Positions 1-55,595 of a DNA stretch of 55,595 nucleotides are shown here, in pieces. A program made the position numbers and the translations under genes. Origin of the DNA: a virus (Duplodnaviria; Caudoviricetes); the IMG/VR virus record IMGVR_UViG_3300042860_000924, positions 1 to 55,595 of that record. One strand, written 5' to 3'. How positions within the stretch are numbered: position 1 is the stretch's first letter; each line of letters begins with the position of its first letter. The notes under the pieces are model-generated. The model saw only the letters and a program-made list of their open reading frames with translations, did no database searches and was not told the origin of the DNA.

Positions 1-1
1 T

Positions 2-3000
2 ATCAACTTCACTACCCTTAGCTTTCATATATTGTTTCCACCAAGCAGGCGCTATAACTTCAGCTATACGACCATCCATAGTAGAGTTATCTGATACCAT
101 ATTTAATCTAGTAGGAATTAACATCCTATCTGTATTAAGAGTATCAATAAGTTCTTTCTCACTATCAGATAATGCGGTATACTCCATAGTCATATCTTTA
201 TGACTTTCCCAGTGAGTATATGAGTTATTATTTAAGTAATAAGAATTTACTTTTAACTTTAAAACTTCCTTAACATGATAGGGTAATAATTTAAAAGCAT
301 CAAAAGATTTCTTCTCACTTTCTGTTAAATCATTAAATAACTTAACCTGACCACCAATTCTAAATACTGAAACTCCACGATCAGCTTGTAATACTAATTT
401 ATTACCACTACCTACAATAGACTTTACAGAGTTATTAGCAGCACCACTCATTAAGCTTATCTCAACCCTATTACGTAATGCTGGGAAGTTTAAGCTAATC
501 AAGTAATTACCTCTGCCATCTTTAGCACGAATAAACTCCTCAAACCTTTCATAACCAGCCATACCTGATACAGCTTCAGCTAATACATTTCTAACTTTAT
601 CTTCGTTAATCTCAAACTTATTACCTACATACTTACCTAACTTTCTTAAGTAAGCATTAAAGTTAGTACGCATTATCAAGGCATCAATATCATATACCAT
701 CTTAGTAGCTTCAGTATTTAACTTATTAACGTTTAAGAAATAAGTTAACTGACTAAAGTTAGTTACATCACCCTCAGAACTTGCTGGGTTAGATTGTATA
801 CTATAATATTTAGAAGGTACATTTATAATACCATTACCATTTTGTCTAGTAGTTGTAGCTATGTGATCTGATATAGACTCGCCATTCTTTAATAAACGAG
901 CAGGAGCTCCTACTTTGAATGCTGAACTATGATGAAACTCCATAATGTTATTGTCTTCCATATCTTTACGGAGATCAGCTAACTCAGGAAACCTAGCACA
1001 TAAACTATCTGATAACTCAATACCAGAGTTTTTACTAAATCTAGTAACACCATACTTATCAATAAAGTACAGTACAGGTTTTAAAACTCCCTTAATACCA
1101 TACTCATATCCATATCCTTTCTCAAGCTCCTCTTTCCACTTAGGTAAGTAGTACATCTGAGCATCAGTCTTATCTATCTGTAAGCCATATAAACCATTAT
1201 AAGCTTTAGCTACATCTGTATAAATATTAAATACAGCATGCTGATCTGATGCTACAATGATATTAAAGTTATCAACCATACCATTACCAGATTTAGAAGT
1301 ATCTACCTTTGGTGAATCACCAGGAGATATTCCTCCACTAGCTCTCTTAACTTGTGTAGTAGGATTAGCATACAAAGATCTATCAGACATTTGAAACTGA
1401 TTCAAGAAGTGACCATTAACATAGTTCTGTTTAAATGCCTCAGCTATAATGATATATAAATTCAAATTATATTCTCTATCAATTTCAGGAGAGTATTTAG
1501 AACTAGCATTATACTTATAGTTCTTATTGAATATCTTAGTTAGACTATCAATCTTAGCATCATCTAATAAACCTACTCTTTCTAAGTAACTTATAAAGCT
1601 CTTAGCCTCGTAAGGTTCAATATAATTCTTATCACCAAGACCACGCTTTAACTTAGCTACTAAAGCATTATTGTTTACAATACGCTCATAAAATTTATAA
1701 GCTCTAGTATCAAGATCATCAATTACTTTATCAACTACTCTTTCTAAAGACTCCTGATCTAGTACTTTATTATCAGCTAAGTAAGTAAATCCACCCTTTA
1801 ACTTACCAGTCCACACATACTTATATGTACCATTTTCAAGTACTTGTACTTTCAAAGGTATACCTTTTATAAATATGTTATGATCTTTAGCTAAGGTTTC
1901 ATACCATCTATATCTTTCAACCTGTTGTAATATGGCACTCTTTATATCTTCCCTCATAGTTTTAATATTACTAGCAGGAATTCTAAATGACATATTCTGA
2001 GGTTTGTTAGATGGTGTATATGGTGATTGTATATATGTTGGGTTCTTATCAGACTTTAACATAGTACTGTAGAAACCAAACACTAATGTTCTAACTACCC
2101 AACCACTAATACCCTCATTCTTGTAAGGTGTAGCAGTATCAGCATCTTCAAACATAACGTTATTCTTATAACGTTGTTTTAAAGCTTCTTGTGTAATCAG
2201 TTCTCTAATGACTCTACCTTTAGATCTAAGGAAAGGATTGTATTTATAATACAACTTATATCCAATAGATTCAGGATCAATATGATCTGGTCTTTTAAAT
2301 CCAGTCTCACCAGTCTCATCAAGATTCCTTCTGAACTTCTCAAACATTCTAGTTAAGAAACTACCCTTAACAAATTTATAACTACTTCTGTTCTTAGAAT
2401 CTAAATATCTACTGTTCTCACCAAAGCCTTGAGAGATAGCTAAAGTATCCATAATCTCTTTAATACGATTATTGTTATCGTTAGCTAATGCATCCTCAAT
2501 AGCTTCTAAAGATTCTTTCTTATCTACAAAGCCTATTATATTATTTAATATACCATTTAAAGCATTAATAATTATCTCATTCTGTATAGGAGTTAAGTTA
2601 AAGATTTTAAACTTACCTAATCCTAACATATTAAATACTTTAGAAACAGTTTCTCTATTAGTACTAATCTTATTAGCCTTTACATCAGTAGACTTGTTTA
2701 CAAGTTCTAATAAGCTTTGGGCTTGTCTAATTATAGCTCCTTGGGGATCATCTCTCAATACAGATAGAATACCATCCTCAATAGATAATTTAACAGCTTG
2801 TTCACCACCTAATACAGAATTAGGAATATATCTAGTCTTTAATGTAACTATAGGCTTTTCTCTAGAGTTAGGATCTTCTGCTTCTTCTAATATAACATCT
2901 GTCAATCCCATGTATGGGTGACGTTCTACTAACGAGGATATCCCAGCTTGTATACCAGCACTTAAGTTTCTAGCTTCTTCTCTAGCTAATAATGTAGCAT

Positions 3001-6000
3001 ACATATTAGCCAACTGTTGTTCAGTAAATTTATTAGAAGGAACTAACTGTCCTTGTATATCAAATAACAATGGCTCATCTAAAGCTAATGTCATAGCTAC
3101 TAATCTCTTAATATAATTATTAGCATTAGCATCCTTAACACCATTAGCATCCCTACGAGTAAACTTATAGTCTACACCTTTGATAGTACCAACAACTAAG
3201 TTATTGTTATAATATAAACCACCATCTTTAAAACCACGTTGAGTTATTTTAAGGTTACTTGGTAAGAAGGCTTTTTTGTATCTTAATCTTGATACACCAT
3301 TCTTTACCTCAGTAGTAACCTCACTAGTATATTTATCATTCTCAGCTCTTCTAATTATATCAACTAAGAAGTCATACACTCTACCTACTTTAGGATCTCC
3401 AGAGTCATCTTTCCAACCAAGCTTAGTAGCATTCAAAGACATAGCTTGAATAGCATTCATATCAAAGTTTTCAATACCTTTAAGGAGTTTTAAACTTATA
3501 TAGAATACTGTTCTTCTAGGAATATATTCTTTTAAAAGTACATTACCTTCAGCATCATATTGTTTAATAAACAATGCCGACATTAAGTTTTTAACAGAAG
3601 CAAGTAACTGTGACTCGTAATTTATACGCCAAGACTCTTCGATCTCATCCTTTAAAGAAGGATCATCACCAAATGTCTCGTCAGAATTATCTAAGTTAAT
3701 ACTATCAGTACTTTGTACTAAGTAATCATATACATTATTGTATATCATATTAGCACGTTTAACTTCCTTCTCAGTTATACCGCCAACCAATATCTTTAAC
3801 CATATTGGAGCTTTATCTTTTAAGTTATTAAACTGATCTTTCAAATCCGCATATACAGCAAACTTAGCATCCTCTGGAGTCATAGTAGCTCCATTGTAAT
3901 ATACCTTACCATTAGCCCCAGTTCTAATAGACATTGCTATACCATTAGACTGATCGTTCCTAGGAGAGTCTGGGGATATTTTACTAGCTAATGATTTTAA
4001 TATAGCTACTTGAGCTAAGTTATAATTATCAGCTGAATCCTTGTACTGTCTTTCTGGAGTACCAAACCAAGCATGTATAAGTAATTTATTTAAACCAGTA
4101 CCTTCAACAGCTTCATTAGCAGTCTCATAAGTAAAGTTACCTTTCTGTATACGATCAAAGAAACTTTCAATCTTATCTTGAGCAGATAATTGAATATTAA
4201 ATATACTCTTTATCTTCCTGAAGAAACTATGTAATAGCCTACTAACAAAGTTTGGCTGTCTTAGGTAAGACATAAAGGAGTCTGCTAACCACTCTTCAAT
4301 ATCACGGTTAGTCTTATCCTTTAATAATGGGTTAGCTTGTATAGCTAACTTATATATCTCTTTACGTTGCTCAGCATTAAAGTAAGCATGTGTTACTCTA
4401 TGGAAAGCCTCGTGTCTCAATACATCTATTGAAGCTTCACCTTGAGCATTAGTCATTAAGTAAATAACTCCCTTCTCATATCTACCCCACACATCCTTAC
4501 CAAAGCGTCTAATCATTTCAGCTTTAGATAAGAATAATAATTTATCAGGATCTGAAGCAAAGTCCTTACCAAATATTTCTGATGCTGCTTGTCTAACTAA
4601 ACTAGGTGTAACCCAATTAGTAGGAGTTGTAGTATCACGTACTGTCCAATCAAAACTATCAGTATCATCATCCCAGCTTAAATCAATATCATTACCATCA
4701 GCAGCGAAATCATTAGCAGGTCTAGGATCTTGTGGTACATGAGCTACATCATTAGGGATAGATTGTTCTAAAGCAGCTAGTTCTGCATCATAGTTAACAA
4801 GAATATTTCCTTTAGAGTCCGTAGTAACAGTATAATCTTTACTTAAAGTTTTATATATATTAGGTACCATTACACCTTTTCTCATTTCTGAAAAAGAGTA
4901 TAAACCTTTTACGCCAGAAGGTAAATTTTCTAATATATACTTATATGAATTAGTAGCTATTTTTTTATTTTGATATTCCTTTTTAGTACTTACTTCATAA
5001 ACGTTAATATATTTTTTACCATCTATGTCTATTATATTTCCTTGAAACTTGAATATCGGAACATTTGAGAAAGTACTTTTTTTATCATATACTTTTAATG
5101 TATACTCATCATTTTCAAGAGTAACTTCTGTTGTATAATCATTTTTATTAAAAAATGAAGATATTTCTTGTCTTCTTTTTTCTATATCAGCTTTAGCATC
5201 TGTAGAAACACCACCTTCTAAAGCAGCTAATTCTGCATCATATTTAGCATTAATTTCTAAATATTTTCTTTTTGCTTCAATATTTTCTTCTCTACTATCT
5301 ACATAACCTTTATTAGCTTCTGGATTTGAATACAAACCTTTTTTTCTCCCTTCAATAGTTATATCAGCAATATCAATCCAGTTTTGTAAAGCTTTATCAT
5401 ATCTTGCTGCTACATCAGGTCTATACTTTATTTCATAATCATATCCCCTCACTTCTTTAATTAACTCCTCTTGTCTTCTTCTTTCTATATCAGCTTTTTT
5501 AGATTCTATAGGTTGAGTTTCTTTAATTGGTGGCTTAACATTGTTAATAGTAATACTAGTAGGTTCAATACCCATTAATGAAGTTTCAAAATCATCTATC
5601 AGATCATCTTGAATTCTTTGTTTATATCCTTGTTCAGTTTCAGTAGGAAACCTATTTACAGTTTTAGTATGCATTGGTAATCTTAAACCAAAGCCACTAT
5701 TAACCATACTATCACCATTATTATCAAAAGCATTATCTCCCACTAAAGCATCTAATACTTCTTCAGTGATAGGATCTAATTCCTCAACTACAGTTACTGC
5801 AGATGGTTCGCCTTTAGTAGGTCTATGGCTGTGTATGTAATGAGCCTTAGTGCCATTACCAGGGTTATATAATAAGTTTAATCCTGAGAAATACTTATGA
5901 CCAGTAGCTACACCATCTTTATATTCTTGTTTAGTCTGTCTTAAGTATATTCTTTTATCACCAATGAACACAGATGAGTTAGCCCTAGCTATAGAATCAA

Positions 6001-9000
6001 ATGCTTTAGCTGCAGGACCATGATTACCACGCTCATTAATTAAACCATCAATAACTAACTCTTCAACATATTGTGAAGGATCAATATCCATATTATGGAT
6101 AATACCAGATTCAACTTTAGTACCACCATCTAGTATACGTTTGTAATTACGTTTACCACCATTCTGATCTATAAACTCTTGTGAGTGTATTTCATATACA
6201 GGCATACGCTCTTTACCAGTAGCAAGATCTTTATCTACAGGTATATCAATCTTAATATGTAAGCCTTTAAAGTTATAAACTTTACGCCAAACCTTTAATC
6301 CTTTATTACCCTTCTCTATTAAATAGAATCCTTTTAATGTAGGGTGTGCTGTATAACTATTCTCACCAAGTTTTACTGGACCTTCAACTGCTCTTCTAGA
6401 ACCTTTGTCTCCAGTAATAAAATACTTAGACATGAAATCCTCATCAGTACCCTCATCATTTATAACAGCATTGTTAGGATCATAACCATACTCGTGTAAA
6501 GCTAATGGGTTAAATAATCCAGTACGAATACTCTTAATAAGATTATTATAGGTAGCTATATCAACACCTTTACGTGTAAGCTCTTCTATTACCTTCTTAG
6601 AAATCTCAGACTTAGGATTAAGTAACTTAGAGAATATCTCTGCTTGAGTTCTACCAATAGTCTTACCAGTTGACTTATTAACATAGTCATAACCAGGTAC
6701 AACCTTTAGTCCACCCCAACGTATCTTAGTATCACCATCTAATACAGATAGTATCTTATGAATATCTTTTATGTTATTTAAGAAGCCACGTAACTCATTA
6801 ACAGAAGAATCTAAATTTAAGTTTAATCTTCTAGTAGTTAATGGTACATACAATACTTCTTCTTTACCACTCTTATGAGTAATTTTAATTACTTGGTAAG
6901 GTACACCAGGTCTAACTACACGAGGATTTAATCCTTGTTTAATTATCTCAGCATTATTATATATCTTTAATTCCCAATTGTATTTATCGTCAATAGGATT
7001 AAATGATTCTAAGTTACCACTATCACTATAGTATGTACTCATAATCTTTACATACATAGTATCTAAGAACTCTCTAAAGTCTTTTAAAGGACCCCACTTA
7101 AAGAACTTAGGTGTAGCATTACCAATTTGTCCTACAAGCAATGGAGGATTCTTATCACCCAGATCTGTAGTTAATTTTCCTTCCTTACCCTTGAATTCAG
7201 ACCACTCAATATCATCAGCATCCCTAGTTTGAAACTCAGGGCTAGTAATAGCATCTACAACTTCCTTAGGTAATTTATACTTACCTATTTCATTTATATC
7301 ATCCTTACCTATTACACCAATCAGATACCATGAACCATCAGCTCCCTGAGCAATGATAGCTAGACCAGCTCTGTTGTTAGCCTTATCCCAGTACTTTACA
7401 TATTGTACTTGAGAGCCTGTTGTAATCTTTTTATCCTTATCTTTAATAGAGAAGTATTGTGGATACTTCAAGTTATGAGTATTAATTATAACTTGTGGTT
7501 CCTGCGTATTTTCTATAGGAAAATCTTCAGGCTTATTTAATTCTTCCCTAGCTAAATCAACAGTATCATTATCCTGATCCATATCATCATCAGCTACAAT
7601 ACCCTCATTATCAGGATCTGCAGGCTTAGGATTAGTTGGATTAGCAGAATTAGTTTGTGCTGGATCATTAGCAGCTGGTTTAACTACAGCAGCTTTTAAA
7701 TTAGCATTTAGATTACTGTTAGATATATTATCATATTGTTTTTGTAGCTCACCAACAAAGTTACTAATCTCATCCTTAGTAGGTGCCTTACGTTGTTCAG
7801 CAGCTATTAAAGTTTTATTATCATTAGTAAACTTAGTTGTAGGTGAATGTATAACTACTAAGTTCTTAGCTCTAGATGTAGCTACATACATAGCTTTGTT
7901 AAACATAGCTACGGTACCATCATGTCTAGGAGCTAACTTACCAGTAGGTGTTAGCATAACATATACTTCATCTACAGTATGGCTTTGAGCTTCATGTATC
8001 TCAAGCACATCAACATTAGTTACACCCAAGTCAGCTAACTCTTTAGTTACTTCTTGTACTTCTTTAGCTGAGTTAACAATAACTAATTGATGTCTACCTT
8101 TACCACGATTAGCGATAAGCATATTGTATAAGTCAACTTTACTATTAACTCCAAAGCTACCATTAGCTTTATCTGAAGTTAATGCAGTAGTTACCTTATC
8201 AACAACACTTACCTTATTACGGTATTCTTTCTGTGTTCTAATTATATCAATATCATCAGTACGATATGTAATCGTTAATGGTGACATAAACTCTTTAGAA
8301 GGATATTCACCAATAGGTTGTGCGATAAATGGTGGTATAGTTAAAGTAGATAACTGTGTTGGATCGCCCATCATTACAACCTTTACTGCTGGGTTTATTG
8401 CTTGAGCTTCAAGTATCTTTCTATTAATCTTGTCTAATTGTTCATCAGATAACAACCCAGCCTCATCAATTATAATGATAGGTGAGTCAGCTAGTACTTG
8501 TGAATCCGTATTTAAGAATGTCTCAAGCGGATTAGCATCATTAGGGTCTGATTTACCTAAAGCTATTGCTAAGTTCTTATTAGAAGATTTAGTTGGAGCT
8601 AATGATACTATCTTAGTACTATCAATATTTAATAGCTTAAGTAATAACTTAGTAACAACTTGTGTCTTACCACTACCAGCATAACCAAGTACAACAGCTA
8701 CAGGACCAGTTAATGGATTACCTTTATACCAATTAACTAACTCTCGTAATGTTACAAGTTGTTGTTTGGTTGGTATATATTCTGTGATAGTAGAGAATAA
8801 GTTTACCTCACTCAATAACATATCCTTAGTATTAACTGCAGGATTATTATAATTACCAGGTATGTTCTTAACTACATTTAACATGTAGAAAAGATTACGT
8901 AAGTCAGCTATCTGTTGTGTACTCTCAGTACCATCTTCAGGATTGATTAAAGAATCATCAGAAGCTTTATTTATAATAGTTATATCCTTAGTGTTTATAT

Positions 9001-12000
9001 ACTGACTAATTGGATGTGATATATCCAAGAAGGTACTTCTATAAACAGAAAGTAAATATTGAGTTAAGAATGTTTCAGGATCTTTAGCTAGTAATGCTTT
9101 ATCTAAATGAAAAGGAGTACCATATAAATTTAAATCCTCAAACTTAGTTTTACAATATAAATACAGATCATCAATCTTAGCATTTCTAAAATCAATTAGC
9201 TGATTCCAATATTTAACTGGGTCATTAGGATCTGTCATTGAGCTATAAACAAACTCATTCATAGCTATAGCATAGCTGTGATGTAAGTAATATTTACCAG
9301 TAGCATCTTGTACTAATACACTATCAATGAATATTTTTAAAGCGTCTTTAATAGCATCAGTTAAAGGTAAATTGAATTTTACAACCGCATCTTTATCAGT
9401 ACTAGGTGTATACGTAATACCCATAGGTATTAATGTATTCGTAGTAGCTATGGTATAAGATTCTTCTTGAGCTAATTCCTTATCAGCAAGTCTAGCTCTA
9501 ATAGCTTTTCTAGCGTTAGCTAAGTCTTGTTCAAGTTGCTCAATAGCATTCTTTAACTCCACTGATATCTTTTTATCAGGATTAGTATATAATTGTTTCT
9601 CTTCTATTAATACTTCCTTAAGCCATTTAAGTTTCTTTTCTAAAGCAGCTATTACAGAATCATCTAAGTAATCACTATCAGTATTAGCTTTATCAACTTC
9701 ACCAACCATTTCTTTTAAGAAACGATCCCATACGAATGTGATTTCTTTATCTACCTTTGAAGTGGATATACCTTTAGGTTCTCTAATTAAATTAGCTTCT
9801 TGTAACCTATCTTGTAGCTTTAACGCATCAGTATACTCTTCACGTAAAGCTTTAAGCTTCTGATAGTAATCAGGATCTTCAATATAAGCACTATCCATTA
9901 AATCGTTTAACTCATCAATGGTAGTTATCTTATTCTTATCCCCAAGAGAATCTTCAACCTCTGAAGCTTTATTAAATACTTCTGAAGCTTTTAATCCTAT
10001 ACGTTTTACTATCTCATCATTCTGCTCTTTAGTTATAGGAGCTTTAACTTGTTCAGCATATGCTAATATCTCCTGAGGTAGTACCTCAAGATCTAACATA
10101 CGTTGTACGTTACTTCTTTTATCAGTGTCTCTAAGCAATGAGGTTTCTTCGAGATCTTCTAAGAACTCGATATATTCCTTCTCACCTTTAACACTATTAT
10201 CCATACCAACCATGTTAGAATTCTTAACATATTGGTCTCCATACTTATAAGACAAACCAGACTTCTGAGCTTCAGTACCTAATCTAGCTAGCTTATTATT
10301 CTCTCTAGTTTCTTTACTGAATTCTCCTGAAGCTATACGCTCATTCTCTTTTAAGAGTCTAGCTATAGCTCTCTCTTTAAGTATAATTGGAATATCAAGA
10401 TCATCATAGATCTCATTAAGATTTAAATTCTTAGCCTTTTCAGGATCTAATAATGAATCAAATAACTTTTTTCTTTTACTTAGTAATTTAGTTCTAGCCT
10501 CATTATCAGTAGGCTCATCTATGATAGCTCTGTAAGGATTAATCTCATCATTCTTAAGTGAGAATAAATCAGCTATCTGCTCAGTATACTCACCAATCAT
10601 TAAGCTATTCTTAATAGCTCTCTTACGATCATCTTTACTAATACCTCTAAAGTCATACTTCTCAATAAGATTGAAAATATATTGTGTATCATCTATCTTA
10701 TTAAACTCTGCCTTAGCTTTCTTAAATCTTAATACTTCTTTCTCAGCATCTGCTGGGGTAATATTACTACCTTCGATTTTAGATAATGATCTAATAGAAT
10801 CTATGAAGTAATCCTCTTTATCATTATCAATATACTTAGCATAAGTGTCATACTTAAATCTTAAGTACTCACCATTAGCTTGCTCTTTAGCAGCTCTACC
10901 TAAATACGATTTAGCTTTAGCATATCCATAGTGATCGCTAATAATACTAGCAGCTTGTGGTAAAGTCATCATAGGACCAGCAGCAAGAGCACCAGCATTT
11001 ACAGCTGATATAAACTCGCTGTTAGTATACAATGAAGAGTTACCATTACCAAAGATAGCCTTCTCTACTTCAAATCTATCACTTGCTAACTGGGAAGCTT
11101 GACTAAGTAAACCTAAGAAGCTATCATCTTTATAGTTAGTAGTATCCTTTAATCCTGTTGTGTCCTTACCTAATACCTTATCTAAATATTGTCTAGTGAA
11201 TAACCATTGACTACCCTCCTCGTTCATTTCCATATTGGTATTCAAGGTCAAGGCACCAATCTTTAATCCAGTACGCATCCAACGATTAGTACCCAAAGCT
11301 ATGTTACCTACCTTAGTAAAAGGTGTAACAGCAAGTATAGATTGTAATACATCACCAAACATTAATCCCATGTTCTTAGTTCGCAAACCTTCTAATTCTT
11401 CATGGGCTTTCATTGAAAGTTTATTTAACTCTCTTTGGTGTTTAGGATCTTCAAGCTCAGCCATATCCTGGATATTATTCTTGAGCATGTAATCTTGGGT
11501 AAGTAAAGAAACAGCTTCCTCGTATGCATCATTCTCTTCAGCCTCAGTCTCTTGTACACGAGCTTTCCATTGTACAGCCAGATCACCAGCTAACACAGCT
11601 AACGTAGCACCAGCAGCTACAGCATTACCTATACCAGGAGCCATAGAACCAGCAGCTTCAGCTGTAACTAATCTAGCTATAGCAGCCTTAATAAGTTTAG
11701 GAGTAAATGCAGCAGCAACTGTAGCACCTAAAGTACCAAAGGAGCTACCAAAGTCTTTACCAAACTCATACTTAAAAGCATTGAATGCTGAAGTGTTAGC
11801 ATCACGCTGGAACATATCAGAGAGTAATTTAAACTCTAAATCTATATCCTTATTTCTACGAGCTATATCTTCTTCACCCCCAGCAATTAAACCAGTTAAA
11901 CCAGAACCGTATTTAATATCCTCTTCTAGCTCCATAGTTTTCGTAGCAGTTTCCTGGTCAAACTCTTGAGCTTTTTGTTTAGCTCTACTTAACTCATCTT

Positions 12001-12343
12001 GTAATGAAGCAGCTGTTACTAAATCATTATTCTCAGAAGCCTTCTGCATACGATCCTGTAAATCATAAATCTCCTCCATCTGCTTCATCTTGTTGTAGTT
12101 AAGATTACGCAGTTGAGTTTTTGATGATCCAGTATTTATACTAGCCATAGCATTTAAGAATGTATTGAGAGTATTATCCTGTGACCAGCTATCTTGAATT
12201 AAACCTGGGTCTGTAGTAAATCCTTCAGGTGAAGGTCCTGAATAATACGGTACATTGTTAGTTGCTTGCATTGCATCAAGTGTATTATTTACACCTGTCT
12301 GCGTTTGTCCTGTTAATAAGTATTTTAATACTTCTGGTCTCAT
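2..12343 (-). CDS. Giant virion/ejection polyprotein, >4,114 aa, truncated by the window edge; SF1 helicase + zincin + probable virion RNA polymerase
   Basis: ATG at 12343 overlaps the TGA of the upstream ORF (ATGA) and begins MRPEVLKYLLTGQ. The same frame is open in every segment I translated and at the window edge (...APAWWKQYMKAKGSEVD). Its absence from the ORF track implies no in-window stop. Motifs: GYAGSGKT (8663-8686), IIIDEAG, GDPTQL, YVATSRAK (~7865-7888), HEAFH (4400-4414), and KRASGGISPG / TDAQMYYLP (~1140-1350), which resemble crAss-like RNAP beta-like segments. It lies after the muzzle and cargo genes, as crAss vRNAP genes do. Confidence 0.85.
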   Translation of the reverse strand, partial: MRPEVLKYLLTGQTQTGVNNTLDAMQATNNVPYYSGPSPEGFTTDPGLIQDSWSQDNTLNTFLNAMASINTGSSKTQLRNLNYNKMKQMEEIYDLQDRMQKASENNDLVTAASLQDELSRAKQKAQEFDQETATKTMELEEDIKYGSGLTGLIAGGEEDIARRNKDIDLEFKLLSDMFQRDANTSAFNAFKYEFGKDFGSSFGTLGATVAAAFTPKLIKAAIARLVTAEAAGSMAPGIGNAVAAGATLAVLAGDLAVQWKARVQETEAEENDAYEEAVSLLTQDYMLKNNIQDMAELEDPKHQRELNKLSMKAHEELEGLRTKNMGLMFGDVLQSILAVTPFTKVGNIALGTNRWMRTGLKIGALTLNTNMEMNEEGSQWLFTRQYLDKVLGKDTTGLKDTTNYKDDSFLGLLSQASQLASDRFEVEKAIFGNGNSSLYTNSEFISAVNAGALAAGPMMTLPQAASIISDHYGYAKAKSYLGRAAKEQANGEYLRFKYDTYAKYIDNDKEDYFIDSIRSLSKIEGSNITPADAEKEVLRFKKAKAEFNKIDDTQYIFNLIEKYDFRGISKDDRKRAIKNSLMIGEYTEQIADLFSLKNDEINPYRAIIDEPTDNEARTKLLSKRKKLFDSLLDPEKAKNLNLNEIYDDLDIPIILKERAIARLLKENERIASGEFSKETRENNKLARLGTEAQKSGLSYKYGDQYVKNSNMVGMDNSVKGEKEYIEFLEDLEETSLLRDTDKRSNVQRMLDLEVLPQEILAYAEQVKAPITKEQNDEIVKRIGLKASEVFNKASEVEDSLGDKNKITTIDELNDLMDSAYIEDPDYYQKLKALREEYTDALKLQDRLQEANLIREPKGISTSKVDKEITFVWDRFLKEMVGEVDKANTDSDYLDDSVIAALEKKLKWLKEVLIEEKQLYTNPDKKISVELKNAIEQLEQDLANARKAIRARLADKELAQEESYTIATTNTLIPMGITYTPSTDKDAVVKFNLPLTDAIKDALKIFIDSVLVQDATGKYYLHHSYAIAMNEFVYSSMTDPNDPVKYWNQLIDFRNAKIDDLYLYCKTKFEDLNLYGTPFHLDKALLAKDPETFLTQYLLSVYRSTFLDISHPISQYINTKDITIINKASDDSLINPEDGTESTQQIADLRNLFYMLNVVKNIPGNYNNPAVNTKDMLLSEVNLFSTITEYIPTKQQLVTLRELVNWYKGNPLTGPVAVVLGYAGSGKTQVVTKLLLKLLNIDSTKIVSLAPTKSSNKNLAIALGKSDPNDANPLETFLNTDSQVLADSPIIIIDEAGLLSDEQLDKINRKILEAQAINPAVKVVMMGDPTQLSTLTIPPFIAQPIGEYPSKEFMSPLTITYRTDDIDIIRTQKEYRNKVSVVDKVTTALTSDKANGSFGVNSKVDLYNMLIANRGKGRHQLVIVNSAKEVQEVTKELADLGVTNVDVLEIHEAQSHTVDEVYVMLTPTGKLAPRHDGTVAMFNKAMYVATSRAKNLVVIHSPTTKFTNDNKTLIAAEQRKAPTKDEISNFVGELQKQYDNISNSNLNANLKAAVVKPAANDPAQTNSANPTNPKPADPDNEGIVADDDMDQDNDTVDLAREELNKPEDFPIENTQEPQVIINTHNLKYPQYFSIKDKDKKITTGSQVQYVKYWDKANNRAGLAIIAQGADGSWYLIGVIGKDDINEIGKYKLPKEVVDAITSPEFQTRDADDIEWSEFKGKEGKLTTDLGDKNPPLLVGQIGNATPKFFKWGPLKDFREFLDTMYVKIMSTYYSDSGNLESFNPIDDKYNWELKIYNNAEIIKQGLNPRVVRPGVPYQVIKITHKSGKEEVLYVPLTTRRLNLNLDSSVNELRGFLNNIKDIHKILSVLDGDTKIRWGGLKVVPGYDYVNKSTGKTIGRTQAEIFSKLLNPKSEISKKVIEELTRKGVDIATYNNLIKSIRTGLFNPLALHEYGYDPNNAVINDEGTDEDFMSKYFITGDKGSRRAVEGPVKLGENSYTAHPTLKGFYLIEKGNKGLKVWRKVYNFKGLHIKIDIPVDKDLATGKERMPVYEIHSQEFIDQNGGKRNYKRILDGGTKVESGIIHNMDIDPSQYVEELVIDGLINERGNHGPAAKAFDSIARANSSVFIGDKRIYLRQTKQEYKDGVATGHKYFSGLNLLYNPGNGTKAHYIHSHRPTKGEPSAVTVVEELDPITEEVLDALVGDNAFDNNGDSMVNSGFGLRLPMHTKTVNRFPTETEQGYKQRIQDDLIDDFETSLMGIEPTSITINNVKPPIKETQPIESKKADIERRRQEELIKEVRGYDYEIKYRPDVAARYDKALQNWIDIADITIEGRKKGLYSNPEANKGYVDSREENIEAKRKYLEINAKYDAELAALEGGVSTDAKADIEKRRQEISSFFNKNDYTTEVTLENDEYTLKVYDKKSTFSNVPIFKFQGNIIDIDGKKYINVYEVSTKKEYQNKKIATNSYKYILENLPSGVKGLYSFSEMRKGVMVPNIYKTLSKDYTVTTDSKGNILVNYDAELAALEQSIPNDVAHVPQDPRPANDFAADGNDIDLSWDDDTDSFDWTVRDTTTPTNWVTPSLVRQAASEIFGKDFASDPDKLLFLSKAEMIRRFGKDVWGRYEKGVIYLMTNAQGEASIDVLRHEAFHRVTHAYFNAEQRKEIYKLAIQANPLLKDKTNRDIEEWLADSFMSYLRQPNFVSRLLHSFFRKIKSIFNIQLSAQDKIESFFDRIQKGNFTYETANEAVEGTGLNKLLIHAWFGTPERQYKDSADNYNLAQVAILKSLASKISPDSPRNDQSNGIAMSIRTGANGKVYYNGATMTPEDAKFAVYADLKDQFNNLKDKAPIWLKILVGGITEKEVKRANMIYNNVYDYLVQSTDSINLDNSDETFGDDPSLKDEIEESWRINYESQLLASVKNLMSALFIKQYDAEGNVLLKEYIPRRTVFYISLKLLKGIENFDMNAIQAMSLNATKLGWKDDSGDPKVGRVYDFLVDIIRRAENDKYTSEVTTEVKNGVSRLRYKKAFLPSNLKITQRGFKDGGLYYNNNLVVGTIKGVDYKFTRRDANGVKDANANNYIKRLVAMTLALDEPLLFDIQGQLVPSNKFTEQQLANMYATLLAREEARNLSAGIQAGISSLVERHPYMGLTDVILEEAEDPNSREKPIVTLKTRYIPNSVLGGEQAVKLSIEDGILSVLRDDPQGAIIRQAQSLLELVNKSTDVKANKISTNRETVSKVFNMLGLGKFKIFNLTPIQNEIIINALNGILNNIIGFVDKKESLEAIEDALANDNNNRIKEIMDTLAISQGFGENSRYLDSKNRSSYKFVKGSFLTRMFEKFRRNLDETGETGFKRPDHIDPESIGYKLYYKYNPFLRSKGRVIRELITQEALKQRYKNNVMFEDADTATPYKNEGISGWVVRTLVFGFYSTMLKSDKNPTYIQSPYTPSNKPQNMSFRIPASNIKTMREDIKSAILQQVERYRWYETLAKDHNIFIKGIPLKVQVLENGTYKYVWTGKLKGGFTYLADNKVLDQESLERVVDKVIDDLDTRAYKFYERIVNNNALVAKLKRGLGDKNYIEPYEAKSFISYLERVGLLDDAKIDSLTKIFNKNYKYNASSKYSPEIDREYNLNLYIIIAEAFKQNYVNGHFLNQFQMSDRSLYANPTTQVKRASGGISPGDSPKVDTSKSGNGMVDNFNIIVASDQHAVFNIYTDVAKAYNGLYGLQIDKTDAQMYYLPKWKEELEKGYGYEYGIKGVLKPVLYFIDKYGVTRFSKNSGIELSDSLCARFPELADLRKDMEDNNIMEFHHSSAFKVGAPARLLKNGESISDHIATTTRQNGNGIINVPSKYYSIQSNPASSEGDVTNFSQLTYFLNVNKLNTEATKMVYDIDALIMRTNFNAYLRKLGKYVGNKFEINEDKVRNVLAEAVSGMAGYERFEEFIRAKDGRGNYLISLNFPALRNRVEISLMSGAANNSVKSIVGSGNKLVLQADRGVSVFRIGGQVKLFNDLTESEKKSFDAFKLLPYHVKEVLKLKVNSYYLNNNSYTHWESHKDMTMEYTALSDSEKELIDTLNTDRMLIPTRLNMVSDNSTMDGRIAEVIAPAWWKQYMKAKGSEVD
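4766..5497 (-). repeat. Two pairs of in-frame direct repeats bounding two cassettes in the giant ORF
   Basis: 29-nt repeat at 5469-5497 and 5166-5194 (28/29 identical; KADIE(R/K)RRQE). 27-nt repeat at 5216-5242 and 4766-4792 (26/27 identical; YDAELAALE). Confidence 0.95.
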
Positions 12344-12912
12344 TTATTGAATGTGTTTGCGAATTGTGTTAGGTAATCTAATACAGTAGAGTTCTTATAA
12401 ACTTTACCATACCGTTTTAAATAAGCTTGATTTAAAGCTTGTTGTGCTGTACTATGTGCTTCAATGTCTCCTAAGTTATTACGCTTAGCGCTTTGATAAG
12501 CTTGTAGGTATAAGTTAGTATCAGGTAATCCTAAGAAGTGTTCCATAGCCATATAGACTTCATCACTAGCTCCAGGAAACTTAGATTTTAATGTTGGTAC
12601 ATTCTTACTATATGAATCGAATAAGTAATCCATATATTGTTCCTGAGCTACATTATTTTTCAAATAATCTTCCTCCTTCTTTACACCAGTTATTTTAGCT
12701 ATAGCATCAGAATGCGCTTTCCATAATACTTGGTATTTTCCACGAGCACTACTGTTAGGATTAACTGCAGCATAGTTATTATTAGTTCCTTCTGGAACTG
12801 TTAGGGCAGACTTGAACTTATCTCTTATCGTATTCCCCCCAGTGGATTGCCCTGCTGTCCCTGAGGTTGAGTGGGGTTTCCAGATATACCATCTACAATT
12901 TCTGCAGGCCAT
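12340..12912 (-). CDS. Lysozyme-like/lytic transglycosylase domain (virion-associated muramidase); start uncertain, possibly a frameshift extension of 12825..15113
   Basis: PEGTNNNYAAVNPNSSARGKYQ...AQEQYMDY...HFLG fits the lysozyme-like fold pattern (E...NY.A.N..S.A.GKYQ). The listed N-terminus (MACRNCRWYIW) lies inside the previous gene and looks non-native. Confidence 0.65.
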   Translation of the reverse strand: MACRNCRWYIWKPHSTSGTAGQSTGGNTIRDKFKSALTVPEGTNNNYAAVNPNSSARGKYQVLWKAHSDAIAKITGVKKEEDYLKNNVAQEQYMDYLFDSYSKNVPTLKSKFPGASDEVYMAMEHFLGLPDTNLYLQAYQSAKRNNLGDIEAHSTAQQALNQAYLKRYGKVYKNSTVLDYLTQFANTFNK

Positions 12913-15113
12913 CCAGAGGCTATACCCTCACGTATTAATATATTCAATCTAGCAAGTCCTTTGTAATCATTAGACTCTTTGTATTGCTTTAACAAAGGTA
13001 ACAATACATTAGATACTGCTTTAGGAGTACGCTTGTTATTCAATACATTCTGCATAGTTAAACTAATTGCTGTAGCAGCACCTTTAGTTTTAGCTATGTT
13101 GTCAGCTACCCTAGTCTCATTTAACTGCATAAGTACTTCTGGGTATTGACTATTCCAAGCATCCTGATTAGCATCATATGTAGAACCAACACCAGCAGCT
13201 TGCCTATTAAAGCTTTGAGCTTTTATAGGAGTATTAATCTGTTCAGGTAAATAGTATTGTAAACTAAATGAACTACCACCCCTAGTTCCAGGATTAACTT
13301 TCATTATCTTACTACCTATATCTTCCCAGAATTCTCCAAAGGAACCGTAAGTACCACTATCTAATGGTGACATATCAAACATATCTGGAGCTACTCTTTC
13401 CATGTAGTTTACAAAGTTTTCTTCTGCAGATAATACTTCTTTACCATCATCTGTAACTGTTGGTCCGAATGTAATATAACCCTTAATGAATCTCTTATCA
13501 TCTACACTAACTACATTCTTTTCTCCTGTAGCTACTCTAAATGGAGCTTCACCAGAATTCATTATCTTATAACCCATCTTGCTTCTAACTTCCTGAATCA
13601 TTTCTTCTTCAGTCATCTTAGCAGATTTATCTAATTGAGCTTTTAATAACTTATTATTTAAAGCTACAACATCACTAGGCTTAGTAATAACTTCACCCAT
13701 CTCTAATGCAGCATTTTGTATAGCTAACCATTCAGGCGATGATGTATCAAGATTAGCTACACTAGCAGCTAACTCATCTGTAGCAGCTTTATATTCCTTA
13801 GTCATGTTTACATAGAATTCTGTAAAGTTTTTATCAGTCATACCAGAAGGTAAGTCTAATATAGAACTAAAGAAGTTACGCTTCTCTACACTATAGTTAT
13901 TATCATCGAATAAGTGGAATGCTCTATTTTGTATTCTAGCTTGTTTAAGTTTCTCACTTAAAGTATACATAGTTTTTATAGGGGCACTTAAACCAAGCTT
14001 AGCCATATTCTCTTCTTGTACAGTATTGTAATTAGCTTCTTTAACTTCTTGCTCATTAGTTAATCCCCTATTACCAAATTGTGTTATACCTTGATCTGTA
14101 GCATCAACAATTACTGTACCATTAGCTTGTAATTGTAACCCATTGAATGCAGCAAAGTCTTTAGGAGTAACTTGGTCAGAAGCAACATAAGCATTAACAG
14201 GAGCTTGCATTTGTGGTTTATCAGTTTTACCATCACTAGAACTAGCTAATCCTTTAGCTATGTTAACCTTACTATTTATTTGCTCAGCACCTGTAAGCAT
14301 AATCATAGCTTTAGCTTGTTCGTAGGGAGTTAACTCATACATAGCTTTACCATCAAAGTAAGTCTTACCACCTAATTGCGATAGTACATCATCAGGTACA
14401 GTACCTAATAGTTCCCTATCACCACTGATAAAATCATTAAAGTTTTCAGACTGCATATAGTTTACAGCACCAGTATTAGCTTTCTCTTCTAAGTCAGCTA
14501 TAGTCTTACCGAACTCTGTAGTGAATGCTCCAGTTGTTGGGTCTATCATAGCTTGTGGATTAATAGCGCTACCAACCCATTTGTTTAATAACTTACCTTC
14601 TATATGTGTACCCCAGTTTTGAGTAAACTTATAATTCATATTAGCTTCCCAAGGATCTTGACTACGTGAGTCTACATCTTGTGGATTAAATTGTAACCAA
14701 GGTAACAACTTATTATCAGCCCTGAAGTCAGGGTCCATCATCTTAGATGCTAAAGCTGTATTGTTAGCTTTGTATAAATCAGCTAAGCTAGTCATACGAT
14801 CTAACAGAGGTTTACTCTCTGATACAAAGTTATTTATAGCCATAGAGTATTTAGTAGGATTCATATCAGGATCAGTAATTAACTGATTCTGTAACTCCTT
14901 ATACTTAGATCTAATAGCTGGTAAATTACCTAACTCATCTTGACTTTGAGGTACAGTTCTAACATTCTTAAATATGTCAGATACTTCCTGATCTGATTCT
15001 GCCCTAGCTTTATCCCAACGTTGTTGTGTCATATCAGCTGCTTTTAATATCAGCTCATATGGTAATACACCTGGGTTCCATTCTGGTGCTTTATCGTATC
15101 TATTTATTCCCAT
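12825..15113 (-). CDS. Internal virion/ejection (cargo) protein
   Basis: 762 aa, largely helical, located between the muzzle/cargo genes and the giant RNAP gene, as in crAss-like phages. Confidence 0.6.
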   Translation of the reverse strand: MGINRYDKAPEWNPGVLPYELILKAADMTQQRWDKARAESDQEVSDIFKNVRTVPQSQDELGNLPAIRSKYKELQNQLITDPDMNPTKYSMAINNFVSESKPLLDRMTSLADLYKANNTALASKMMDPDFRADNKLLPWLQFNPQDVDSRSQDPWEANMNYKFTQNWGTHIEGKLLNKWVGSAINPQAMIDPTTGAFTTEFGKTIADLEEKANTGAVNYMQSENFNDFISGDRELLGTVPDDVLSQLGGKTYFDGKAMYELTPYEQAKAMIMLTGAEQINSKVNIAKGLASSSDGKTDKPQMQAPVNAYVASDQVTPKDFAAFNGLQLQANGTVIVDATDQGITQFGNRGLTNEQEVKEANYNTVQEENMAKLGLSAPIKTMYTLSEKLKQARIQNRAFHLFDDNNYSVEKRNFFSSILDLPSGMTDKNFTEFYVNMTKEYKAATDELAASVANLDTSSPEWLAIQNAALEMGEVITKPSDVVALNNKLLKAQLDKSAKMTEEEMIQEVRSKMGYKIMNSGEAPFRVATGEKNVVSVDDKRFIKGYITFGPTVTDDGKEVLSAEENFVNYMERVAPDMFDMSPLDSGTYGSFGEFWEDIGSKIMKVNPGTRGGSSFSLQYYLPEQINTPIKAQSFNRQAAGVGSTYDANQDAWNSQYPEVLMQLNETRVADNIAKTKGAATAISLTMQNVLNNKRTPKAVSNVLLPLLKQYKESNDYKGLARLNILIREGIASGWPAEIVDGISGNPTQPQGQQGNPLGGIR

Positions 15114-15122
15114 ATCTTCTTC

Positions 15123-17585
15123 TTATTTTGAATAACCATTCTTCTTCAACCATGCCTGAAACTGTGGGTTATCACCCATCATTGGTAAGGCTTCAAAGAA
15201 AGCATTATCATATCTCTTTTGATTACCATACTTACTAAAGTCATTAATACCTTCCATAAGCATGTTACGTTTAGCAGACTTATTCATATCATTCATATCT
15301 CTAATCTTTAATCCTGTTTGAGAATTAAATATTCTAGACTGTTGATTAAACTGATCTGTGTTCATTATAGATGTAGCATTAGCTCTATCTGTTTCTTGTC
15401 TAGCTCCCCACTTCTGTTTCATTGAGTTAACTGTCATGTTAACCATCGAAGCTGGTGAAGAGTTGATTCTACGAAGTGAAGCTAACCCAGCATTAGTAGC
15501 ATCGTTAATCATCATCTGACTAGCCTTATCATCTATTAAGCTAGGCTTTAAGTTAGTAGGTACAGTATAGTCAGAGGCATTTATATTCTCTACCCTATCA
15601 AACAACCCTCTACCAACCTTAGCTGCAGGACTAAGTAACCCTAAGATCTCTGGAGCTTTAGAAGCTAAAGAACTCCACTTAAATCCATTACCACCACCTG
15701 TACCCTTAGCCATATCAGCTTGCATTTGATCTGGTGATAATATACTAGTCCAATTTTTTAATGAGGTACTAGCCCAACCATCTTCAGCCATAGGTATACC
15801 TGATTTTCTCTCCTTAGCTTTCTGCTTAGATATCAAAGACATAATCATCATTTGACGATCTCTCCTATTAGAGTTTTTGAAATCAACTGATTTCTTTTTA
15901 GGTATAATAGCATCACCTTCATTTACAGTAACTGTACTTGATGGGTCCATACCGTTAGTTGGGTGTGGATTAAATGGTGCGTAATTCTGTAATACATTAC
16001 CTAAGAGATCAACTCTAAGTTCTCCCTTCTTCATGTCTTGTATGGTTCCAATTTGTTTCCTAGAACCTTCTATATTAATTTGTGTTTTCATTGCTTGTCC
16101 ACCATGTTTAAATGTGTTTGGGTTAACATTTCCCTCAAGAGCAGATCTACCAGCGCTATATGCAGCACCAGCTAATGGTCCACCTACAGCACTAAGAACT
16201 AGCGGGGCTACTATCTCAGATACTTTACTACTTAATTGTGCTGCCTTATTAAATTGATTAGCACCAAGTTTAGTTGAGTATGTATCAGAATTTATTACAT
16301 TGTCTAAACCAACCACAGCTAAAGCAGTATCTGCCAGACCTAAACCAGTGTCAGCTAAATAATTACCAAAACCTGTTTTATAATTTTTTGAACTATTTCT
16401 TTCTCTTGATGCTCTTGCACCCATACTAGCTAAAGAGTTAGCTCTAGCATCTCTAGTAGTTGAGTAGTCAACTAAACCACCAAAGTCATATTTTTTAGGA
16501 TAAATAGACTGAGTGTTAAGTCTATTCAAGAACTGGCGATCTAATCCCTCATTTTCTATAAACTGATAATTTGTAGGTCCTGCACTATTTCTTAAATAAG
16601 AAGATCTACGTGCATATATTTCTTTTTGTAATCTAGCTTTTATATTATCCAAATTATTAACATCTAAATCTTCCATAGTGCCATAATCAGATGTGCCTTG
16701 TTCAGTATTTTGAATACCTATAAGATTTCCTTTCTTATCATATATGCTTTCTACAGGATTAGCAAGCATGCTTTTTTCTTTAACAATTCCTCCACCACCA
16801 TACTTATTAATTGTAGCCCTATTCTTTACACCATCATTAAATCTATAACCCATCTTACGTAATTGTTCTGGGCTATAGTTCTGACCTGTTTGTGGAGCAT
16901 CTACCCATTCACCACGACTATCTAAGTATAATGGTAGTAACATACCTTTAGTACTCTTAGGAGTAGTCCCAATAGGTTCAGCACTAACATTAGTATTAGG
17001 CATACCACGCATAGGCATTTTTTTCATAGTTGGTGTAGTTGGGTGTTTAGGTGTAGATGGTTCTGGATCGTAAAATACTCCACCTGGTTGATGTCTAAAA
17101 TCATTACCACTACCTAACACAGCATCACCCATTATATTAGTATTACCTGTTTCAGGTTTTCTGTATACTACTGGTTGTACTGGTTTTGCATTGGAATAAT
17201 CTTGTATTTTAGCGACACTCTCATCAAAAACTATATTATCTTTTAAATAATTTATATAACCGCTGGGGTTTATATTAGGATCTACAAGTTGATTTAAATC
17301 CCCAGTACGAAATTGTTCTTTAGCTTTTTTTCTTTCAGCTTCTTTTTTTATACAAGCATAACAAATACTACCATCAGGATTTCTAGGATAGTCTTCTTTA
17401 TTTTTAATAAAATCATTAGATGAATATTTTTTATCTAATAAATTTTTTATTTTTACAAAATCGTTATACACATTTAAACTATCCTGATAAGCTTTAAGTC
17501 TAGGATCATTAGGGTCACTAGTATATATAGGTTCTACTGGTTTTGAAGTGTCACCACTGACACGCGCTCTATTTGTTCTTGGCAT
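15123..17585 (-). CDS. Modular cargo/ejection protein with predicted membrane helices
   Basis: 820 aa directly after the muzzle gene. Gly/Ala-rich hydrophobic stretches (IVAPLVLSAVGGPLAGAAYSAG) and repeated short motifs ending in GG or DG. Confidence 0.6.
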   Translation of the reverse strand: MPRTNRARVSGDTSKPVEPIYTSDPNDPRLKAYQDSLNVYNDFVKIKNLLDKKYSSNDFIKNKEDYPRNPDGSICYACIKKEAERKKAKEQFRTGDLNQLVDPNINPSGYINYLKDNIVFDESVAKIQDYSNAKPVQPVVYRKPETGNTNIMGDAVLGSGNDFRHQPGGVFYDPEPSTPKHPTTPTMKKMPMRGMPNTNVSAEPIGTTPKSTKGMLLPLYLDSRGEWVDAPQTGQNYSPEQLRKMGYRFNDGVKNRATINKYGGGGIVKEKSMLANPVESIYDKKGNLIGIQNTEQGTSDYGTMEDLDVNNLDNIKARLQKEIYARRSSYLRNSAGPTNYQFIENEGLDRQFLNRLNTQSIYPKKYDFGGLVDYSTTRDARANSLASMGARASRERNSSKNYKTGFGNYLADTGLGLADTALAVVGLDNVINSDTYSTKLGANQFNKAAQLSSKVSEIVAPLVLSAVGGPLAGAAYSAGRSALEGNVNPNTFKHGGQAMKTQINIEGSRKQIGTIQDMKKGELRVDLLGNVLQNYAPFNPHPTNGMDPSSTVTVNEGDAIIPKKKSVDFKNSNRRDRQMMIMSLISKQKAKERKSGIPMAEDGWASTSLKNWTSILSPDQMQADMAKGTGGGNGFKWSSLASKAPEILGLLSPAAKVGRGLFDRVENINASDYTVPTNLKPSLIDDKASQMMINDATNAGLASLRRINSSPASMVNMTVNSMKQKWGARQETDRANATSIMNTDQFNQQSRIFNSQTGLKIRDMNDMNKSAKRNMLMEGINDFSKYGNQKRYDNAFFEALPMMGDNPQFQAWLKKNGYSK

Positions 17586-17586
17586 A

Positions 17587-20500
17587 TTATCTGGTATTTA
17601 ACATAACTAAAGAGTTTGAGTTAGTAACCACAAACCTATAGTTATTACTATTATCGTATACAGCATCAACTAAGAACCAACGATCTTTCATACGTTGAGT
17701 TAAAGCTAACCTGGTTTGAGAGATATTAGATGTATCAAAGATATCAACAATATCCTTATTGTTATAAAGTACCCTGTTACCAGGTACTAGTACATTCCAT
17801 AATGTTTTTCTACGCTTAGCAGTTTCAGAACATAGTATGTAGTCTGTATTCTGATAAGTATTACTAACCCTAATTGATTTAAAGAAATCATAAGGTACTG
17901 GTACTGACATAGGATTATATATATCATATATACCTATATCCTGATAAGACTCAGTAACAAATTCAAAGTTAGTTAGTATCTTTTCTTTATCTGATTCCTG
18001 ATTAACTATAAAGCTAACCTTACTATCTACAACTGGCTTGTTATAGAACTTACCATATTGACCATAGTCTTGTAAGTAAATATAACCACCATCACTATTA
18101 GTATTACCAGGGACAGTAAAGATATTTAATCTATCGTTAATGTATAATCTTGGGTAATAAGAATAGAAGGATGTAAAGCCATCTGTGAGTGCACTGTAAG
18201 CTATAGTAAAGTAATCACCTGTACCAACCTCTTCATTCTTATCAAGCATTGATATTAAGAACTCATTATATCTGTGATCGTATGTACAAACAAAACCATT
18301 ATCAGTTATAGGGTTATCAGTTGATTGTATTAAACCATCTAGCTTCCTGTATAAGAAAGCATTAAGTCCTTTGATATCACTTAATGGTTCAGTACCCTGA
18401 GCACTAAACTTAAATATTTTCCTACCCAAGACATCAATGAATACTATTGAATCATCACTTACAGCAAACCCTGATTGATTCTTAGAGCCTACAATAGTTG
18501 ATATATAATCATATCTTTCAAGTACACCACTAGTTCCTAGAACAAGTTCAGAAGTACTGGTAGCGTCTTGTATAAGTTGTTGTGCATTAACCTGGAATAA
18601 ACCAAATCCTCTATCTTGGAAATAGAATAACTTATCCTTAAATACAATAAGATTGTTAATAGGCCCATACTTGCTATCCACGTCTTTGTAAGCTTCAGGT
18701 AAGAATGTAGTCCATGAATCAATATCTTCGCTGTTAGTTTTAGTCTCCGACTTATAGGTCCGTGTATCATACTCGTTAATGTTTTGATAGTTTAATGGTT
18801 TAGCAACGTGAACCATATAGTAGGGATTCCAACTAAACAAGTCACAGGTTGTTGCTTCAAATGATTCTACAGTATCAACTGCACCACTACTACCTTGACC
18901 AAAAGGATCAGAGTAATTAGGTATAGCTGCTGGTAAAATATCTTTACCACGTAGTTCAGTATTAATAGTACTTTCAAGTGGTACACATAAAGTTATACCA
19001 CCAGCTTCTCCAATCAATATACTATTATCACCACCTCCAGCACCACTAGGGTCCATAACTGATATTGCACTATCACCAACCCTACGTTTCCAATCTGGAA
19101 AATCCATGATAGTATCGTAGACTTGTGTGTAAGTATCACCACCAGCTATAAGTAAGTTAGGCATATTAACGCCTGTTACTTTAAAGTAGTTAGATACTGG
19201 TATGTATGTGTTAGTACTACGCTGAGCATATGAACTACCATTGTATTGAGCATTCAATGTTCTATTGTAGTTTACAATATATTTATATAAAGAACTACCA
19301 CCTTGAGAAGTCCAACTATCTAAGTCAGCATATCCTCTACCACCGAATGTTGTTGTTAAGAAATCAACTGAGCCATTAAGGTTACCTGAAGTAGGTTTAT
19401 TACCACCAAATATAATAGCAGCTCTATTAGAGCCTGTTGAATATCTTGTTACAAATCCTGTATTACTATTGCTTGGTGAGAAATTACCTACTCTAGCATT
19501 AGTATTATAAACTAATAATGTTGATGGGTTATAAGCACCAAATGTTGAACTATGTCCTGCTAGAAATGATTCGTGGACTGGGTATATAGGACCATCAGCT
19601 GCACTATCCTTAATACAATAAGGAGAATTAGCTGTATCTATATGTGAGTAGTATTTACTTATAATCCAAGCTACATCTTCACATGGTATGTTATTACCAT
19701 CTAAAGCATTACCACAATCTTGCCCATAAACAAAGCTATTTTGATTGGTACCCAAGATACCAACGAAGTCTATTGAATCACCAGTTTGAAATCCTGGGAA
19801 TCCTCTAAAGTCAAAGTCTGGAGATTTAATTGATCCTACATTATGCCATAATAAAGAATCGGACCTAAGGTTAACTGGGTAATAATTACTACCACCTAAA
19901 CCTGTAGCAGAGTCATGTGATAAGTAAAATGCTGTACCACTTATTACTGATGAGTAATCTTTCTGAGCAAAGTTAAATACACCTTGACCAACAATATGTT
20001 TATCATTATCAGTCCTAGGTACTACTACTATCTGAAACCCAGTAGCTTCAGTTGGTATATTACTTAATGAAAACTTCAAATACATTTGATTTGTATAAGC
20101 TTTCACATTAGTAGAATCATAAGTAGCTAATGGGTATGCTAAGAATCTTTGATGTTTAGCTGTACCATTAGGCATGTACACATGTGGTACACGTATATCA
20201 GCTATCCATTTAGGGAAGCTAGGATTACCAAGATCATCAAAGAATACAACAGCAAATCTATACATCTCATCACGCTGATAGCCAGCCATTAATGGTGCAT
20301 AGAATGGTGAAACAAAACAATCATAAAAATTACCATTAGTATGATCTCTATCACCTAATGATATAATAGTATTAGTCTTTGTAATTATATTCCTATAAGG
20401 AGCTCCATTATATGATCCTGGTGAAAAGCTATTACCTATTTGTTTCTCATCTGCTAATATAGGAAAGCTAGAAAACTCATAACTAACATTTGGTCCTTGA

Positions 20501-22653
20501 CCTCCTAGGTTAGTTAGGGTACTAGCTGATACAGAACCTGGTTTGTATAATAAGTTATTAGTACTTAATGGTGATTGATTACCATAGTCTTGTATAGCAT
20601 CAAATGTCTCAGGTACATCATAAGGTGTTACAGCTGAACCATTTATAGCAGTGATCTGCCAAGTATTACCAGACTTAGTTAAAGTGTATGGTGTACCTTG
20701 TGCATCATATAAGGTAGTGGTAGTAGAGTTTAAAGGAAACCTATAAGCTCTTGAATCATAGTCTACATCAAAAGTATTAGTCCTAACATTAGATAGGAAT
20801 AATATATTGTTCTTAGTAGCCATAGCTTTAGCTCTAACAATATTAGTTGAGAAAGCTGTAAGCTCATCTATACTAATTGGGTAATCAGAATCTTCTTCCC
20901 CAGTATGTAGGAAAGTCATTGTAGATCCTGTAATAACATTATCTGAAATTACTTTAATCTCAGGTGCTGTATTCTTAGTACCATAGTAAATGAAGGCTAT
21001 CTCAATTCTATCAAAGTTTGTATCTATATTAGATACTTCTAATTGAATAGATTTATCAACAGTTACCCCAGCATCTACAGCATAATAGTCTATCCAATTT
21101 GTGGTAGACTCATCCTGTACTGTTAATGGTACTAATATTGATGGCATAGAGAACCTAGTCTCTGCACCATTGTTACGCTTTAACCTATATGCATACTGAT
21201 ACATCCCTGACTTCAAATTACCGCCTTTAACGATACCTGTTAAGTTTAACACATCAAAGTCAATTGCTGGTGTTAAAAGTAATTGTGAGGGAGCTAAACT
21301 AGCTACATTGGGATCTGCGACATTAATATATCTAGGAGGATTAAAATTATCCGTCCAGTATATCTTTTGAATGTTTTCATTCTCATACCTGGCTTCAACT
21401 CTACCAAGATTTAATATTGGATGTTGTGTACTAAAATTTAACTCACTATTGTATATTAGAGTTAATGTTGAATTTATATTTACATTGGGGTCAGCAGTTC
21501 TATCATAAGTAAACTTCCATATCTGACCATTACTAATTGGATCTACACCACCTGGATCAGGATCTGTACATGAGGTTGTAAATAAATAAATATCATCTCT
21601 TAATGTAACCCAACCAATTATCTGCGCACTAGCTACACCAGAAATGTAGTTATTAGTAACATTAAAGATTTGACTATACATCCCAGGACCGTACAAGTCT
21701 ACACCAACAATCCAAACTACAGCAGCTGTAGTAGGTGGAGGAGTAATTGAAGTAGGTGTGAAATCTAATCTAATAGTTATATCATTATTAGTAGGGGTGA
21801 TAGGTGTTGTTATTGTTCTAACTGAGGCACCAGCTACACCACTATAATCTTGACCACCACTAAGAGCATAAGACATTGGAGTAACCCCACCTAAATCTAA
21901 TGATATATAAGCTGTAGTGTTTTGTATAGCCCCAGTCTTGTACTTTAAATTTATAGTGTAATTACCAGTTGGTAATGTCTTAGGTATTGTTTGTGTAACC
22001 TCATGCCATGAAGCAGGACCATTACTTATTTCAGTATTAGCTACCCACTGCATTAGACCCCCTATGTTAACAAATGTAGGGTGATTACTATAAGCAATAC
22101 CAGCACCACCACTATCAGTAGCAACCCATGAATTTAAAGTATTAGCACCAGCAACTCTAGGTAATGTTAAGTACTGATTGTAGTTAACTAAACCAGTACC
22201 ACCACTAACAAATGTAAAGCTAGTTATAGATACATTAGTTACAGCAGATGAGGATATATGAATACTATCAGTATAGCTAGTAGCTACAGTAGTACCAAAG
22301 CTTGAGTTTATATGAGAGGTTAATCCAGTTAATAAGTCAGCTAGGGAAGTATAAGTAAATTGATAAGCAGGTAAATTTGTACCATCAATATTTACTACGA
22401 TAGAATATATACTACCAAGTGATAAGTGTGATAAGTACTCAGTGTTAATTTCTATCTTAGAAACAGAATTAATATCTGGAATAACTGAATCAAACTTATT
22501 ACCACGAATGTTAGTACGTGATAATGTTGTAGCACCATTAGTAGTAACTACACGGAAATTCTCAGAATTATATACTAAGTCTGGTTTTAACAGAGCCTTA
22601 GAAATATCCTGATTCATATTCCCACCTAAATTATTTTTTAATGGTATTAACAT
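17587..22653 (-). CDS. Tail muzzle / tail stabilization protein (P22 gp10-like, crAss type)
   Basis: 1688 aa, beta-rich. Contains YENENIQKIYWTDNFNPPRYIN, GMYQYAYRL, YQRDEMYRFAVVF and DVDSKYGPINNL segments typical of crAss stabilization proteins, and follows the tubular protein gene. Confidence 0.8.
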   Translation of the reverse strand: MLIPLKNNLGGNMNQDISKALLKPDLVYNSENFRVVTTNGATTLSRTNIRGNKFDSVIPDINSVSKIEINTEYLSHLSLGSIYSIVVNIDGTNLPAYQFTYTSLADLLTGLTSHINSSFGTTVATSYTDSIHISSSAVTNVSITSFTFVSGGTGLVNYNQYLTLPRVAGANTLNSWVATDSGGAGIAYSNHPTFVNIGGLMQWVANTEISNGPASWHEVTQTIPKTLPTGNYTINLKYKTGAIQNTTAYISLDLGGVTPMSYALSGGQDYSGVAGASVRTITTPITPTNNDITIRLDFTPTSITPPPTTAAVVWIVGVDLYGPGMYSQIFNVTNNYISGVASAQIIGWVTLRDDIYLFTTSCTDPDPGGVDPISNGQIWKFTYDRTADPNVNINSTLTLIYNSELNFSTQHPILNLGRVEARYENENIQKIYWTDNFNPPRYINVADPNVASLAPSQLLLTPAIDFDVLNLTGIVKGGNLKSGMYQYAYRLKRNNGAETRFSMPSILVPLTVQDESTTNWIDYYAVDAGVTVDKSIQLEVSNIDTNFDRIEIAFIYYGTKNTAPEIKVISDNVITGSTMTFLHTGEEDSDYPISIDELTAFSTNIVRAKAMATKNNILFLSNVRTNTFDVDYDSRAYRFPLNSTTTTLYDAQGTPYTLTKSGNTWQITAINGSAVTPYDVPETFDAIQDYGNQSPLSTNNLLYKPGSVSASTLTNLGGQGPNVSYEFSSFPILADEKQIGNSFSPGSYNGAPYRNIITKTNTIISLGDRDHTNGNFYDCFVSPFYAPLMAGYQRDEMYRFAVVFFDDLGNPSFPKWIADIRVPHVYMPNGTAKHQRFLAYPLATYDSTNVKAYTNQMYLKFSLSNIPTEATGFQIVVVPRTDNDKHIVGQGVFNFAQKDYSSVISGTAFYLSHDSATGLGGSNYYPVNLRSDSLLWHNVGSIKSPDFDFRGFPGFQTGDSIDFVGILGTNQNSFVYGQDCGNALDGNNIPCEDVAWIISKYYSHIDTANSPYCIKDSAADGPIYPVHESFLAGHSSTFGAYNPSTLLVYNTNARVGNFSPSNSNTGFVTRYSTGSNRAAIIFGGNKPTSGNLNGSVDFLTTTFGGRGYADLDSWTSQGGSSLYKYIVNYNRTLNAQYNGSSYAQRSTNTYIPVSNYFKVTGVNMPNLLIAGGDTYTQVYDTIMDFPDWKRRVGDSAISVMDPSGAGGGDNSILIGEAGGITLCVPLESTINTELRGKDILPAAIPNYSDPFGQGSSGAVDTVESFEATTCDLFSWNPYYMVHVAKPLNYQNINEYDTRTYKSETKTNSEDIDSWTTFLPEAYKDVDSKYGPINNLIVFKDKLFYFQDRGFGLFQVNAQQLIQDATSTSELVLGTSGVLERYDYISTIVGSKNQSGFAVSDDSIVFIDVLGRKIFKFSAQGTEPLSDIKGLNAFLYRKLDGLIQSTDNPITDNGFVCTYDHRYNEFLISMLDKNEEVGTGDYFTIAYSALTDGFTSFYSYYPRLYINDRLNIFTVPGNTNSDGGYIYLQDYGQYGKFYNKPVVDSKVSFIVNQESDKEKILTNFEFVTESYQDIGIYDIYNPMSVPVPYDFFKSIRVSNTYQNTDYILCSETAKRRKTLWNVLVPGNRVLYNNKDIVDIFDTSNISQTRLALTQRMKDRWFLVDAVYDNSNNYRFVVTNSNSLVMLNTR

Positions 22654-23462
22654 TAATATCTACCTCTCTGTCCTTGTTTACCTAAATTTCTAAATGCTGA
22701 TAGATACTCATCCTTACGGACAACCATCTTCAATGATATATTCTTCATAGTCTCCATCTGATGTTCATCTGGAGTTCTAGCTAAAGCGTAAGCTGCAGCC
22801 ATAGCCCAATTACGTTCACGTAATGATACTTTATAAACATCACCACTGATAATACCTTTTCTAAATAATCTCCAGTCTAAGCGCTCTAAAATGTATGCTG
22901 ACACAGCTTGTTTGATTACATACTCATCTGGTACTTTAGGGAAACCCTCATCATCAATAGGGAAAGCCCAGTAAGCCATACAAGCTTTACCAGACTTAAC
23001 ATTGAATGTAATATGATTATTAGTTATGTTAAATGTGATAGGTTCTAATCCTTGCTTTGTTGGTGGGGTAATAGGTTCAGCTGAAGGCGAGAACGCATTA
23101 CCAAAGTTATCATAGTATGTTTCTATAGCTGAGCTACTAACACTATCCCAACCACAACAAGTACCATCTAACATTTCATGGTAAGTATTAGTTGAAGGAA
23201 TAGCTGTAATACCATCTACTGATAATGCTCTTAGCTTATGGAAGTCACTAGGTAATTTAATTTTAAACCCATCAAAGTCCCATGTCTCATCTTCCTTATG
23301 ACCGTATATCTTAGACTCATATACTAGCGGGGAAGCTACACCCTCTAAAGCTTCATAGGCCCAGTATGCTAGATCATCAATATTTAAATCACGATCGGCA
23401 CCTGAGTCCCTATATATTTTTAATATTACTTCTTTTAAAGAAGTGTATTTGTATAACTGCAT
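22653..23462 (-). CDS. Tail tubular / ring protein (P22 gp4-like)
   Basis: KIKLPSDFHKL and YWAFPIDDEGFPKVPD motifs; immediately upstream of the muzzle gene. Confidence 0.75.
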   Translation of the reverse strand: MQLYKYTSLKEVILKIYRDSGADRDLNIDDLAYWAYEALEGVASPLVYESKIYGHKEDETWDFDGFKIKLPSDFHKLRALSVDGITAIPSTNTYHEMLDGTCCGWDSVSSSAIETYYDNFGNAFSPSAEPITPPTKQGLEPITFNITNNHITFNVKSGKACMAYWAFPIDDEGFPKVPDEYVIKQAVSAYILERLDWRLFRKGIISGDVYKVSLRERNWAMAAAYALARTPDEHQMETMKNISLKMVVRKDEYLSAFRNLGKQGQRGRY

Positions 23463-23971
23463 TATTCGAAATAGTCTATAGAATGATTTGTTTGTAATAT
23501 ATTGGCTAGTTTTCTATGCCAATGTCTAATTGGCTCAAGCCTGTAAGATCTGATATTAGATACATCAGCAAATGCCCAATATAACTTATATCTAAAATAG
23601 TTCCTATGCTCATTTAAATGATATTTAAGCTTACCAGTTTCTCTCCAGTATTTGTAGTCCATCTTAAGTTTTCCCTTAGTCTTAAGTAAGCTAATAGGCA
23701 TTTCCTTCTTCTGTACTCTAAGCTCTCCTAGTTTAAATGGGAGTACAACAGTATAAGATTTAAGCAGTATAGCTTCAAACATTAAGGAGTACAAACGCAT
23801 GTTAACAGCTCTAAAAACAGATTTACTAACTGGTTGTACTTCTGAGTTACCTAAATATTTTCCACTTGTCTTAGGGAAATCAAAAAGTTTAATATAGTTC
23901 TTATACACATCATTTAGTGTGTAGTCTGAAACTACTTTGTTTGGTTTACCTTTCCTACTTAATACTTTCAT
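23462..23971 (-). CDS. crAss-type IHF-like protein
   Basis: Basic 169 aa protein with LPFKLGELRVQK and HLNEHRNYFRYKLYW, in the conserved slot between two ring protein genes. Confidence 0.7.
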   Translation of the reverse strand: MKVLSRKGKPNKVVSDYTLNDVYKNYIKLFDFPKTSGKYLGNSEVQPVSKSVFRAVNMRLYSLMFEAILLKSYTVVLPFKLGELRVQKKEMPISLLKTKGKLKMDYKYWRETGKLKYHLNEHRNYFRYKLYWAFADVSNIRSYRLEPIRHWHRKLANILQTNHSIDYFE

Positions 23972-24663
23972 TACTTAGCCTGTTGCTCCTCTAAATTATT
24001 CTGCGCATTGTTAGTATTATCACTAAGAGGTTTCTGTAAGAACTTAAAGTGAGTATCTATGATTAACCTTTTTAATGTATCTAACATTTGATTAGATATA
24101 GGATAGGGACTATCAGAAGTGAAGCAAGGAGCATTAGAACAATCATTAAATTGTGCTAGCTCCTTAGGGTCTTCAAATACTCCAGTAATATTTATATGTT
24201 CAATAAATGGGGTATTCATTAAGTATAAATAACCCTCCTTTAAAAAGGCCTTAACAGTATGCTTACCAAACTTATTATAGTTCACATAAGGCATAGCTGC
24301 TACAGGAAATATTGAATAAGGTATAGAACCTAATTTAGGTGTACTAACCTTAAGTAACATATCCTCTTCAGCAGATTCAATAAACTTAGGTACACGTAAC
24401 TTAGTTTTAACCAAGTAACACCCTGATATAAGTTCAGGGTTCTCAGATGCATCTACTTGCTCAACCTCTACACATGGTAGTGATTGTATTATATTCTCAC
24501 TTAAGGTTTGACCTTTATCGATCTGCCTACGAATGAGAGTGGCTCTAGTAGAGTGCACCCAGAATTCCAACTGTCTATCGCTGATTGGATCATCGTCACT
24601 TACTAAAGCCCCTCCTCTTAGTATATTTCTTAAGTCGTATATTATTTGATTTAATGTAGTCAT
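23971..24663 (-). CDS. Tail ring/adaptor structural protein
   Basis: ISDRQLEFWVHSTRATLI, ITGVFEDP and YPIS motifs; crAss synteny. Confidence 0.7.
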   Translation of the reverse strand: MTTLNQIIYDLRNILRGGALVSDDDPISDRQLEFWVHSTRATLIRRQIDKGQTLSENIIQSLPCVEVEQVDASENPELISGCYLVKTKLRVPKFIESAEEDMLLKVSTPKLGSIPYSIFPVAAMPYVNYNKFGKHTVKAFLKEGYLYLMNTPFIEHINITGVFEDPKELAQFNDCSNAPCFTSDSPYPISNQMLDTLKRLIIDTHFKFLQKPLSDNTNNAQNNLEEQQAK

Positions 24664-24732
24664 TTATATTTTTATAATAAGGATCTGAAAAAAGATCATC
24701 ATCCCATTCAAAGGGATCTCCTATCCAATGAT

Positions 24733-25809
24733 TTATAGTTCCATTGGAACTACTATAGGTAATTTTCCATTTAATACTACTCCGCATGATACAATTGATT
24801 TTTTACTAAAAGCTTTAGCGTAATCAAAACTGTATTGCGCATCATCAATACCACATCCTACTTGCATTGCGAATATCCGATCTATCTCAGAGACGTTCCA
24901 GGTGATAGACGCTGTAGTATGTAAGTGCCCACTAACCACAGATAATCTGCGATTTAAAGCTCTATTAAAAGCGGCCCTATCACCTGAAGTCCCAGTACCA
25001 TGAGTATAGATAACACCTTGAATCTGGTGTTCGAGATCGAATTTCCAATTAGGTACTTCAAGTACCTCTGCCAATCCTTTGATCCAACGCTTAGACATAC
25101 CTGAGGTAAATGCCTTACGTTGAATTATCTGATCGTGGTTTCCTAAGCAAACATGTGCTTCAGGGAATGTATAGTACCAAGACTTTAATTTACTGATAGC
25201 TAAAGCTAGTTCATCACCAGCTGAATGACCATCAGGATTAGTCTCATGATATGATGAGTAGTTATTATCAACTACATCACCAATATGTACTACTGTACCA
25301 CAATTAAATCTTTCTTGAACTTCTCTGCAGAACTTTAAATACCCTTTCCTTTCAAAAGGTATGTGGGTATCTCCAATGACCAATACGTTATTCTTATCGC
25401 CCGTTAGAAATGGTTCAATCTTCTCTTCCTGCAGATCAACTTTAATAGCATCATTTTGCTCATCAAATACACCCATCTGAAGTAGTTGATTGAGGAGTTG
25501 TAAGTTCAACTCTCTATCCTCTTGAGCATTACCAGTTCTAAACTTAACTACTGGTATTGGTGTATTTGAATCTAATCTTACTTTTACAACTTTTCTGTTG
25601 CTGCTAATAAAGTTATTATAATTTGAACTACCTCTATCTAAGAGTTCTCCTCTTTTAAAGTAGTCCTTTACTTCTTTAATAATATCTCGAACATCTTCGT
25701 ATGATAAGCTAAATCTATCAGCTAGTTTAGCGTAAGAAGTCTTTAAATGTCCTGGGTGGCTGATTAGCCAATCCCTCAATACTTGTTGTTTTGTTTCTCT
25801 ATTTCTCAT
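24733..25809 (-). CDS. Calcineurin-like metallophosphoesterase with N-terminal extension
   Basis: All five metallophosphoesterase motifs are present: GDTH, GDVVD, GNHD, THG, GHLH. Confidence 0.9.
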   Translation of the reverse strand: MRNRETKQQVLRDWLISHPGHLKTSYAKLADRFSLSYEDVRDIIKEVKDYFKRGELLDRGSSNYNNFISSNRKVVKVRLDSNTPIPVVKFRTGNAQEDRELNLQLLNQLLQMGVFDEQNDAIKVDLQEEKIEPFLTGDKNNVLVIGDTHIPFERKGYLKFCREVQERFNCGTVVHIGDVVDNNYSSYHETNPDGHSAGDELALAISKLKSWYYTFPEAHVCLGNHDQIIQRKAFTSGMSKRWIKGLAEVLEVPNWKFDLEHQIQGVIYTHGTGTSGDRAAFNRALNRRLSVVSGHLHTTASITWNVSEIDRIFAMQVGCGIDDAQYSFDYAKAFSKKSIVSCGVVLNGKLPIVVPMEL

Positions 25810-25829
25810 GGTTTTAATTTTGTTTACTA

Positions 25830-25861
25830 CAAAGATAATAACTAATTATTGAAAATCCAAA
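25830..25861 (-). promoter_or_regulatory. Bacteroidota primary-sigma promoter (-33 TTTG / -7 TAnnTTTG)
   Basis: The minus strand reads TTTG-N20-TATCTTTG just upstream of the 25809 ATG. It shares TTTGGATTTT with the 55125-55156 promoter. Confidence 0.75.
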
Positions 25862-25885
25862 TGTTTTTTTCTAATTAGTTGATTG

Positions 25886-26374
25886 TCAGTTAGAAAAAAT
25901 TTTCATGAGTCTTGAAACAACAAATCCAACAGTGAAAGCACCGAGTAAAGCTAATATATTATACCAAGATTTAACAGGTTTCTCAGTCTTAACTTCTACT
26001 TTCTCTTTATCATTATTCTTTAGAGATGTTATGTAAGTATCCCTTTGTTGTAATAATAGCTTTAAGCTATCTTCAGCACATATACTCTTAGCTGTAAGCT
26101 TACCATCAACTATCTTAACCTCAACCTTAGAACGATCATTACGTACTTGTACTTCATCTAATTGTGCTTTACCTAAGGAATCCACACTAACCGCTACACC
26201 ATCTATAGAGGCTATAACCTCTGGTATATAGATAGTTGTATCCTTGTACGAAGTATTATAGATTACAGTATCCTTACTTACGTAATTAACCTTCTCCCAT
26301 CTTGTTGGGATCGTCCTGCATGAGGTCAGGATTGTTAATCCTATTGCGCTTATTAATATCAATGTCTTGTTCAT
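25886..26374 (-). CDS. Lipoprotein with C-terminal membrane helix; candidate unimolecular spanin
   Basis: Likely start 26374 (MNKTLILISAIGLTILTS-C lipobox), beta-rich middle, C-terminal ILALLGAFTVGFVV helix; last gene of the lysis cluster. Confidence 0.6.
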   Translation of the reverse strand: MNKTLILISAIGLTILTSCRTIPTRWEKVNYVSKDTVIYNTSYKDTTIYIPEVIASIDGVAVSVDSLGKAQLDEVQVRNDRSKVEVKIVDGKLTAKSICAEDSLKLLLQQRDTYITSLKNNDKEKVEVKTEKPVKSWYNILALLGAFTVGFVVSRLMKIFSN

Positions 26375-26633
26375 AATCTCCAAAAAATGTAGCTCCTGCA
26401 CCAAATCTACCTTTAATTATATCTACTAGGTTCTCTGCAGTTAAGAACCCTAAACCTAATAATATTATAGTTGCTAGGATATACAAGAAGATCTCTTGTA
26501 TGGCTACCCCAGTATAGAGGTGGACGATATACCCAACATTAAATTGTACAAAGGCGGTAAAGACAGTAACTTTCCTAGCGGAAGGTTTTCCGCGATATTC
26601 AAAAGTTTTCTTAAACCACCTTATTAATTTCAT
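26286..26633 (-). CDS. Membrane protein of the lysis cassette (holin/antiholin-like)
   Basis: Two hydrophobic helices after a PSARKV motif; directly downstream of the endolysin. Confidence 0.55.
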   Translation of the reverse strand: MKLIRWFKKTFEYRGKPSARKVTVFTAFVQFNVGYIVHLYTGVAIQEIFLYILATIILLGLGFLTAENLVDIIKGRFGAGATFFGDYEQDIDINKRNRINNPDLMQDDPNKMGEG

Positions 26634-27088
26634 TACCTAAAATATAATTCTGTTTCTAATTTTCTTCTTCTTAATAATACTCTACTGACCTTACCATCAG
26701 CATATTTCCACCTACCAAACTGCGCAGCTATAGCTGGATCATTTGGATTCTTATTAACCATTCTAGCTAGCGTAGAGTTCTTATAGTTAGTTAAACCAAC
26801 ATTAAAAGCAAATGATACTAAAGCATCAAATTGATTCTGAGTTAATGTATCTACAGTTAAAGAGTCTACACCACTTTCATAATGATCTAATAGTTTTAAA
26901 AGCATTACCTCAGCCCACTCCTCTGTTATAGGAGTATCTTGTAAAGTAACTCTTTTACCATTAGGGTACCTAGTAAAGCCATAACCAATAGTAGGCACAC
27001 CTGCCTCACATAAGTATGGTTTAGATCTAAAGCCTTCTAAATATTTAATTAGATTTAGGCCCTGTTGACTTACTTTTGTTACGTGCAT
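26633..27088 (-). CDS. Endolysin, GH24 phage lysozyme
   Basis: EGFRSKPYLCEAGVPTIGYG, QNQFDALVSFAFNVG and LLRRRKLE motifs. Confidence 0.93.
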   Translation of the reverse strand: MHVTKVSQQGLNLIKYLEGFRSKPYLCEAGVPTIGYGFTRYPNGKRVTLQDTPITEEWAEVMLLKLLDHYESGVDSLTVDTLTQNQFDALVSFAFNVGLTNYKNSTLARMVNKNPNDPAIAAQFGRWKYADGKVSRVLLRRRKLETELYFR

Positions 27089-27296
27089 GTTTAAACTTTT
27101 TAATTAACTTAGTAGCCCAACTTTTAATGGGATTACCAGTTAAGGTATCAACAGCTATTAATATAGCCATGAAGTATGATATCCCCTGAAGGACAGATAA
27201 GAAAGACATAACAGCAAAAACCTGTGCTAGCGTAATAAATATTACACTTGATATTAATCCTTGAAATGAAGACATATCTATACTAACTTGGCTCAT
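27045..27296 (-). CDS. Putative holin
   Basis: 83 aa with two hydrophobic segments and a basic C-terminal tail; overlaps the endolysin start. Confidence 0.55.
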   Translation of the reverse strand: MSQVSIDMSSFQGLISSVIFITLAQVFAVMSFLSVLQGISYFMAILIAVDTLTGNPIKSWATKLIKKFKHARNKSKSTGPKSN

Positions 27297-27832
27297 GATA
27301 CATTATAAACTAATTTAATATACATATCTTGTGGCGCATCACAATCACCACCAAAGTATGGTTTTAAGACATAACCCGCTGTAGGGCTTTTAGAGAATGG
27401 TATACTAACTGTAAGACCATTAATAGTAACAACTGCTAACTTATTTAATAAGTCGTTTTTAATTGAGAACTCGTACTCAGTATCAAAGTTAAAGCTTCTA
27501 CCAGTACCAACATTAACTACTACCCTTTTACCATCTACGTAGGCATATAAGTTAAGTATTAATTTACCAGTACTATTTACACGCCACCCAATCCTAATAG
27601 ACCAAATATGGTGTGAGTTAGGCCATATACCATAACCTATACCACATAGTTTATTAGTATCATTTACACAGGGTTTAACATTTGAGAAATCATATTTACA
27701 CGAGCTGGTTATATTAAATTTACCAGTCATTAAAGTAGCCCCATTATGAAATCCTGGGGGTGTTGGTATTTGAGGTATTGCTGGAATTAAAGAGGAGTAA
27801 TGATCTCCTTCAGGAATATAATAAGTATTCAT
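27293..27832 (-). CDS. Beta-sandwich (ConA/jelly-roll-like) hypothetical protein
   Basis: All-beta pattern with NKLCG...IRIGWR...YAYVDG...PYFGG. Confidence 0.4.
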   Translation of the reverse strand: MNTYYIPEGDHYSSLIPAIPQIPTPPGFHNGATLMTGKFNITSSCKYDFSNVKPCVNDTNKLCGIGYGIWPNSHHIWSIRIGWRVNSTGKLILNLYAYVDGKRVVVNVGTGRSFNFDTEYEFSIKNDLLNKLAVVTINGLTVSIPFSKSPTAGYVLKPYFGGDCDAPQDMYIKLVYNVS

Positions 27833-29313
27833 TATGAAGCTGAGCTAAATGGTCTAAATATGTATGCGCGGTTTGATGGGGATGATCCTGCAGCTTGTAT
27901 AACTGATACAACGCCACCAGGTAATGCTCCAGTAAACCAGTTTGAAGAATCTGCAGGGTCTATTGACATTACACGATCGAAGTACCAGAATGTACTAGAT
28001 TCACCGCTACCACCTGAACCTATCCTATCATCCCTAAATACTGTATTAGATGTCACAGATTCTATATTACTAATAGTAACTTTACTATTAGTTAAGTTAT
28101 CATCAACATGTACTAAAGTATTATCGTATTGAGAATAGATACCATCAACAGTAGCTTTACCACCACCAGATAAATTTAAATAGATAGCTGATGTATTGTA
28201 CTTACATTCTAAGTGAGACCTATGTACAGTGAAATCTTTAACGTTACCAGAACCCCTAGCATGGAATAGTACAGCATAGTTCCAAGGTCTATCAGATGTA
28301 CCTGTAGTTCCCTCAAATATACATTGATTTAATTCTATACCAGAGCAACCATTAACAGCAACAGCTACAGCAGCTGGTGTATGTCCGTTCCAGAATCTAC
28401 ATTTGTAGACTTCAGTACTATTAGACTGTGAGTTAGATGATCCATAAGAACCACCTGTCCAACCGCCAGCATAAACAGAACTATCCCCACAATCTACGTT
28501 TATACCAACAGCAGCTATTTTCTGTACAATACAGTTAGTTACTCTAGTACCAAGGCAGAACCTTAAGTGTAATCCAGATGATAAGTTAGTAAAGTTACAA
28601 CTATCTACTATAGAGTTATATGTAGCTTTTAAATGGATACCTTTCTGTAAGCTACTTACTCCTCTAAATGATAAGTTATCAATATTAAAGGCAGTATTAA
28701 CTTCAGAGTTAGCTTGAGTATTAGTAGTGATATTCCTACTCCACATATCAAACGCAGTAGCAGCTACTGTACTATGTACTTCCATTTGAGCAGCATTACC
28801 TGTTATTACAAATAATGCATACTCTCTATCTGTTGTAGATATATTAGTACGTAATGGTAAGAAGCAGGTACTGGTGAGATAATATGATTTTCTTGAGAAG
28901 GAAATAGAGTACATATACTTCTGCTCCATTAGGTTAAAAGCTAACTTAATAGCAGCAGTATCATACGTATCAGCTGTAGTTACAGTATTAGAACCAGTTA
29001 TAGTATTCCACCTAGCATTTACAGTTGTAGAAGTAAAACCATATGAAGCTAATGTACCTTGGGTTGATGTATTAATACATCCAAACCAATCAACAGACCA
29101 AGTATCACCATCAACTATACGTTCCCAGTAACCTAGTGTAGTACTAGTAGGTTTAATTCTAAACCCAGGTACGTTAGCAACTGATGTGTTGTTTGATAAT
29201 ATCCATCTAAATACACCACCACCAGTTTCGGTATTATTATCAAAACGCTCTACAGTATGTGTAGTATAAGCTTGTGAGGATTCTAAATCCCAAAATGTTT
29301 TGTAGTGTGCCAT
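27832..29313 (-). CDS. Tail spike with right-handed beta-helix (pectin lyase-like)
   Basis: N-terminal GGGVFRW...WER...SVDWFG...DTAAIKLA tailspike pattern followed by parallel beta-helix repeats. Confidence 0.75.
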   Translation of the reverse strand: MAHYKTFWDLESSQAYTTHTVERFDNNTETGGGVFRWILSNNTSVANVPGFRIKPTSTTLGYWERIVDGDTWSVDWFGCINTSTQGTLASYGFTSTTVNARWNTITGSNTVTTADTYDTAAIKLAFNLMEQKYMYSISFSRKSYYLTSTCFLPLRTNISTTDREYALFVITGNAAQMEVHSTVAATAFDMWSRNITTNTQANSEVNTAFNIDNLSFRGVSSLQKGIHLKATYNSIVDSCNFTNLSSGLHLRFCLGTRVTNCIVQKIAAVGINVDCGDSSVYAGGWTGGSYGSSNSQSNSTEVYKCRFWNGHTPAAVAVAVNGCSGIELNQCIFEGTTGTSDRPWNYAVLFHARGSGNVKDFTVHRSHLECKYNTSAIYLNLSGGGKATVDGIYSQYDNTLVHVDDNLTNSKVTISNIESVTSNTVFRDDRIGSGGSGESSTFWYFDRVMSIDPADSSNWFTGALPGGVVSVIQAAGSSPSNRAYIFRPFSSAS

Positions 29314-29316
29314 ATA

Positions 29317-30687
29317 TTAAATATTTCTACCAGCAAGTCTGATAGTAGGAGTTTGTCCGTTAGTATTCCAACTCATTACACCTTGATTAACAGGGGGAGT
29401 AGTAATCCACTTTGTAGCATCTTCAGGATTAAATGTAGCTGGTGGGTTAACCCAGAACCAACGACCTGCACCATTGATGTTATTAAATTTAGTATTAGTA
29501 GTTAAGAATGGTACATTGTGTACAATCATCTTAGCATAAGCTGCTGAATCAAAGCTGATTAAGGTACAATCATATTGTGAGAACACAGTATCAATATTAG
29601 CATAACCATCTTTTAATCTTACGTGTACAGCTGCAACTGAAGGTACTTGTTCAATATGACATCCTTTAACAGTAAATTCTTTTACAACTGTAGAGCTATT
29701 ATCATCAAAGTATATTTCGTACTGAGGACCAGCCTGAACACCTTCAAAGATACAATGGTCAATAACTAACCCAGATACAGCTGTAGCCTTAATAGCACCA
29801 AACTGACCTGCAGAATGTCTGAACTTACAATCCCTAATTATACTATGATTAGACTGGGAAGCACTATTAGAACCACCAGTAAATCTAGCATAATCTAATT
29901 CAATACTGATATTGTTTTCCCAGAAGTAACATTGGTCAATTATAGTACCCATTGTCCAACCACCTTTGAAAGCACTTCTAAAGTTAGAGAATCTACATCC
30001 TTCAATACGAGCACCATAGTTAGCTTCCAGATCTATACAGTCAGCACCACGATTAGATGTAGATATAAACTCTACATTACGTATTCTAAACTGCATATCA
30101 ATACCAGAGTTAGCTGCTGTTAAGCTAGCATACTTACGGCTAAATATAGTTGTAGCAGATGTGATTGAGAATCCATGACCCTCAAGTTCTAACATCTTAG
30201 TATAGTTAGGATTTATAGTAACTGGTTGTGTTAAAGTAATATTATTAGCTAAGTGTATAGATCTAATATTAGCGTCAGCGAAAGCTGCTCTAAATTCTGC
30301 TTCATTAGTTACCCAACGAGTATTACCAACATTACCTGTACCACCAGTACCTGTACCAGGAATACCCTGTGGACCCTGAGGTCCTTGTGCTCCAGTATCT
30401 CCTTTGTCACCCTTTTCACCAGTATCACCTTTAAGTCCCTGAATTCCAGGATCACCTGGATCACCTTTAGGACCTTGTAAGCCCATTGGACCAGTACTAC
30501 CTGTAGGACCAGGCACACCAAATATACCACTTATTTCTTCCCAAGAGGTACCGTTATGGAAATAGGATTTCATTGTAGGTACTACTATAATTACATCACG
30601 ATTTGAAACAAAACCAGATGGTTTCTGTAGTGGGAGTTCTGTGGATTCAAATGTGATCCTAGCTAAATTTAAGTCTTTGTTTAACAT
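29317..30687 (-). CDS. Collagen-linked beta-helix tail fibre/spike
   Basis: Gly-X-Y run followed by a beta-helix paralogous to 27832..29313. Confidence 0.75.
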
Positions 30688-31025
30688 TATATATCTTTTA
30701 AAAGTTGAGAACTGTCAAGGCAAGAAGAGCACTGGCATATACCACGTACACCTTCAATTACCCATTGTAGATCTTCAGAAGATAAACATTCATCTTCCTC
30801 AGTTTGTGTGTAGATAACATCACCATTTACTTCATATTCATAGTCTAATGGTCTGTATCTTTTTAAAGCATCCATGTAATATTCTAACATAGTTGCTTGT
30901 AGTTTTAAAGTAGTAGCACATGGATTACCAGATCTCTCAGCTATAATAATATTATAGGTTAATACTGGTAAGCAACATTGTGCTTTTAATCTAATTTCTT
31001 GTATATCCTCGTATGTATAAGTCAT
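30687..31025 (-). CDS. Small Cys-rich tail hub/fibre-docking protein
   Basis: QCC and ICQCSSC motifs; small helical protein flanking the fibre genes. Confidence 0.45.
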
Positions 31026-32284
31026 TAGTTTAATGTAAAGGTTATAGTATCAAGTTTTAGATCTAAGTTACTCATAGGTGTTTTAGCACCATTTAATATT
31101 AATAGTCCCCCAGTTGTAACATACCCAGCTACAAAGGTACCACTAAAGTTATCAAATATAAGTACATGTTGTTGTACAAGTGGTCTGTAGCCAGTATTTA
31201 AAGTTAGAACTGGTATATTAGTAGTTATTAATCCAGCTGTAGCTATACCTAAATTAATAGTTAAGTCTCCTTGCATCACAACACTACTACCTTGTTGCCT
31301 ATATCTAACAGGTCTTGTACCAGGTATATATGGAGATACTGGAGAACCAGTAACCCAACCAGTAGTTGTGTAAGCAAATGGTATAGGTGTCCAGCTAGTA
31401 CCATTCCAATAGAAGAAAGACCCACTAGTTGTATTTAAATACACATCACCAACTACACCAGAACCACTAGGATTAGCAGCTCCTGAATTAAAGTTAGATC
31501 CAGTAGGTGTACCACTAGTACCATCCTCACCACATATTTTTGTAAATGGTGTACCATCAGTTAAGAAGTCAGATAGTATAGGTGTTAATGAGGGTAAGTC
31601 TGATAAGAAAGAAATGTAACATCTCTTTATACTACCAGCATTAGCATCATTTAATGAGAAATTAGTACCTGAAGCATCAGTAGCCCAGCCTATATAAACC
31701 CAAGCATCATCACCATCTGTACCATTAGCGCCAGGTACACCAGCGGGACCTGTTGCTCCAGTAGGCCCAGCAGGACCAGTTGCGCCTGTCGCACCCGTAG
31801 CTCCAGTTGCACCAGTGGCACCAGTCGGTCCAGTAGCCCCTGTAGCACCAGTTGGGCCTGGAGGACCTTGTAAACCACCTAAAGCTAAGTACCATGATGA
31901 ATAAGTACCAGCACCAGTAACTGAAGTTACGTTAACTACAACAGCTCCTGTGCCTGAATTATAACTTGTAATAGTACCATTCATATAGTTGCTACCATCA
32001 AATGATAATACAACTGGCTGAGAAGGTACATAAGACAATCCAGTATCTACTGTAAAGCTTTTAGAGCCTATACTAATAGTTAATGAATCAGAAGATGTAG
32101 TACTAAATACATCACCAGGAGCACCAGCTGCCCCATCTGCACCCGCAGGACCTTGAGTTCCCGTAGCGCCTGTAGCGCCTTGCGGACCTGTAGGGCCTGT
32201 AGCACCTGTTGGTCCTTGTTCTCCTTGTGGGCCTTGAGCCCCTGTCAATCCTGATAAAAGGATTGGATCATCACAACATCCCAT
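31025..32284 (-). CDS. Collagen-repeat tail fibre
   Basis: Two GPTGAT collagen tracts and a C-terminal YRQQG...LNTGYRP fibre-tip domain; begins MGCCD. Confidence 0.8.
31731..32243 (-). repeat. Collagen-coding 9-nt tandem repeats (two tracts, ~31731-31875 and ~32113-32243)
   Basis: GC-richer imperfect 9-mers encoding GPT/GAT/GPQ. Confidence 0.85.
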
Positions 32285-32285
32285 A

Positions 32286-34637
32286 TTACGCTACGACTTT
32301 AGAATTTTCAATTGTATAACATTGACCTTGTTTACCTATTGAAACAAAATCATATAAGGTTGCTAATGTTATATCAGCAACTGGATTAGCAGTCATTTGA
32401 TAAGCTGCAGGTGGTGTAGCTATAGCTATAGGTCTGAATACAACAGAACCACCATCTTCTAATTTTATAAATTTATAAGGACCACGATACGTAGAATAAA
32501 TTCCACTTGAATATGCTATACTGGTTATAATTTGACCAGTACCATTATATAAGTAAAATATACCTGCATGTTCAGCCCATACTGGTAAAGTTAGTGCACC
32601 CGCATTAAATATAGCTACATCACTCATATCTAAGAAAGCATAAGCATTATTAGCTGCTGGTGACATATTGATATAGTCATATGTACCAGTCGAGCTTATA
32701 GTAGGAAAGCTAGCAGCAGAAGGAAAAGTTTCAAATGGTCTTGTAGTATTATTACCGTCTATACCTGAATCATCAAATGCGAATTGATCTAATACAAAAA
32801 AACTAGATGGAGCATCTCCTTGTTGAACAGTTTTAGCAGCAGTTTCAACATTACCTATAGTTCTTGATACAGTATTATCAAATAACACATTTCGTATAGT
32901 ACCCCTATTACCACTTAATCTACCACGTAATATAATACCTTGAGTATTCCAAGCATTAGATGTAATAGAAGCATCATTATCTAATGTAAGCTGTTGTAGC
33001 CTACATTGATTTTTATTAGCTGGTACGTTATTTATATTAAGATTAATAGTACCATTAAACACATTTAGATATTGTAAAATAATGCTTTCATTACTATCAA
33101 TATTAAAAAATCTACCAACAAGATCTTGTACTAATAAGTCTTGGTTATTACTAAATATATTTAAACCAGTACGATTATTTATACCTGTAGAATTATATAT
33201 ATCTAAATCAATATTATTAGTGATATGAAAATTACCAAATAAACTACTAAATACACAAGAATCATTCCCATCAATTGTAGAAGAATCTATATCTGAAGTA
33301 GTTATACTAGTAGCATTTATGTTATCTATAATAGTACTATTTTTTATAGTACTATTAGTAATACTAACATCAGCATCATTACCACTTATATTAGTTTTTA
33401 TTATATCAGATGCTGTTACTATACACTCAGAATTAAATGTTACACAATGTTCAATTTTACTTCTTTGTGTATTACCATTATCATATAAAACTACTTGTGA
33501 ATTAAATACAGTATTATCATTAAATGTGTTATTTACTAAGTCAAAGTAAGTACTAATTGGTACAGTTATACTACCATAACTTGGGGATAACGTAACTACA
33601 TTATTCTTAAACTGACCAGAACTATAACATGGTATAAAGAATAAGTCATTAGGTAATCTACCTACAGCCCATCCCCCACTTACAGTTTGACAATCTAATG
33701 TAATTTTATTACCAACAACATTATCAGTACCCCACCTAAAACACTGTAATAATATCTCATTAGCAGTTGTACCACTAGGTACCCCAGTTAATTCAATACT
33801 ATTACCACGTTGATCCCAACGCTTATAAAACTGATCGTCAGTTATATTATACACACACCCATGTATTTCTGTCCTATAATAAGTAGCATTACTTTTTACT
33901 ACAAATGTCCATTCTGCAGGTGTAGCACATGGCGGATTACCTATAGTTGTAGCTGTAGTAGCATTATAAACCTCATTAAAATCTTCAACATAAGTACCTG
34001 AAGAATAGCTAGTAATCTCAGACCATTGTGAAACTGCTGACCTATTAGGAGTCTTAGCTATAAATATACCAACATTATCAAAAGCATTATTACGTATAGC
34101 ACGTAATATTACACCAGCATGAGCACTACCTATATCACCATCACCAACATCATATACCCAGTATGAAGCTCCAGGTGTTAAACCGCTAGAACCTATTAAA
34201 CTTAATGCATTAGCCCTAGTTATAGTGATAAGACCTGCTGTAACAACAGTTATATCAACCTCACCAGATCCAGCATCTGCACCAGCTATACCTGATAATC
34301 CACTACCTAAGAAATCCAAAGTAGTAAAAGGACCACCTGTTACAGTAGTGTTATTTACTTTAATATTTATACCCGCAGAACCTGACCCATCAGCACCTTT
34401 TATCTTTACCCAGTAACCATCAAAGTCAGCTTCAACTGGTGTAAGTGGTGTGCTGCTTGTTATGATAGCTATCCATTCTGAAGTAGCAAGTGGAGTATCA
34501 GCATTAAAACCAGTAACAACATCTGGTGTACCTAAGGTAACATCATCTGCATAGGCTATATAAGTATAAGATGAGACACCATCATTACCATTAGCTCCTG
34601 GAGCTCCTAGTTCTACAATTCCGTCACAACATCCCAT
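32286..34637 (-). CDS. Tail fibre with Asn/Ile-rich beta-solenoid
   Basis: 783 aa; begins MGCCD; [11 protein letters not shown] and RWDQRGNSI motifs followed by N/I/S-rich repeats. Confidence 0.7.
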
Positions 34638-35269
34638 TATTTAAAACAATTTTTACAATTATGTTCGTTACAATACCATTGAGCAGCAGCAAGATTTATC
34701 TTAGCTAGGTTAGCCATTCCGCATGCCATAGCATCCTTAGCAGCTCTTAAGTATCGTTTAGCATTATCAATTTTTTCTAAAGCTTCCTTTTTACAATCAA
34801 TACATTGTGATTTAGCTATTTCTTTAGCCATTTTATCCAAGCAACAATTAACTTGGCAGGCTAAAAGCACTTCACATGTATTAGAAGCTATGTAGTTATT
34901 AGTAACATTCCAATCTCCTAAATACTCTACTTTTATCTCATAGATACCATCAGTTATTACACCAGTAGTACCTAAACTTGAGTAAAGGATTGGATATTCT
35001 AATAATTTATTTACATCTGGTAAATAATCAGTTGTGGGTAATGTACTATAACTAGTAAAAGTATAAACAGTACCGCTTGGTGCTGTTATAGTTATAGTAG
35101 CTTCTGTAACATTGGCTGCATCTGGGTTAGCCACCTCTGTACTATCCCACCCACCAGGATTAGATATAGAATTATATACACCTGTAGTATCACGAATAGT
35201 GATGAATTTACAATTAGGTGATTCACAGACCTCAAATGAAATCCTTAAATTAGTATTTACTCTAGCCAT
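34637..35269 (-). CDS. Tail hub/fibre-docking protein
   Basis: DTTGVY...NPGGW, TDGIYEI and a Cys-rich C-terminus (CQVNCC...CIDC...CNEHNCKNC); first gene of the fibre block. Confidence 0.55.
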   Translation of the reverse strand: MARVNTNLRISFEVCESPNCKFITIRDTTGVYNSISNPGGWDSTEVANPDAANVTEATITITAPSGTVYTFTSYSTLPTTDYLPDVNKLLEYPILYSSLGTTGVITDGIYEIKVEYLGDWNVTNNYIASNTCEVLLACQVNCCLDKMAKEIAKSQCIDCKKEALEKIDNAKRYLRAAKDAMACGMANLAKINLAAAQWYCNEHNCKNCFK

Positions 35270-35278
35270 GTTTTTAAT

Positions 35279-35313
35279 AAAAAGGGGTGGGCAGAATAAA
35301 CTACACCACCCCT
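35279..35313 (-). terminator. Intrinsic terminator after the head gene block
   Basis: Minus strand AGGGGTGG-tgtagtttattctgc-CCACCCCT followed by TTTTATT. Confidence 0.8.
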
Positions 35314-35330
35314 AATTTGATTTTTACTTA

Positions 35331-35717
35331 TTAAACTATATACTCAACTAGGATATTAACTACACCAGCAGTTAAATCTGCAGTAGCGACAGTTAATGTA
35401 ATAGCACCGTTAGCAGTAGCTTTAATAGCAGTAGCTGAAGAAGCTAAAGCTAAAGACTTTTTAACAGTACCAGTATTGAGACCATGCGAAGTAGCTGTGG
35501 CTGCAGATACTAAAATAGCACCACCACCATTGATTGCGATAGTAGCACCAGTTGCGGGGGCAACGTTAGTAGTACAATCAACAAAAACTCCTGTTATAAC
35601 TGCTCCTAATGGTATAGTTGAGTTTGTAGCTGGAGTAATAGTACCTTGAGCACCACCATCTACAGCAAAACTATATGTAGCTTTTGCTACTCTTTTTCTT
35701 TGATAACTTGTAGGCAT
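35331..35717 (-). CDS. Small capsid decoration-like structural protein
   Basis: Ala/Thr-rich beta protein (IPLGAVIT...LTAGVVNILVEY) in the head block. Confidence 0.5.
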   Translation of the reverse strand: MPTSYQRKRVAKATYSFAVDGGAQGTITPATNSTIPLGAVITGVFVDCTTNVAPATGATIAINGGGAILVSAATATSHGLNTGTVKKSLALASSATAIKATANGAITLTVATADLTAGVVNILVEYIV

Positions 35718-35735
35718 ATTAAATTATATTAATAG

Positions 35736-37025
35736 TTAGACAGACACTGAAGTTAATCCTATAGATTCCATCCAAGGATTAAGTTGTGCCAAAAGACCTG
35801 CAGTTTGTGCAGCACCATCTACGATATATAATCTAACTTCCTCAGCAGCTGGAGTTGGTCCAGTAGCGAAGTGAGGAGCAGCTACGCCATGTAATATAGA
35901 GATATTATCATAAACAGTAGTTGCGCTAGTGAATGTATTACCATAGGTAGCATTTTGAGCTGTAGTAGTACTCTTATCAGCATCTGTTCTAAGAATTGGT
36001 AACGGGATAGTTACACGATTCATAGGACCATCAAAACCTTGAGCAAAGCTCTCGATTTCAGCTACTTGACGACCATCACCACGACCAAGGCTCATTTCTT
36101 GAGTCTTAGTAAGCACTGTAGAACCAAGTCCGCTAAGACCAACTTTGAAGGTTACACGCATAAACTTGAAGAAGTCAAGACGGTAGTCAAGAGTTTCTCC
36201 AGTCAAGCGGATACCAAAGTTAGCACCAGCAGTAAGTTTACCACAGTCAGCGTTAGCATCGAGGTTACTCTGACTAGGACCTTGGTAAGGCCATTCGAGT
36301 ATGATAGTAGTAGTTGATGGTACAGAAGCTACTTTGTAAACTGGGATACCAGTACCGATACCAGAAGCTACAGTAGTAGTTCCAATACGTACATAATCAC
36401 CAGCTACTAAAGAGTGTGCAGATGAGAAAGAAACTGATCTTCCATCATTTACCACAGTAGCAGTTATACCAGCACCAAAGGCAGCAGCAGAACCACTGTT
36501 AAGCATTTCAGCACGGATATGAGAACCTGGATCAATACAGATCTGTTTAGTAATATCTGCAGCTACTTTTTCAGCAGTTGGTACTGCGAATGTAGAGAAA
36601 TATGTTCTACGATCTAATTGCTCAGAGTATTGCATATCATTAAAGGTATTAGTAATATGAACATAGAAATCATTTCCAGCAGTTACATCTAAGTTCTGTG
36701 AACCAGAACCTACATAACCAATGTGATAGATTTGCTCATTACCCTGAGACCCATCGATCCCAGCATATTTTTTTAAACCTTTACCATAGATAGCATTAGA
36801 ATAGTGGATATTGTTTCCACTACGGTAGGCCAAATATATGTATTCTTGATCGGATACAGTAGACCCAGGAGTAAGATATTTTCTATCTTTACCCAAGGCT
36901 ACGATTTCACCGTCAGCGATATAGTTTGAACCTGTAGGGGATGTGAGTTGTACAGAAGCTCCAGTTGCGGATACGTTCTTACCAATCATCATCTGCATTA
37001 CATTTCTTACAGTTGTAACACTCAT
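35736..37025 (-). CDS. Auxiliary capsid protein (crAss type)
   Basis: 429 aa with FGIRLTG and GRGDGRQVAEIESFAQG motifs; codon bias resembles the capsid gene; crAss synteny. Confidence 0.6.
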   Translation of the reverse strand: MSVTTVRNVMQMMIGKNVSATGASVQLTSPTGSNYIADGEIVALGKDRKYLTPGSTVSDQEYIYLAYRSGNNIHYSNAIYGKGLKKYAGIDGSQGNEQIYHIGYVGSGSQNLDVTAGNDFYVHITNTFNDMQYSEQLDRRTYFSTFAVPTAEKVAADITKQICIDPGSHIRAEMLNSGSAAAFGAGITATVVNDGRSVSFSSAHSLVAGDYVRIGTTTVASGIGTGIPVYKVASVPSTTTIILEWPYQGPSQSNLDANADCGKLTAGANFGIRLTGETLDYRLDFFKFMRVTFKVGLSGLGSTVLTKTQEMSLGRGDGRQVAEIESFAQGFDGPMNRVTIPLPILRTDADKSTTTAQNATYGNTFTSATTVYDNISILHGVAAPHFATGPTPAAEEVRLYIVDGAAQTAGLLAQLNPWMESIGLTSVSV

Positions 37026-37036
37026 TGTTTTTTAAT

Positions 37037-37483
37037 TTAAAGAATTATAAATTTGATTTTAAGAGTACCATTCAAGGCATTGGCAGCAGCTATATTACCT
37101 ACGGTAATTACAGCAGAGCCAGCTGAAGGCAGAGCTTTAAGGATTAATGGAACTCCATTAGTGAACAGTGTCCCGCTATAATCTTCGATCCAAGCAATTA
37201 CATTACTAGAAGTAGTAATTAAACTGTTAGTTAAAGTTACAGCTTGAGTTGCTCCAGCAGCAGTAGTTAGGGTACCAGTAGTAATCTTACCAGACTGTGT
37301 ATTCAATGTTACAGAGTTACCTGTAGCTGAATTAGCAGTGGCTGAAGTAGTTTCCCCTAATATACTGTTTATGAAATCAACTATTGGGTTAAAGTCACTA
37401 GCACGAGTAAAGAGGTTATTACCCTGACCTTTTACAAGTTGGGCTTGTCTTCCTCTAGTAGTAGCGATTTTATCAAAAGCCAT
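37037..37483 (-). CDS. Head fibre/decoration-like structural protein
   Basis: VTLNTQSGKITT...VTLTNSLITTSS...ALNGTLKIKF; Ala/Thr-rich. Confidence 0.5.
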   Translation of the reverse strand: MAFDKIATTRGRQAQLVKGQGNNLFTRASDFNPIVDFINSILGETTSATANSATGNSVTLNTQSGKITTGTLTTAAGATQAVTLTNSLITTSSNVIAWIEDYSGTLFTNGVPLILKALPSAGSAVITVGNIAAANALNGTLKIKFIIL

Positions 37484-37487
37484 TTAA

Positions 37488-38177
37488 TTAGTTATTAGCT
37501 GTTTGTTGTTGTTTAAGACGCATAGCTTCTAAAGCCTTATCTACAGCAATATCAATTATTCTGTAGTATGCTTTATCAACTAGCTCGCAGTTTACATCAG
37601 GTACAGGTACAACAGTAGCATATTGTGAGCCATATTGTATCCTAAGTGGTCTGCGGATATAATCTAAATAGTAAGTGCTTAATGTAACACTACTATCTAC
37701 TAGTAATTCAAAAGTATCAGTATTAGATGTGTTATTATATACTAACCTTAGTACTGCATCAGTAGATGGTTTATTAAAAGGATCATATTTGATCTTATTA
37801 TACCTATCCCTAGTTACTGGGTACACTGGACATCTTTCAGATGTTACCACCCCACATTTAGTGTAAGTGATTTCAGCCTCCTCATGTAAAGCAGTGTAGT
37901 AATCGGAGGGGAGTTGAACTAGCAACCCTCCCTCCTTATTACTTCCAGTATTAAATGTAGTAGTACTAAAAGGTGTAGTAATATTCTTTAACATATCAGC
38001 TAGCTCTTGTGTAGCTTCAACGCCTCTAGCAGTAACAGCTTTAATTAACTCATCTTGACCTATATTCAATAACTCATCGATAGCCTCTGGAGTAAACTCT
38101 GGAGAATTAAAACTATCGACCTTATCGTATAAGATCTTGAATCGTTGATGTGCTTGCGCTAGAGTAAATGTTGCCAT
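37488..38177 (-). CDS. Ring/adaptor protein (crAss gene 74-like)
   Basis: YDKVDS..PEF..E.IDELLN.GQ, LPSDYY and YYLDYIRRP motifs; two genes after the capsid gene. Confidence 0.7.
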   Translation of the reverse strand: MATFTLAQAHQRFKILYDKVDSFNSPEFTPEAIDELLNIGQDELIKAVTARGVEATQELADMLKNITTPFSTTTFNTGSNKEGGLLVQLPSDYYTALHEEAEITYTKCGVVTSERCPVYPVTRDRYNKIKYDPFNKPSTDAVLRLVYNNTSNTDTFELLVDSSVTLSTYYLDYIRRPLRIQYGSQYATVVPVPDVNCELVDKAYYRIIDIAVDKALEAMRLKQQQTANN

Positions 38178-39076
38178 TATTTACGTTGTAATTTACCTAA
38201 GAGACTAATTTTAACTGACTGCCAATCATCAGATTGTAAGTTTTGAAGTGTGGAGATATAAGAATCCCCGAGCTTCTCGCCACCTTTAACATAATATTTA
38301 GGCCCTACTTTCTCAACCAATTTAGCCATCAAGCAATCTTGTAGAAACACAGCTTCTTTATAGAAAGGGTTATTAAACACTTCCAAGAATTTAGTTGGTG
38401 AATCTTCAATTACTTGCTTCATATTTGCGTTGATAAAGTCAGGCTTTGAATTATTAGATACTTTAAATTTACCTTCTTCGTATACTTTTAAGAAGTCCAT
38501 ACGTTCAGAGAGTGTCATAGAACCAAGCTTAGAATAAGCTGCAGTTAACAGTTCAAGACTCTTAGCTTCCTTAGATTTCTCAGCCTCTGTTGAAGTGATA
38601 ATATAATCTGCTCTAGCCTTGTCTTTACAACCATTGATACCGTCTGAATATATACGACTACTAGCCTTTAGAATAAGGTAATCTAGTTTGTTTTTTGCGT
38701 TAACGTCACAGTCAAGAATTAATCCTTCTGCTGGAATTTTAATAAAATAATTTCCCCAATAAGCACGATTGTTTTCGTGAAAGTCTTTTTGGTCGGTATT
38801 TAAAGCCCAAGCAAGAGCTTCACGTAATAGTGGGGATGTAATCCCTGTTATTACTGCGCCTCTGTTAAATGGGCTTAATTCAGGTGTATACATTGTAAAT
38901 GTACCTACGTGTAATACTCTACCATCTGAGTTACCAGCCATAGTGCTTAACCATGTAGTTCTATTATTTTTTATAATAAATTTACCCGAAATCTTATTTA
39001 ATTCCGCTCTATAAATTTCTTCTTGTGTAGGAGTACTAACCTCCTTAACACTAACGTCTTTTGTTATTTTTTCCAT
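38177..39076 (-). CDS. Conserved crAss protein downstream of the major capsid gene (gene 75-like)
   Basis: 299 aa directly following the capsid gene; YWGNYFIKIPAEGLILD motif. Confidence 0.6.
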   Translation of the reverse strand: MEKITKDVSVKEVSTPTQEEIYRAELNKISGKFIIKNNRTTWLSTMAGNSDGRVLHVGTFTMYTPELSPFNRGAVITGITSPLLREALAWALNTDQKDFHENNRAYWGNYFIKIPAEGLILDCDVNAKNKLDYLILKASSRIYSDGINGCKDKARADYIITSTEAEKSKEAKSLELLTAAYSKLGSMTLSERMDFLKVYEEGKFKVSNNSKPDFINANMKQVIEDSPTKFLEVFNNPFYKEAVFLQDCLMAKLVEKVGPKYYVKGGEKLGDSYISTLQNLQSDDWQSVKISLLGKLQRK

Positions 39077-39097
39077 TCTTCTTCCTATTTAATTAGA

Positions 39098-40543
39098 TTA
39101 ATATTGTGACGCAACGTTTTTCAGAAGTTCACACGCCGTAAGAGGATTAGGCATCATAACAGCTTCAGTTGAAGCATAGTAAACACCATAACCGTCCATT
39201 GGATGAGACATCATACCACCATGATTTGGACCATATGGAGATGTAAGACCTACTGTATAACCTTTCTGATCTACACGACCTGCAGGTACTACTTTCTGAA
39301 TATTTGGTTGACCATTGGTTGTTCCTATATTCATGATAGTCATACGGTAGTTTTCTGTGAATCCGCCATCTGGATCTTCCAATCGGTTATCGATAGGATC
39401 ATCATATTCAGGCATATGCATAACATTCCATTTAACACCTTGAGGCCCTAAGAATGTTCTGTACTGTCCACCAAAACCTAAGTTCTGACCAGCACCAAAC
39501 ACACGCTTAGAATCAAGCGGTTGGAACATAGCTACCTTATCTTCGATAAGTCTATGGAAGGCAATCATACCACGCTCACCAGTCATAATTAAGAATTCTC
39601 TACGATCTTGTGGGAGAATGTTAATAGACAGGTTGAGAGCTACTTCCATAAGATAATCCAATGAAAGTGATGTGTAGTAGAATTTGTAAGATGGAGAAAT
39701 CTGATCTCTCAAACCAGCAGACTGTTTAATAACATAGCCGTTTGAAGCACGATTCACATAAGTACCATCTTCTCTCTTATTTGACTTTCCGTAGAACAAT
39801 TGGTTATTCTTCTCACGAATCCACTGGAAGTCAGCTACAGCTTCTTGCCATCTAGTCCAAGTATTAACTTTTTCACCTGAAGGTGTAGTCATACTAATCA
39901 AGAGTGGACGGTCATGCATATTACCAGGAACAAGATATTCCTTAGTCATGGTAGTGAAACCATTACGCATTTCGAACTGTGAACTGAATTGTGTTCCACC
40001 GAACTCATCAGTCATAACGTTAGTAGTTACGCTGTACTCTTTAGATACTCTACGACCACCAGTTAACAATCCTGTAGGGATATAGAAACTAGCATCTGGA
40101 CGCATGTGCTCTACAGTATAGATCCAGTTAGTACCATTAGGTCTACCATCATCTACAATACGTACCCCGTACTCACGATCATCAAAGATCAAGTAGTCAG
40201 TGCGCTGGAAGAAACGTTCTGCTAATTCGAGTTCGAATTGAGCATACCCAAGTCCTGGGAAATTTTGATCTGGAGCTGTGTAGCTCACAATTGCGATCGC
40301 CCGACGATCATCACCTTTAAGTGACCAAGAGTACTCCCCGTCATGAGGCATAACTTTAGTAGGATATTTACCAAGCAATGTTTGAACACCACGTAAGCCC
40401 ATGTAGTCAAATACTTGAACCATAGTGTCCATTACCTTCTGTACATCATTTTGAAAAATACTGTAAAGGTGGTTATCTTGTGTTAATCCTGACCAACTCT
40501 TAGCATAACTCACTTGTAGTGGGCTAAATTTTTGTGTTGCCAT
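39098..40543 (-). CDS. Major capsid protein (crAss type, HK97 fold)
   Basis: WSGLTQDNHL, SAGLRDQI, TGERGMIAFH and HMPEYDD motifs; codon bias of a highly expressed gene. Confidence 0.9.
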   Translation of the reverse strand: MATQKFSPLQVSYAKSWSGLTQDNHLYSIFQNDVQKVMDTMVQVFDYMGLRGVQTLLGKYPTKVMPHDGEYSWSLKGDDRRAIAIVSYTAPDQNFPGLGYAQFELELAERFFQRTDYLIFDDREYGVRIVDDGRPNGTNWIYTVEHMRPDASFYIPTGLLTGGRRVSKEYSVTTNVMTDEFGGTQFSSQFEMRNGFTTMTKEYLVPGNMHDRPLLISMTTPSGEKVNTWTRWQEAVADFQWIREKNNQLFYGKSNKREDGTYVNRASNGYVIKQSAGLRDQISPSYKFYYTSLSLDYLMEVALNLSINILPQDRREFLIMTGERGMIAFHRLIEDKVAMFQPLDSKRVFGAGQNLGFGGQYRTFLGPQGVKWNVMHMPEYDDPIDNRLEDPDGGFTENYRMTIMNIGTTNGQPNIQKVVPAGRVDQKGYTVGLTSPYGPNHGGMMSHPMDGYGVYYASTEAVMMPNPLTACELLKNVASQY

Positions 40544-40566
40544 AATAATTTTTTATTATTTTTTGT

Positions 40567-41670
40567 TTATGATTTTAAGCTAGTTTTAATAAACTTCAAA
40601 GCCTCGCTAGCAATCTTTTTAGGATCTTTAGGAGTCTTATTAGTATATGTATTAGCTTTAGTTTTAATGTTTTTAACTACATTGGTTTTAATCTTTTCCT
40701 CTAAAGGTTTAAGATCACCATTGTATAATAATATAAACTGAGCGACTTTAAGCTGCATATCTGGGTCCATTAACTTCTTCTGATACTCAGTCAATCCTGA
40801 TCTATCTTTCTTAGTTATACCAGAGTAAAGCTTATCTTTCTCAGTAGCATTCATTTCGATACCTTCAATAAAAGTACTTGTAGAATCTACAACTTTTTTA
40901 AGTACAGTAAGTTTTTCAGATTCCCGCTCTCTACGTAAGACTTCCTCACGTTCAGCTTCTTTAGCTGCATTCTCGATAGCTTTCTGATTAAACTTAATTA
41001 ACTTATCTTTCATTTTAATAGCTTGTTTACCAAGCATTCCAGCATCTTTTAAGTCTTCAAGTACACTTTCTACTTCCTCTTCTTCAGATTCCATAACTTC
41101 AGTGTAGTACTGTCTAACAACAGATTCAGCTAACTTTTCATCTTTACCTAAATCTTCATTATCTATACCCTCAAGTTTATCAGTAGTAACCTGAGCTACT
41201 ATTAATGACTCTAAGGATACACCCTTTTTATATAAATCATTGATATACTTGATGGTAGGATCTAATGCTTCTTCAGCTCTTTTAGTAAGAACCGCTTCTA
41301 CATTAGCTTCAATCCACTCTTCATCTATATCTTTATCTTTTTCTTCATCAAATTCTAAGTAACCCTTAGAAGAGAAAAATTTAGCTAATCCTATAACTTC
41401 ATCATTTGCTGATTGAACATCTCCTAATGGAGCAGCTACTGGATCAACAGGATCTGCTATAGGTTCATCATCATCTTCTTCAAGATCAGTTATAGAATCA
41501 ACATCCATGATAGGATTATCTATAGGTTCTATAGGATCATCATCCTTATCATTTTGTTGTGTTTGGGTTGTTTCCCCAACATTTGTTATAGATTCCACTA
41601 CAGGTATAATCCCATCTTCAAGGGCACCTCCGAGGAAATCCATGTCTAGTTTTTCAAAGTTTTTTTCCAT
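40567..41670 (-). CDS. Acidic coiled-coil scaffolding-like protein
   Basis: D/E-rich N-terminus and helical C-terminus, immediately upstream of the capsid gene. Confidence 0.65.
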   Translation of the reverse strand: MEKNFEKLDMDFLGGALEDGIIPVVESITNVGETTQTQQNDKDDDPIEPIDNPIMDVDSITDLEEDDDEPIADPVDPVAAPLGDVQSANDEVIGLAKFFSSKGYLEFDEEKDKDIDEEWIEANVEAVLTKRAEEALDPTIKYINDLYKKGVSLESLIVAQVTTDKLEGIDNEDLGKDEKLAESVVRQYYTEVMESEEEEVESVLEDLKDAGMLGKQAIKMKDKLIKFNQKAIENAAKEAEREEVLRRERESEKLTVLKKVVDSTSTFIEGIEMNATEKDKLYSGITKKDRSGLTEYQKKLMDPDMQLKVAQFILLYNGDLKPLEEKIKTNVVKNIKTKANTYTNKTPKDPKKIASEALKFIKTSLKS

Positions 41671-41687
41671 TGTCTTCTTCTTTTTTA

Positions 41688-41757
41688 CAAAGTTAATTCT
41701 TTAAGTTATTGATTAAAAGTACTATAAAATAATTTAAATTTGTCTTTTATAGCACTA
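41688..41757 (-). promoter_or_regulatory. Putative late promoter of the scaffold/capsid operon
   Basis: -7 TAACTTTG (41688-41695), IHF-consensus box (41702-41714) and inverted repeat CTATAAAA...TTTTATAG (41722-41752). Confidence 0.55.
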
Positions 41758-41758
41758 C

Positions 41759-42526
41759 TTACATCTGAGCTGCTGTTAATGCTTTTATTTTTTTAGCTAG
41801 ATCTTCCAGCCTAGCAACTATGGCTCCAGCCTGATCTGCTGTATAACTAGATGGTAAGTTAACACTCCAAGGGTCACTTACAGAACCCATATTATTCATT
41901 ATTTCACCCATTGTACCAGGGTCATTAAAAGCTGATGCTACACTATTCCAAACAGCTGCAGCCAAGTTTTCAGGACTTAATGTTGTGAATGGTGTTATAT
42001 CTGCCTCTAAAGATAAAGTACCTTTTAAATTACCAGCAAGAGTAGTATTACCTGATAGTGTAGCTTCCATAAAAGCTAATACACTTAAAGATCCTACTAA
42101 GCTACTATTTCCTGATAATGTAGCTGACATTTTAACTAAGCTAGTTAAACTACCCGCTATAGTACTACTACCACTTAATAAACTACTTAAGGAAGTAATA
42201 AGAGATAACCCAGAAGTCATTGTAGATGTACCACTTAAAGTACTATCTATATTTATACCAAGGGCTAAACTAGCTGCTAATTCACTAGAATTATTAATAG
42301 TAGTAGTTGAACTTAATAAACTACCCTTATCTGCCATTACAGTAGAATATGGTGGATTAGTACCTGTAGGAAAACTATCTCTTTTTTCCTGCTCAGATAA
42401 ACTATATTCCCTCTGCCAATAGTTACGCATAGTCATAGGATTCAACCGGTTATAAGGATTGGTTAAGCCACTATGAAAATGTCCACAAATATTGGACTCT
42501 TGAGAATTATAATTTCCTATTAACAT
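41759..42526 (-). CDS. Ser/Leu-repeat structural protein of the accessory cassette
   Basis: Likely start 42526 (TAATG coupling, MLIGNY). LSGxSTLxG repeats, then LSPENLAAAVW...PGTMG. Confidence 0.55.
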   Translation of the reverse strand: MLIGNYNSQESNICGHFHSGLTNPYNRLNPMTMRNYWQREYSLSEQEKRDSFPTGTNPPYSTVMADKGSLLSSTTTINNSSELAASLALGINIDSTLSGTSTMTSGLSLITSLSSLLSGSSTIAGSLTSLVKMSATLSGNSSLVGSLSVLAFMEATLSGNTTLAGNLKGTLSLEADITPFTTLSPENLAAAVWNSVASAFNDPGTMGEIMNNMGSVSDPWSVNLPSSYTADQAGAIVARLEDLAKKIKALTAAQM

Positions 42527-43698
42527 TAGTTCCAAACAAAGGTTAATAATCCTGAAAATGCACTATTAGCAGGTGTAGCTACGCCACTACCAACTAACCA
42601 ATATAAAGCAGCCCCATCATAAATTCTAGGTAAGCTTGGGAACTCAAATAATAAGTTTCTTTCAGAAGCTAAACCTAATGTACTCAGTGGTAATCTTGTT
42701 ATCTCTTTAATTAAAGCTACTGTGTATTCACCAGATACATAAGATGTAGCATTTTGAATAGTATTGACTTCAGCTATACCAGCATCACCAGCTTGTAAGG
42801 GCATAGTATAATTATACTTACCTGCACCTGTAGCTCCTGTATAAACTATAAGTGAATTAGAAGCTGCTGTTTTACCTACTGGTAAAGTAGTTGGTGTAGC
42901 TCTTGATGTTGTTTGTGAAGAGTTAGTATAACCTAACGATAAGTTAGGTGTAGCTGCTCCCAATGGGGTAGCATTATTAGCAAATATAATTGCTTGTACC
43001 CCAGCACCATTTGTATAACGTGGTAATAACCAAGTTACAGTATGTGTACCTGTACCAGTTGTTGTGATATCAATAGCTGTATTAGCTACGGCATTAGCGA
43101 AAGTAGTAGCTAATTTAAAAGTAGTATCTGAAACTTTGATTACATAATAATCAGTAGCAGTAGCTAATCCTCCAGGTAATGTAGTAGTAGTAGTTAATCT
43201 AACTCTAGTTCCTGTAAGTATATTACTAGGAATATTTGCTGTGGAACTCCACGTACAAATATCAGTAGTATCGTTAGCTGTGAATGTATCAGATTGTCCT
43301 AAAGTATTAGTAGTAGCTTGTGCAGTAGTAGTTGTTACAGATGTTACCCTATAAAAACCTATCACATCAACTAAAGCCATTGTACATGGTACAACTGTAG
43401 CTGCTGCTGTTACTGCATGAGCATTTAATAAATATTTATAATAACTAGGCTGAACATTACCACCATGCTGCATAGCTCCAGCATTAGTAGTATTATCTTT
43501 TACAGCCTGGAACGTTAAATTAGTTCCAGCATTAAATATAGCATCAGCGGGAGGATTACCACCACCTCTGAATAATGTATGCCACTCGTTAGCTACAGCG
43601 GCAGTAGTAGGATTAAAGTTTTTACCCCAAGATAAGTCAAATTTTTGACCGTTACTTAAAGCATTTATAATTTGATCGTTAGATGAAAATCCAGCCAT
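42526..43698 (-). CDS. Structural protein of the accessory cassette (paralog B)
   Basis: LPRYTNGAGVQ, PLQAGDAGI and PRIYDGA motifs, plus an inserted LPGGLATATDYYVIKVSDTTFKLATT domain. Confidence 0.6.
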   Translation of the reverse strand: MAGFSSNDQIINALSNGQKFDLSWGKNFNPTTAAVANEWHTLFRGGGNPPADAIFNAGTNLTFQAVKDNTTNAGAMQHGGNVQPSYYKYLLNAHAVTAAATVVPCTMALVDVIGFYRVTSVTTTTAQATTNTLGQSDTFTANDTTDICTWSSTANIPSNILTGTRVRLTTTTTLPGGLATATDYYVIKVSDTTFKLATTFANAVANTAIDITTTGTGTHTVTWLLPRYTNGAGVQAIIFANNATPLGAATPNLSLGYTNSSQTTSRATPTTLPVGKTAASNSLIVYTGATGAGKYNYTMPLQAGDAGIAEVNTIQNATSYVSGEYTVALIKEITRLPLSTLGLASERNLLFEFPSLPRIYDGAALYWLVGSGVATPANSAFSGLLTFVWN

Positions 43699-43701
43699 AT
43701 C

Positions 43702-44595
43702 TTAATTCCATATTAGTTTTAGACTACCTTGTAATACATTTGAAGCTAAACTTCCTTGTGGTAACACAATGAAATTTAAAAAGGCATCGTCGTAAATTCT
43801 TGTTATATTTGTTTGATGTAATAATAAATCTTTTTCAGTTGGTACTGCTACTACACCAGCAGTAGTTGTTAATGAGTTTCTAAAACAGATTTGTACAATT
43901 GGTTTTACAAGTATTATAGTAAACAATCCTACATCTGATCCTAACATAGTTACAGATTCTATTGATCTAACACCACTATCACCATCTTGTAATGGTAAGA
44001 ATGGTCCTGGTGAATTAGCTGTAGTATTATTATGAGAAGTTACTGTACCAATAACATTGAAAGTATTTTGTGTAATTACAGGAGTAACTCTACCAGCTAT
44101 ACCATCTTGATTAGTATAATTTACAGTAAATTGTTGACCTCCTGTTCTAGCACCAGTAGTTATAGCCATCATTTGTACACCTTTACCATCTGTATATCTT
44201 GGTAATGTTACTGTATTATCCATAACTTGAGGATCAGTAGTACCATCATCTATACTTGGGTAATACAATAAATAGTCCAAAAGTATGGCATTCATTGGTG
44301 CTACTTGTGTAGTACCTGATGCACTGCTTTGAACTGTAAGTTTAGTTAAAAACTTTTCAGAAGGAGATACATTAGGACCATGATAAAATCCACCATCAGT
44401 AGATTGTGTAATAGCTTTAGCTTCTAATGGAGCTGCATCAAACCAATATTTAGGAGTAGGCATTCCAGGACTCATAGATAAGTCAAACCATATACCTGTA
44501 TTAGTAACCTGTGAAGGTACTTTTCTCCAGATATATTCTCTTTTTTTACCACTAAGTTCTGAATCTATTAACTCACCTATTGATTTGAATCCCAT
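43702..44595 (-). CDS. Structural protein of the accessory cassette (paralog A)
   Basis: LPRYTDGKGVQ, PLQDGDSGV and RIYDDA motifs shared with 42526..43698. Confidence 0.6.
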   Translation of the reverse strand: MGFKSIGELIDSELSGKKREYIWRKVPSQVTNTGIWFDLSMSPGMPTPKYWFDAAPLEAKAITQSTDGGFYHGPNVSPSEKFLTKLTVQSSASGTTQVAPMNAILLDYLLYYPSIDDGTTDPQVMDNTVTLPRYTDGKGVQMMAITTGARTGGQQFTVNYTNQDGIAGRVTPVITQNTFNVIGTVTSHNNTTANSPGPFLPLQDGDSGVRSIESVTMLGSDVGLFTIILVKPIVQICFRNSLTTTAGVVAVPTEKDLLLHQTNITRIYDDAFLNFIVLPQGSLASNVLQGSLKLIWN

Positions 44596-44735
44596 TACTT
44601 TTGTACAAGTTTTGTACCACCATTCAGTTTAGAAGACATCTCCATTATAATTGTAGCATTACAATCACATGCTCTTATCTTCTCACCATTTGGTAATACT
44701 ATAATTTCTAAATTACACTTTGAACATTTATACAT
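44595..44735 (-). CDS. 46-aa Cys4 zinc-ribbon-like protein (not in ORF track)
   Basis: MYKCSKCNLEIIVLPNGEKIRACDCNATIIMEMSSKLNGGTKLVQK; TAATG overlaps at both ends fill the gap exactly. Confidence 0.8.
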   Translation of the reverse strand: MYKCSKCNLEIIVLPNGEKIRACDCNATIIMEMSSKLNGGTKLVQK

Positions 44736-45142
44736 TAGTCTTCTGTAATTGATAATGCAGCAATAGCAAATTGTGGTTGAATACCGCTAGATACGCTTCT
44801 TGATGCTGTTAATGCTCCACTTATTACTAATTGACCTGCTCCTGATGCTGTAGTTACTAAACCTACGTGAGTAATTGTTTCAGTACCAGAAGTACATTCT
44901 GGGAATTGTAGCAATCCTGCATTTGTAAATGTAGAACCTGAATCAGTCCATCCAGATGATTTGGTTATAGCTACCCTAGCATAAGAACCATAGGCACACT
45001 CATTTGTAATAGCTGTACCTGCTTCTCCAGGATCAGCAGTATATAAAGCAAGATATATTGTAGCACCAGCTCTCCATGAAGGATCTGTACCTTGGAGCAT
45101 AGCTTTTAATATATCGTTTTCTGTTGTATTTGACTTACTCAT
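44735..45142 (-). CDS. Phage tail fibre-associated small structural protein
   Basis: MSKSNTTENDIL..YLALYTADPGEAG..YARVA..FP..THVG..GALT pattern, which I recognise from many tailed phages. Confidence 0.65.
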   Translation of the reverse strand: MSKSNTTENDILKAMLQGTDPSWRAGATIYLALYTADPGEAGTAITNECAYGSYARVAITKSSGWTDSGSTFTNAGLLQFPECTSGTETITHVGLVTTASGAGQLVISGALTASRSVSSGIQPQFAIAALSITED

Positions 45143-45519
45143 TTTAAAATATTTATTTTAATTAAATCTCCAGATGAATTATACTGAAAAGTTTTTTTAT
45201 AGGTAATCTTACCTTTATAGTCTATCTCAGATATATTAGAATTAGCATCATATGTAAAGTATGCTGAATGTGAATATTTACCACCAGTATAGTAAGCTAT
45301 CATAGTTATGTCACCAGTAGTAGAATAGAACAATTGTTTATTATAATTACCAAGATCTGAGTCTTGAGTATTATCAATTAGTTCACTACCATTACCTGTA
45401 GATTCTAAACGTAATCTACCATTAGCTAATCCTATATAAGATTGACCATTTAAATCATAATAGATCTTACCATAAGTTGCGGTCTTACCCGCATTTATTT
45501 TACGTATATTATCTGCCAT
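45139..45519 (-). CDS. Hypothetical protein with YD/RHS-like C-terminal repeats
   Basis: FYSTTGDI, FTYDANSNI and FQYNSSGDL repeats. Confidence 0.45.
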   Translation of the reverse strand: MADNIRKINAGKTATYGKIYYDLNGQSYIGLANGRLRLESTGNGSELIDNTQDSDLGNYNKQLFYSTTGDITMIAYYTGGKYSHSAYFTYDANSNISEIDYKGKITYKKTFQYNSSGDLIKINILK

Positions 45520-45808
45520 AATTCATACTAAGCTCAGATAAACAATATTGAGCTTTTAAAGTTATTTTATTAACTATTAACCTTTTTAAGGTATTTATTT
45601 GATGTTCAGAATATTGAGTCGCAGGGCCGAAATCTAGGGAAGGAAGAAGAAGATTGGTAGCCTCTATTGAGGTTTCCCATAGAAAATCATCTAAAGATTC
45701 ATACGTTCCTAAAAACGAGGTATTAATAATAGTATAAGCACTCTCAATCCAATGAGAGTTCTTCATATCACCAACTAATAAACCTAGTACTTCGACCCTA
45801 CTACTCAT
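45509..45808 (-). CDS. Hypothetical protein
   Basis: In-operon ORF overlapping the downstream gene. Confidence 0.5.
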   Translation of the reverse strand: MSSRVEVLGLLVGDMKNSHWIESAYTIINTSFLGTYESLDDFLWETSIEATNLLLPSLDFGPATQYSEHQINTLKRLIVNKITLKAQYCLSELSMNYGR

Positions 45809-45814
45809 AATAAA

Positions 45815-46066
45815 TTAATCAAAGTCTTCTACTTTTTCATTAACAAGAAGAGCTAGTCCTCTAGCGAAATCAAGGCTAACATTTTCAACCATTGAGTTGA
45901 AAGCGTTATCAATAATAGCTTGAATACCAATATCAAATACAGTCTCTTCAAGACCTTCTACAGACACATCCGTAGATTTGATAAAGTTGTTGGTAATGTA
46001 AAAATTACCAGAGATAGTTACAAGAATGTAACCATCATTGTAAAGATAAAGTTTTGTTGAATTCAT
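45815..46066 (-). CDS. Hypothetical protein
   Basis: In-operon ORF with tight spacing. Confidence 0.5.
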   Translation of the reverse strand: MNSTKLYLYNDGYILVTISGNFYITNNFIKSTDVSVEGLEETVFDIGIQAIIDNAFNSMVENVSLDFARGLALLVNEKVEDFD

Positions 46067-46067
46067 T

Positions 46068-46451
46068 TTATTGTTTAAGTTTTGTATATATCAAATAAAA
46101 GTTACCATTTATGTTTTCTCTTGAAGCAAATGGTAAATAGTAGTTAGTTAAATCTATTTTATAATGAGAAGTATCTAAATAAGATTCTAACTTATTTTCT
46201 ACCGCACCTGCATATCCTATTTTAGCTACAACTGTTGCTTTACTATATTGGTTTATCCCCATAGCTACATTATTATCTATATTGATCTCATATTTACCAG
46301 GACCATTATATATAGAAGAAAATTCTGGAGCTGCCTTAAAGTCATTATAGATAAGTTTAATAAAAACAGGCTCAATTGCATCAAACTGTTCAAAGTATGC
46401 TACAAACATATAATATGGTCGTAGTTTATTTTCATTAAATATCTTACTCAT
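46068..46451 (-). CDS. Small beta-sandwich structural-like protein
   Basis: NGPGKYEI motif similar to GTGSYGI in the neighbouring gene. Confidence 0.45.
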   Translation of the reverse strand: MSKIFNENKLRPYYMFVAYFEQFDAIEPVFIKLIYNDFKAAPEFSSIYNGPGKYEINIDNNVAMGINQYSKATVVAKIGYAGAVENKLESYLDTSHYKIDLTNYYLPFASRENINGNFYLIYTKLKQ

Positions 46452-46869
46452 AAAATTCTCTTATAACAACTAATATTTCACCTAAAACATCTGTAGTAGA
46501 AGAAAGTGTTATATCAAAAACATTGATATTTAAATTACTTTTTGTATCATTTGTAAAAGAGGCTGTAATAACTATATTACTAGTAGTACTATGTATAATA
46601 CTAACATCTTGTATAACATTTGTTGGGTTCTTAAAAAAACCAACATCAAAAGTAATACCATAACTACCAGTACCATCTGAAACTTGAGTTATAAAAGTAT
46701 CCCCAAACTCATTAATATTGTTAACATATTCCCAAGTTAATGTACTAGCTGGTTTTATTAGTTTTATATAAGCATGTCTAAAAGGACGTATCCTTCTAGA
46801 TATACGTTTAATTTCTTCTGGCTTTCCTATAACACTGAATCCAGAACTATTATTTACAGTTGCTCCCAT
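46444..46869 (-). CDS. Small beta-sandwich structural-like protein after the portal gene
   Basis: TAATG-coupled to the portal gene; DGTGSYGITF fibre-tip-like motif. Confidence 0.45.
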   Translation of the reverse strand: MGATVNNSSGFSVIGKPEEIKRISRRIRPFRHAYIKLIKPASTLTWEYVNNINEFGDTFITQVSDGTGSYGITFDVGFFKNPTNVIQDVSIIHSTTSNIVITASFTNDTKSNLNINVFDITLSSTTDVLGEILVVIREFYE

Positions 46870-49352
46870 TATTTTTTACTACTTGGTTTAGGTCTATTTT
46901 TTGCTTGTATACGTGCTATCTGAAGATCATTCTTCATATTCTCACGTTCTACTTTTAATTTCTCTTTCTCTAAATTCTCCTTAGATTTAACTTCTCTTTC
47001 TTTAGCAGCTATCTCACGATCCTTTAAAGCTATTTCTCTATTCTTTATTTCTTTCTCAAGACGTAACTTCATACGCTCGTTCATATCTTTAGAAGCTGCC
47101 TCTTGTTGTTTCAAAGCAAGCTCACCAATCTGCATAGGATCTGGTATACCATTATCATCTTGATCCATGTCTTCCTGTCCTATATAAGACTGTATTTGAG
47201 CTACAGCTATCTTAGTATCATTATTACTATCAGCAATATACTTCTGCATCTCAAGCTTCATCATTTCCATTTGTTCTTGTTTAGCTAAAGCTTCTTGCTG
47301 CATTTGTTGCTGCATCTGTAACTGTTCTTGTTCTCTCTGTTGTCTCTCTTGTTCTATTTGCTTAGTCTTAGCTTTTAAGTCAGCAATAGACTCACTATTA
47401 TAAACATCAACAATTTGTGAGAAATCAATCTTATCAGACTGCAGAGCAAATCTTAAGTTATCTTTAAATGCTTGTAATGCCTCATAATCAGAAGCCATAT
47501 CTGTAACAAATACAGCATGATCTATATTTAGAGCATCACCATCTATCTTGAATAGAACATCAGCTAAATCATCAGTAATGTACTGCATTACCTTGTTATT
47601 ACCATCTTGTAAAGCTAACTTAGCTACTTCAAGTAATGCTTCACATACACGTACTTTAGTAAAGTTATGTACTCTGAACCATTCTTCAGTAATGTGTGAA
47701 GATTGTACTACTGCTCTCTCAGTGTTACCAACAAGTTCTGATGCTGATATAGCACCCTTACGTTGTCTAGTTACACCAGATGTAGTTTCTATCTTCTGTT
47801 CTATATAATCAAGTAATTGTAAATTATACTGTATACTATTACCAAGCTCCATATCTAGGGACTTAGTTTGTGTAGACATATTTACATCACCATATCTTTC
47901 AGCCTTCTTACCTTCGTTATAAGTATTAACGAAAGCTACCTTCATCTGCTTAATATAGTAGAACCATTTCTCTGGTTCCCAGCCTGGAGGTATAAGGGTT
48001 GTATCAATAGTAGCTATTTTACCTGGGTTAGTAGCTATAAGTAACTCTGTGTTATACCATATAATCATGTATAGATAAACCCAAGGAACTACCCTATCCA
48101 TTAAAGACACTGACTGTGAATTTAATGCATTATAGATAGTACCAACATAACCACTTCTACAAGCAGTAGGGTTCTCTAATGTTCTATACTGTATCGCGCA
48201 AGGTCTTACATTCAAGTAAATACCTTTAGTCTCATCACCAAGTCTAGTACCTTCCCAATATTCTGTTATCCAGAATTTCTCTAATGTTTGTGTAGGATCT
48301 GTTTCATCTATAACGAAATCCTCATCAACTAAATCTCTTACAAGTTCACCAGTTTCAGGGTTAATATAATTCCAGAAACCCATTTCTCTAAAAGACTTCC
48401 AACGAACACGATGAACAGGAATACCTTTCATGTTTTCTCTAGAAGTTAACTGGAAGATAGACTCAACCTCAGGTATAGCAAATGCCGTAGTCATAGCGTA
48501 CGGATTCATTGTATACTCTGGGAAGTGTTTCTCCATGTAATCAATCTGTTTAGGAGAAAGGTACTCATAAAAATTATCTATAATCTGAGCTAACGTGAGG
48601 TATTCAACCTCATGTATCATATCAGCATAGTCTAATTGATCTGTATTAGGAGGTAATACAAAAGATGTATGTAAAGGATTAACCCTAGTAACTCTAGGAC
48701 CATCTCCTACCATATCTACTCTGTAAATTTCCTCACCAGCTACTAGAGCATCCTTCCAACCTGTCTGGAAAATATCTTGTAAGTTTAATTTCTTTCTATA
48801 ATAAGTGAGTAGTTTCTCCATAACACTCTCTCTCATATCTTTAGGAGAGTAATTAAGGTACTTCATAACCATCTCATCTGATGGTTCTTCACTTTCAGGG
48901 TCTAAACCCAACTTAGCTTTCAATGTTTGATCCAATAATTGGATAATCATCTCCTGCTTTTGCTTTTGTTTGGAGTGTAATACTCCCTCATTAATACCTC
49001 TAACTATTGGATTAAATCTCCTTTTAGCTTCTTCCCCAAATAATAGCATAAATGTTGGTGAAATAACATCATATGGTTGTAGTGAGGCAGGTAATTGGAA
49101 TTCATTTAATCTTTCTTTACTTAAGTTAAATGGATTTAATGTATATTCAAAATCTGCACGGTTAATCTTATTATTCAGCAGATTATAATTTCTTCTCTTT
49201 TGTTGTACTGGGCTTCTTCTTCGGTCTTGGATGTTTCTACAGTGTCTTATGACACTATTAACACACAACTGTCCCCAAGCTTTATCTTTTCTAGCTCGTG
49301 GTAGCTTTTGTCGGGGCCAACCTCTTGATAAGAATTCGTTGTTATCTTCCAT
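46869..49352 (-). CDS. Portal protein (crAss type)
   Basis: PRQKLP..K...WG..C, LLFGEEAKR, WKDALVAGEEIY, EYWEGTRLG and SGVTRQRKGAISASELVGNTERAVVQSSHITE motifs, with a C-terminal coiled coil; follows the terminase. Confidence 0.92.
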   Translation of the reverse strand: MEDNNEFLSRGWPRQKLPRARKDKAWGQLCVNSVIRHCRNIQDRRRSPVQQKRRNYNLLNNKINRADFEYTLNPFNLSKERLNEFQLPASLQPYDVISPTFMLLFGEEAKRRFNPIVRGINEGVLHSKQKQKQEMIIQLLDQTLKAKLGLDPESEEPSDEMVMKYLNYSPKDMRESVMEKLLTYYRKKLNLQDIFQTGWKDALVAGEEIYRVDMVGDGPRVTRVNPLHTSFVLPPNTDQLDYADMIHEVEYLTLAQIIDNFYEYLSPKQIDYMEKHFPEYTMNPYAMTTAFAIPEVESIFQLTSRENMKGIPVHRVRWKSFREMGFWNYINPETGELVRDLVDEDFVIDETDPTQTLEKFWITEYWEGTRLGDETKGIYLNVRPCAIQYRTLENPTACRSGYVGTIYNALNSQSVSLMDRVVPWVYLYMIIWYNTELLIATNPGKIATIDTTLIPPGWEPEKWFYYIKQMKVAFVNTYNEGKKAERYGDVNMSTQTKSLDMELGNSIQYNLQLLDYIEQKIETTSGVTRQRKGAISASELVGNTERAVVQSSHITEEWFRVHNFTKVRVCEALLEVAKLALQDGNNKVMQYITDDLADVLFKIDGDALNIDHAVFVTDMASDYEALQAFKDNLRFALQSDKIDFSQIVDVYNSESIADLKAKTKQIEQERQQREQEQLQMQQQMQQEALAKQEQMEMMKLEMQKYIADSNNDTKIAVAQIQSYIGQEDMDQDDNGIPDPMQIGELALKQQEAASKDMNERMKLRLEKEIKNREIALKDREIAAKEREVKSKENLEKEKLKVERENMKNDLQIARIQAKNRPKPSSKK

Positions 49353-49369
49353 AAATTTAGGATAATCTA

Positions 49370-49437
49370 CAAAATTATTACATTAATTAGTTGTTTTGCG
49401 TAAAATTTGCGAAAGTTACACACACTATATAGCACTA
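49370..49437 (-). promoter_or_regulatory. Putative late promoter of the portal gene
   Basis: -7 TAATTTTG (49370-49377), near-IHF box (49384-49396) and TAGTGCTATA (49428-49437), spaced as at 41688. Confidence 0.45.
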
Positions 49438-51452
49438 TAGTCGAAAAAGGGTCCTCTTGGTTTAGGAGTGTACCTTATATTCTGATTATCACCACTTTTC
49501 TTGTTAAAAAAGTCATGTCTAAAGAAGGCATCATAACCCTCATCTTCAGTTTCCTCTAGTAATGCTTTAATTTTCTTTTTATCTGCAGCATAATACAGGC
49601 ACATCATTAATGACATAACCCTATCGAAGTTCTTTTTAGGGTCTGGATCATAATGTATAAGCTCTTTTAGCAGAGGTATACTCCTGATAGTGTATAGATT
49701 AGATATTCCCTCTTCAGTAGAAGGACCAATTAACCACATCTTTATTAACTCTTCCCCGTACTCCTTCAACTGTGGCGCCATATGCATCCCCTTCTTCCTA
49801 GAAACAGTACTACTCTTAATGATATCATCTACAAATTTAGGCTTATCAGCTAACAAATGTACACAACCTTGGAATTGGAAGTAGTCAAATAATCCAACTA
49901 TCTGATTCTCATACAATGCCTTAGCATTATAGAGCATTATTAACTTCCTACATATCTCGTAGAAGTCACGGGCAGTTGAAGGACGTCCTGTATACTCCGC
50001 AACTATCCGTTGGGTTAGGGTATCAAATATAAATATAGAACCCAGTGAACTAGAGTTCTCAGCCTGATCTTGTTGGTATGGGTCAATACCAGCAATATAC
50101 CTACCGTACATTACTTGACCATCTGCAGCCTCTTTAGGTAACTCAAAAAGAACTACAGCTCCAGTTAAATCCTCATTAGACTGTTTATACGGGAATTGTT
50201 TAATTGGGAATAGGTCTTGATTAATCTTCCACTTAACAGTACCGTCAGTGTCAGATAATAGATCTACAACATAGTCAGCATCTTGTATATCAGGGTGTGT
50301 CTCAAGGAAAGATAATCTCTCCATAAGATCTGCTACAGGGAATATATTACCTGTTGTTCTTAAGAATGCCTCTTGTGGGGTCCTAGGATGCTGTGTAATG
50401 AACGTTTGATATGCACGCTTGTTACCAGACTTCCTAACCAAATCACGCTGTAAATCAAGCTCAGATAAAGCCTTAACCCTATCAGAGTTACCATCATCAT
50501 CTACGTGAGGTAACTTATACCAAGCATCATCTACAAACCAACCACACTCACCTACAGCATTTTCATCCCATATATTCTCATAGGATCTTAAACCATAAGC
50601 CTCAGGACTATAAAACATAGAAGCAAAGTCTTGTGTACCACCTTCCATATCACCACCAGTACCGTATATAATTGGTATACCAATCATGACATCACCATCA
50701 GAGAACAAAGGTTTAGAAAGCATATAAGCCTCAATTAAACCAGGCCACTTACCAGCTTCCTCAAATAACATGACAGAAGATGATTTACCAATGGATTTAA
50801 ATGGGTTATCTTTAAAGCTCATGGTCATAATCTCTGATTTGTACCCATGCTCTACCTCAATACCCTTCTCATTCTTTTCTTTAAATCCAGCTTTAATATG
50901 TACTCTGGTATCTATAAGTTTACGCTTAGCCCAATCTGTATGCTTATTTAAGAAGTTAATCATATCCAAAGCCATGTTCATAGTACTTTGGGAGTAATCA
51001 CTCATAAACGCAGATATGATACTAAAGCTATCTCTATACCAGTTATATTCATAAACTAAGTTAAAGGCTCCTTTATACGAGAACCCTTTACGTCTGGACT
51101 TAGCTACAATCATACCTTCCCTACTATTCTTAGCTTTCTCTAGCTCATGATAGTAGTAGTAATCCATATCAAGAAAGCGAGGGAAAGACTCATACTTTCG
51201 TTGTCTTTTACCCTCGCCTACTGTAACCTTTATCCTACCAAAATTTAGATACGCGTAATGTTCACCAGTAACTCTAACACCAGCAACTGTATAACCTTCT
51301 TTACATCTACGATCTTGCTCATCCCAATATTCCTGATATTCATAAGTACCTGGAGGAGCAAACGTATAACAGTTAAACTTCATGAAGTGCGTAGCAGCTT
51401 CACAAAACAATTGTGTGTTAACAAACTTTAAACTCGTATCTACTTTATTCAT
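49425..51452 (-). CDS. terL: Terminase large subunit
   Basis: Walker A AKSRRKGFSY, Walker B LFEEAG, GTGG coupling motif, nuclease AGIDPY and NFDRV motifs. Confidence 0.95.
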   Translation of the reverse strand: MNKVDTSLKFVNTQLFCEAATHFMKFNCYTFAPPGTYEYQEYWDEQDRRCKEGYTVAGVRVTGEHYAYLNFGRIKVTVGEGKRQRKYESFPRFLDMDYYYYHELEKAKNSREGMIVAKSRRKGFSYKGAFNLVYEYNWYRDSFSIISAFMSDYSQSTMNMALDMINFLNKHTDWAKRKLIDTRVHIKAGFKEKNEKGIEVEHGYKSEIMTMSFKDNPFKSIGKSSSVMLFEEAGKWPGLIEAYMLSKPLFSDGDVMIGIPIIYGTGGDMEGGTQDFASMFYSPEAYGLRSYENIWDENAVGECGWFVDDAWYKLPHVDDDGNSDRVKALSELDLQRDLVRKSGNKRAYQTFITQHPRTPQEAFLRTTGNIFPVADLMERLSFLETHPDIQDADYVVDLLSDTDGTVKWKINQDLFPIKQFPYKQSNEDLTGAVVLFELPKEAADGQVMYGRYIAGIDPYQQDQAENSSSLGSIFIFDTLTQRIVAEYTGRPSTARDFYEICRKLIMLYNAKALYENQIVGLFDYFQFQGCVHLLADKPKFVDDIIKSSTVSRKKGMHMAPQLKEYGEELIKMWLIGPSTEEGISNLYTIRSIPLLKELIHYDPDPKKNFDRVMSLMMCLYYAADKKKIKALLEETEDEGYDAFFRHDFFNKKSGDNQNIRYTPKPRGPFFDYSAI

Positions 51453-51595
51453 TACAATAATTTAATTATTTTATAAGGGATACCAAGCAATAGCCTATTA
51501 ACTATCTTTAGTATCTCCATAGTCTGAGCAATATTTACTTGCTCTTTCAAACCCTCATTCTGTGTTACTAGTTTCGCAAATTCTGTTATCTTCAT
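51452..51595 (-). CDS. 47-aa hypothetical protein (not in ORF track)
   Basis: MKITEFAKLVTQNEGLKEQVNIAQTMEILKIVNRLLLGIPYKIIKLL; its TAA overlaps the terL ATG. Confidence 0.65.
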   Translation of the reverse strand: MKITEFAKLVTQNEGLKEQVNIAQTMEILKIVNRLLLGIPYKIIKLL

Positions 51596-51597
51596 TA

Positions 51598-51699
51598 CTA
51601 TAAATCTGGGTGTCCTTTATGAATTTCGTATAATTTTAATACCTTAAAGTATGTAATTACTGATACAACCCAAGCTAATACTGAGAATAAAAAGCTCAT
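51598..51699 (-). CDS. 33-aa membrane peptide (not in ORF track)
   Basis: MSFLFSVLAWVVSVITYFKVLKLYEIHKGHPDL; TAATG-coupled to the upstream gene. Confidence 0.5.
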   Translation of the reverse strand: MSFLFSVLAWVVSVITYFKVLKLYEIHKGHPDL

Positions 51700-52106
51700 T
51701 ATTTTAAGTATTTTAATTTGTAAATTGTTGAATACATTAATGCTTCAACTTCATCGATTTGATTTTGTATATAAGAATCTTGTGGTAATGATCTTCTAAT
51801 AGTTTGTACCTTAGTAACAAACTCATTAAACATAGTAACACAATCTCCACCATAACAATCACACGTAGGCATTGGAATATTTAGTAACCCATACTTACCT
51901 TGAGCTGATTCCGCTAAAGCGTCTACAAGATCTACTATACCACTATAATAATCATCTAGAGCCTTATGCTCAGCAAAACTAGTAGTCTTTAAATGTGCTG
52001 CATGTGCAGCATCTCTAGTACTAAATAACATGGAGATAAACTCTCCTAGAGCCCCAGACTCTTTATTCTTATTTGCTTTATTAAGCAACTTATCAACAAC
52101 CGCCAT
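51699..52106 (-). CDS. Ferritin/Dps-like four-helix protein
   Basis: HAAHLKTTSFAEHKALDDYY...D.LAES.QG and IQNQIDEV...YKL match the phage Dps-like pattern. Confidence 0.75.
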   Translation of the reverse strand: MAVVDKLLNKANKNKESGALGEFISMLFSTRDAAHAAHLKTTSFAEHKALDDYYSGIVDLVDALAESAQGKYGLLNIPMPTCDCYGGDCVTMFNEFVTKVQTIRRSLPQDSYIQNQIDEVEALMYSTIYKLKYLK

Positions 52107-52308
52107 TTCCTAATTTATCTATTCTGAATAACCCTTTTGGTTCAGGTTTTTCTACTTTAATTGTAGGCCACTCGACTCCCTGAAAATTATCTTGTTTAGC
52201 TGGGCCTTCGTAGCCTAACAAGTTAAGGGCTTGATTAATTGTAATAGTACCTTTACGGTAGAGGTCAAGAATTACTTGCACCTCATCTCTATCTGTTGGT
52301 TTATTCAT
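52093..52308 (-). CDS. Hypothetical protein
   Basis: Coupled ORF; LYRKGTITINQALNLL short helical motif. Confidence 0.5.
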   Translation of the reverse strand: MNKPTDRDEVQVILDLYRKGTITINQALNLLGYEGPAKQDNFQGVEWPTIKVEKPEPKGLFRIDKLGNGGC

Positions 52309-52814
52309 TATCTTTCTCTTGCGAGTACATTACCGCCACCACGTACTCTGTTTTGATTTGTTTCTTCCTTCTTAACTCTCTCCTCTAACTTATCTAGTGA
52401 CTCTATAATTTTACCTAGCTTCTCTAAGTTAGATGTGTAGTTGCGGTGCTCAGGATCTTGGGTACGAAAGAATTCTGATAGTTTCTCCGCAGCAAACTTA
52501 GCTGACATTAACAGTCGTAGTGTTGGAGTCTGTTGTAGTTCCTCATACTTCTTAATAGCTGCATTAACTTTATCATCCCTTACCCAAGATTCATCACGTA
52601 TGAAATCAGATTTTATTTTGTCTTCTCGTTCTCCTGGTGGGTATGCTGTATACGGAGACTTATAATCGGCCATGAAATATACATAAGCAATCTCTTTGTA
52701 GGCCTTACCCTTTTCCTTAGACTTATCTCTATCCCAGATTTCTTTAAATTCTGGAATCGAAATAACTTCTGGAGATATCTTAACAACATTATTTTCTAAT
52801 TGGAATATACTCAT
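52308..52814 (-). CDS. Conserved crAss-like protein upstream of terL; candidate small terminase subunit
   Basis: EFKEIWDRDKSKEK..AYKEIAYVYF, C-terminal coiled coil and RGG tail. The TerS role is inferred from position only. Confidence 0.45.
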   Translation of the reverse strand: MSIFQLENNVVKISPEVISIPEFKEIWDRDKSKEKGKAYKEIAYVYFMADYKSPYTAYPPGEREDKIKSDFIRDESWVRDDKVNAAIKKYEELQQTPTLRLLMSAKFAAEKLSEFFRTQDPEHRNYTSNLEKLGKIIESLDKLEERVKKEETNQNRVRGGGNVLARER

Positions 52815-53323
52815 TAGTTAGGTTTTGATTTAGTGGACCAGTCCCCCATAATAGCTACATTAGTTTTAACATCTTCACCATTCTTAGCTAATAGACTTGC
52901 TGATTCTTTCTTAGCTTCCTCAGCTAATCTAAAGATATCATTATCTTCAGTTGTCTGATAGTCTGCATGCATTTTAGCATATTCAGCAGTTACTATATGA
53001 TCTATACGATAAGGATCTACAATTAGAAACTCCTCACCAAATAATGTTGTAATACCCCACTTACCACCAGGTTCTAACCCAGCGTAATCTCCAGGGAATA
53101 TATTAAGTACAGAAGCACCCACAGCTATTACTGGGAAGTATGGTTCAAATTCCATACGCTTCTCATCAGCTATTACAATACCACTATACTTCTTTCTAAG
53201 TACTCTTAGTAATACTTTATTACCTATTACTTTTATATGCTTACGCACAATATCATCACTTACTGTTGGTCTTTCGGACTTTAGTTGTGTTCCTTCCAGG
53301 TTTACCAATTTTTCTTTTCCCAT
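52814..53323 (-). CDS. GroES-like co-chaperonin
   Basis: VIGNKVLLR..SGIVI..VIAVG..IFPGD..GEEFLIV matches the Cpn10 pattern. Confidence 0.75.
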   Translation of the reverse strand: MGKEKLVNLEGTQLKSERPTVSDDIVRKHIKVIGNKVLLRVLRKKYSGIVIADEKRMEFEPYFPVIAVGASVLNIFPGDYAGLEPGGKWGITTLFGEEFLIVDPYRIDHIVTAEYAKMHADYQTTEDNDIFRLAEEAKKESASLLAKNGEDVKTNVAIMGDWSTKSKPN

Positions 53324-53627
53324 TTGTTGTTTTTTGTTTTTCGTTTAATTCTATTTTAAAGCCCCGTATCTCAAAACCATTTTGTTTCTTACGTAATTCC
53401 CATAGTTTATCACACGGCATATTGACTATCATTTGACCCAGGTCTCTATGAGAGATAACACTCATATTCTTTACTACCTTACCCTTAGAGTTTAAATACT
53501 CTGTAACATTATCTATCAAATCTAAATCAATCTGATGATGTCTTAGTACATCTCTAGCTATAAGTTTTGAAGAACCATCTGCGTTCTCCTTATATACATC
53601 TGAAAAATAAGGTATCAAATATAACAT
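53256..53627 (-). CDS. Hypothetical protein
   Basis: Likely start 53627 (MLYLIP), 1 nt after the upstream stop. Confidence 0.55.
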   Translation of the reverse strand: MLYLIPYFSDVYKENADGSSKLIARDVLRHHQIDLDLIDNVTEYLNSKGKVVKNMSVISHRDLGQMIVNMPCDKLWELRKKQNGFEIRGFKIELNEKQKTTNGKRKIGKPGRNTTKVRKTNSK

Positions 53628-53628
53628 A

Positions 53629-53850
53629 TTATTCCTCCCATCCCCCATTCTTGTATTTAGGACACCCATCTGGGGTTGATGAGTAAACCTTTAATGGTGT
53701 AAAACAAAGACAGCCCTTACACACCATTGTATTCTCCTCAAGCATATCACACTTCTGACAGATCTCTGATCTTATCTTGGCTTTCTCTGCTATCTCCTGT
53801 GTTGGATTTATCTTGTTCCTCAAGGCTTCCACTATCTCTGTTAACTTCAT
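53629..53850 (-). CDS. Small Cys-rich metal-binding protein
   Basis: R..ICQKC..CKGCLC..K..CP; likely start 53850. Confidence 0.6.
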   Translation of the reverse strand: MKLTEIVEALRNKINPTQEIAEKAKIRSEICQKCDMLEENTMVCKGCLCFTPLKVYSSTPDGCPKYKNGGWEE

Positions 53851-54037
53851 CAAATTTAGCACTCTTTTTAGGGAATAGTATCCCAAAGTTATGTAATCTA
53901 ATTGACTTAGGTTCTTTAGCCCTAACCATATTAGTTATAAATTTAAAGGGCTCACTTATTATAGCCCTAACTTGTATCTTAGACAACCCAAACTCTTCTG
54001 AGAGCTGGTCAACAAAATCATCAATCTTCAGTTTCAT
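53747..54037 (-). CDS. HU/IHF-like DNA-binding protein
   Basis: LSEEFGLSKIQVRAII...SIRLHNFGILF matches the HU body pattern. Confidence 0.7.
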   Translation of the reverse strand: MKLKIDDFVDQLSEEFGLSKIQVRAIISEPFKFITNMVRAKEPKSIRLHNFGILFPKKSAKFDEVNRDSGSLEEQDKSNTGDSRESQDKIRDLSEV

Positions 54038-54209
54038 GTTGTAACGTTACTTGTATATAATAAGCATTCTTATCATCCCCAACAATAGAAACATACTCAG
54101 TCCTTAAACCAGGTATTAAATCCTCTTGGTGAGCTAACTCTCTCTCCATTATTGAGAGAGCATTAATAAAATCCTCTAAACTATAGAACTTATATAATGT
54201 TACCTTCAC
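54021..54209 (-). CDS. Hypothetical protein
   Basis: GTG start overlapping the upstream stop; in-operon. Confidence 0.5.
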   Translation of the reverse strand: MKVTLYKFYSLEDFINALSIMERELAHQEDLIPGLRTEYVSIVGDDKNAYYIQVTLQHETED

Positions 54210-54544
54210 TTAACTTCAAATTCAACATTTATGATATACTTCCCATCTCTTGGGTAGGAAATAAACATAGGGGCTACACCACCATCAGTAATATAGCCCT
54301 TCTGTCTTAACTTTAACATAGCATCATCAAAAACACGTTTACCCAACCGTAACTTAGTACGTAATGAATCCAGTGTATCTTCATGCATCAATATCCCTTG
54401 TATATCTTCCTTATCCTTATTCAAACTATGTAAGGTAATTAAACTAGCTAGTACATTACGCTCAACCTTAGTTAACTTTAACATAGGGTCTAACCATAAC
54501 AAATAGTTATAAAACAAGCTTGGTTTAGTTACTGTTACTCTCAT
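54206..54544 (-). CDS. Winged helix-turn-helix protein
   Basis: LTKVERNVLASL...LRTKLRLGKRVFDDAMLKLRQKGYI fits the wHTH pattern. Confidence 0.65.
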   Translation of the reverse strand: MRVTVTKPSLFYNYLLWLDPMLKLTKVERNVLASLITLHSLNKDKEDIQGILMHEDTLDSLRTKLRLGKRVFDDAMLKLRQKGYITDGGVAPMFISYPRDGKYIINVEFEVK

Positions 54545-54755
54545 CTTTTATCTTATCGTAAGTTATTCTCAATATAGTAGCCATACCATTCCCATCAGTA
54601 GGAAAAGCAGATGGTACTTCAAGGTAATCTACTCTTTTATAACCCATACCCTCATACTCCTTATCTATATTATCAATATAATCCTGATCTACTAATTCCT
54701 TAACTAGAATCCTAGTTATTGTTGAACCACTAATAATCTTATCTTTTTTCTTCAT
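54525..54755 (-). CDS. Hypothetical protein, first gene of the late block
   Basis: A-rich leader; overlaps the next gene. Confidence 0.55.
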   Translation of the reverse strand: MKKKDKIISGSTITRILVKELVDQDYIDNIDKEYEGMGYKRVDYLEVPSAFPTDGNGMATILRITYDKIKDESNSN

Positions 54756-54759
54756 TTCC

Positions 54760-55006
54760 TTTAATTTTGAAAATACTTCGCCCTGAGTGAAATCTCTTCG
54801 ATTTACTTTTTGATATCATTATCTTGAACTTGAGCTAAGTCGTCTAGTTTTCACCTACCGTAACCCCAGAGCATTCACAATCTCTTCCTAGCTTTATCTG
54901 GGCAAATTCTCTTGTATCAAGATGGGCTCCTCACTACTATTTGTAGGTTTACTGTCCCTTAGAGAGTCTATAGTTGATCCGACGATTACATATAGACGAG
55001 TCTAAT
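54760..55006 (-). ncRNA. Putative structured non-coding RNA / leader
   Basis: ~250 nt with no credible ORF in an otherwise gapless operon. Several complementary segments: GTCTATA/TATAGAC, TCTTG/CAAGA, CCCAGA/TCTGGG, ACCTAC/GTAGGT. Confidence 0.45.
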
Positions 55007-55008
55007 TT

Positions 55009-55080
55009 TGGGCTGGGTGAGGGAATCGAACCCCCATTCGATACTTAAGTATCATAATGCCTATTTATACTAACCCAGCC
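55009..55080 (-). tRNA. tRNA-like RNA with collapsed anticodon arm (no assignable anticodon)
   Basis: GGCTGGGT/ACCCAGCC acceptor stem, D arm with GG and T arm GGGGG-TTCGATT-CCCTC. The anticodon arm is only GATAC-TTAA-GTATC. Confidence 0.75.
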
Positions 55081-55124
55081 AAGTTACTAATCCAAGGTAG
55101 CAACCCGAATTCAAGTAACAGACG

Positions 55125-55156
55125 CAAAGATAATATATAAATCCTCAAAATCCAAA
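55125..55156 (-). promoter_or_regulatory. Bacteroidota primary-sigma promoter driving the tRNA-like RNA and late block
   Basis: Minus strand TTTG-N20-TATCTTTG. Confidence 0.8.
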
Positions 55157-55283
55157 TAAAAATGGGATTATTTTTTAGTGAAAAATGTAACTACTTGATT
55201 TTGTAGGAAAAAAATTTTCTGTAAAAAAATTTTGTGTATAAAAAAGAGCGCGAACCACCCCAATAACACTACCCCCTTAGTGA

Positions 55284-55298
55284 CCTTGCCCGGCAAGG
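55284..55298. promoter_or_regulatory. GC-rich triloop hairpin at the strand-divergence point
   Basis: CCTTGC-CCG-GCAAGG ~55 nt upstream of the divergent gene, next to A/T tracts at 55208-55245. Confidence 0.4.
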
Positions 55299-55351
55299 GG
55301 TGTGTACCTTATCGGAATCCAAAGTTCAAAAACTAACTAAAAACAAAGAAA

Positions 55352-55594
55352 ATGAACAAATTCAAAAACATTACCGAAGCAGAAGCATTCATTAAAGCTA
55401 ATGGAATGGAACGTTCTGAAGGTAACGCCATGCGCTTACCAAGTGGATTAGAAGTGGGCAATGTATTCAACGCTACTTCAACTGGGACTGTATTCGTTGC
55501 TGAAACGAAGAAGAGCCGCGAAGCAAGGGAGAAAAACCCTCAACTGAAGAAAGCTGTGTATATTGGTTACGAATACCAATCAGAGGAGCATGGT
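55352..55594 (+). CDS. Divergent (probably early) gene, partial
   Basis: A-rich leader, then MNKFKNITEAEAFIKANGMERSEG..., open to the window end. Confidence 0.7.
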   Translation, partial: MNKFKNITEAEAFIKANGMERSEGNAMRLPSGLEVGNVFNATSTGTVFVAETKKSREAREKNPQLKKAVYIGYEYQSEEHG

Positions 55595-55595
55595 A

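Follow-up and report, generated by a model that had tools for sequence, protein, structure and literature searches.

In a crAss-like phage from lake water, a giant virion protein contains two in-frame cassettes of a family that is spread widely among viruses. In this family an N bracket followed by a C bracket encloses a payload that varies greatly from unit to unit, is shared between unrelated genes and differs between near-identical ones. We consider it probable that the brackets serve two purposes, as a helical clasp around the payload and as short arms of homology for in-frame exchange. The conserved ends of the cassettes are ..KKADIERRRQEEL (N) and ..INAKYDAELAALE (C), and the family consensus reads ..DIEAKKADIERRRQEEL for the N bracket and ..KINAKYDAELAALE for the C bracket. 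The features of the window, by which we mean the whole stretch of 55,595 nucleotides that was analysed, are given below; all lie on the minus strand, and window positions run from high to low along the protein.

2 to 12343, minus strand: giant ORF of 4114 aa, open at the window start; both units lie inside this one ORF
7844 to 8710, minus strand: SF1 (Dda/Pif1-like) helicase domain (Pfam AAA_30 and Viral_helicase1, PHROG 325)
4757 to 5537, minus strand: polymorphic segment of 781 nt, replaced by 40 other letters in the "empty" allele
5456 to 5518 (core 5468-5497), minus strand: N bracket of cassette 1 (..IESKKADIERRRQEEL), HMM aa 2276-2296, score 32; predicted helix
5497 to 5468, minus strand: KADIERRRQE, start of cassette 1, aa 2283-2292
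5243 to 5467, minus strand: payload 1, 75 aa; predicted helical, no known family
5213 to 5260 (core 5216-5242), minus strand: C bracket of cassette 1 (..EINAKYDAELAALEG), HMM aa 2362-2377, score 28
5242 to 5216, minus strand: YDAELAALE, end of cassette 1, aa 2368-2376
5195 to 5215, minus strand: junction GGVSTDA between the cassettes
5150 to 5212 (core 5165-5194), minus strand: N bracket of cassette 2 (VSTDAKADIEKRRQE..), HMM aa 2378-2398, score 25
5194 to 5165, minus strand: KADIEKRRQE, start of cassette 2, aa 2384-2393
4793 to 5164, minus strand: payload 2, 124 aa; predicted GNAT (acetyltransferase) fold
4763 to 4810 (core 4766-4792), minus strand: C bracket of cassette 2 (..LVNYDAELAALEQ), HMM aa 2512-2527, score 22
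4792 to 4766, minus strand: YDAELAALE, end of cassette 2, aa 2518-2526
4766 to 5210, minus strand: 445 nt spanning cassette 2, 100% identical to positions 6132-6576 of locus L002
4400 to 4414, minus strand: HEAFH, an HExxH zincin-type motif 118 aa past cassette 2, recognized by eye

An earlier note, made from the letters alone, had described two tandem units of the form KADIE(R/K)RRQE-payload-YDAELAALE, and these are present as listed, with ends that agree at 28 of 29 nt on the N side (5166-5194 versus 5469-5497) and at 26 of 27 nt on the C side (4766-4792 versus 5216-5242). The ORF that contains them is the N-terminal part of a larger protein, its 4114 residues being identical to the start of P0030, which has 6550 aa. 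In full length the protein carries, besides the helicase, a PD-(D/E)XK nuclease and a total of two HExxH motifs, the latter seen by eye. At aa 4171 of P0030 the motif DFDVD was likewise picked out by eye and is a lead only. The giant ORF is located at the distal end of the virion gene module, after the tail genes, and its neighbours encode terminase, portal, major head, tail fibre and virion structural proteins; the terminase is closest to those of crAss-like phages, at about 37% identity. The window protein has no sequence match to solved RNA polymerases or PHROG 2206, profile and sequence searches against the PDB gave no match, and the Pfam search, peptidase families included, returned nothing for the HEAFH region. 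The region found no match in 50,697 GenBank phage records (blastn and tblastn), and a metagenome scan with the upstream flank protein produced 88 pattern matches and no relatives; relatives were obtained from protein clusters.

The two payloads are unrelated to each other, as the earlier note had proposed. The best blastp match between them covers 12 residues (E 0.011), which is not a significant similarity, and in a search of 1.84 billion proteins they match different proteins; not being homologous, they do not represent the two halves of a tandem duplication. The impression that both are richer in A/T than their host gene holds for payload 2, whose GC content of 0.234 against an ORF mean of 0.327 places it in the lowest 0.5% of equal-sized windows, and is weak for payload 1 (0.28, lowest 9%). 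Payload 1 has bracketed homologues in P0006 (50% identity), P0008 (54%) and P0025 (64-69%), and a search of the ESM Atlas with cassette 1 returned only unnamed clusters at 0.78-0.80, below the meaningful level. The AF2 model of payload 2, with pLDDT above 90 over the domain, has 24 Foldseek matches in the PDB at E<=1e-3, and the matches listed include the GNAT chains Rv1916 (target-normalised TM 0.55), AtaT, TacT, Naa60 and AAC. The model thus predicts a GNAT fold for this payload, for which Pfam yields no GNAT match. The acetyl-CoA loop of GNAT enzymes has the motif Q/R-x-x-G-x-G/A; in the alignment, payload 2 has QNKKIA at this place, and the distant homologues have RGKGIG or QGKGIA.

Bracketed payloads of other proteins include an ART-PolyVal domain (P0115) and an AAA_33/Zeta_toxin-like kinase (P0054), and two of 84 units match PHROG 2206, annotated as virion RNA polymerase. 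The payloads may act as effectors, possibly against host defences; because 82 of the 84 units have no Pfam match at E<=0.001, "effector" is unproven for most of them. Two by-eye assignments, of the L005/L014 payload as ART-like and of the L115 payload as ParB-like, received no confirmation from Pfam at E<=0.001. Pfam searches, the polyvalent LPD families included, detected no family in the cassette region (E<=0.1) and none of the LPD families in the units (E<=0.001).

The brackets form a family that extends well beyond this phage. A degenerate YDAELAALE pattern occurs in 114 IMG/VR stretches, in every case in frame in a long ORF, and most of the matches are preceded by INAK, which is absent from the pattern. 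As about one or two matches are expected by chance, a rough estimate obtained by multiplying the pattern probability by an assumed collection size, the C motif occurs beyond chance. Bracket HMMs built from 50 (N) and 84 (C) distinct sequences reveal an ordered arrangement in the 114 ORFs: NC in 75, NCNC in six, NNC in three and C only in 26, with CC (two), NCC (one) and CNCNCNC (one) as rarer orders. Both window units follow this N-then-C order within a long viral ORF and stay in its reading frame, with HMM scores of 32/28 and 25/22. Brackets are present in at least 538 protein clusters at E<=1e-3 among 7999 candidates scored and are almost absent from cellular genomes (596 Gb), where the bracket signature accompanies only 3 of 83 pattern matches. 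In 94 units compared, the payloads measure 17-266 aa and group into 73 clusters. The units are flanked by Pro/Thr/Glu-rich linkers, and the near-invariant motifs border unrelated sequence sharply. In lake and wastewater metagenomes, contig depth rises at the brackets, to about 3-fold to more than 10-fold that of neighbouring bins in the lake runs and to a peak of 542 versus 15 in X17, and many contigs diverge at the bracket edges. The motif strings are absent from the literature searched, and the publications listed by searches on polyvalent proteins, crAss-like phages, hypervariability and recombination do not describe the brackets.

Cassettes are shared between otherwise unrelated genes. The 445 nt shared with L002 lie there in frame within an otherwise unrelated ORF of 2583 aa, and blastn and tblastx comparisons of the 12.5-kb locus with the whole window found nothing else in common. 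The terminases of the two records are only 31% identical, yet these 445 nt are identical, suggesting that cassette traffic in the viral communities of lake water has been very recent. The same payload occurs in unrelated genes in 14 pairs. Payload 2 is also bracketed in P0003 and P0005, which have only that cassette in common with the window protein, and in P0004 and P0023, which are relatives of the L002 protein; the diverged bracketed copies in other genes are 98%, 86% (over the matched region) and 71% identical. The junction GGVSTDA also joins two cassettes in the unrelated protein P0004.

The converse, the same gene with different content, is seen in 23 pairs with related flanks and unrelated payloads, including four with payloads below 25 aa, which lie outside the similarity test. 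Two examples illustrate how precisely such differences are bounded. Loci L012 and L091 have flanks that are 95-98% identical at the nucleotide level, and their homology ends within the N bracket and restarts at INAKYD; P0004 and P0023 are set apart by a single unit, the difference running from one ALE precisely to the following one. At the locus in the window, relatives do not all carry the same two inserts. P0022 (6303 aa) shares 97.6% identity on either side and lacks both cassettes without loss of the reading frame, and a 7528-nt X17 contig from another metagenome skips 4757-5537 and thereby both cassettes. The two alleles differ in frame, by 741 nt or 247 codons. The empty allele is not the product of a bracket-to-bracket excision, as the 781 nt that give way to 40 unrelated letters include 13 and 4 flanking codons; gain or loss of cassettes at this locus went through the flanks or an unknown event. 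The contigs of four runs contained no single-cassette product of a crossover between the window's own repeats, Logan contigs being of a kind that cannot show absence.

Across loci, the ends of homology pile up at the brackets. Among 75 distinct internal HSP ends (HSPs >=150 nt with >=85% identity), 44 lie within a bracket +-15 nt where 1.7 are expected, an enrichment that may be inflated because the loci were ascertained by, and centred on, an exact C-motif pattern, which favours conserved brackets. The DNA of the brackets is also more similar than their peptides and codon usage demand. Between units with no other similarity, codon identity is 0.888 in the N bracket against 0.60 expected (sd 0.024; 562/595 pairs) and 0.776 in the C bracket against 0.523 expected (sd 0.013; 1922/2016 pairs), that is, 12-19 sd over expectation. 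Codon choice is specific to the position: four alanines are written GCT, GCA, GCT and GCT, and isoleucine is ATC in one place and ATA in another. Taken together, these comparisons argue strongly that the conserved ends serve as anchors through which cassettes could be gained, lost and exchanged in frame, as the earlier note had suggested, and homologous recombination would be the likely agent of the exchange. In the part of the C bracket that was not selected by the scan, differences increase from codon position 2 to 1 to 3 (0.111, 0.195, 0.272). Ordinary protein-level selection therefore also acts on the C bracket, whose peptide may have a function of its own.

An alternative explanation is that the brackets are primarily a peptide signal, such as a site at which the protein's own HExxH domain or a head protease would cut to free the payloads from the polyprotein, or a packaging or ejection motif, with recombination as a by-product. 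Near-invariant motifs with sharp edges fit a short recognition motif, and the Pro/Thr/Glu-rich linkers around the units, the HEAFH motif downstream of cassette 2 and the codon-position pattern, which indicates selection on the peptide, are in agreement with this explanation; metallopeptidase-driven autoproteolysis of polyvalent proteins is proposed in the passages of Iyer et al. (PMC5512222) that treat these proteins. However, a peptide signal explains neither the excess at synonymous sites and the position-specific codon choice nor the pile-up of homology ends at the brackets. The cleavage is hypothetical, and the HEAFH region has no Pfam peptidase match. We consider this explanation unlikely.

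Structure prediction bears on what the brackets do in the protein. They are helical in both predicted models, that of the two-cassette region, where the N bracket of cassette 2 forms a helix at model residues 110-129, and that of a 56-aa minimal unit (pLDDT 91, pTM 0.71). The helices of the hairpin that the earlier note had envisaged as displaying a foreign domain are thus predicted; their antiparallel pairing we infer. A complex prediction for the N-bracket half and the C-bracket half scored 0.11 against a mark of 0.32, which is uninformative either way. A fold search with the minimal-unit model returned nothing significant (best E 5.3); its weak top neighbours, TraM, the Rad50 coiled coil and the LSD1-CoREST complex, are antiparallel helical hairpins, and give a hint only that the N and C bracket helices may pack against each other.

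One could also assume that the bracket pair is simply a small helical domain that tolerates insertions in its loop, and that domain accretion and segment transfer produced the observed pattern, with no special role for the bracket DNA. Minimal units, with payloads of 17-28 aa, are indeed predicted with confidence as helix-loop-helix, and cassette 1 has the corresponding position in P0025, a distant homologue, as an old resident would. Nevertheless, identity between the two copies of cassette 1 reaches 64%, whereas the remainder of the two proteins is only 29-31% identical; near-identical genes differ exactly between the brackets; and the excess of codon identity is found in units that are otherwise dissimilar. 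This makes a passive helical domain quite improbable.

Conserved termini around a variable middle, in-frame presence or absence in close relatives and an identical copy inside an unrelated gene are also what a self-mobile in-frame element would produce, whether intein-like, driven by a homing endonuclease, or transposon- or MITE-like with terminal inverted repeats. Inteins and the Rickettsia palindromic elements are present or absent in frame in a host gene and have conserved ends; inteins start with Cys or Ser, end in His-Asn followed by Cys, Ser or Thr, and have a Hint fold. The units, however, open with K-A-D and close with A-L-E, the next residue being G, Q, E or S; they have no splicing residues, Hint fold or terminal inverted repeats, and none of the 84 contains a Hint, endonuclease or transposase family. 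The bracket DNA forms neither inverted repeats (the N consensus against the reverse complement of the C consensus scores 7, which 162 of 1000 shuffles reach) nor direct repeats (a score reached by 62 of 1000 shuffles), and payloads of 17 aa are too short to encode an enzyme. Moreover, the cassette peptide remains in the protein as a folded domain. We regard a self-mobile element as highly implausible. Least plausible of all is an assembly artefact, in which the cassettes would be chimeras made by metagenome assemblers that switched genomes wherever a bracket recurs: many genomes of the same samples do share the brackets as repeats of 27-45 nt, and Logan contigs break exactly at them, but the arrangement is found in separate records (the window, and P0030 as recorded by NCBI and JGI), L002 and L003 from two metagenomes are identical across the 1701 nt compared, an X3 contig (4442-5245) covers flank, cassette 2, junction and C1, the copies of payload 2 have diverged and therefore are not chimeras of one sequence, and the frame is kept at every junction.

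Under the explanation we prefer, in which the brackets double as clasp and homology arm, each unit consists of an N bracket, an independently folding payload domain and a C bracket, and is found singly or in short tandem arrays in the flexible linkers of giant virion proteins ("cargo" or polyvalent-type) that crAss-like phages and others encode. The brackets, conserved as peptide and additionally as DNA, would provide portable homology arms of about 30-45 nt at which co-infecting phages could recombine bracket to bracket. Crossovers in both the N and the C bracket would replace the payload, unequal crossover between like brackets would add or remove a unit, and a whole unit could be transferred into another bracket-bearing gene, with the reading frame always kept. 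Probably the bracket helices pack together and hold the payload ends side by side, so that any domain could be plugged into a linker. More tentatively, and with rather less confidence, the cassettes might amount to an integrase-free "protein-level integron", in which a coding sequence of about 45 nt is homology arm and half of a helical clasp at once and the captured domains are sent into the next host.

Much of the sequence of giant virion proteins in crAss-like phages and others lacks annotation; for the turnover of their domains, an ordered bracket pair would supply a concrete and testable mechanism of shuffling. If the cassettes do form such an integron, one unit in a cargo protein would let a phage capture ready-made domains from unrelated co-infecting phages, among them an acetyltransferase, an ADP-ribosyltransferase, a kinase and many unknown ones. 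The two short motifs also provide a handle for harvesting payload domains from metagenomes, and the brackets suggest a way to place domains in frame into phage cargo proteins.

Several known systems resemble the cassettes in part. In polymorphic toxins (CdiA with VENN, Rhs with PxxxxDPxGL) a peptide junction marks the recombinational exchange of variable payloads; these toxins have one junction, a C-terminal payload and an immunity gene downstream. The cassettes differ in that the payload is internal and has two junctions, there is no immunity gene, and the frame runs on for thousands of codons. The position of the giant gene after the tail genes is shared with the Crassvirales cargo proteins and virion RNA polymerase, as these are described in passages of the review PMC10136315, and by analogy with those cargo proteins the giant protein may be delivered into the host. 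A point of difference is that the window protein has no sequence match to solved RNA polymerases.

According to passages of Iyer et al. 2017 (PMC5512222), polyvalent proteins, which phages and conjugative elements encode, variously combine helicase, nuclease, metallopeptidase, ART, ParB and similar domains and are suggested to be carried along with the DNA. The 6550-aa polypeptide is similar to those described there in combining a helicase, a nuclease, a predicted GNAT fold and HExxH motifs, and other bracket-bearing proteins carry the polyvalent-named Pfam families ART-PolyVal and ddrB-ParB (P0115, P0085); Pfam detected no MPTase, ART-PolyVal, ddrB-ParB or LPD signature family in the window protein and P0029. 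The main-text passages of PMC5512222 contain neither a pair of domain-flanking motifs nor a mechanism for in-frame exchange.

The logic that we propose for the brackets is that of the gp38 adhesins of T-even phages, in which glycine-rich motifs (GRM) separate hypervariable segments, as set out in passages of Trojet et al. 2011 (PMC3157838), there citing Tetart et al. As in the gp38 exchange described in those passages, crossovers map within short motifs, for which our evidence is comparative (the L012 and L091 breakpoints and the pile-up of homology ends). However, the gp38 motifs, as presented there, make up the core of a single small domain, with the loops of this receptor binder as the variable parts, whereas the brackets enclose whole unrelated domains of up to 266 aa (GNAT, ART, kinase) in a protein that is not an adhesin. 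Unlike the gp38 motifs of that account, the brackets also form an ordered N-then-C pair, and the units they delimit cross between unrelated genes of distantly related phages.

The giant ORF 2..12343 (-) carries two tandem units, cassettes 1 and 2, in each of which a payload lies between conserved ends, the N and C brackets, with the cores KADIE(R/K)RRQE and YDAELAALE. The positions described in the earlier note were confirmed exactly, as was the near-identity of the ends of the two units (28/29 nt and 26/27 nt).

Features of the two cassettes in the giant ORF
aa 2283-2292, window 5497-5468 (-): KADIERRRQE, cassette 1
aa 2293-2367, window 5467-5243 (-): payload 1, 75 aa
aa 2368-2376, window 5242-5216 (-): YDAELAALE, cassette 1
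aa 2377-2383, window 5215-5195 (-): GGVSTDA junction
aa 2384-2393, window 5194-5165 (-): KADIEKRRQE, cassette 2
aa 2394-2517, window 5164-4793 (-): payload 2, 124 aa
aa 2518-2526, window 4792-4766 (-): YDAELAALE, cassette 2

The payloads are mutually unrelated, their best match spanning only 12 residues (E 0.011). The A/T richness ascribed to both holds for payload 2, whose GC of 0.234 (gene 0.327) puts it in the lowest 0.5% of windows, but is only mild in payload 1 (GC 0.28, the lowest 9%).

The proposal that cassettes are gained, lost and exchanged in frame finds support in several comparisons. Window positions 4766-5210 recur with 100% identity over 445 nt at 6132-6576 of L002, an IMG/VR locus with the C-bracket motif, in frame in an ORF of 2583 aa; blastn and tblastx of this 12.5-kb locus against the whole window found no similarity outside the 445 nt, and the terminase of the L002 record is 31% identical to that of the window. 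The GC of the cassette (0.249) is closer to that of the L002 gene (0.278) than to that of the window gene (0.327), which weakly suggests, from base composition, a direction of transfer. Fourteen pairs of units have a common payload but unrelated sequence on both flanks, and 23 have related flanks on both sides but unrelated payloads, those of 4 of the 23 being too short for testing. Between flanks that are 95-98% identical in nucleotide sequence, loci L012 and L091 have payloads of different length (25 aa against 96 aa); their homology breaks off inside the N bracket after the IERKR codons and is regained at INAKYD. Proteins P0004 and P0023 are 89-92% identical and differ solely by one 132-aa unit, from ..AALE to the next ..AALE, attached via GGVSTDA, the same junction as in the window. 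Across all loci, which were collected via the C motif, there are 75 distinct internal ends of HSPs (at least 150 nt and at least 85% identity); 44 of them lie in a bracket or up to 15 nt from one, where 1.7 would be expected.

An allele without cassettes also exists. P0022 (6303 aa) has neither cassette and shares 97.6% identity with the window protein over aa 1-2292 and 2530-4114. In wastewater run X17, a 7528-nt contig aligns to 4000-4756 and to 5538-6300 with 32 differences in all; in place of 4757-5537 it has 40 letters that encode SKPVDNPNTTPTD (read by hand), the sequence also seen in P0022. The window and this empty allele differ in length by 741 nt, which equals 247 codons, or 6550 minus 6303, 6550 aa being the length of P0030, whose first 4114 residues are identical to the 4114 of the window ORF. 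Judged from the aligned alleles, the empty allele is not the product of bracket-to-bracket excision.

Contig depth at the brackets in lake runs is about 3-fold to more than 10-fold that of neighbouring bins, and many contigs part from the window at bracket edges (four metagenome runs). At the N bracket (window 5463-5539) the summed contig depth in X17 peaks at 542, compared with 15 in the flanking sequence, and genes with brackets must be very numerous in this wastewater community. At window 4954, inside payload 2, contigs of the three lake-water runs X3, X12 and X14 match on one side only and then continue into the same unrelated sequence, which would be either a variant sharing part of payload 2 or a breakpoint inside the payload.

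The brackets belong to a family found in many viruses. A degenerate DNA pattern for YDAELAALE matched 114 stretches in IMG/VR, each of them in frame within a long ORF (median length 1845 aa despite truncation at locus ends; 90 of at least 1000 aa). INAK precedes YDAELAALE in most, though absent from the search pattern, and ADIE(R/K)RRQE, under a strict pattern, lies 36-295 aa upstream in about half. The HMM bracket order in these ORFs, collected via the C motif, is NC in 75, NCNC in 6, NNC in 3, C only in 26, CC in 2, NCC in 1 and CNCNCNC in 1. Alignments give the consensuses DIEAKKADIERRRQEEL and KINAKYDAELAALE, with conservation falling off sharply on either side of both. A profile built from 15 short units was searched against proteins of 143-2000 aa only; of the 7999 candidates scored, at least 538 protein clusters reached E ≤ 1e-3, nearly all unnamed or 'hypothetical'. 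In 596 Gb of cellular genomes the DNA pattern matched 83 stretches; the bracket signature is present in only 3, which lie on low-GC MAG contigs, 2 further low-GC contigs have long ORFs and a similar C end, and the remaining 78 are unrelated proteins, mostly from high-GC genomes. Neither Pfam nor PHROG has a family spanning the brackets, and PDB sequences give no match to them. The longest array seen, on an IMG/VR contig (L094 324-1943 (+)), has a lone C bracket followed by at least 3 consecutive N..C units. P0025 (3841 aa), distantly homologous to the window protein, has payload 1 at the equivalent place (~1227-1400, 64-69% identical). Its C bracket is split, some 45 residues of other sequence separating INAKYDAE from ..AKLAALG, perhaps through a nested insertion or because the bracket is decaying.

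Between units without detectable flank or payload similarity, codon identity exceeds that expected from each ORF's codon usage: 0.888 against 0.60 (sd 0.024; 562 of 595 pairs, 35 units) for KADIExRRQE, and 0.776 against 0.523 (sd 0.013; 1922 of 2016 pairs, 64 units) for INAKYDAELAALE. By this measure the bracket DNA is conserved over and above its peptide. Codon choice depends on position: the C-bracket alanines are GCT, GCA, GCT, GCT, and isoleucine is ATA in the N bracket and ATC in the C bracket. The N and C brackets show no repeat relationship at the DNA level, whether inverted or direct. In the six codons 5' of YDAEL, not selected by the scan, differences run position 2 < 1 < 3 (0.111, 0.195, 0.272), so that protein-level selection acts as well. 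The brackets may be a peptide signal, such as a processing site, possibly alongside a role in recombination. Most likely, given the comparisons, they serve a dual purpose, as DNA homology arm and as peptide helix. The bracket DNA would provide short homology arms common to many phages; during mixed infection, recombination would swap the sequence between brackets, and unequal pairing would add or drop a unit, always keeping the frame. The bracket peptides would form two helices that close the insertion, the foreign domain hanging from a protein linker. The helical hairpin of the earlier note agrees with the models as far as the helices go, predicted at residues 8-26, 70-106, 110-129 and 249-255 for the window and at 2-20 and 39-55 for the 56-aa minimal unit of L007; the latter model is confident and compact (pLDDT 91, pTM 0.71), from which we infer a packing of the two helices against one another. 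Crassvirales cargo proteins are described as packaged and ejected partly unfolded (PMC10136315), and the bracket-bearing protein would, by analogy, be packaged and then ejected in the same manner.

Payloads of the 94 N..C units are 17-266 aa long (median 84.5) and form 73 clusters. Among 84 distinct units, 2 have a Pfam match, both weak, and 6 a PHROG match, 2 of these to 'virion RNA polymerase'. Homologues of payload 2 occur within giant proteins and as stand-alone proteins of 111-151 aa. Its AlphaFold2 model (pLDDT >90, from an 11-sequence alignment) has 24 Foldseek matches at E ≤ 1e-3, those listed including the GNATs ICL2 C-terminal domain, Rv1916, AtaT, TacT, Naa60 and AAC, and payload 2 is thus predicted to have a GNAT acetyltransferase fold; its activity is uncertain because in the alignment QNKKIA replaces the RGKGIG of distant homologues. 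P0115 has an ART-PolyVal domain between brackets (N 655-675, domain 692-801, C 807-822) and P0054 an AAA_33/Zeta_toxin-like kinase (N 1349-1369, domain 1372-1508, C 1526-1541); the NUDIX (P0037), ddrB-ParB (P0085) and cpYpsA (P0076) domains are located outside brackets.

The 55,595-bp record, of 58% estimated completeness (IMG/VR), occurs chiefly in lake-water metagenomes (24 rows, 23 studies), and its terminase is closest (~37% identity) to those of crAss-like phages of Bacteroides, Flavobacterium and Cellulophaga. Every large gene lies on the minus strand; terminase comes first, followed by portal, major head protein, collagen-like tail fibres, virion structural proteins and then the giant ORF, open at the window start. 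The virion structural module includes a metallo-phosphoesterase gene (24733-25809 (-); PHROG 221, E 2e-49), and short repeated stretches of two adjoining genes (29317-30687 and 31025-32284 (-)) match many tail-fibre PHROGs, collagen-like minor tail families among them. Between the listed ORFs 12340-12912 and 12825-15113 there is an overlap of 88 nt (12825-12912 (-)), so the former (190 aa) may in truth start further downstream. Domains recognised in the giant protein are an SF1 helicase and, outside the window part, a PD-(D/E)XK nuclease; two HExxH motifs were seen by eye, one in the window part. The protein has no detectable match among solved structures. Outside the window, P0030 has HGSDFDVDSLF at residue 4171, with the counterpart GLDFDIDKVY in P0025 inside a collinear 31%-identical stretch; DFDVD/DFDID could be the metal-binding DxDxD of a virion RNA polymerase, for which sequence searches give no support.

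The bracket motif strings do not occur in the literature searched, and no description of brackets was found in that on polyvalent proteins and crAss-like variability. The nearest precedents are the polyvalent proteins, described as combinatorial in domain make-up (PMC5512222), and the T-even gp38 adhesins, with crossovers inside conserved glycine-rich motifs (PMC3157838). Motif-mediated modular exchange is thus already known; what we rate as new here, from sequence comparison, is that the bracket system would move whole domains, with an ordered two-sided bracket, between unrelated genes.
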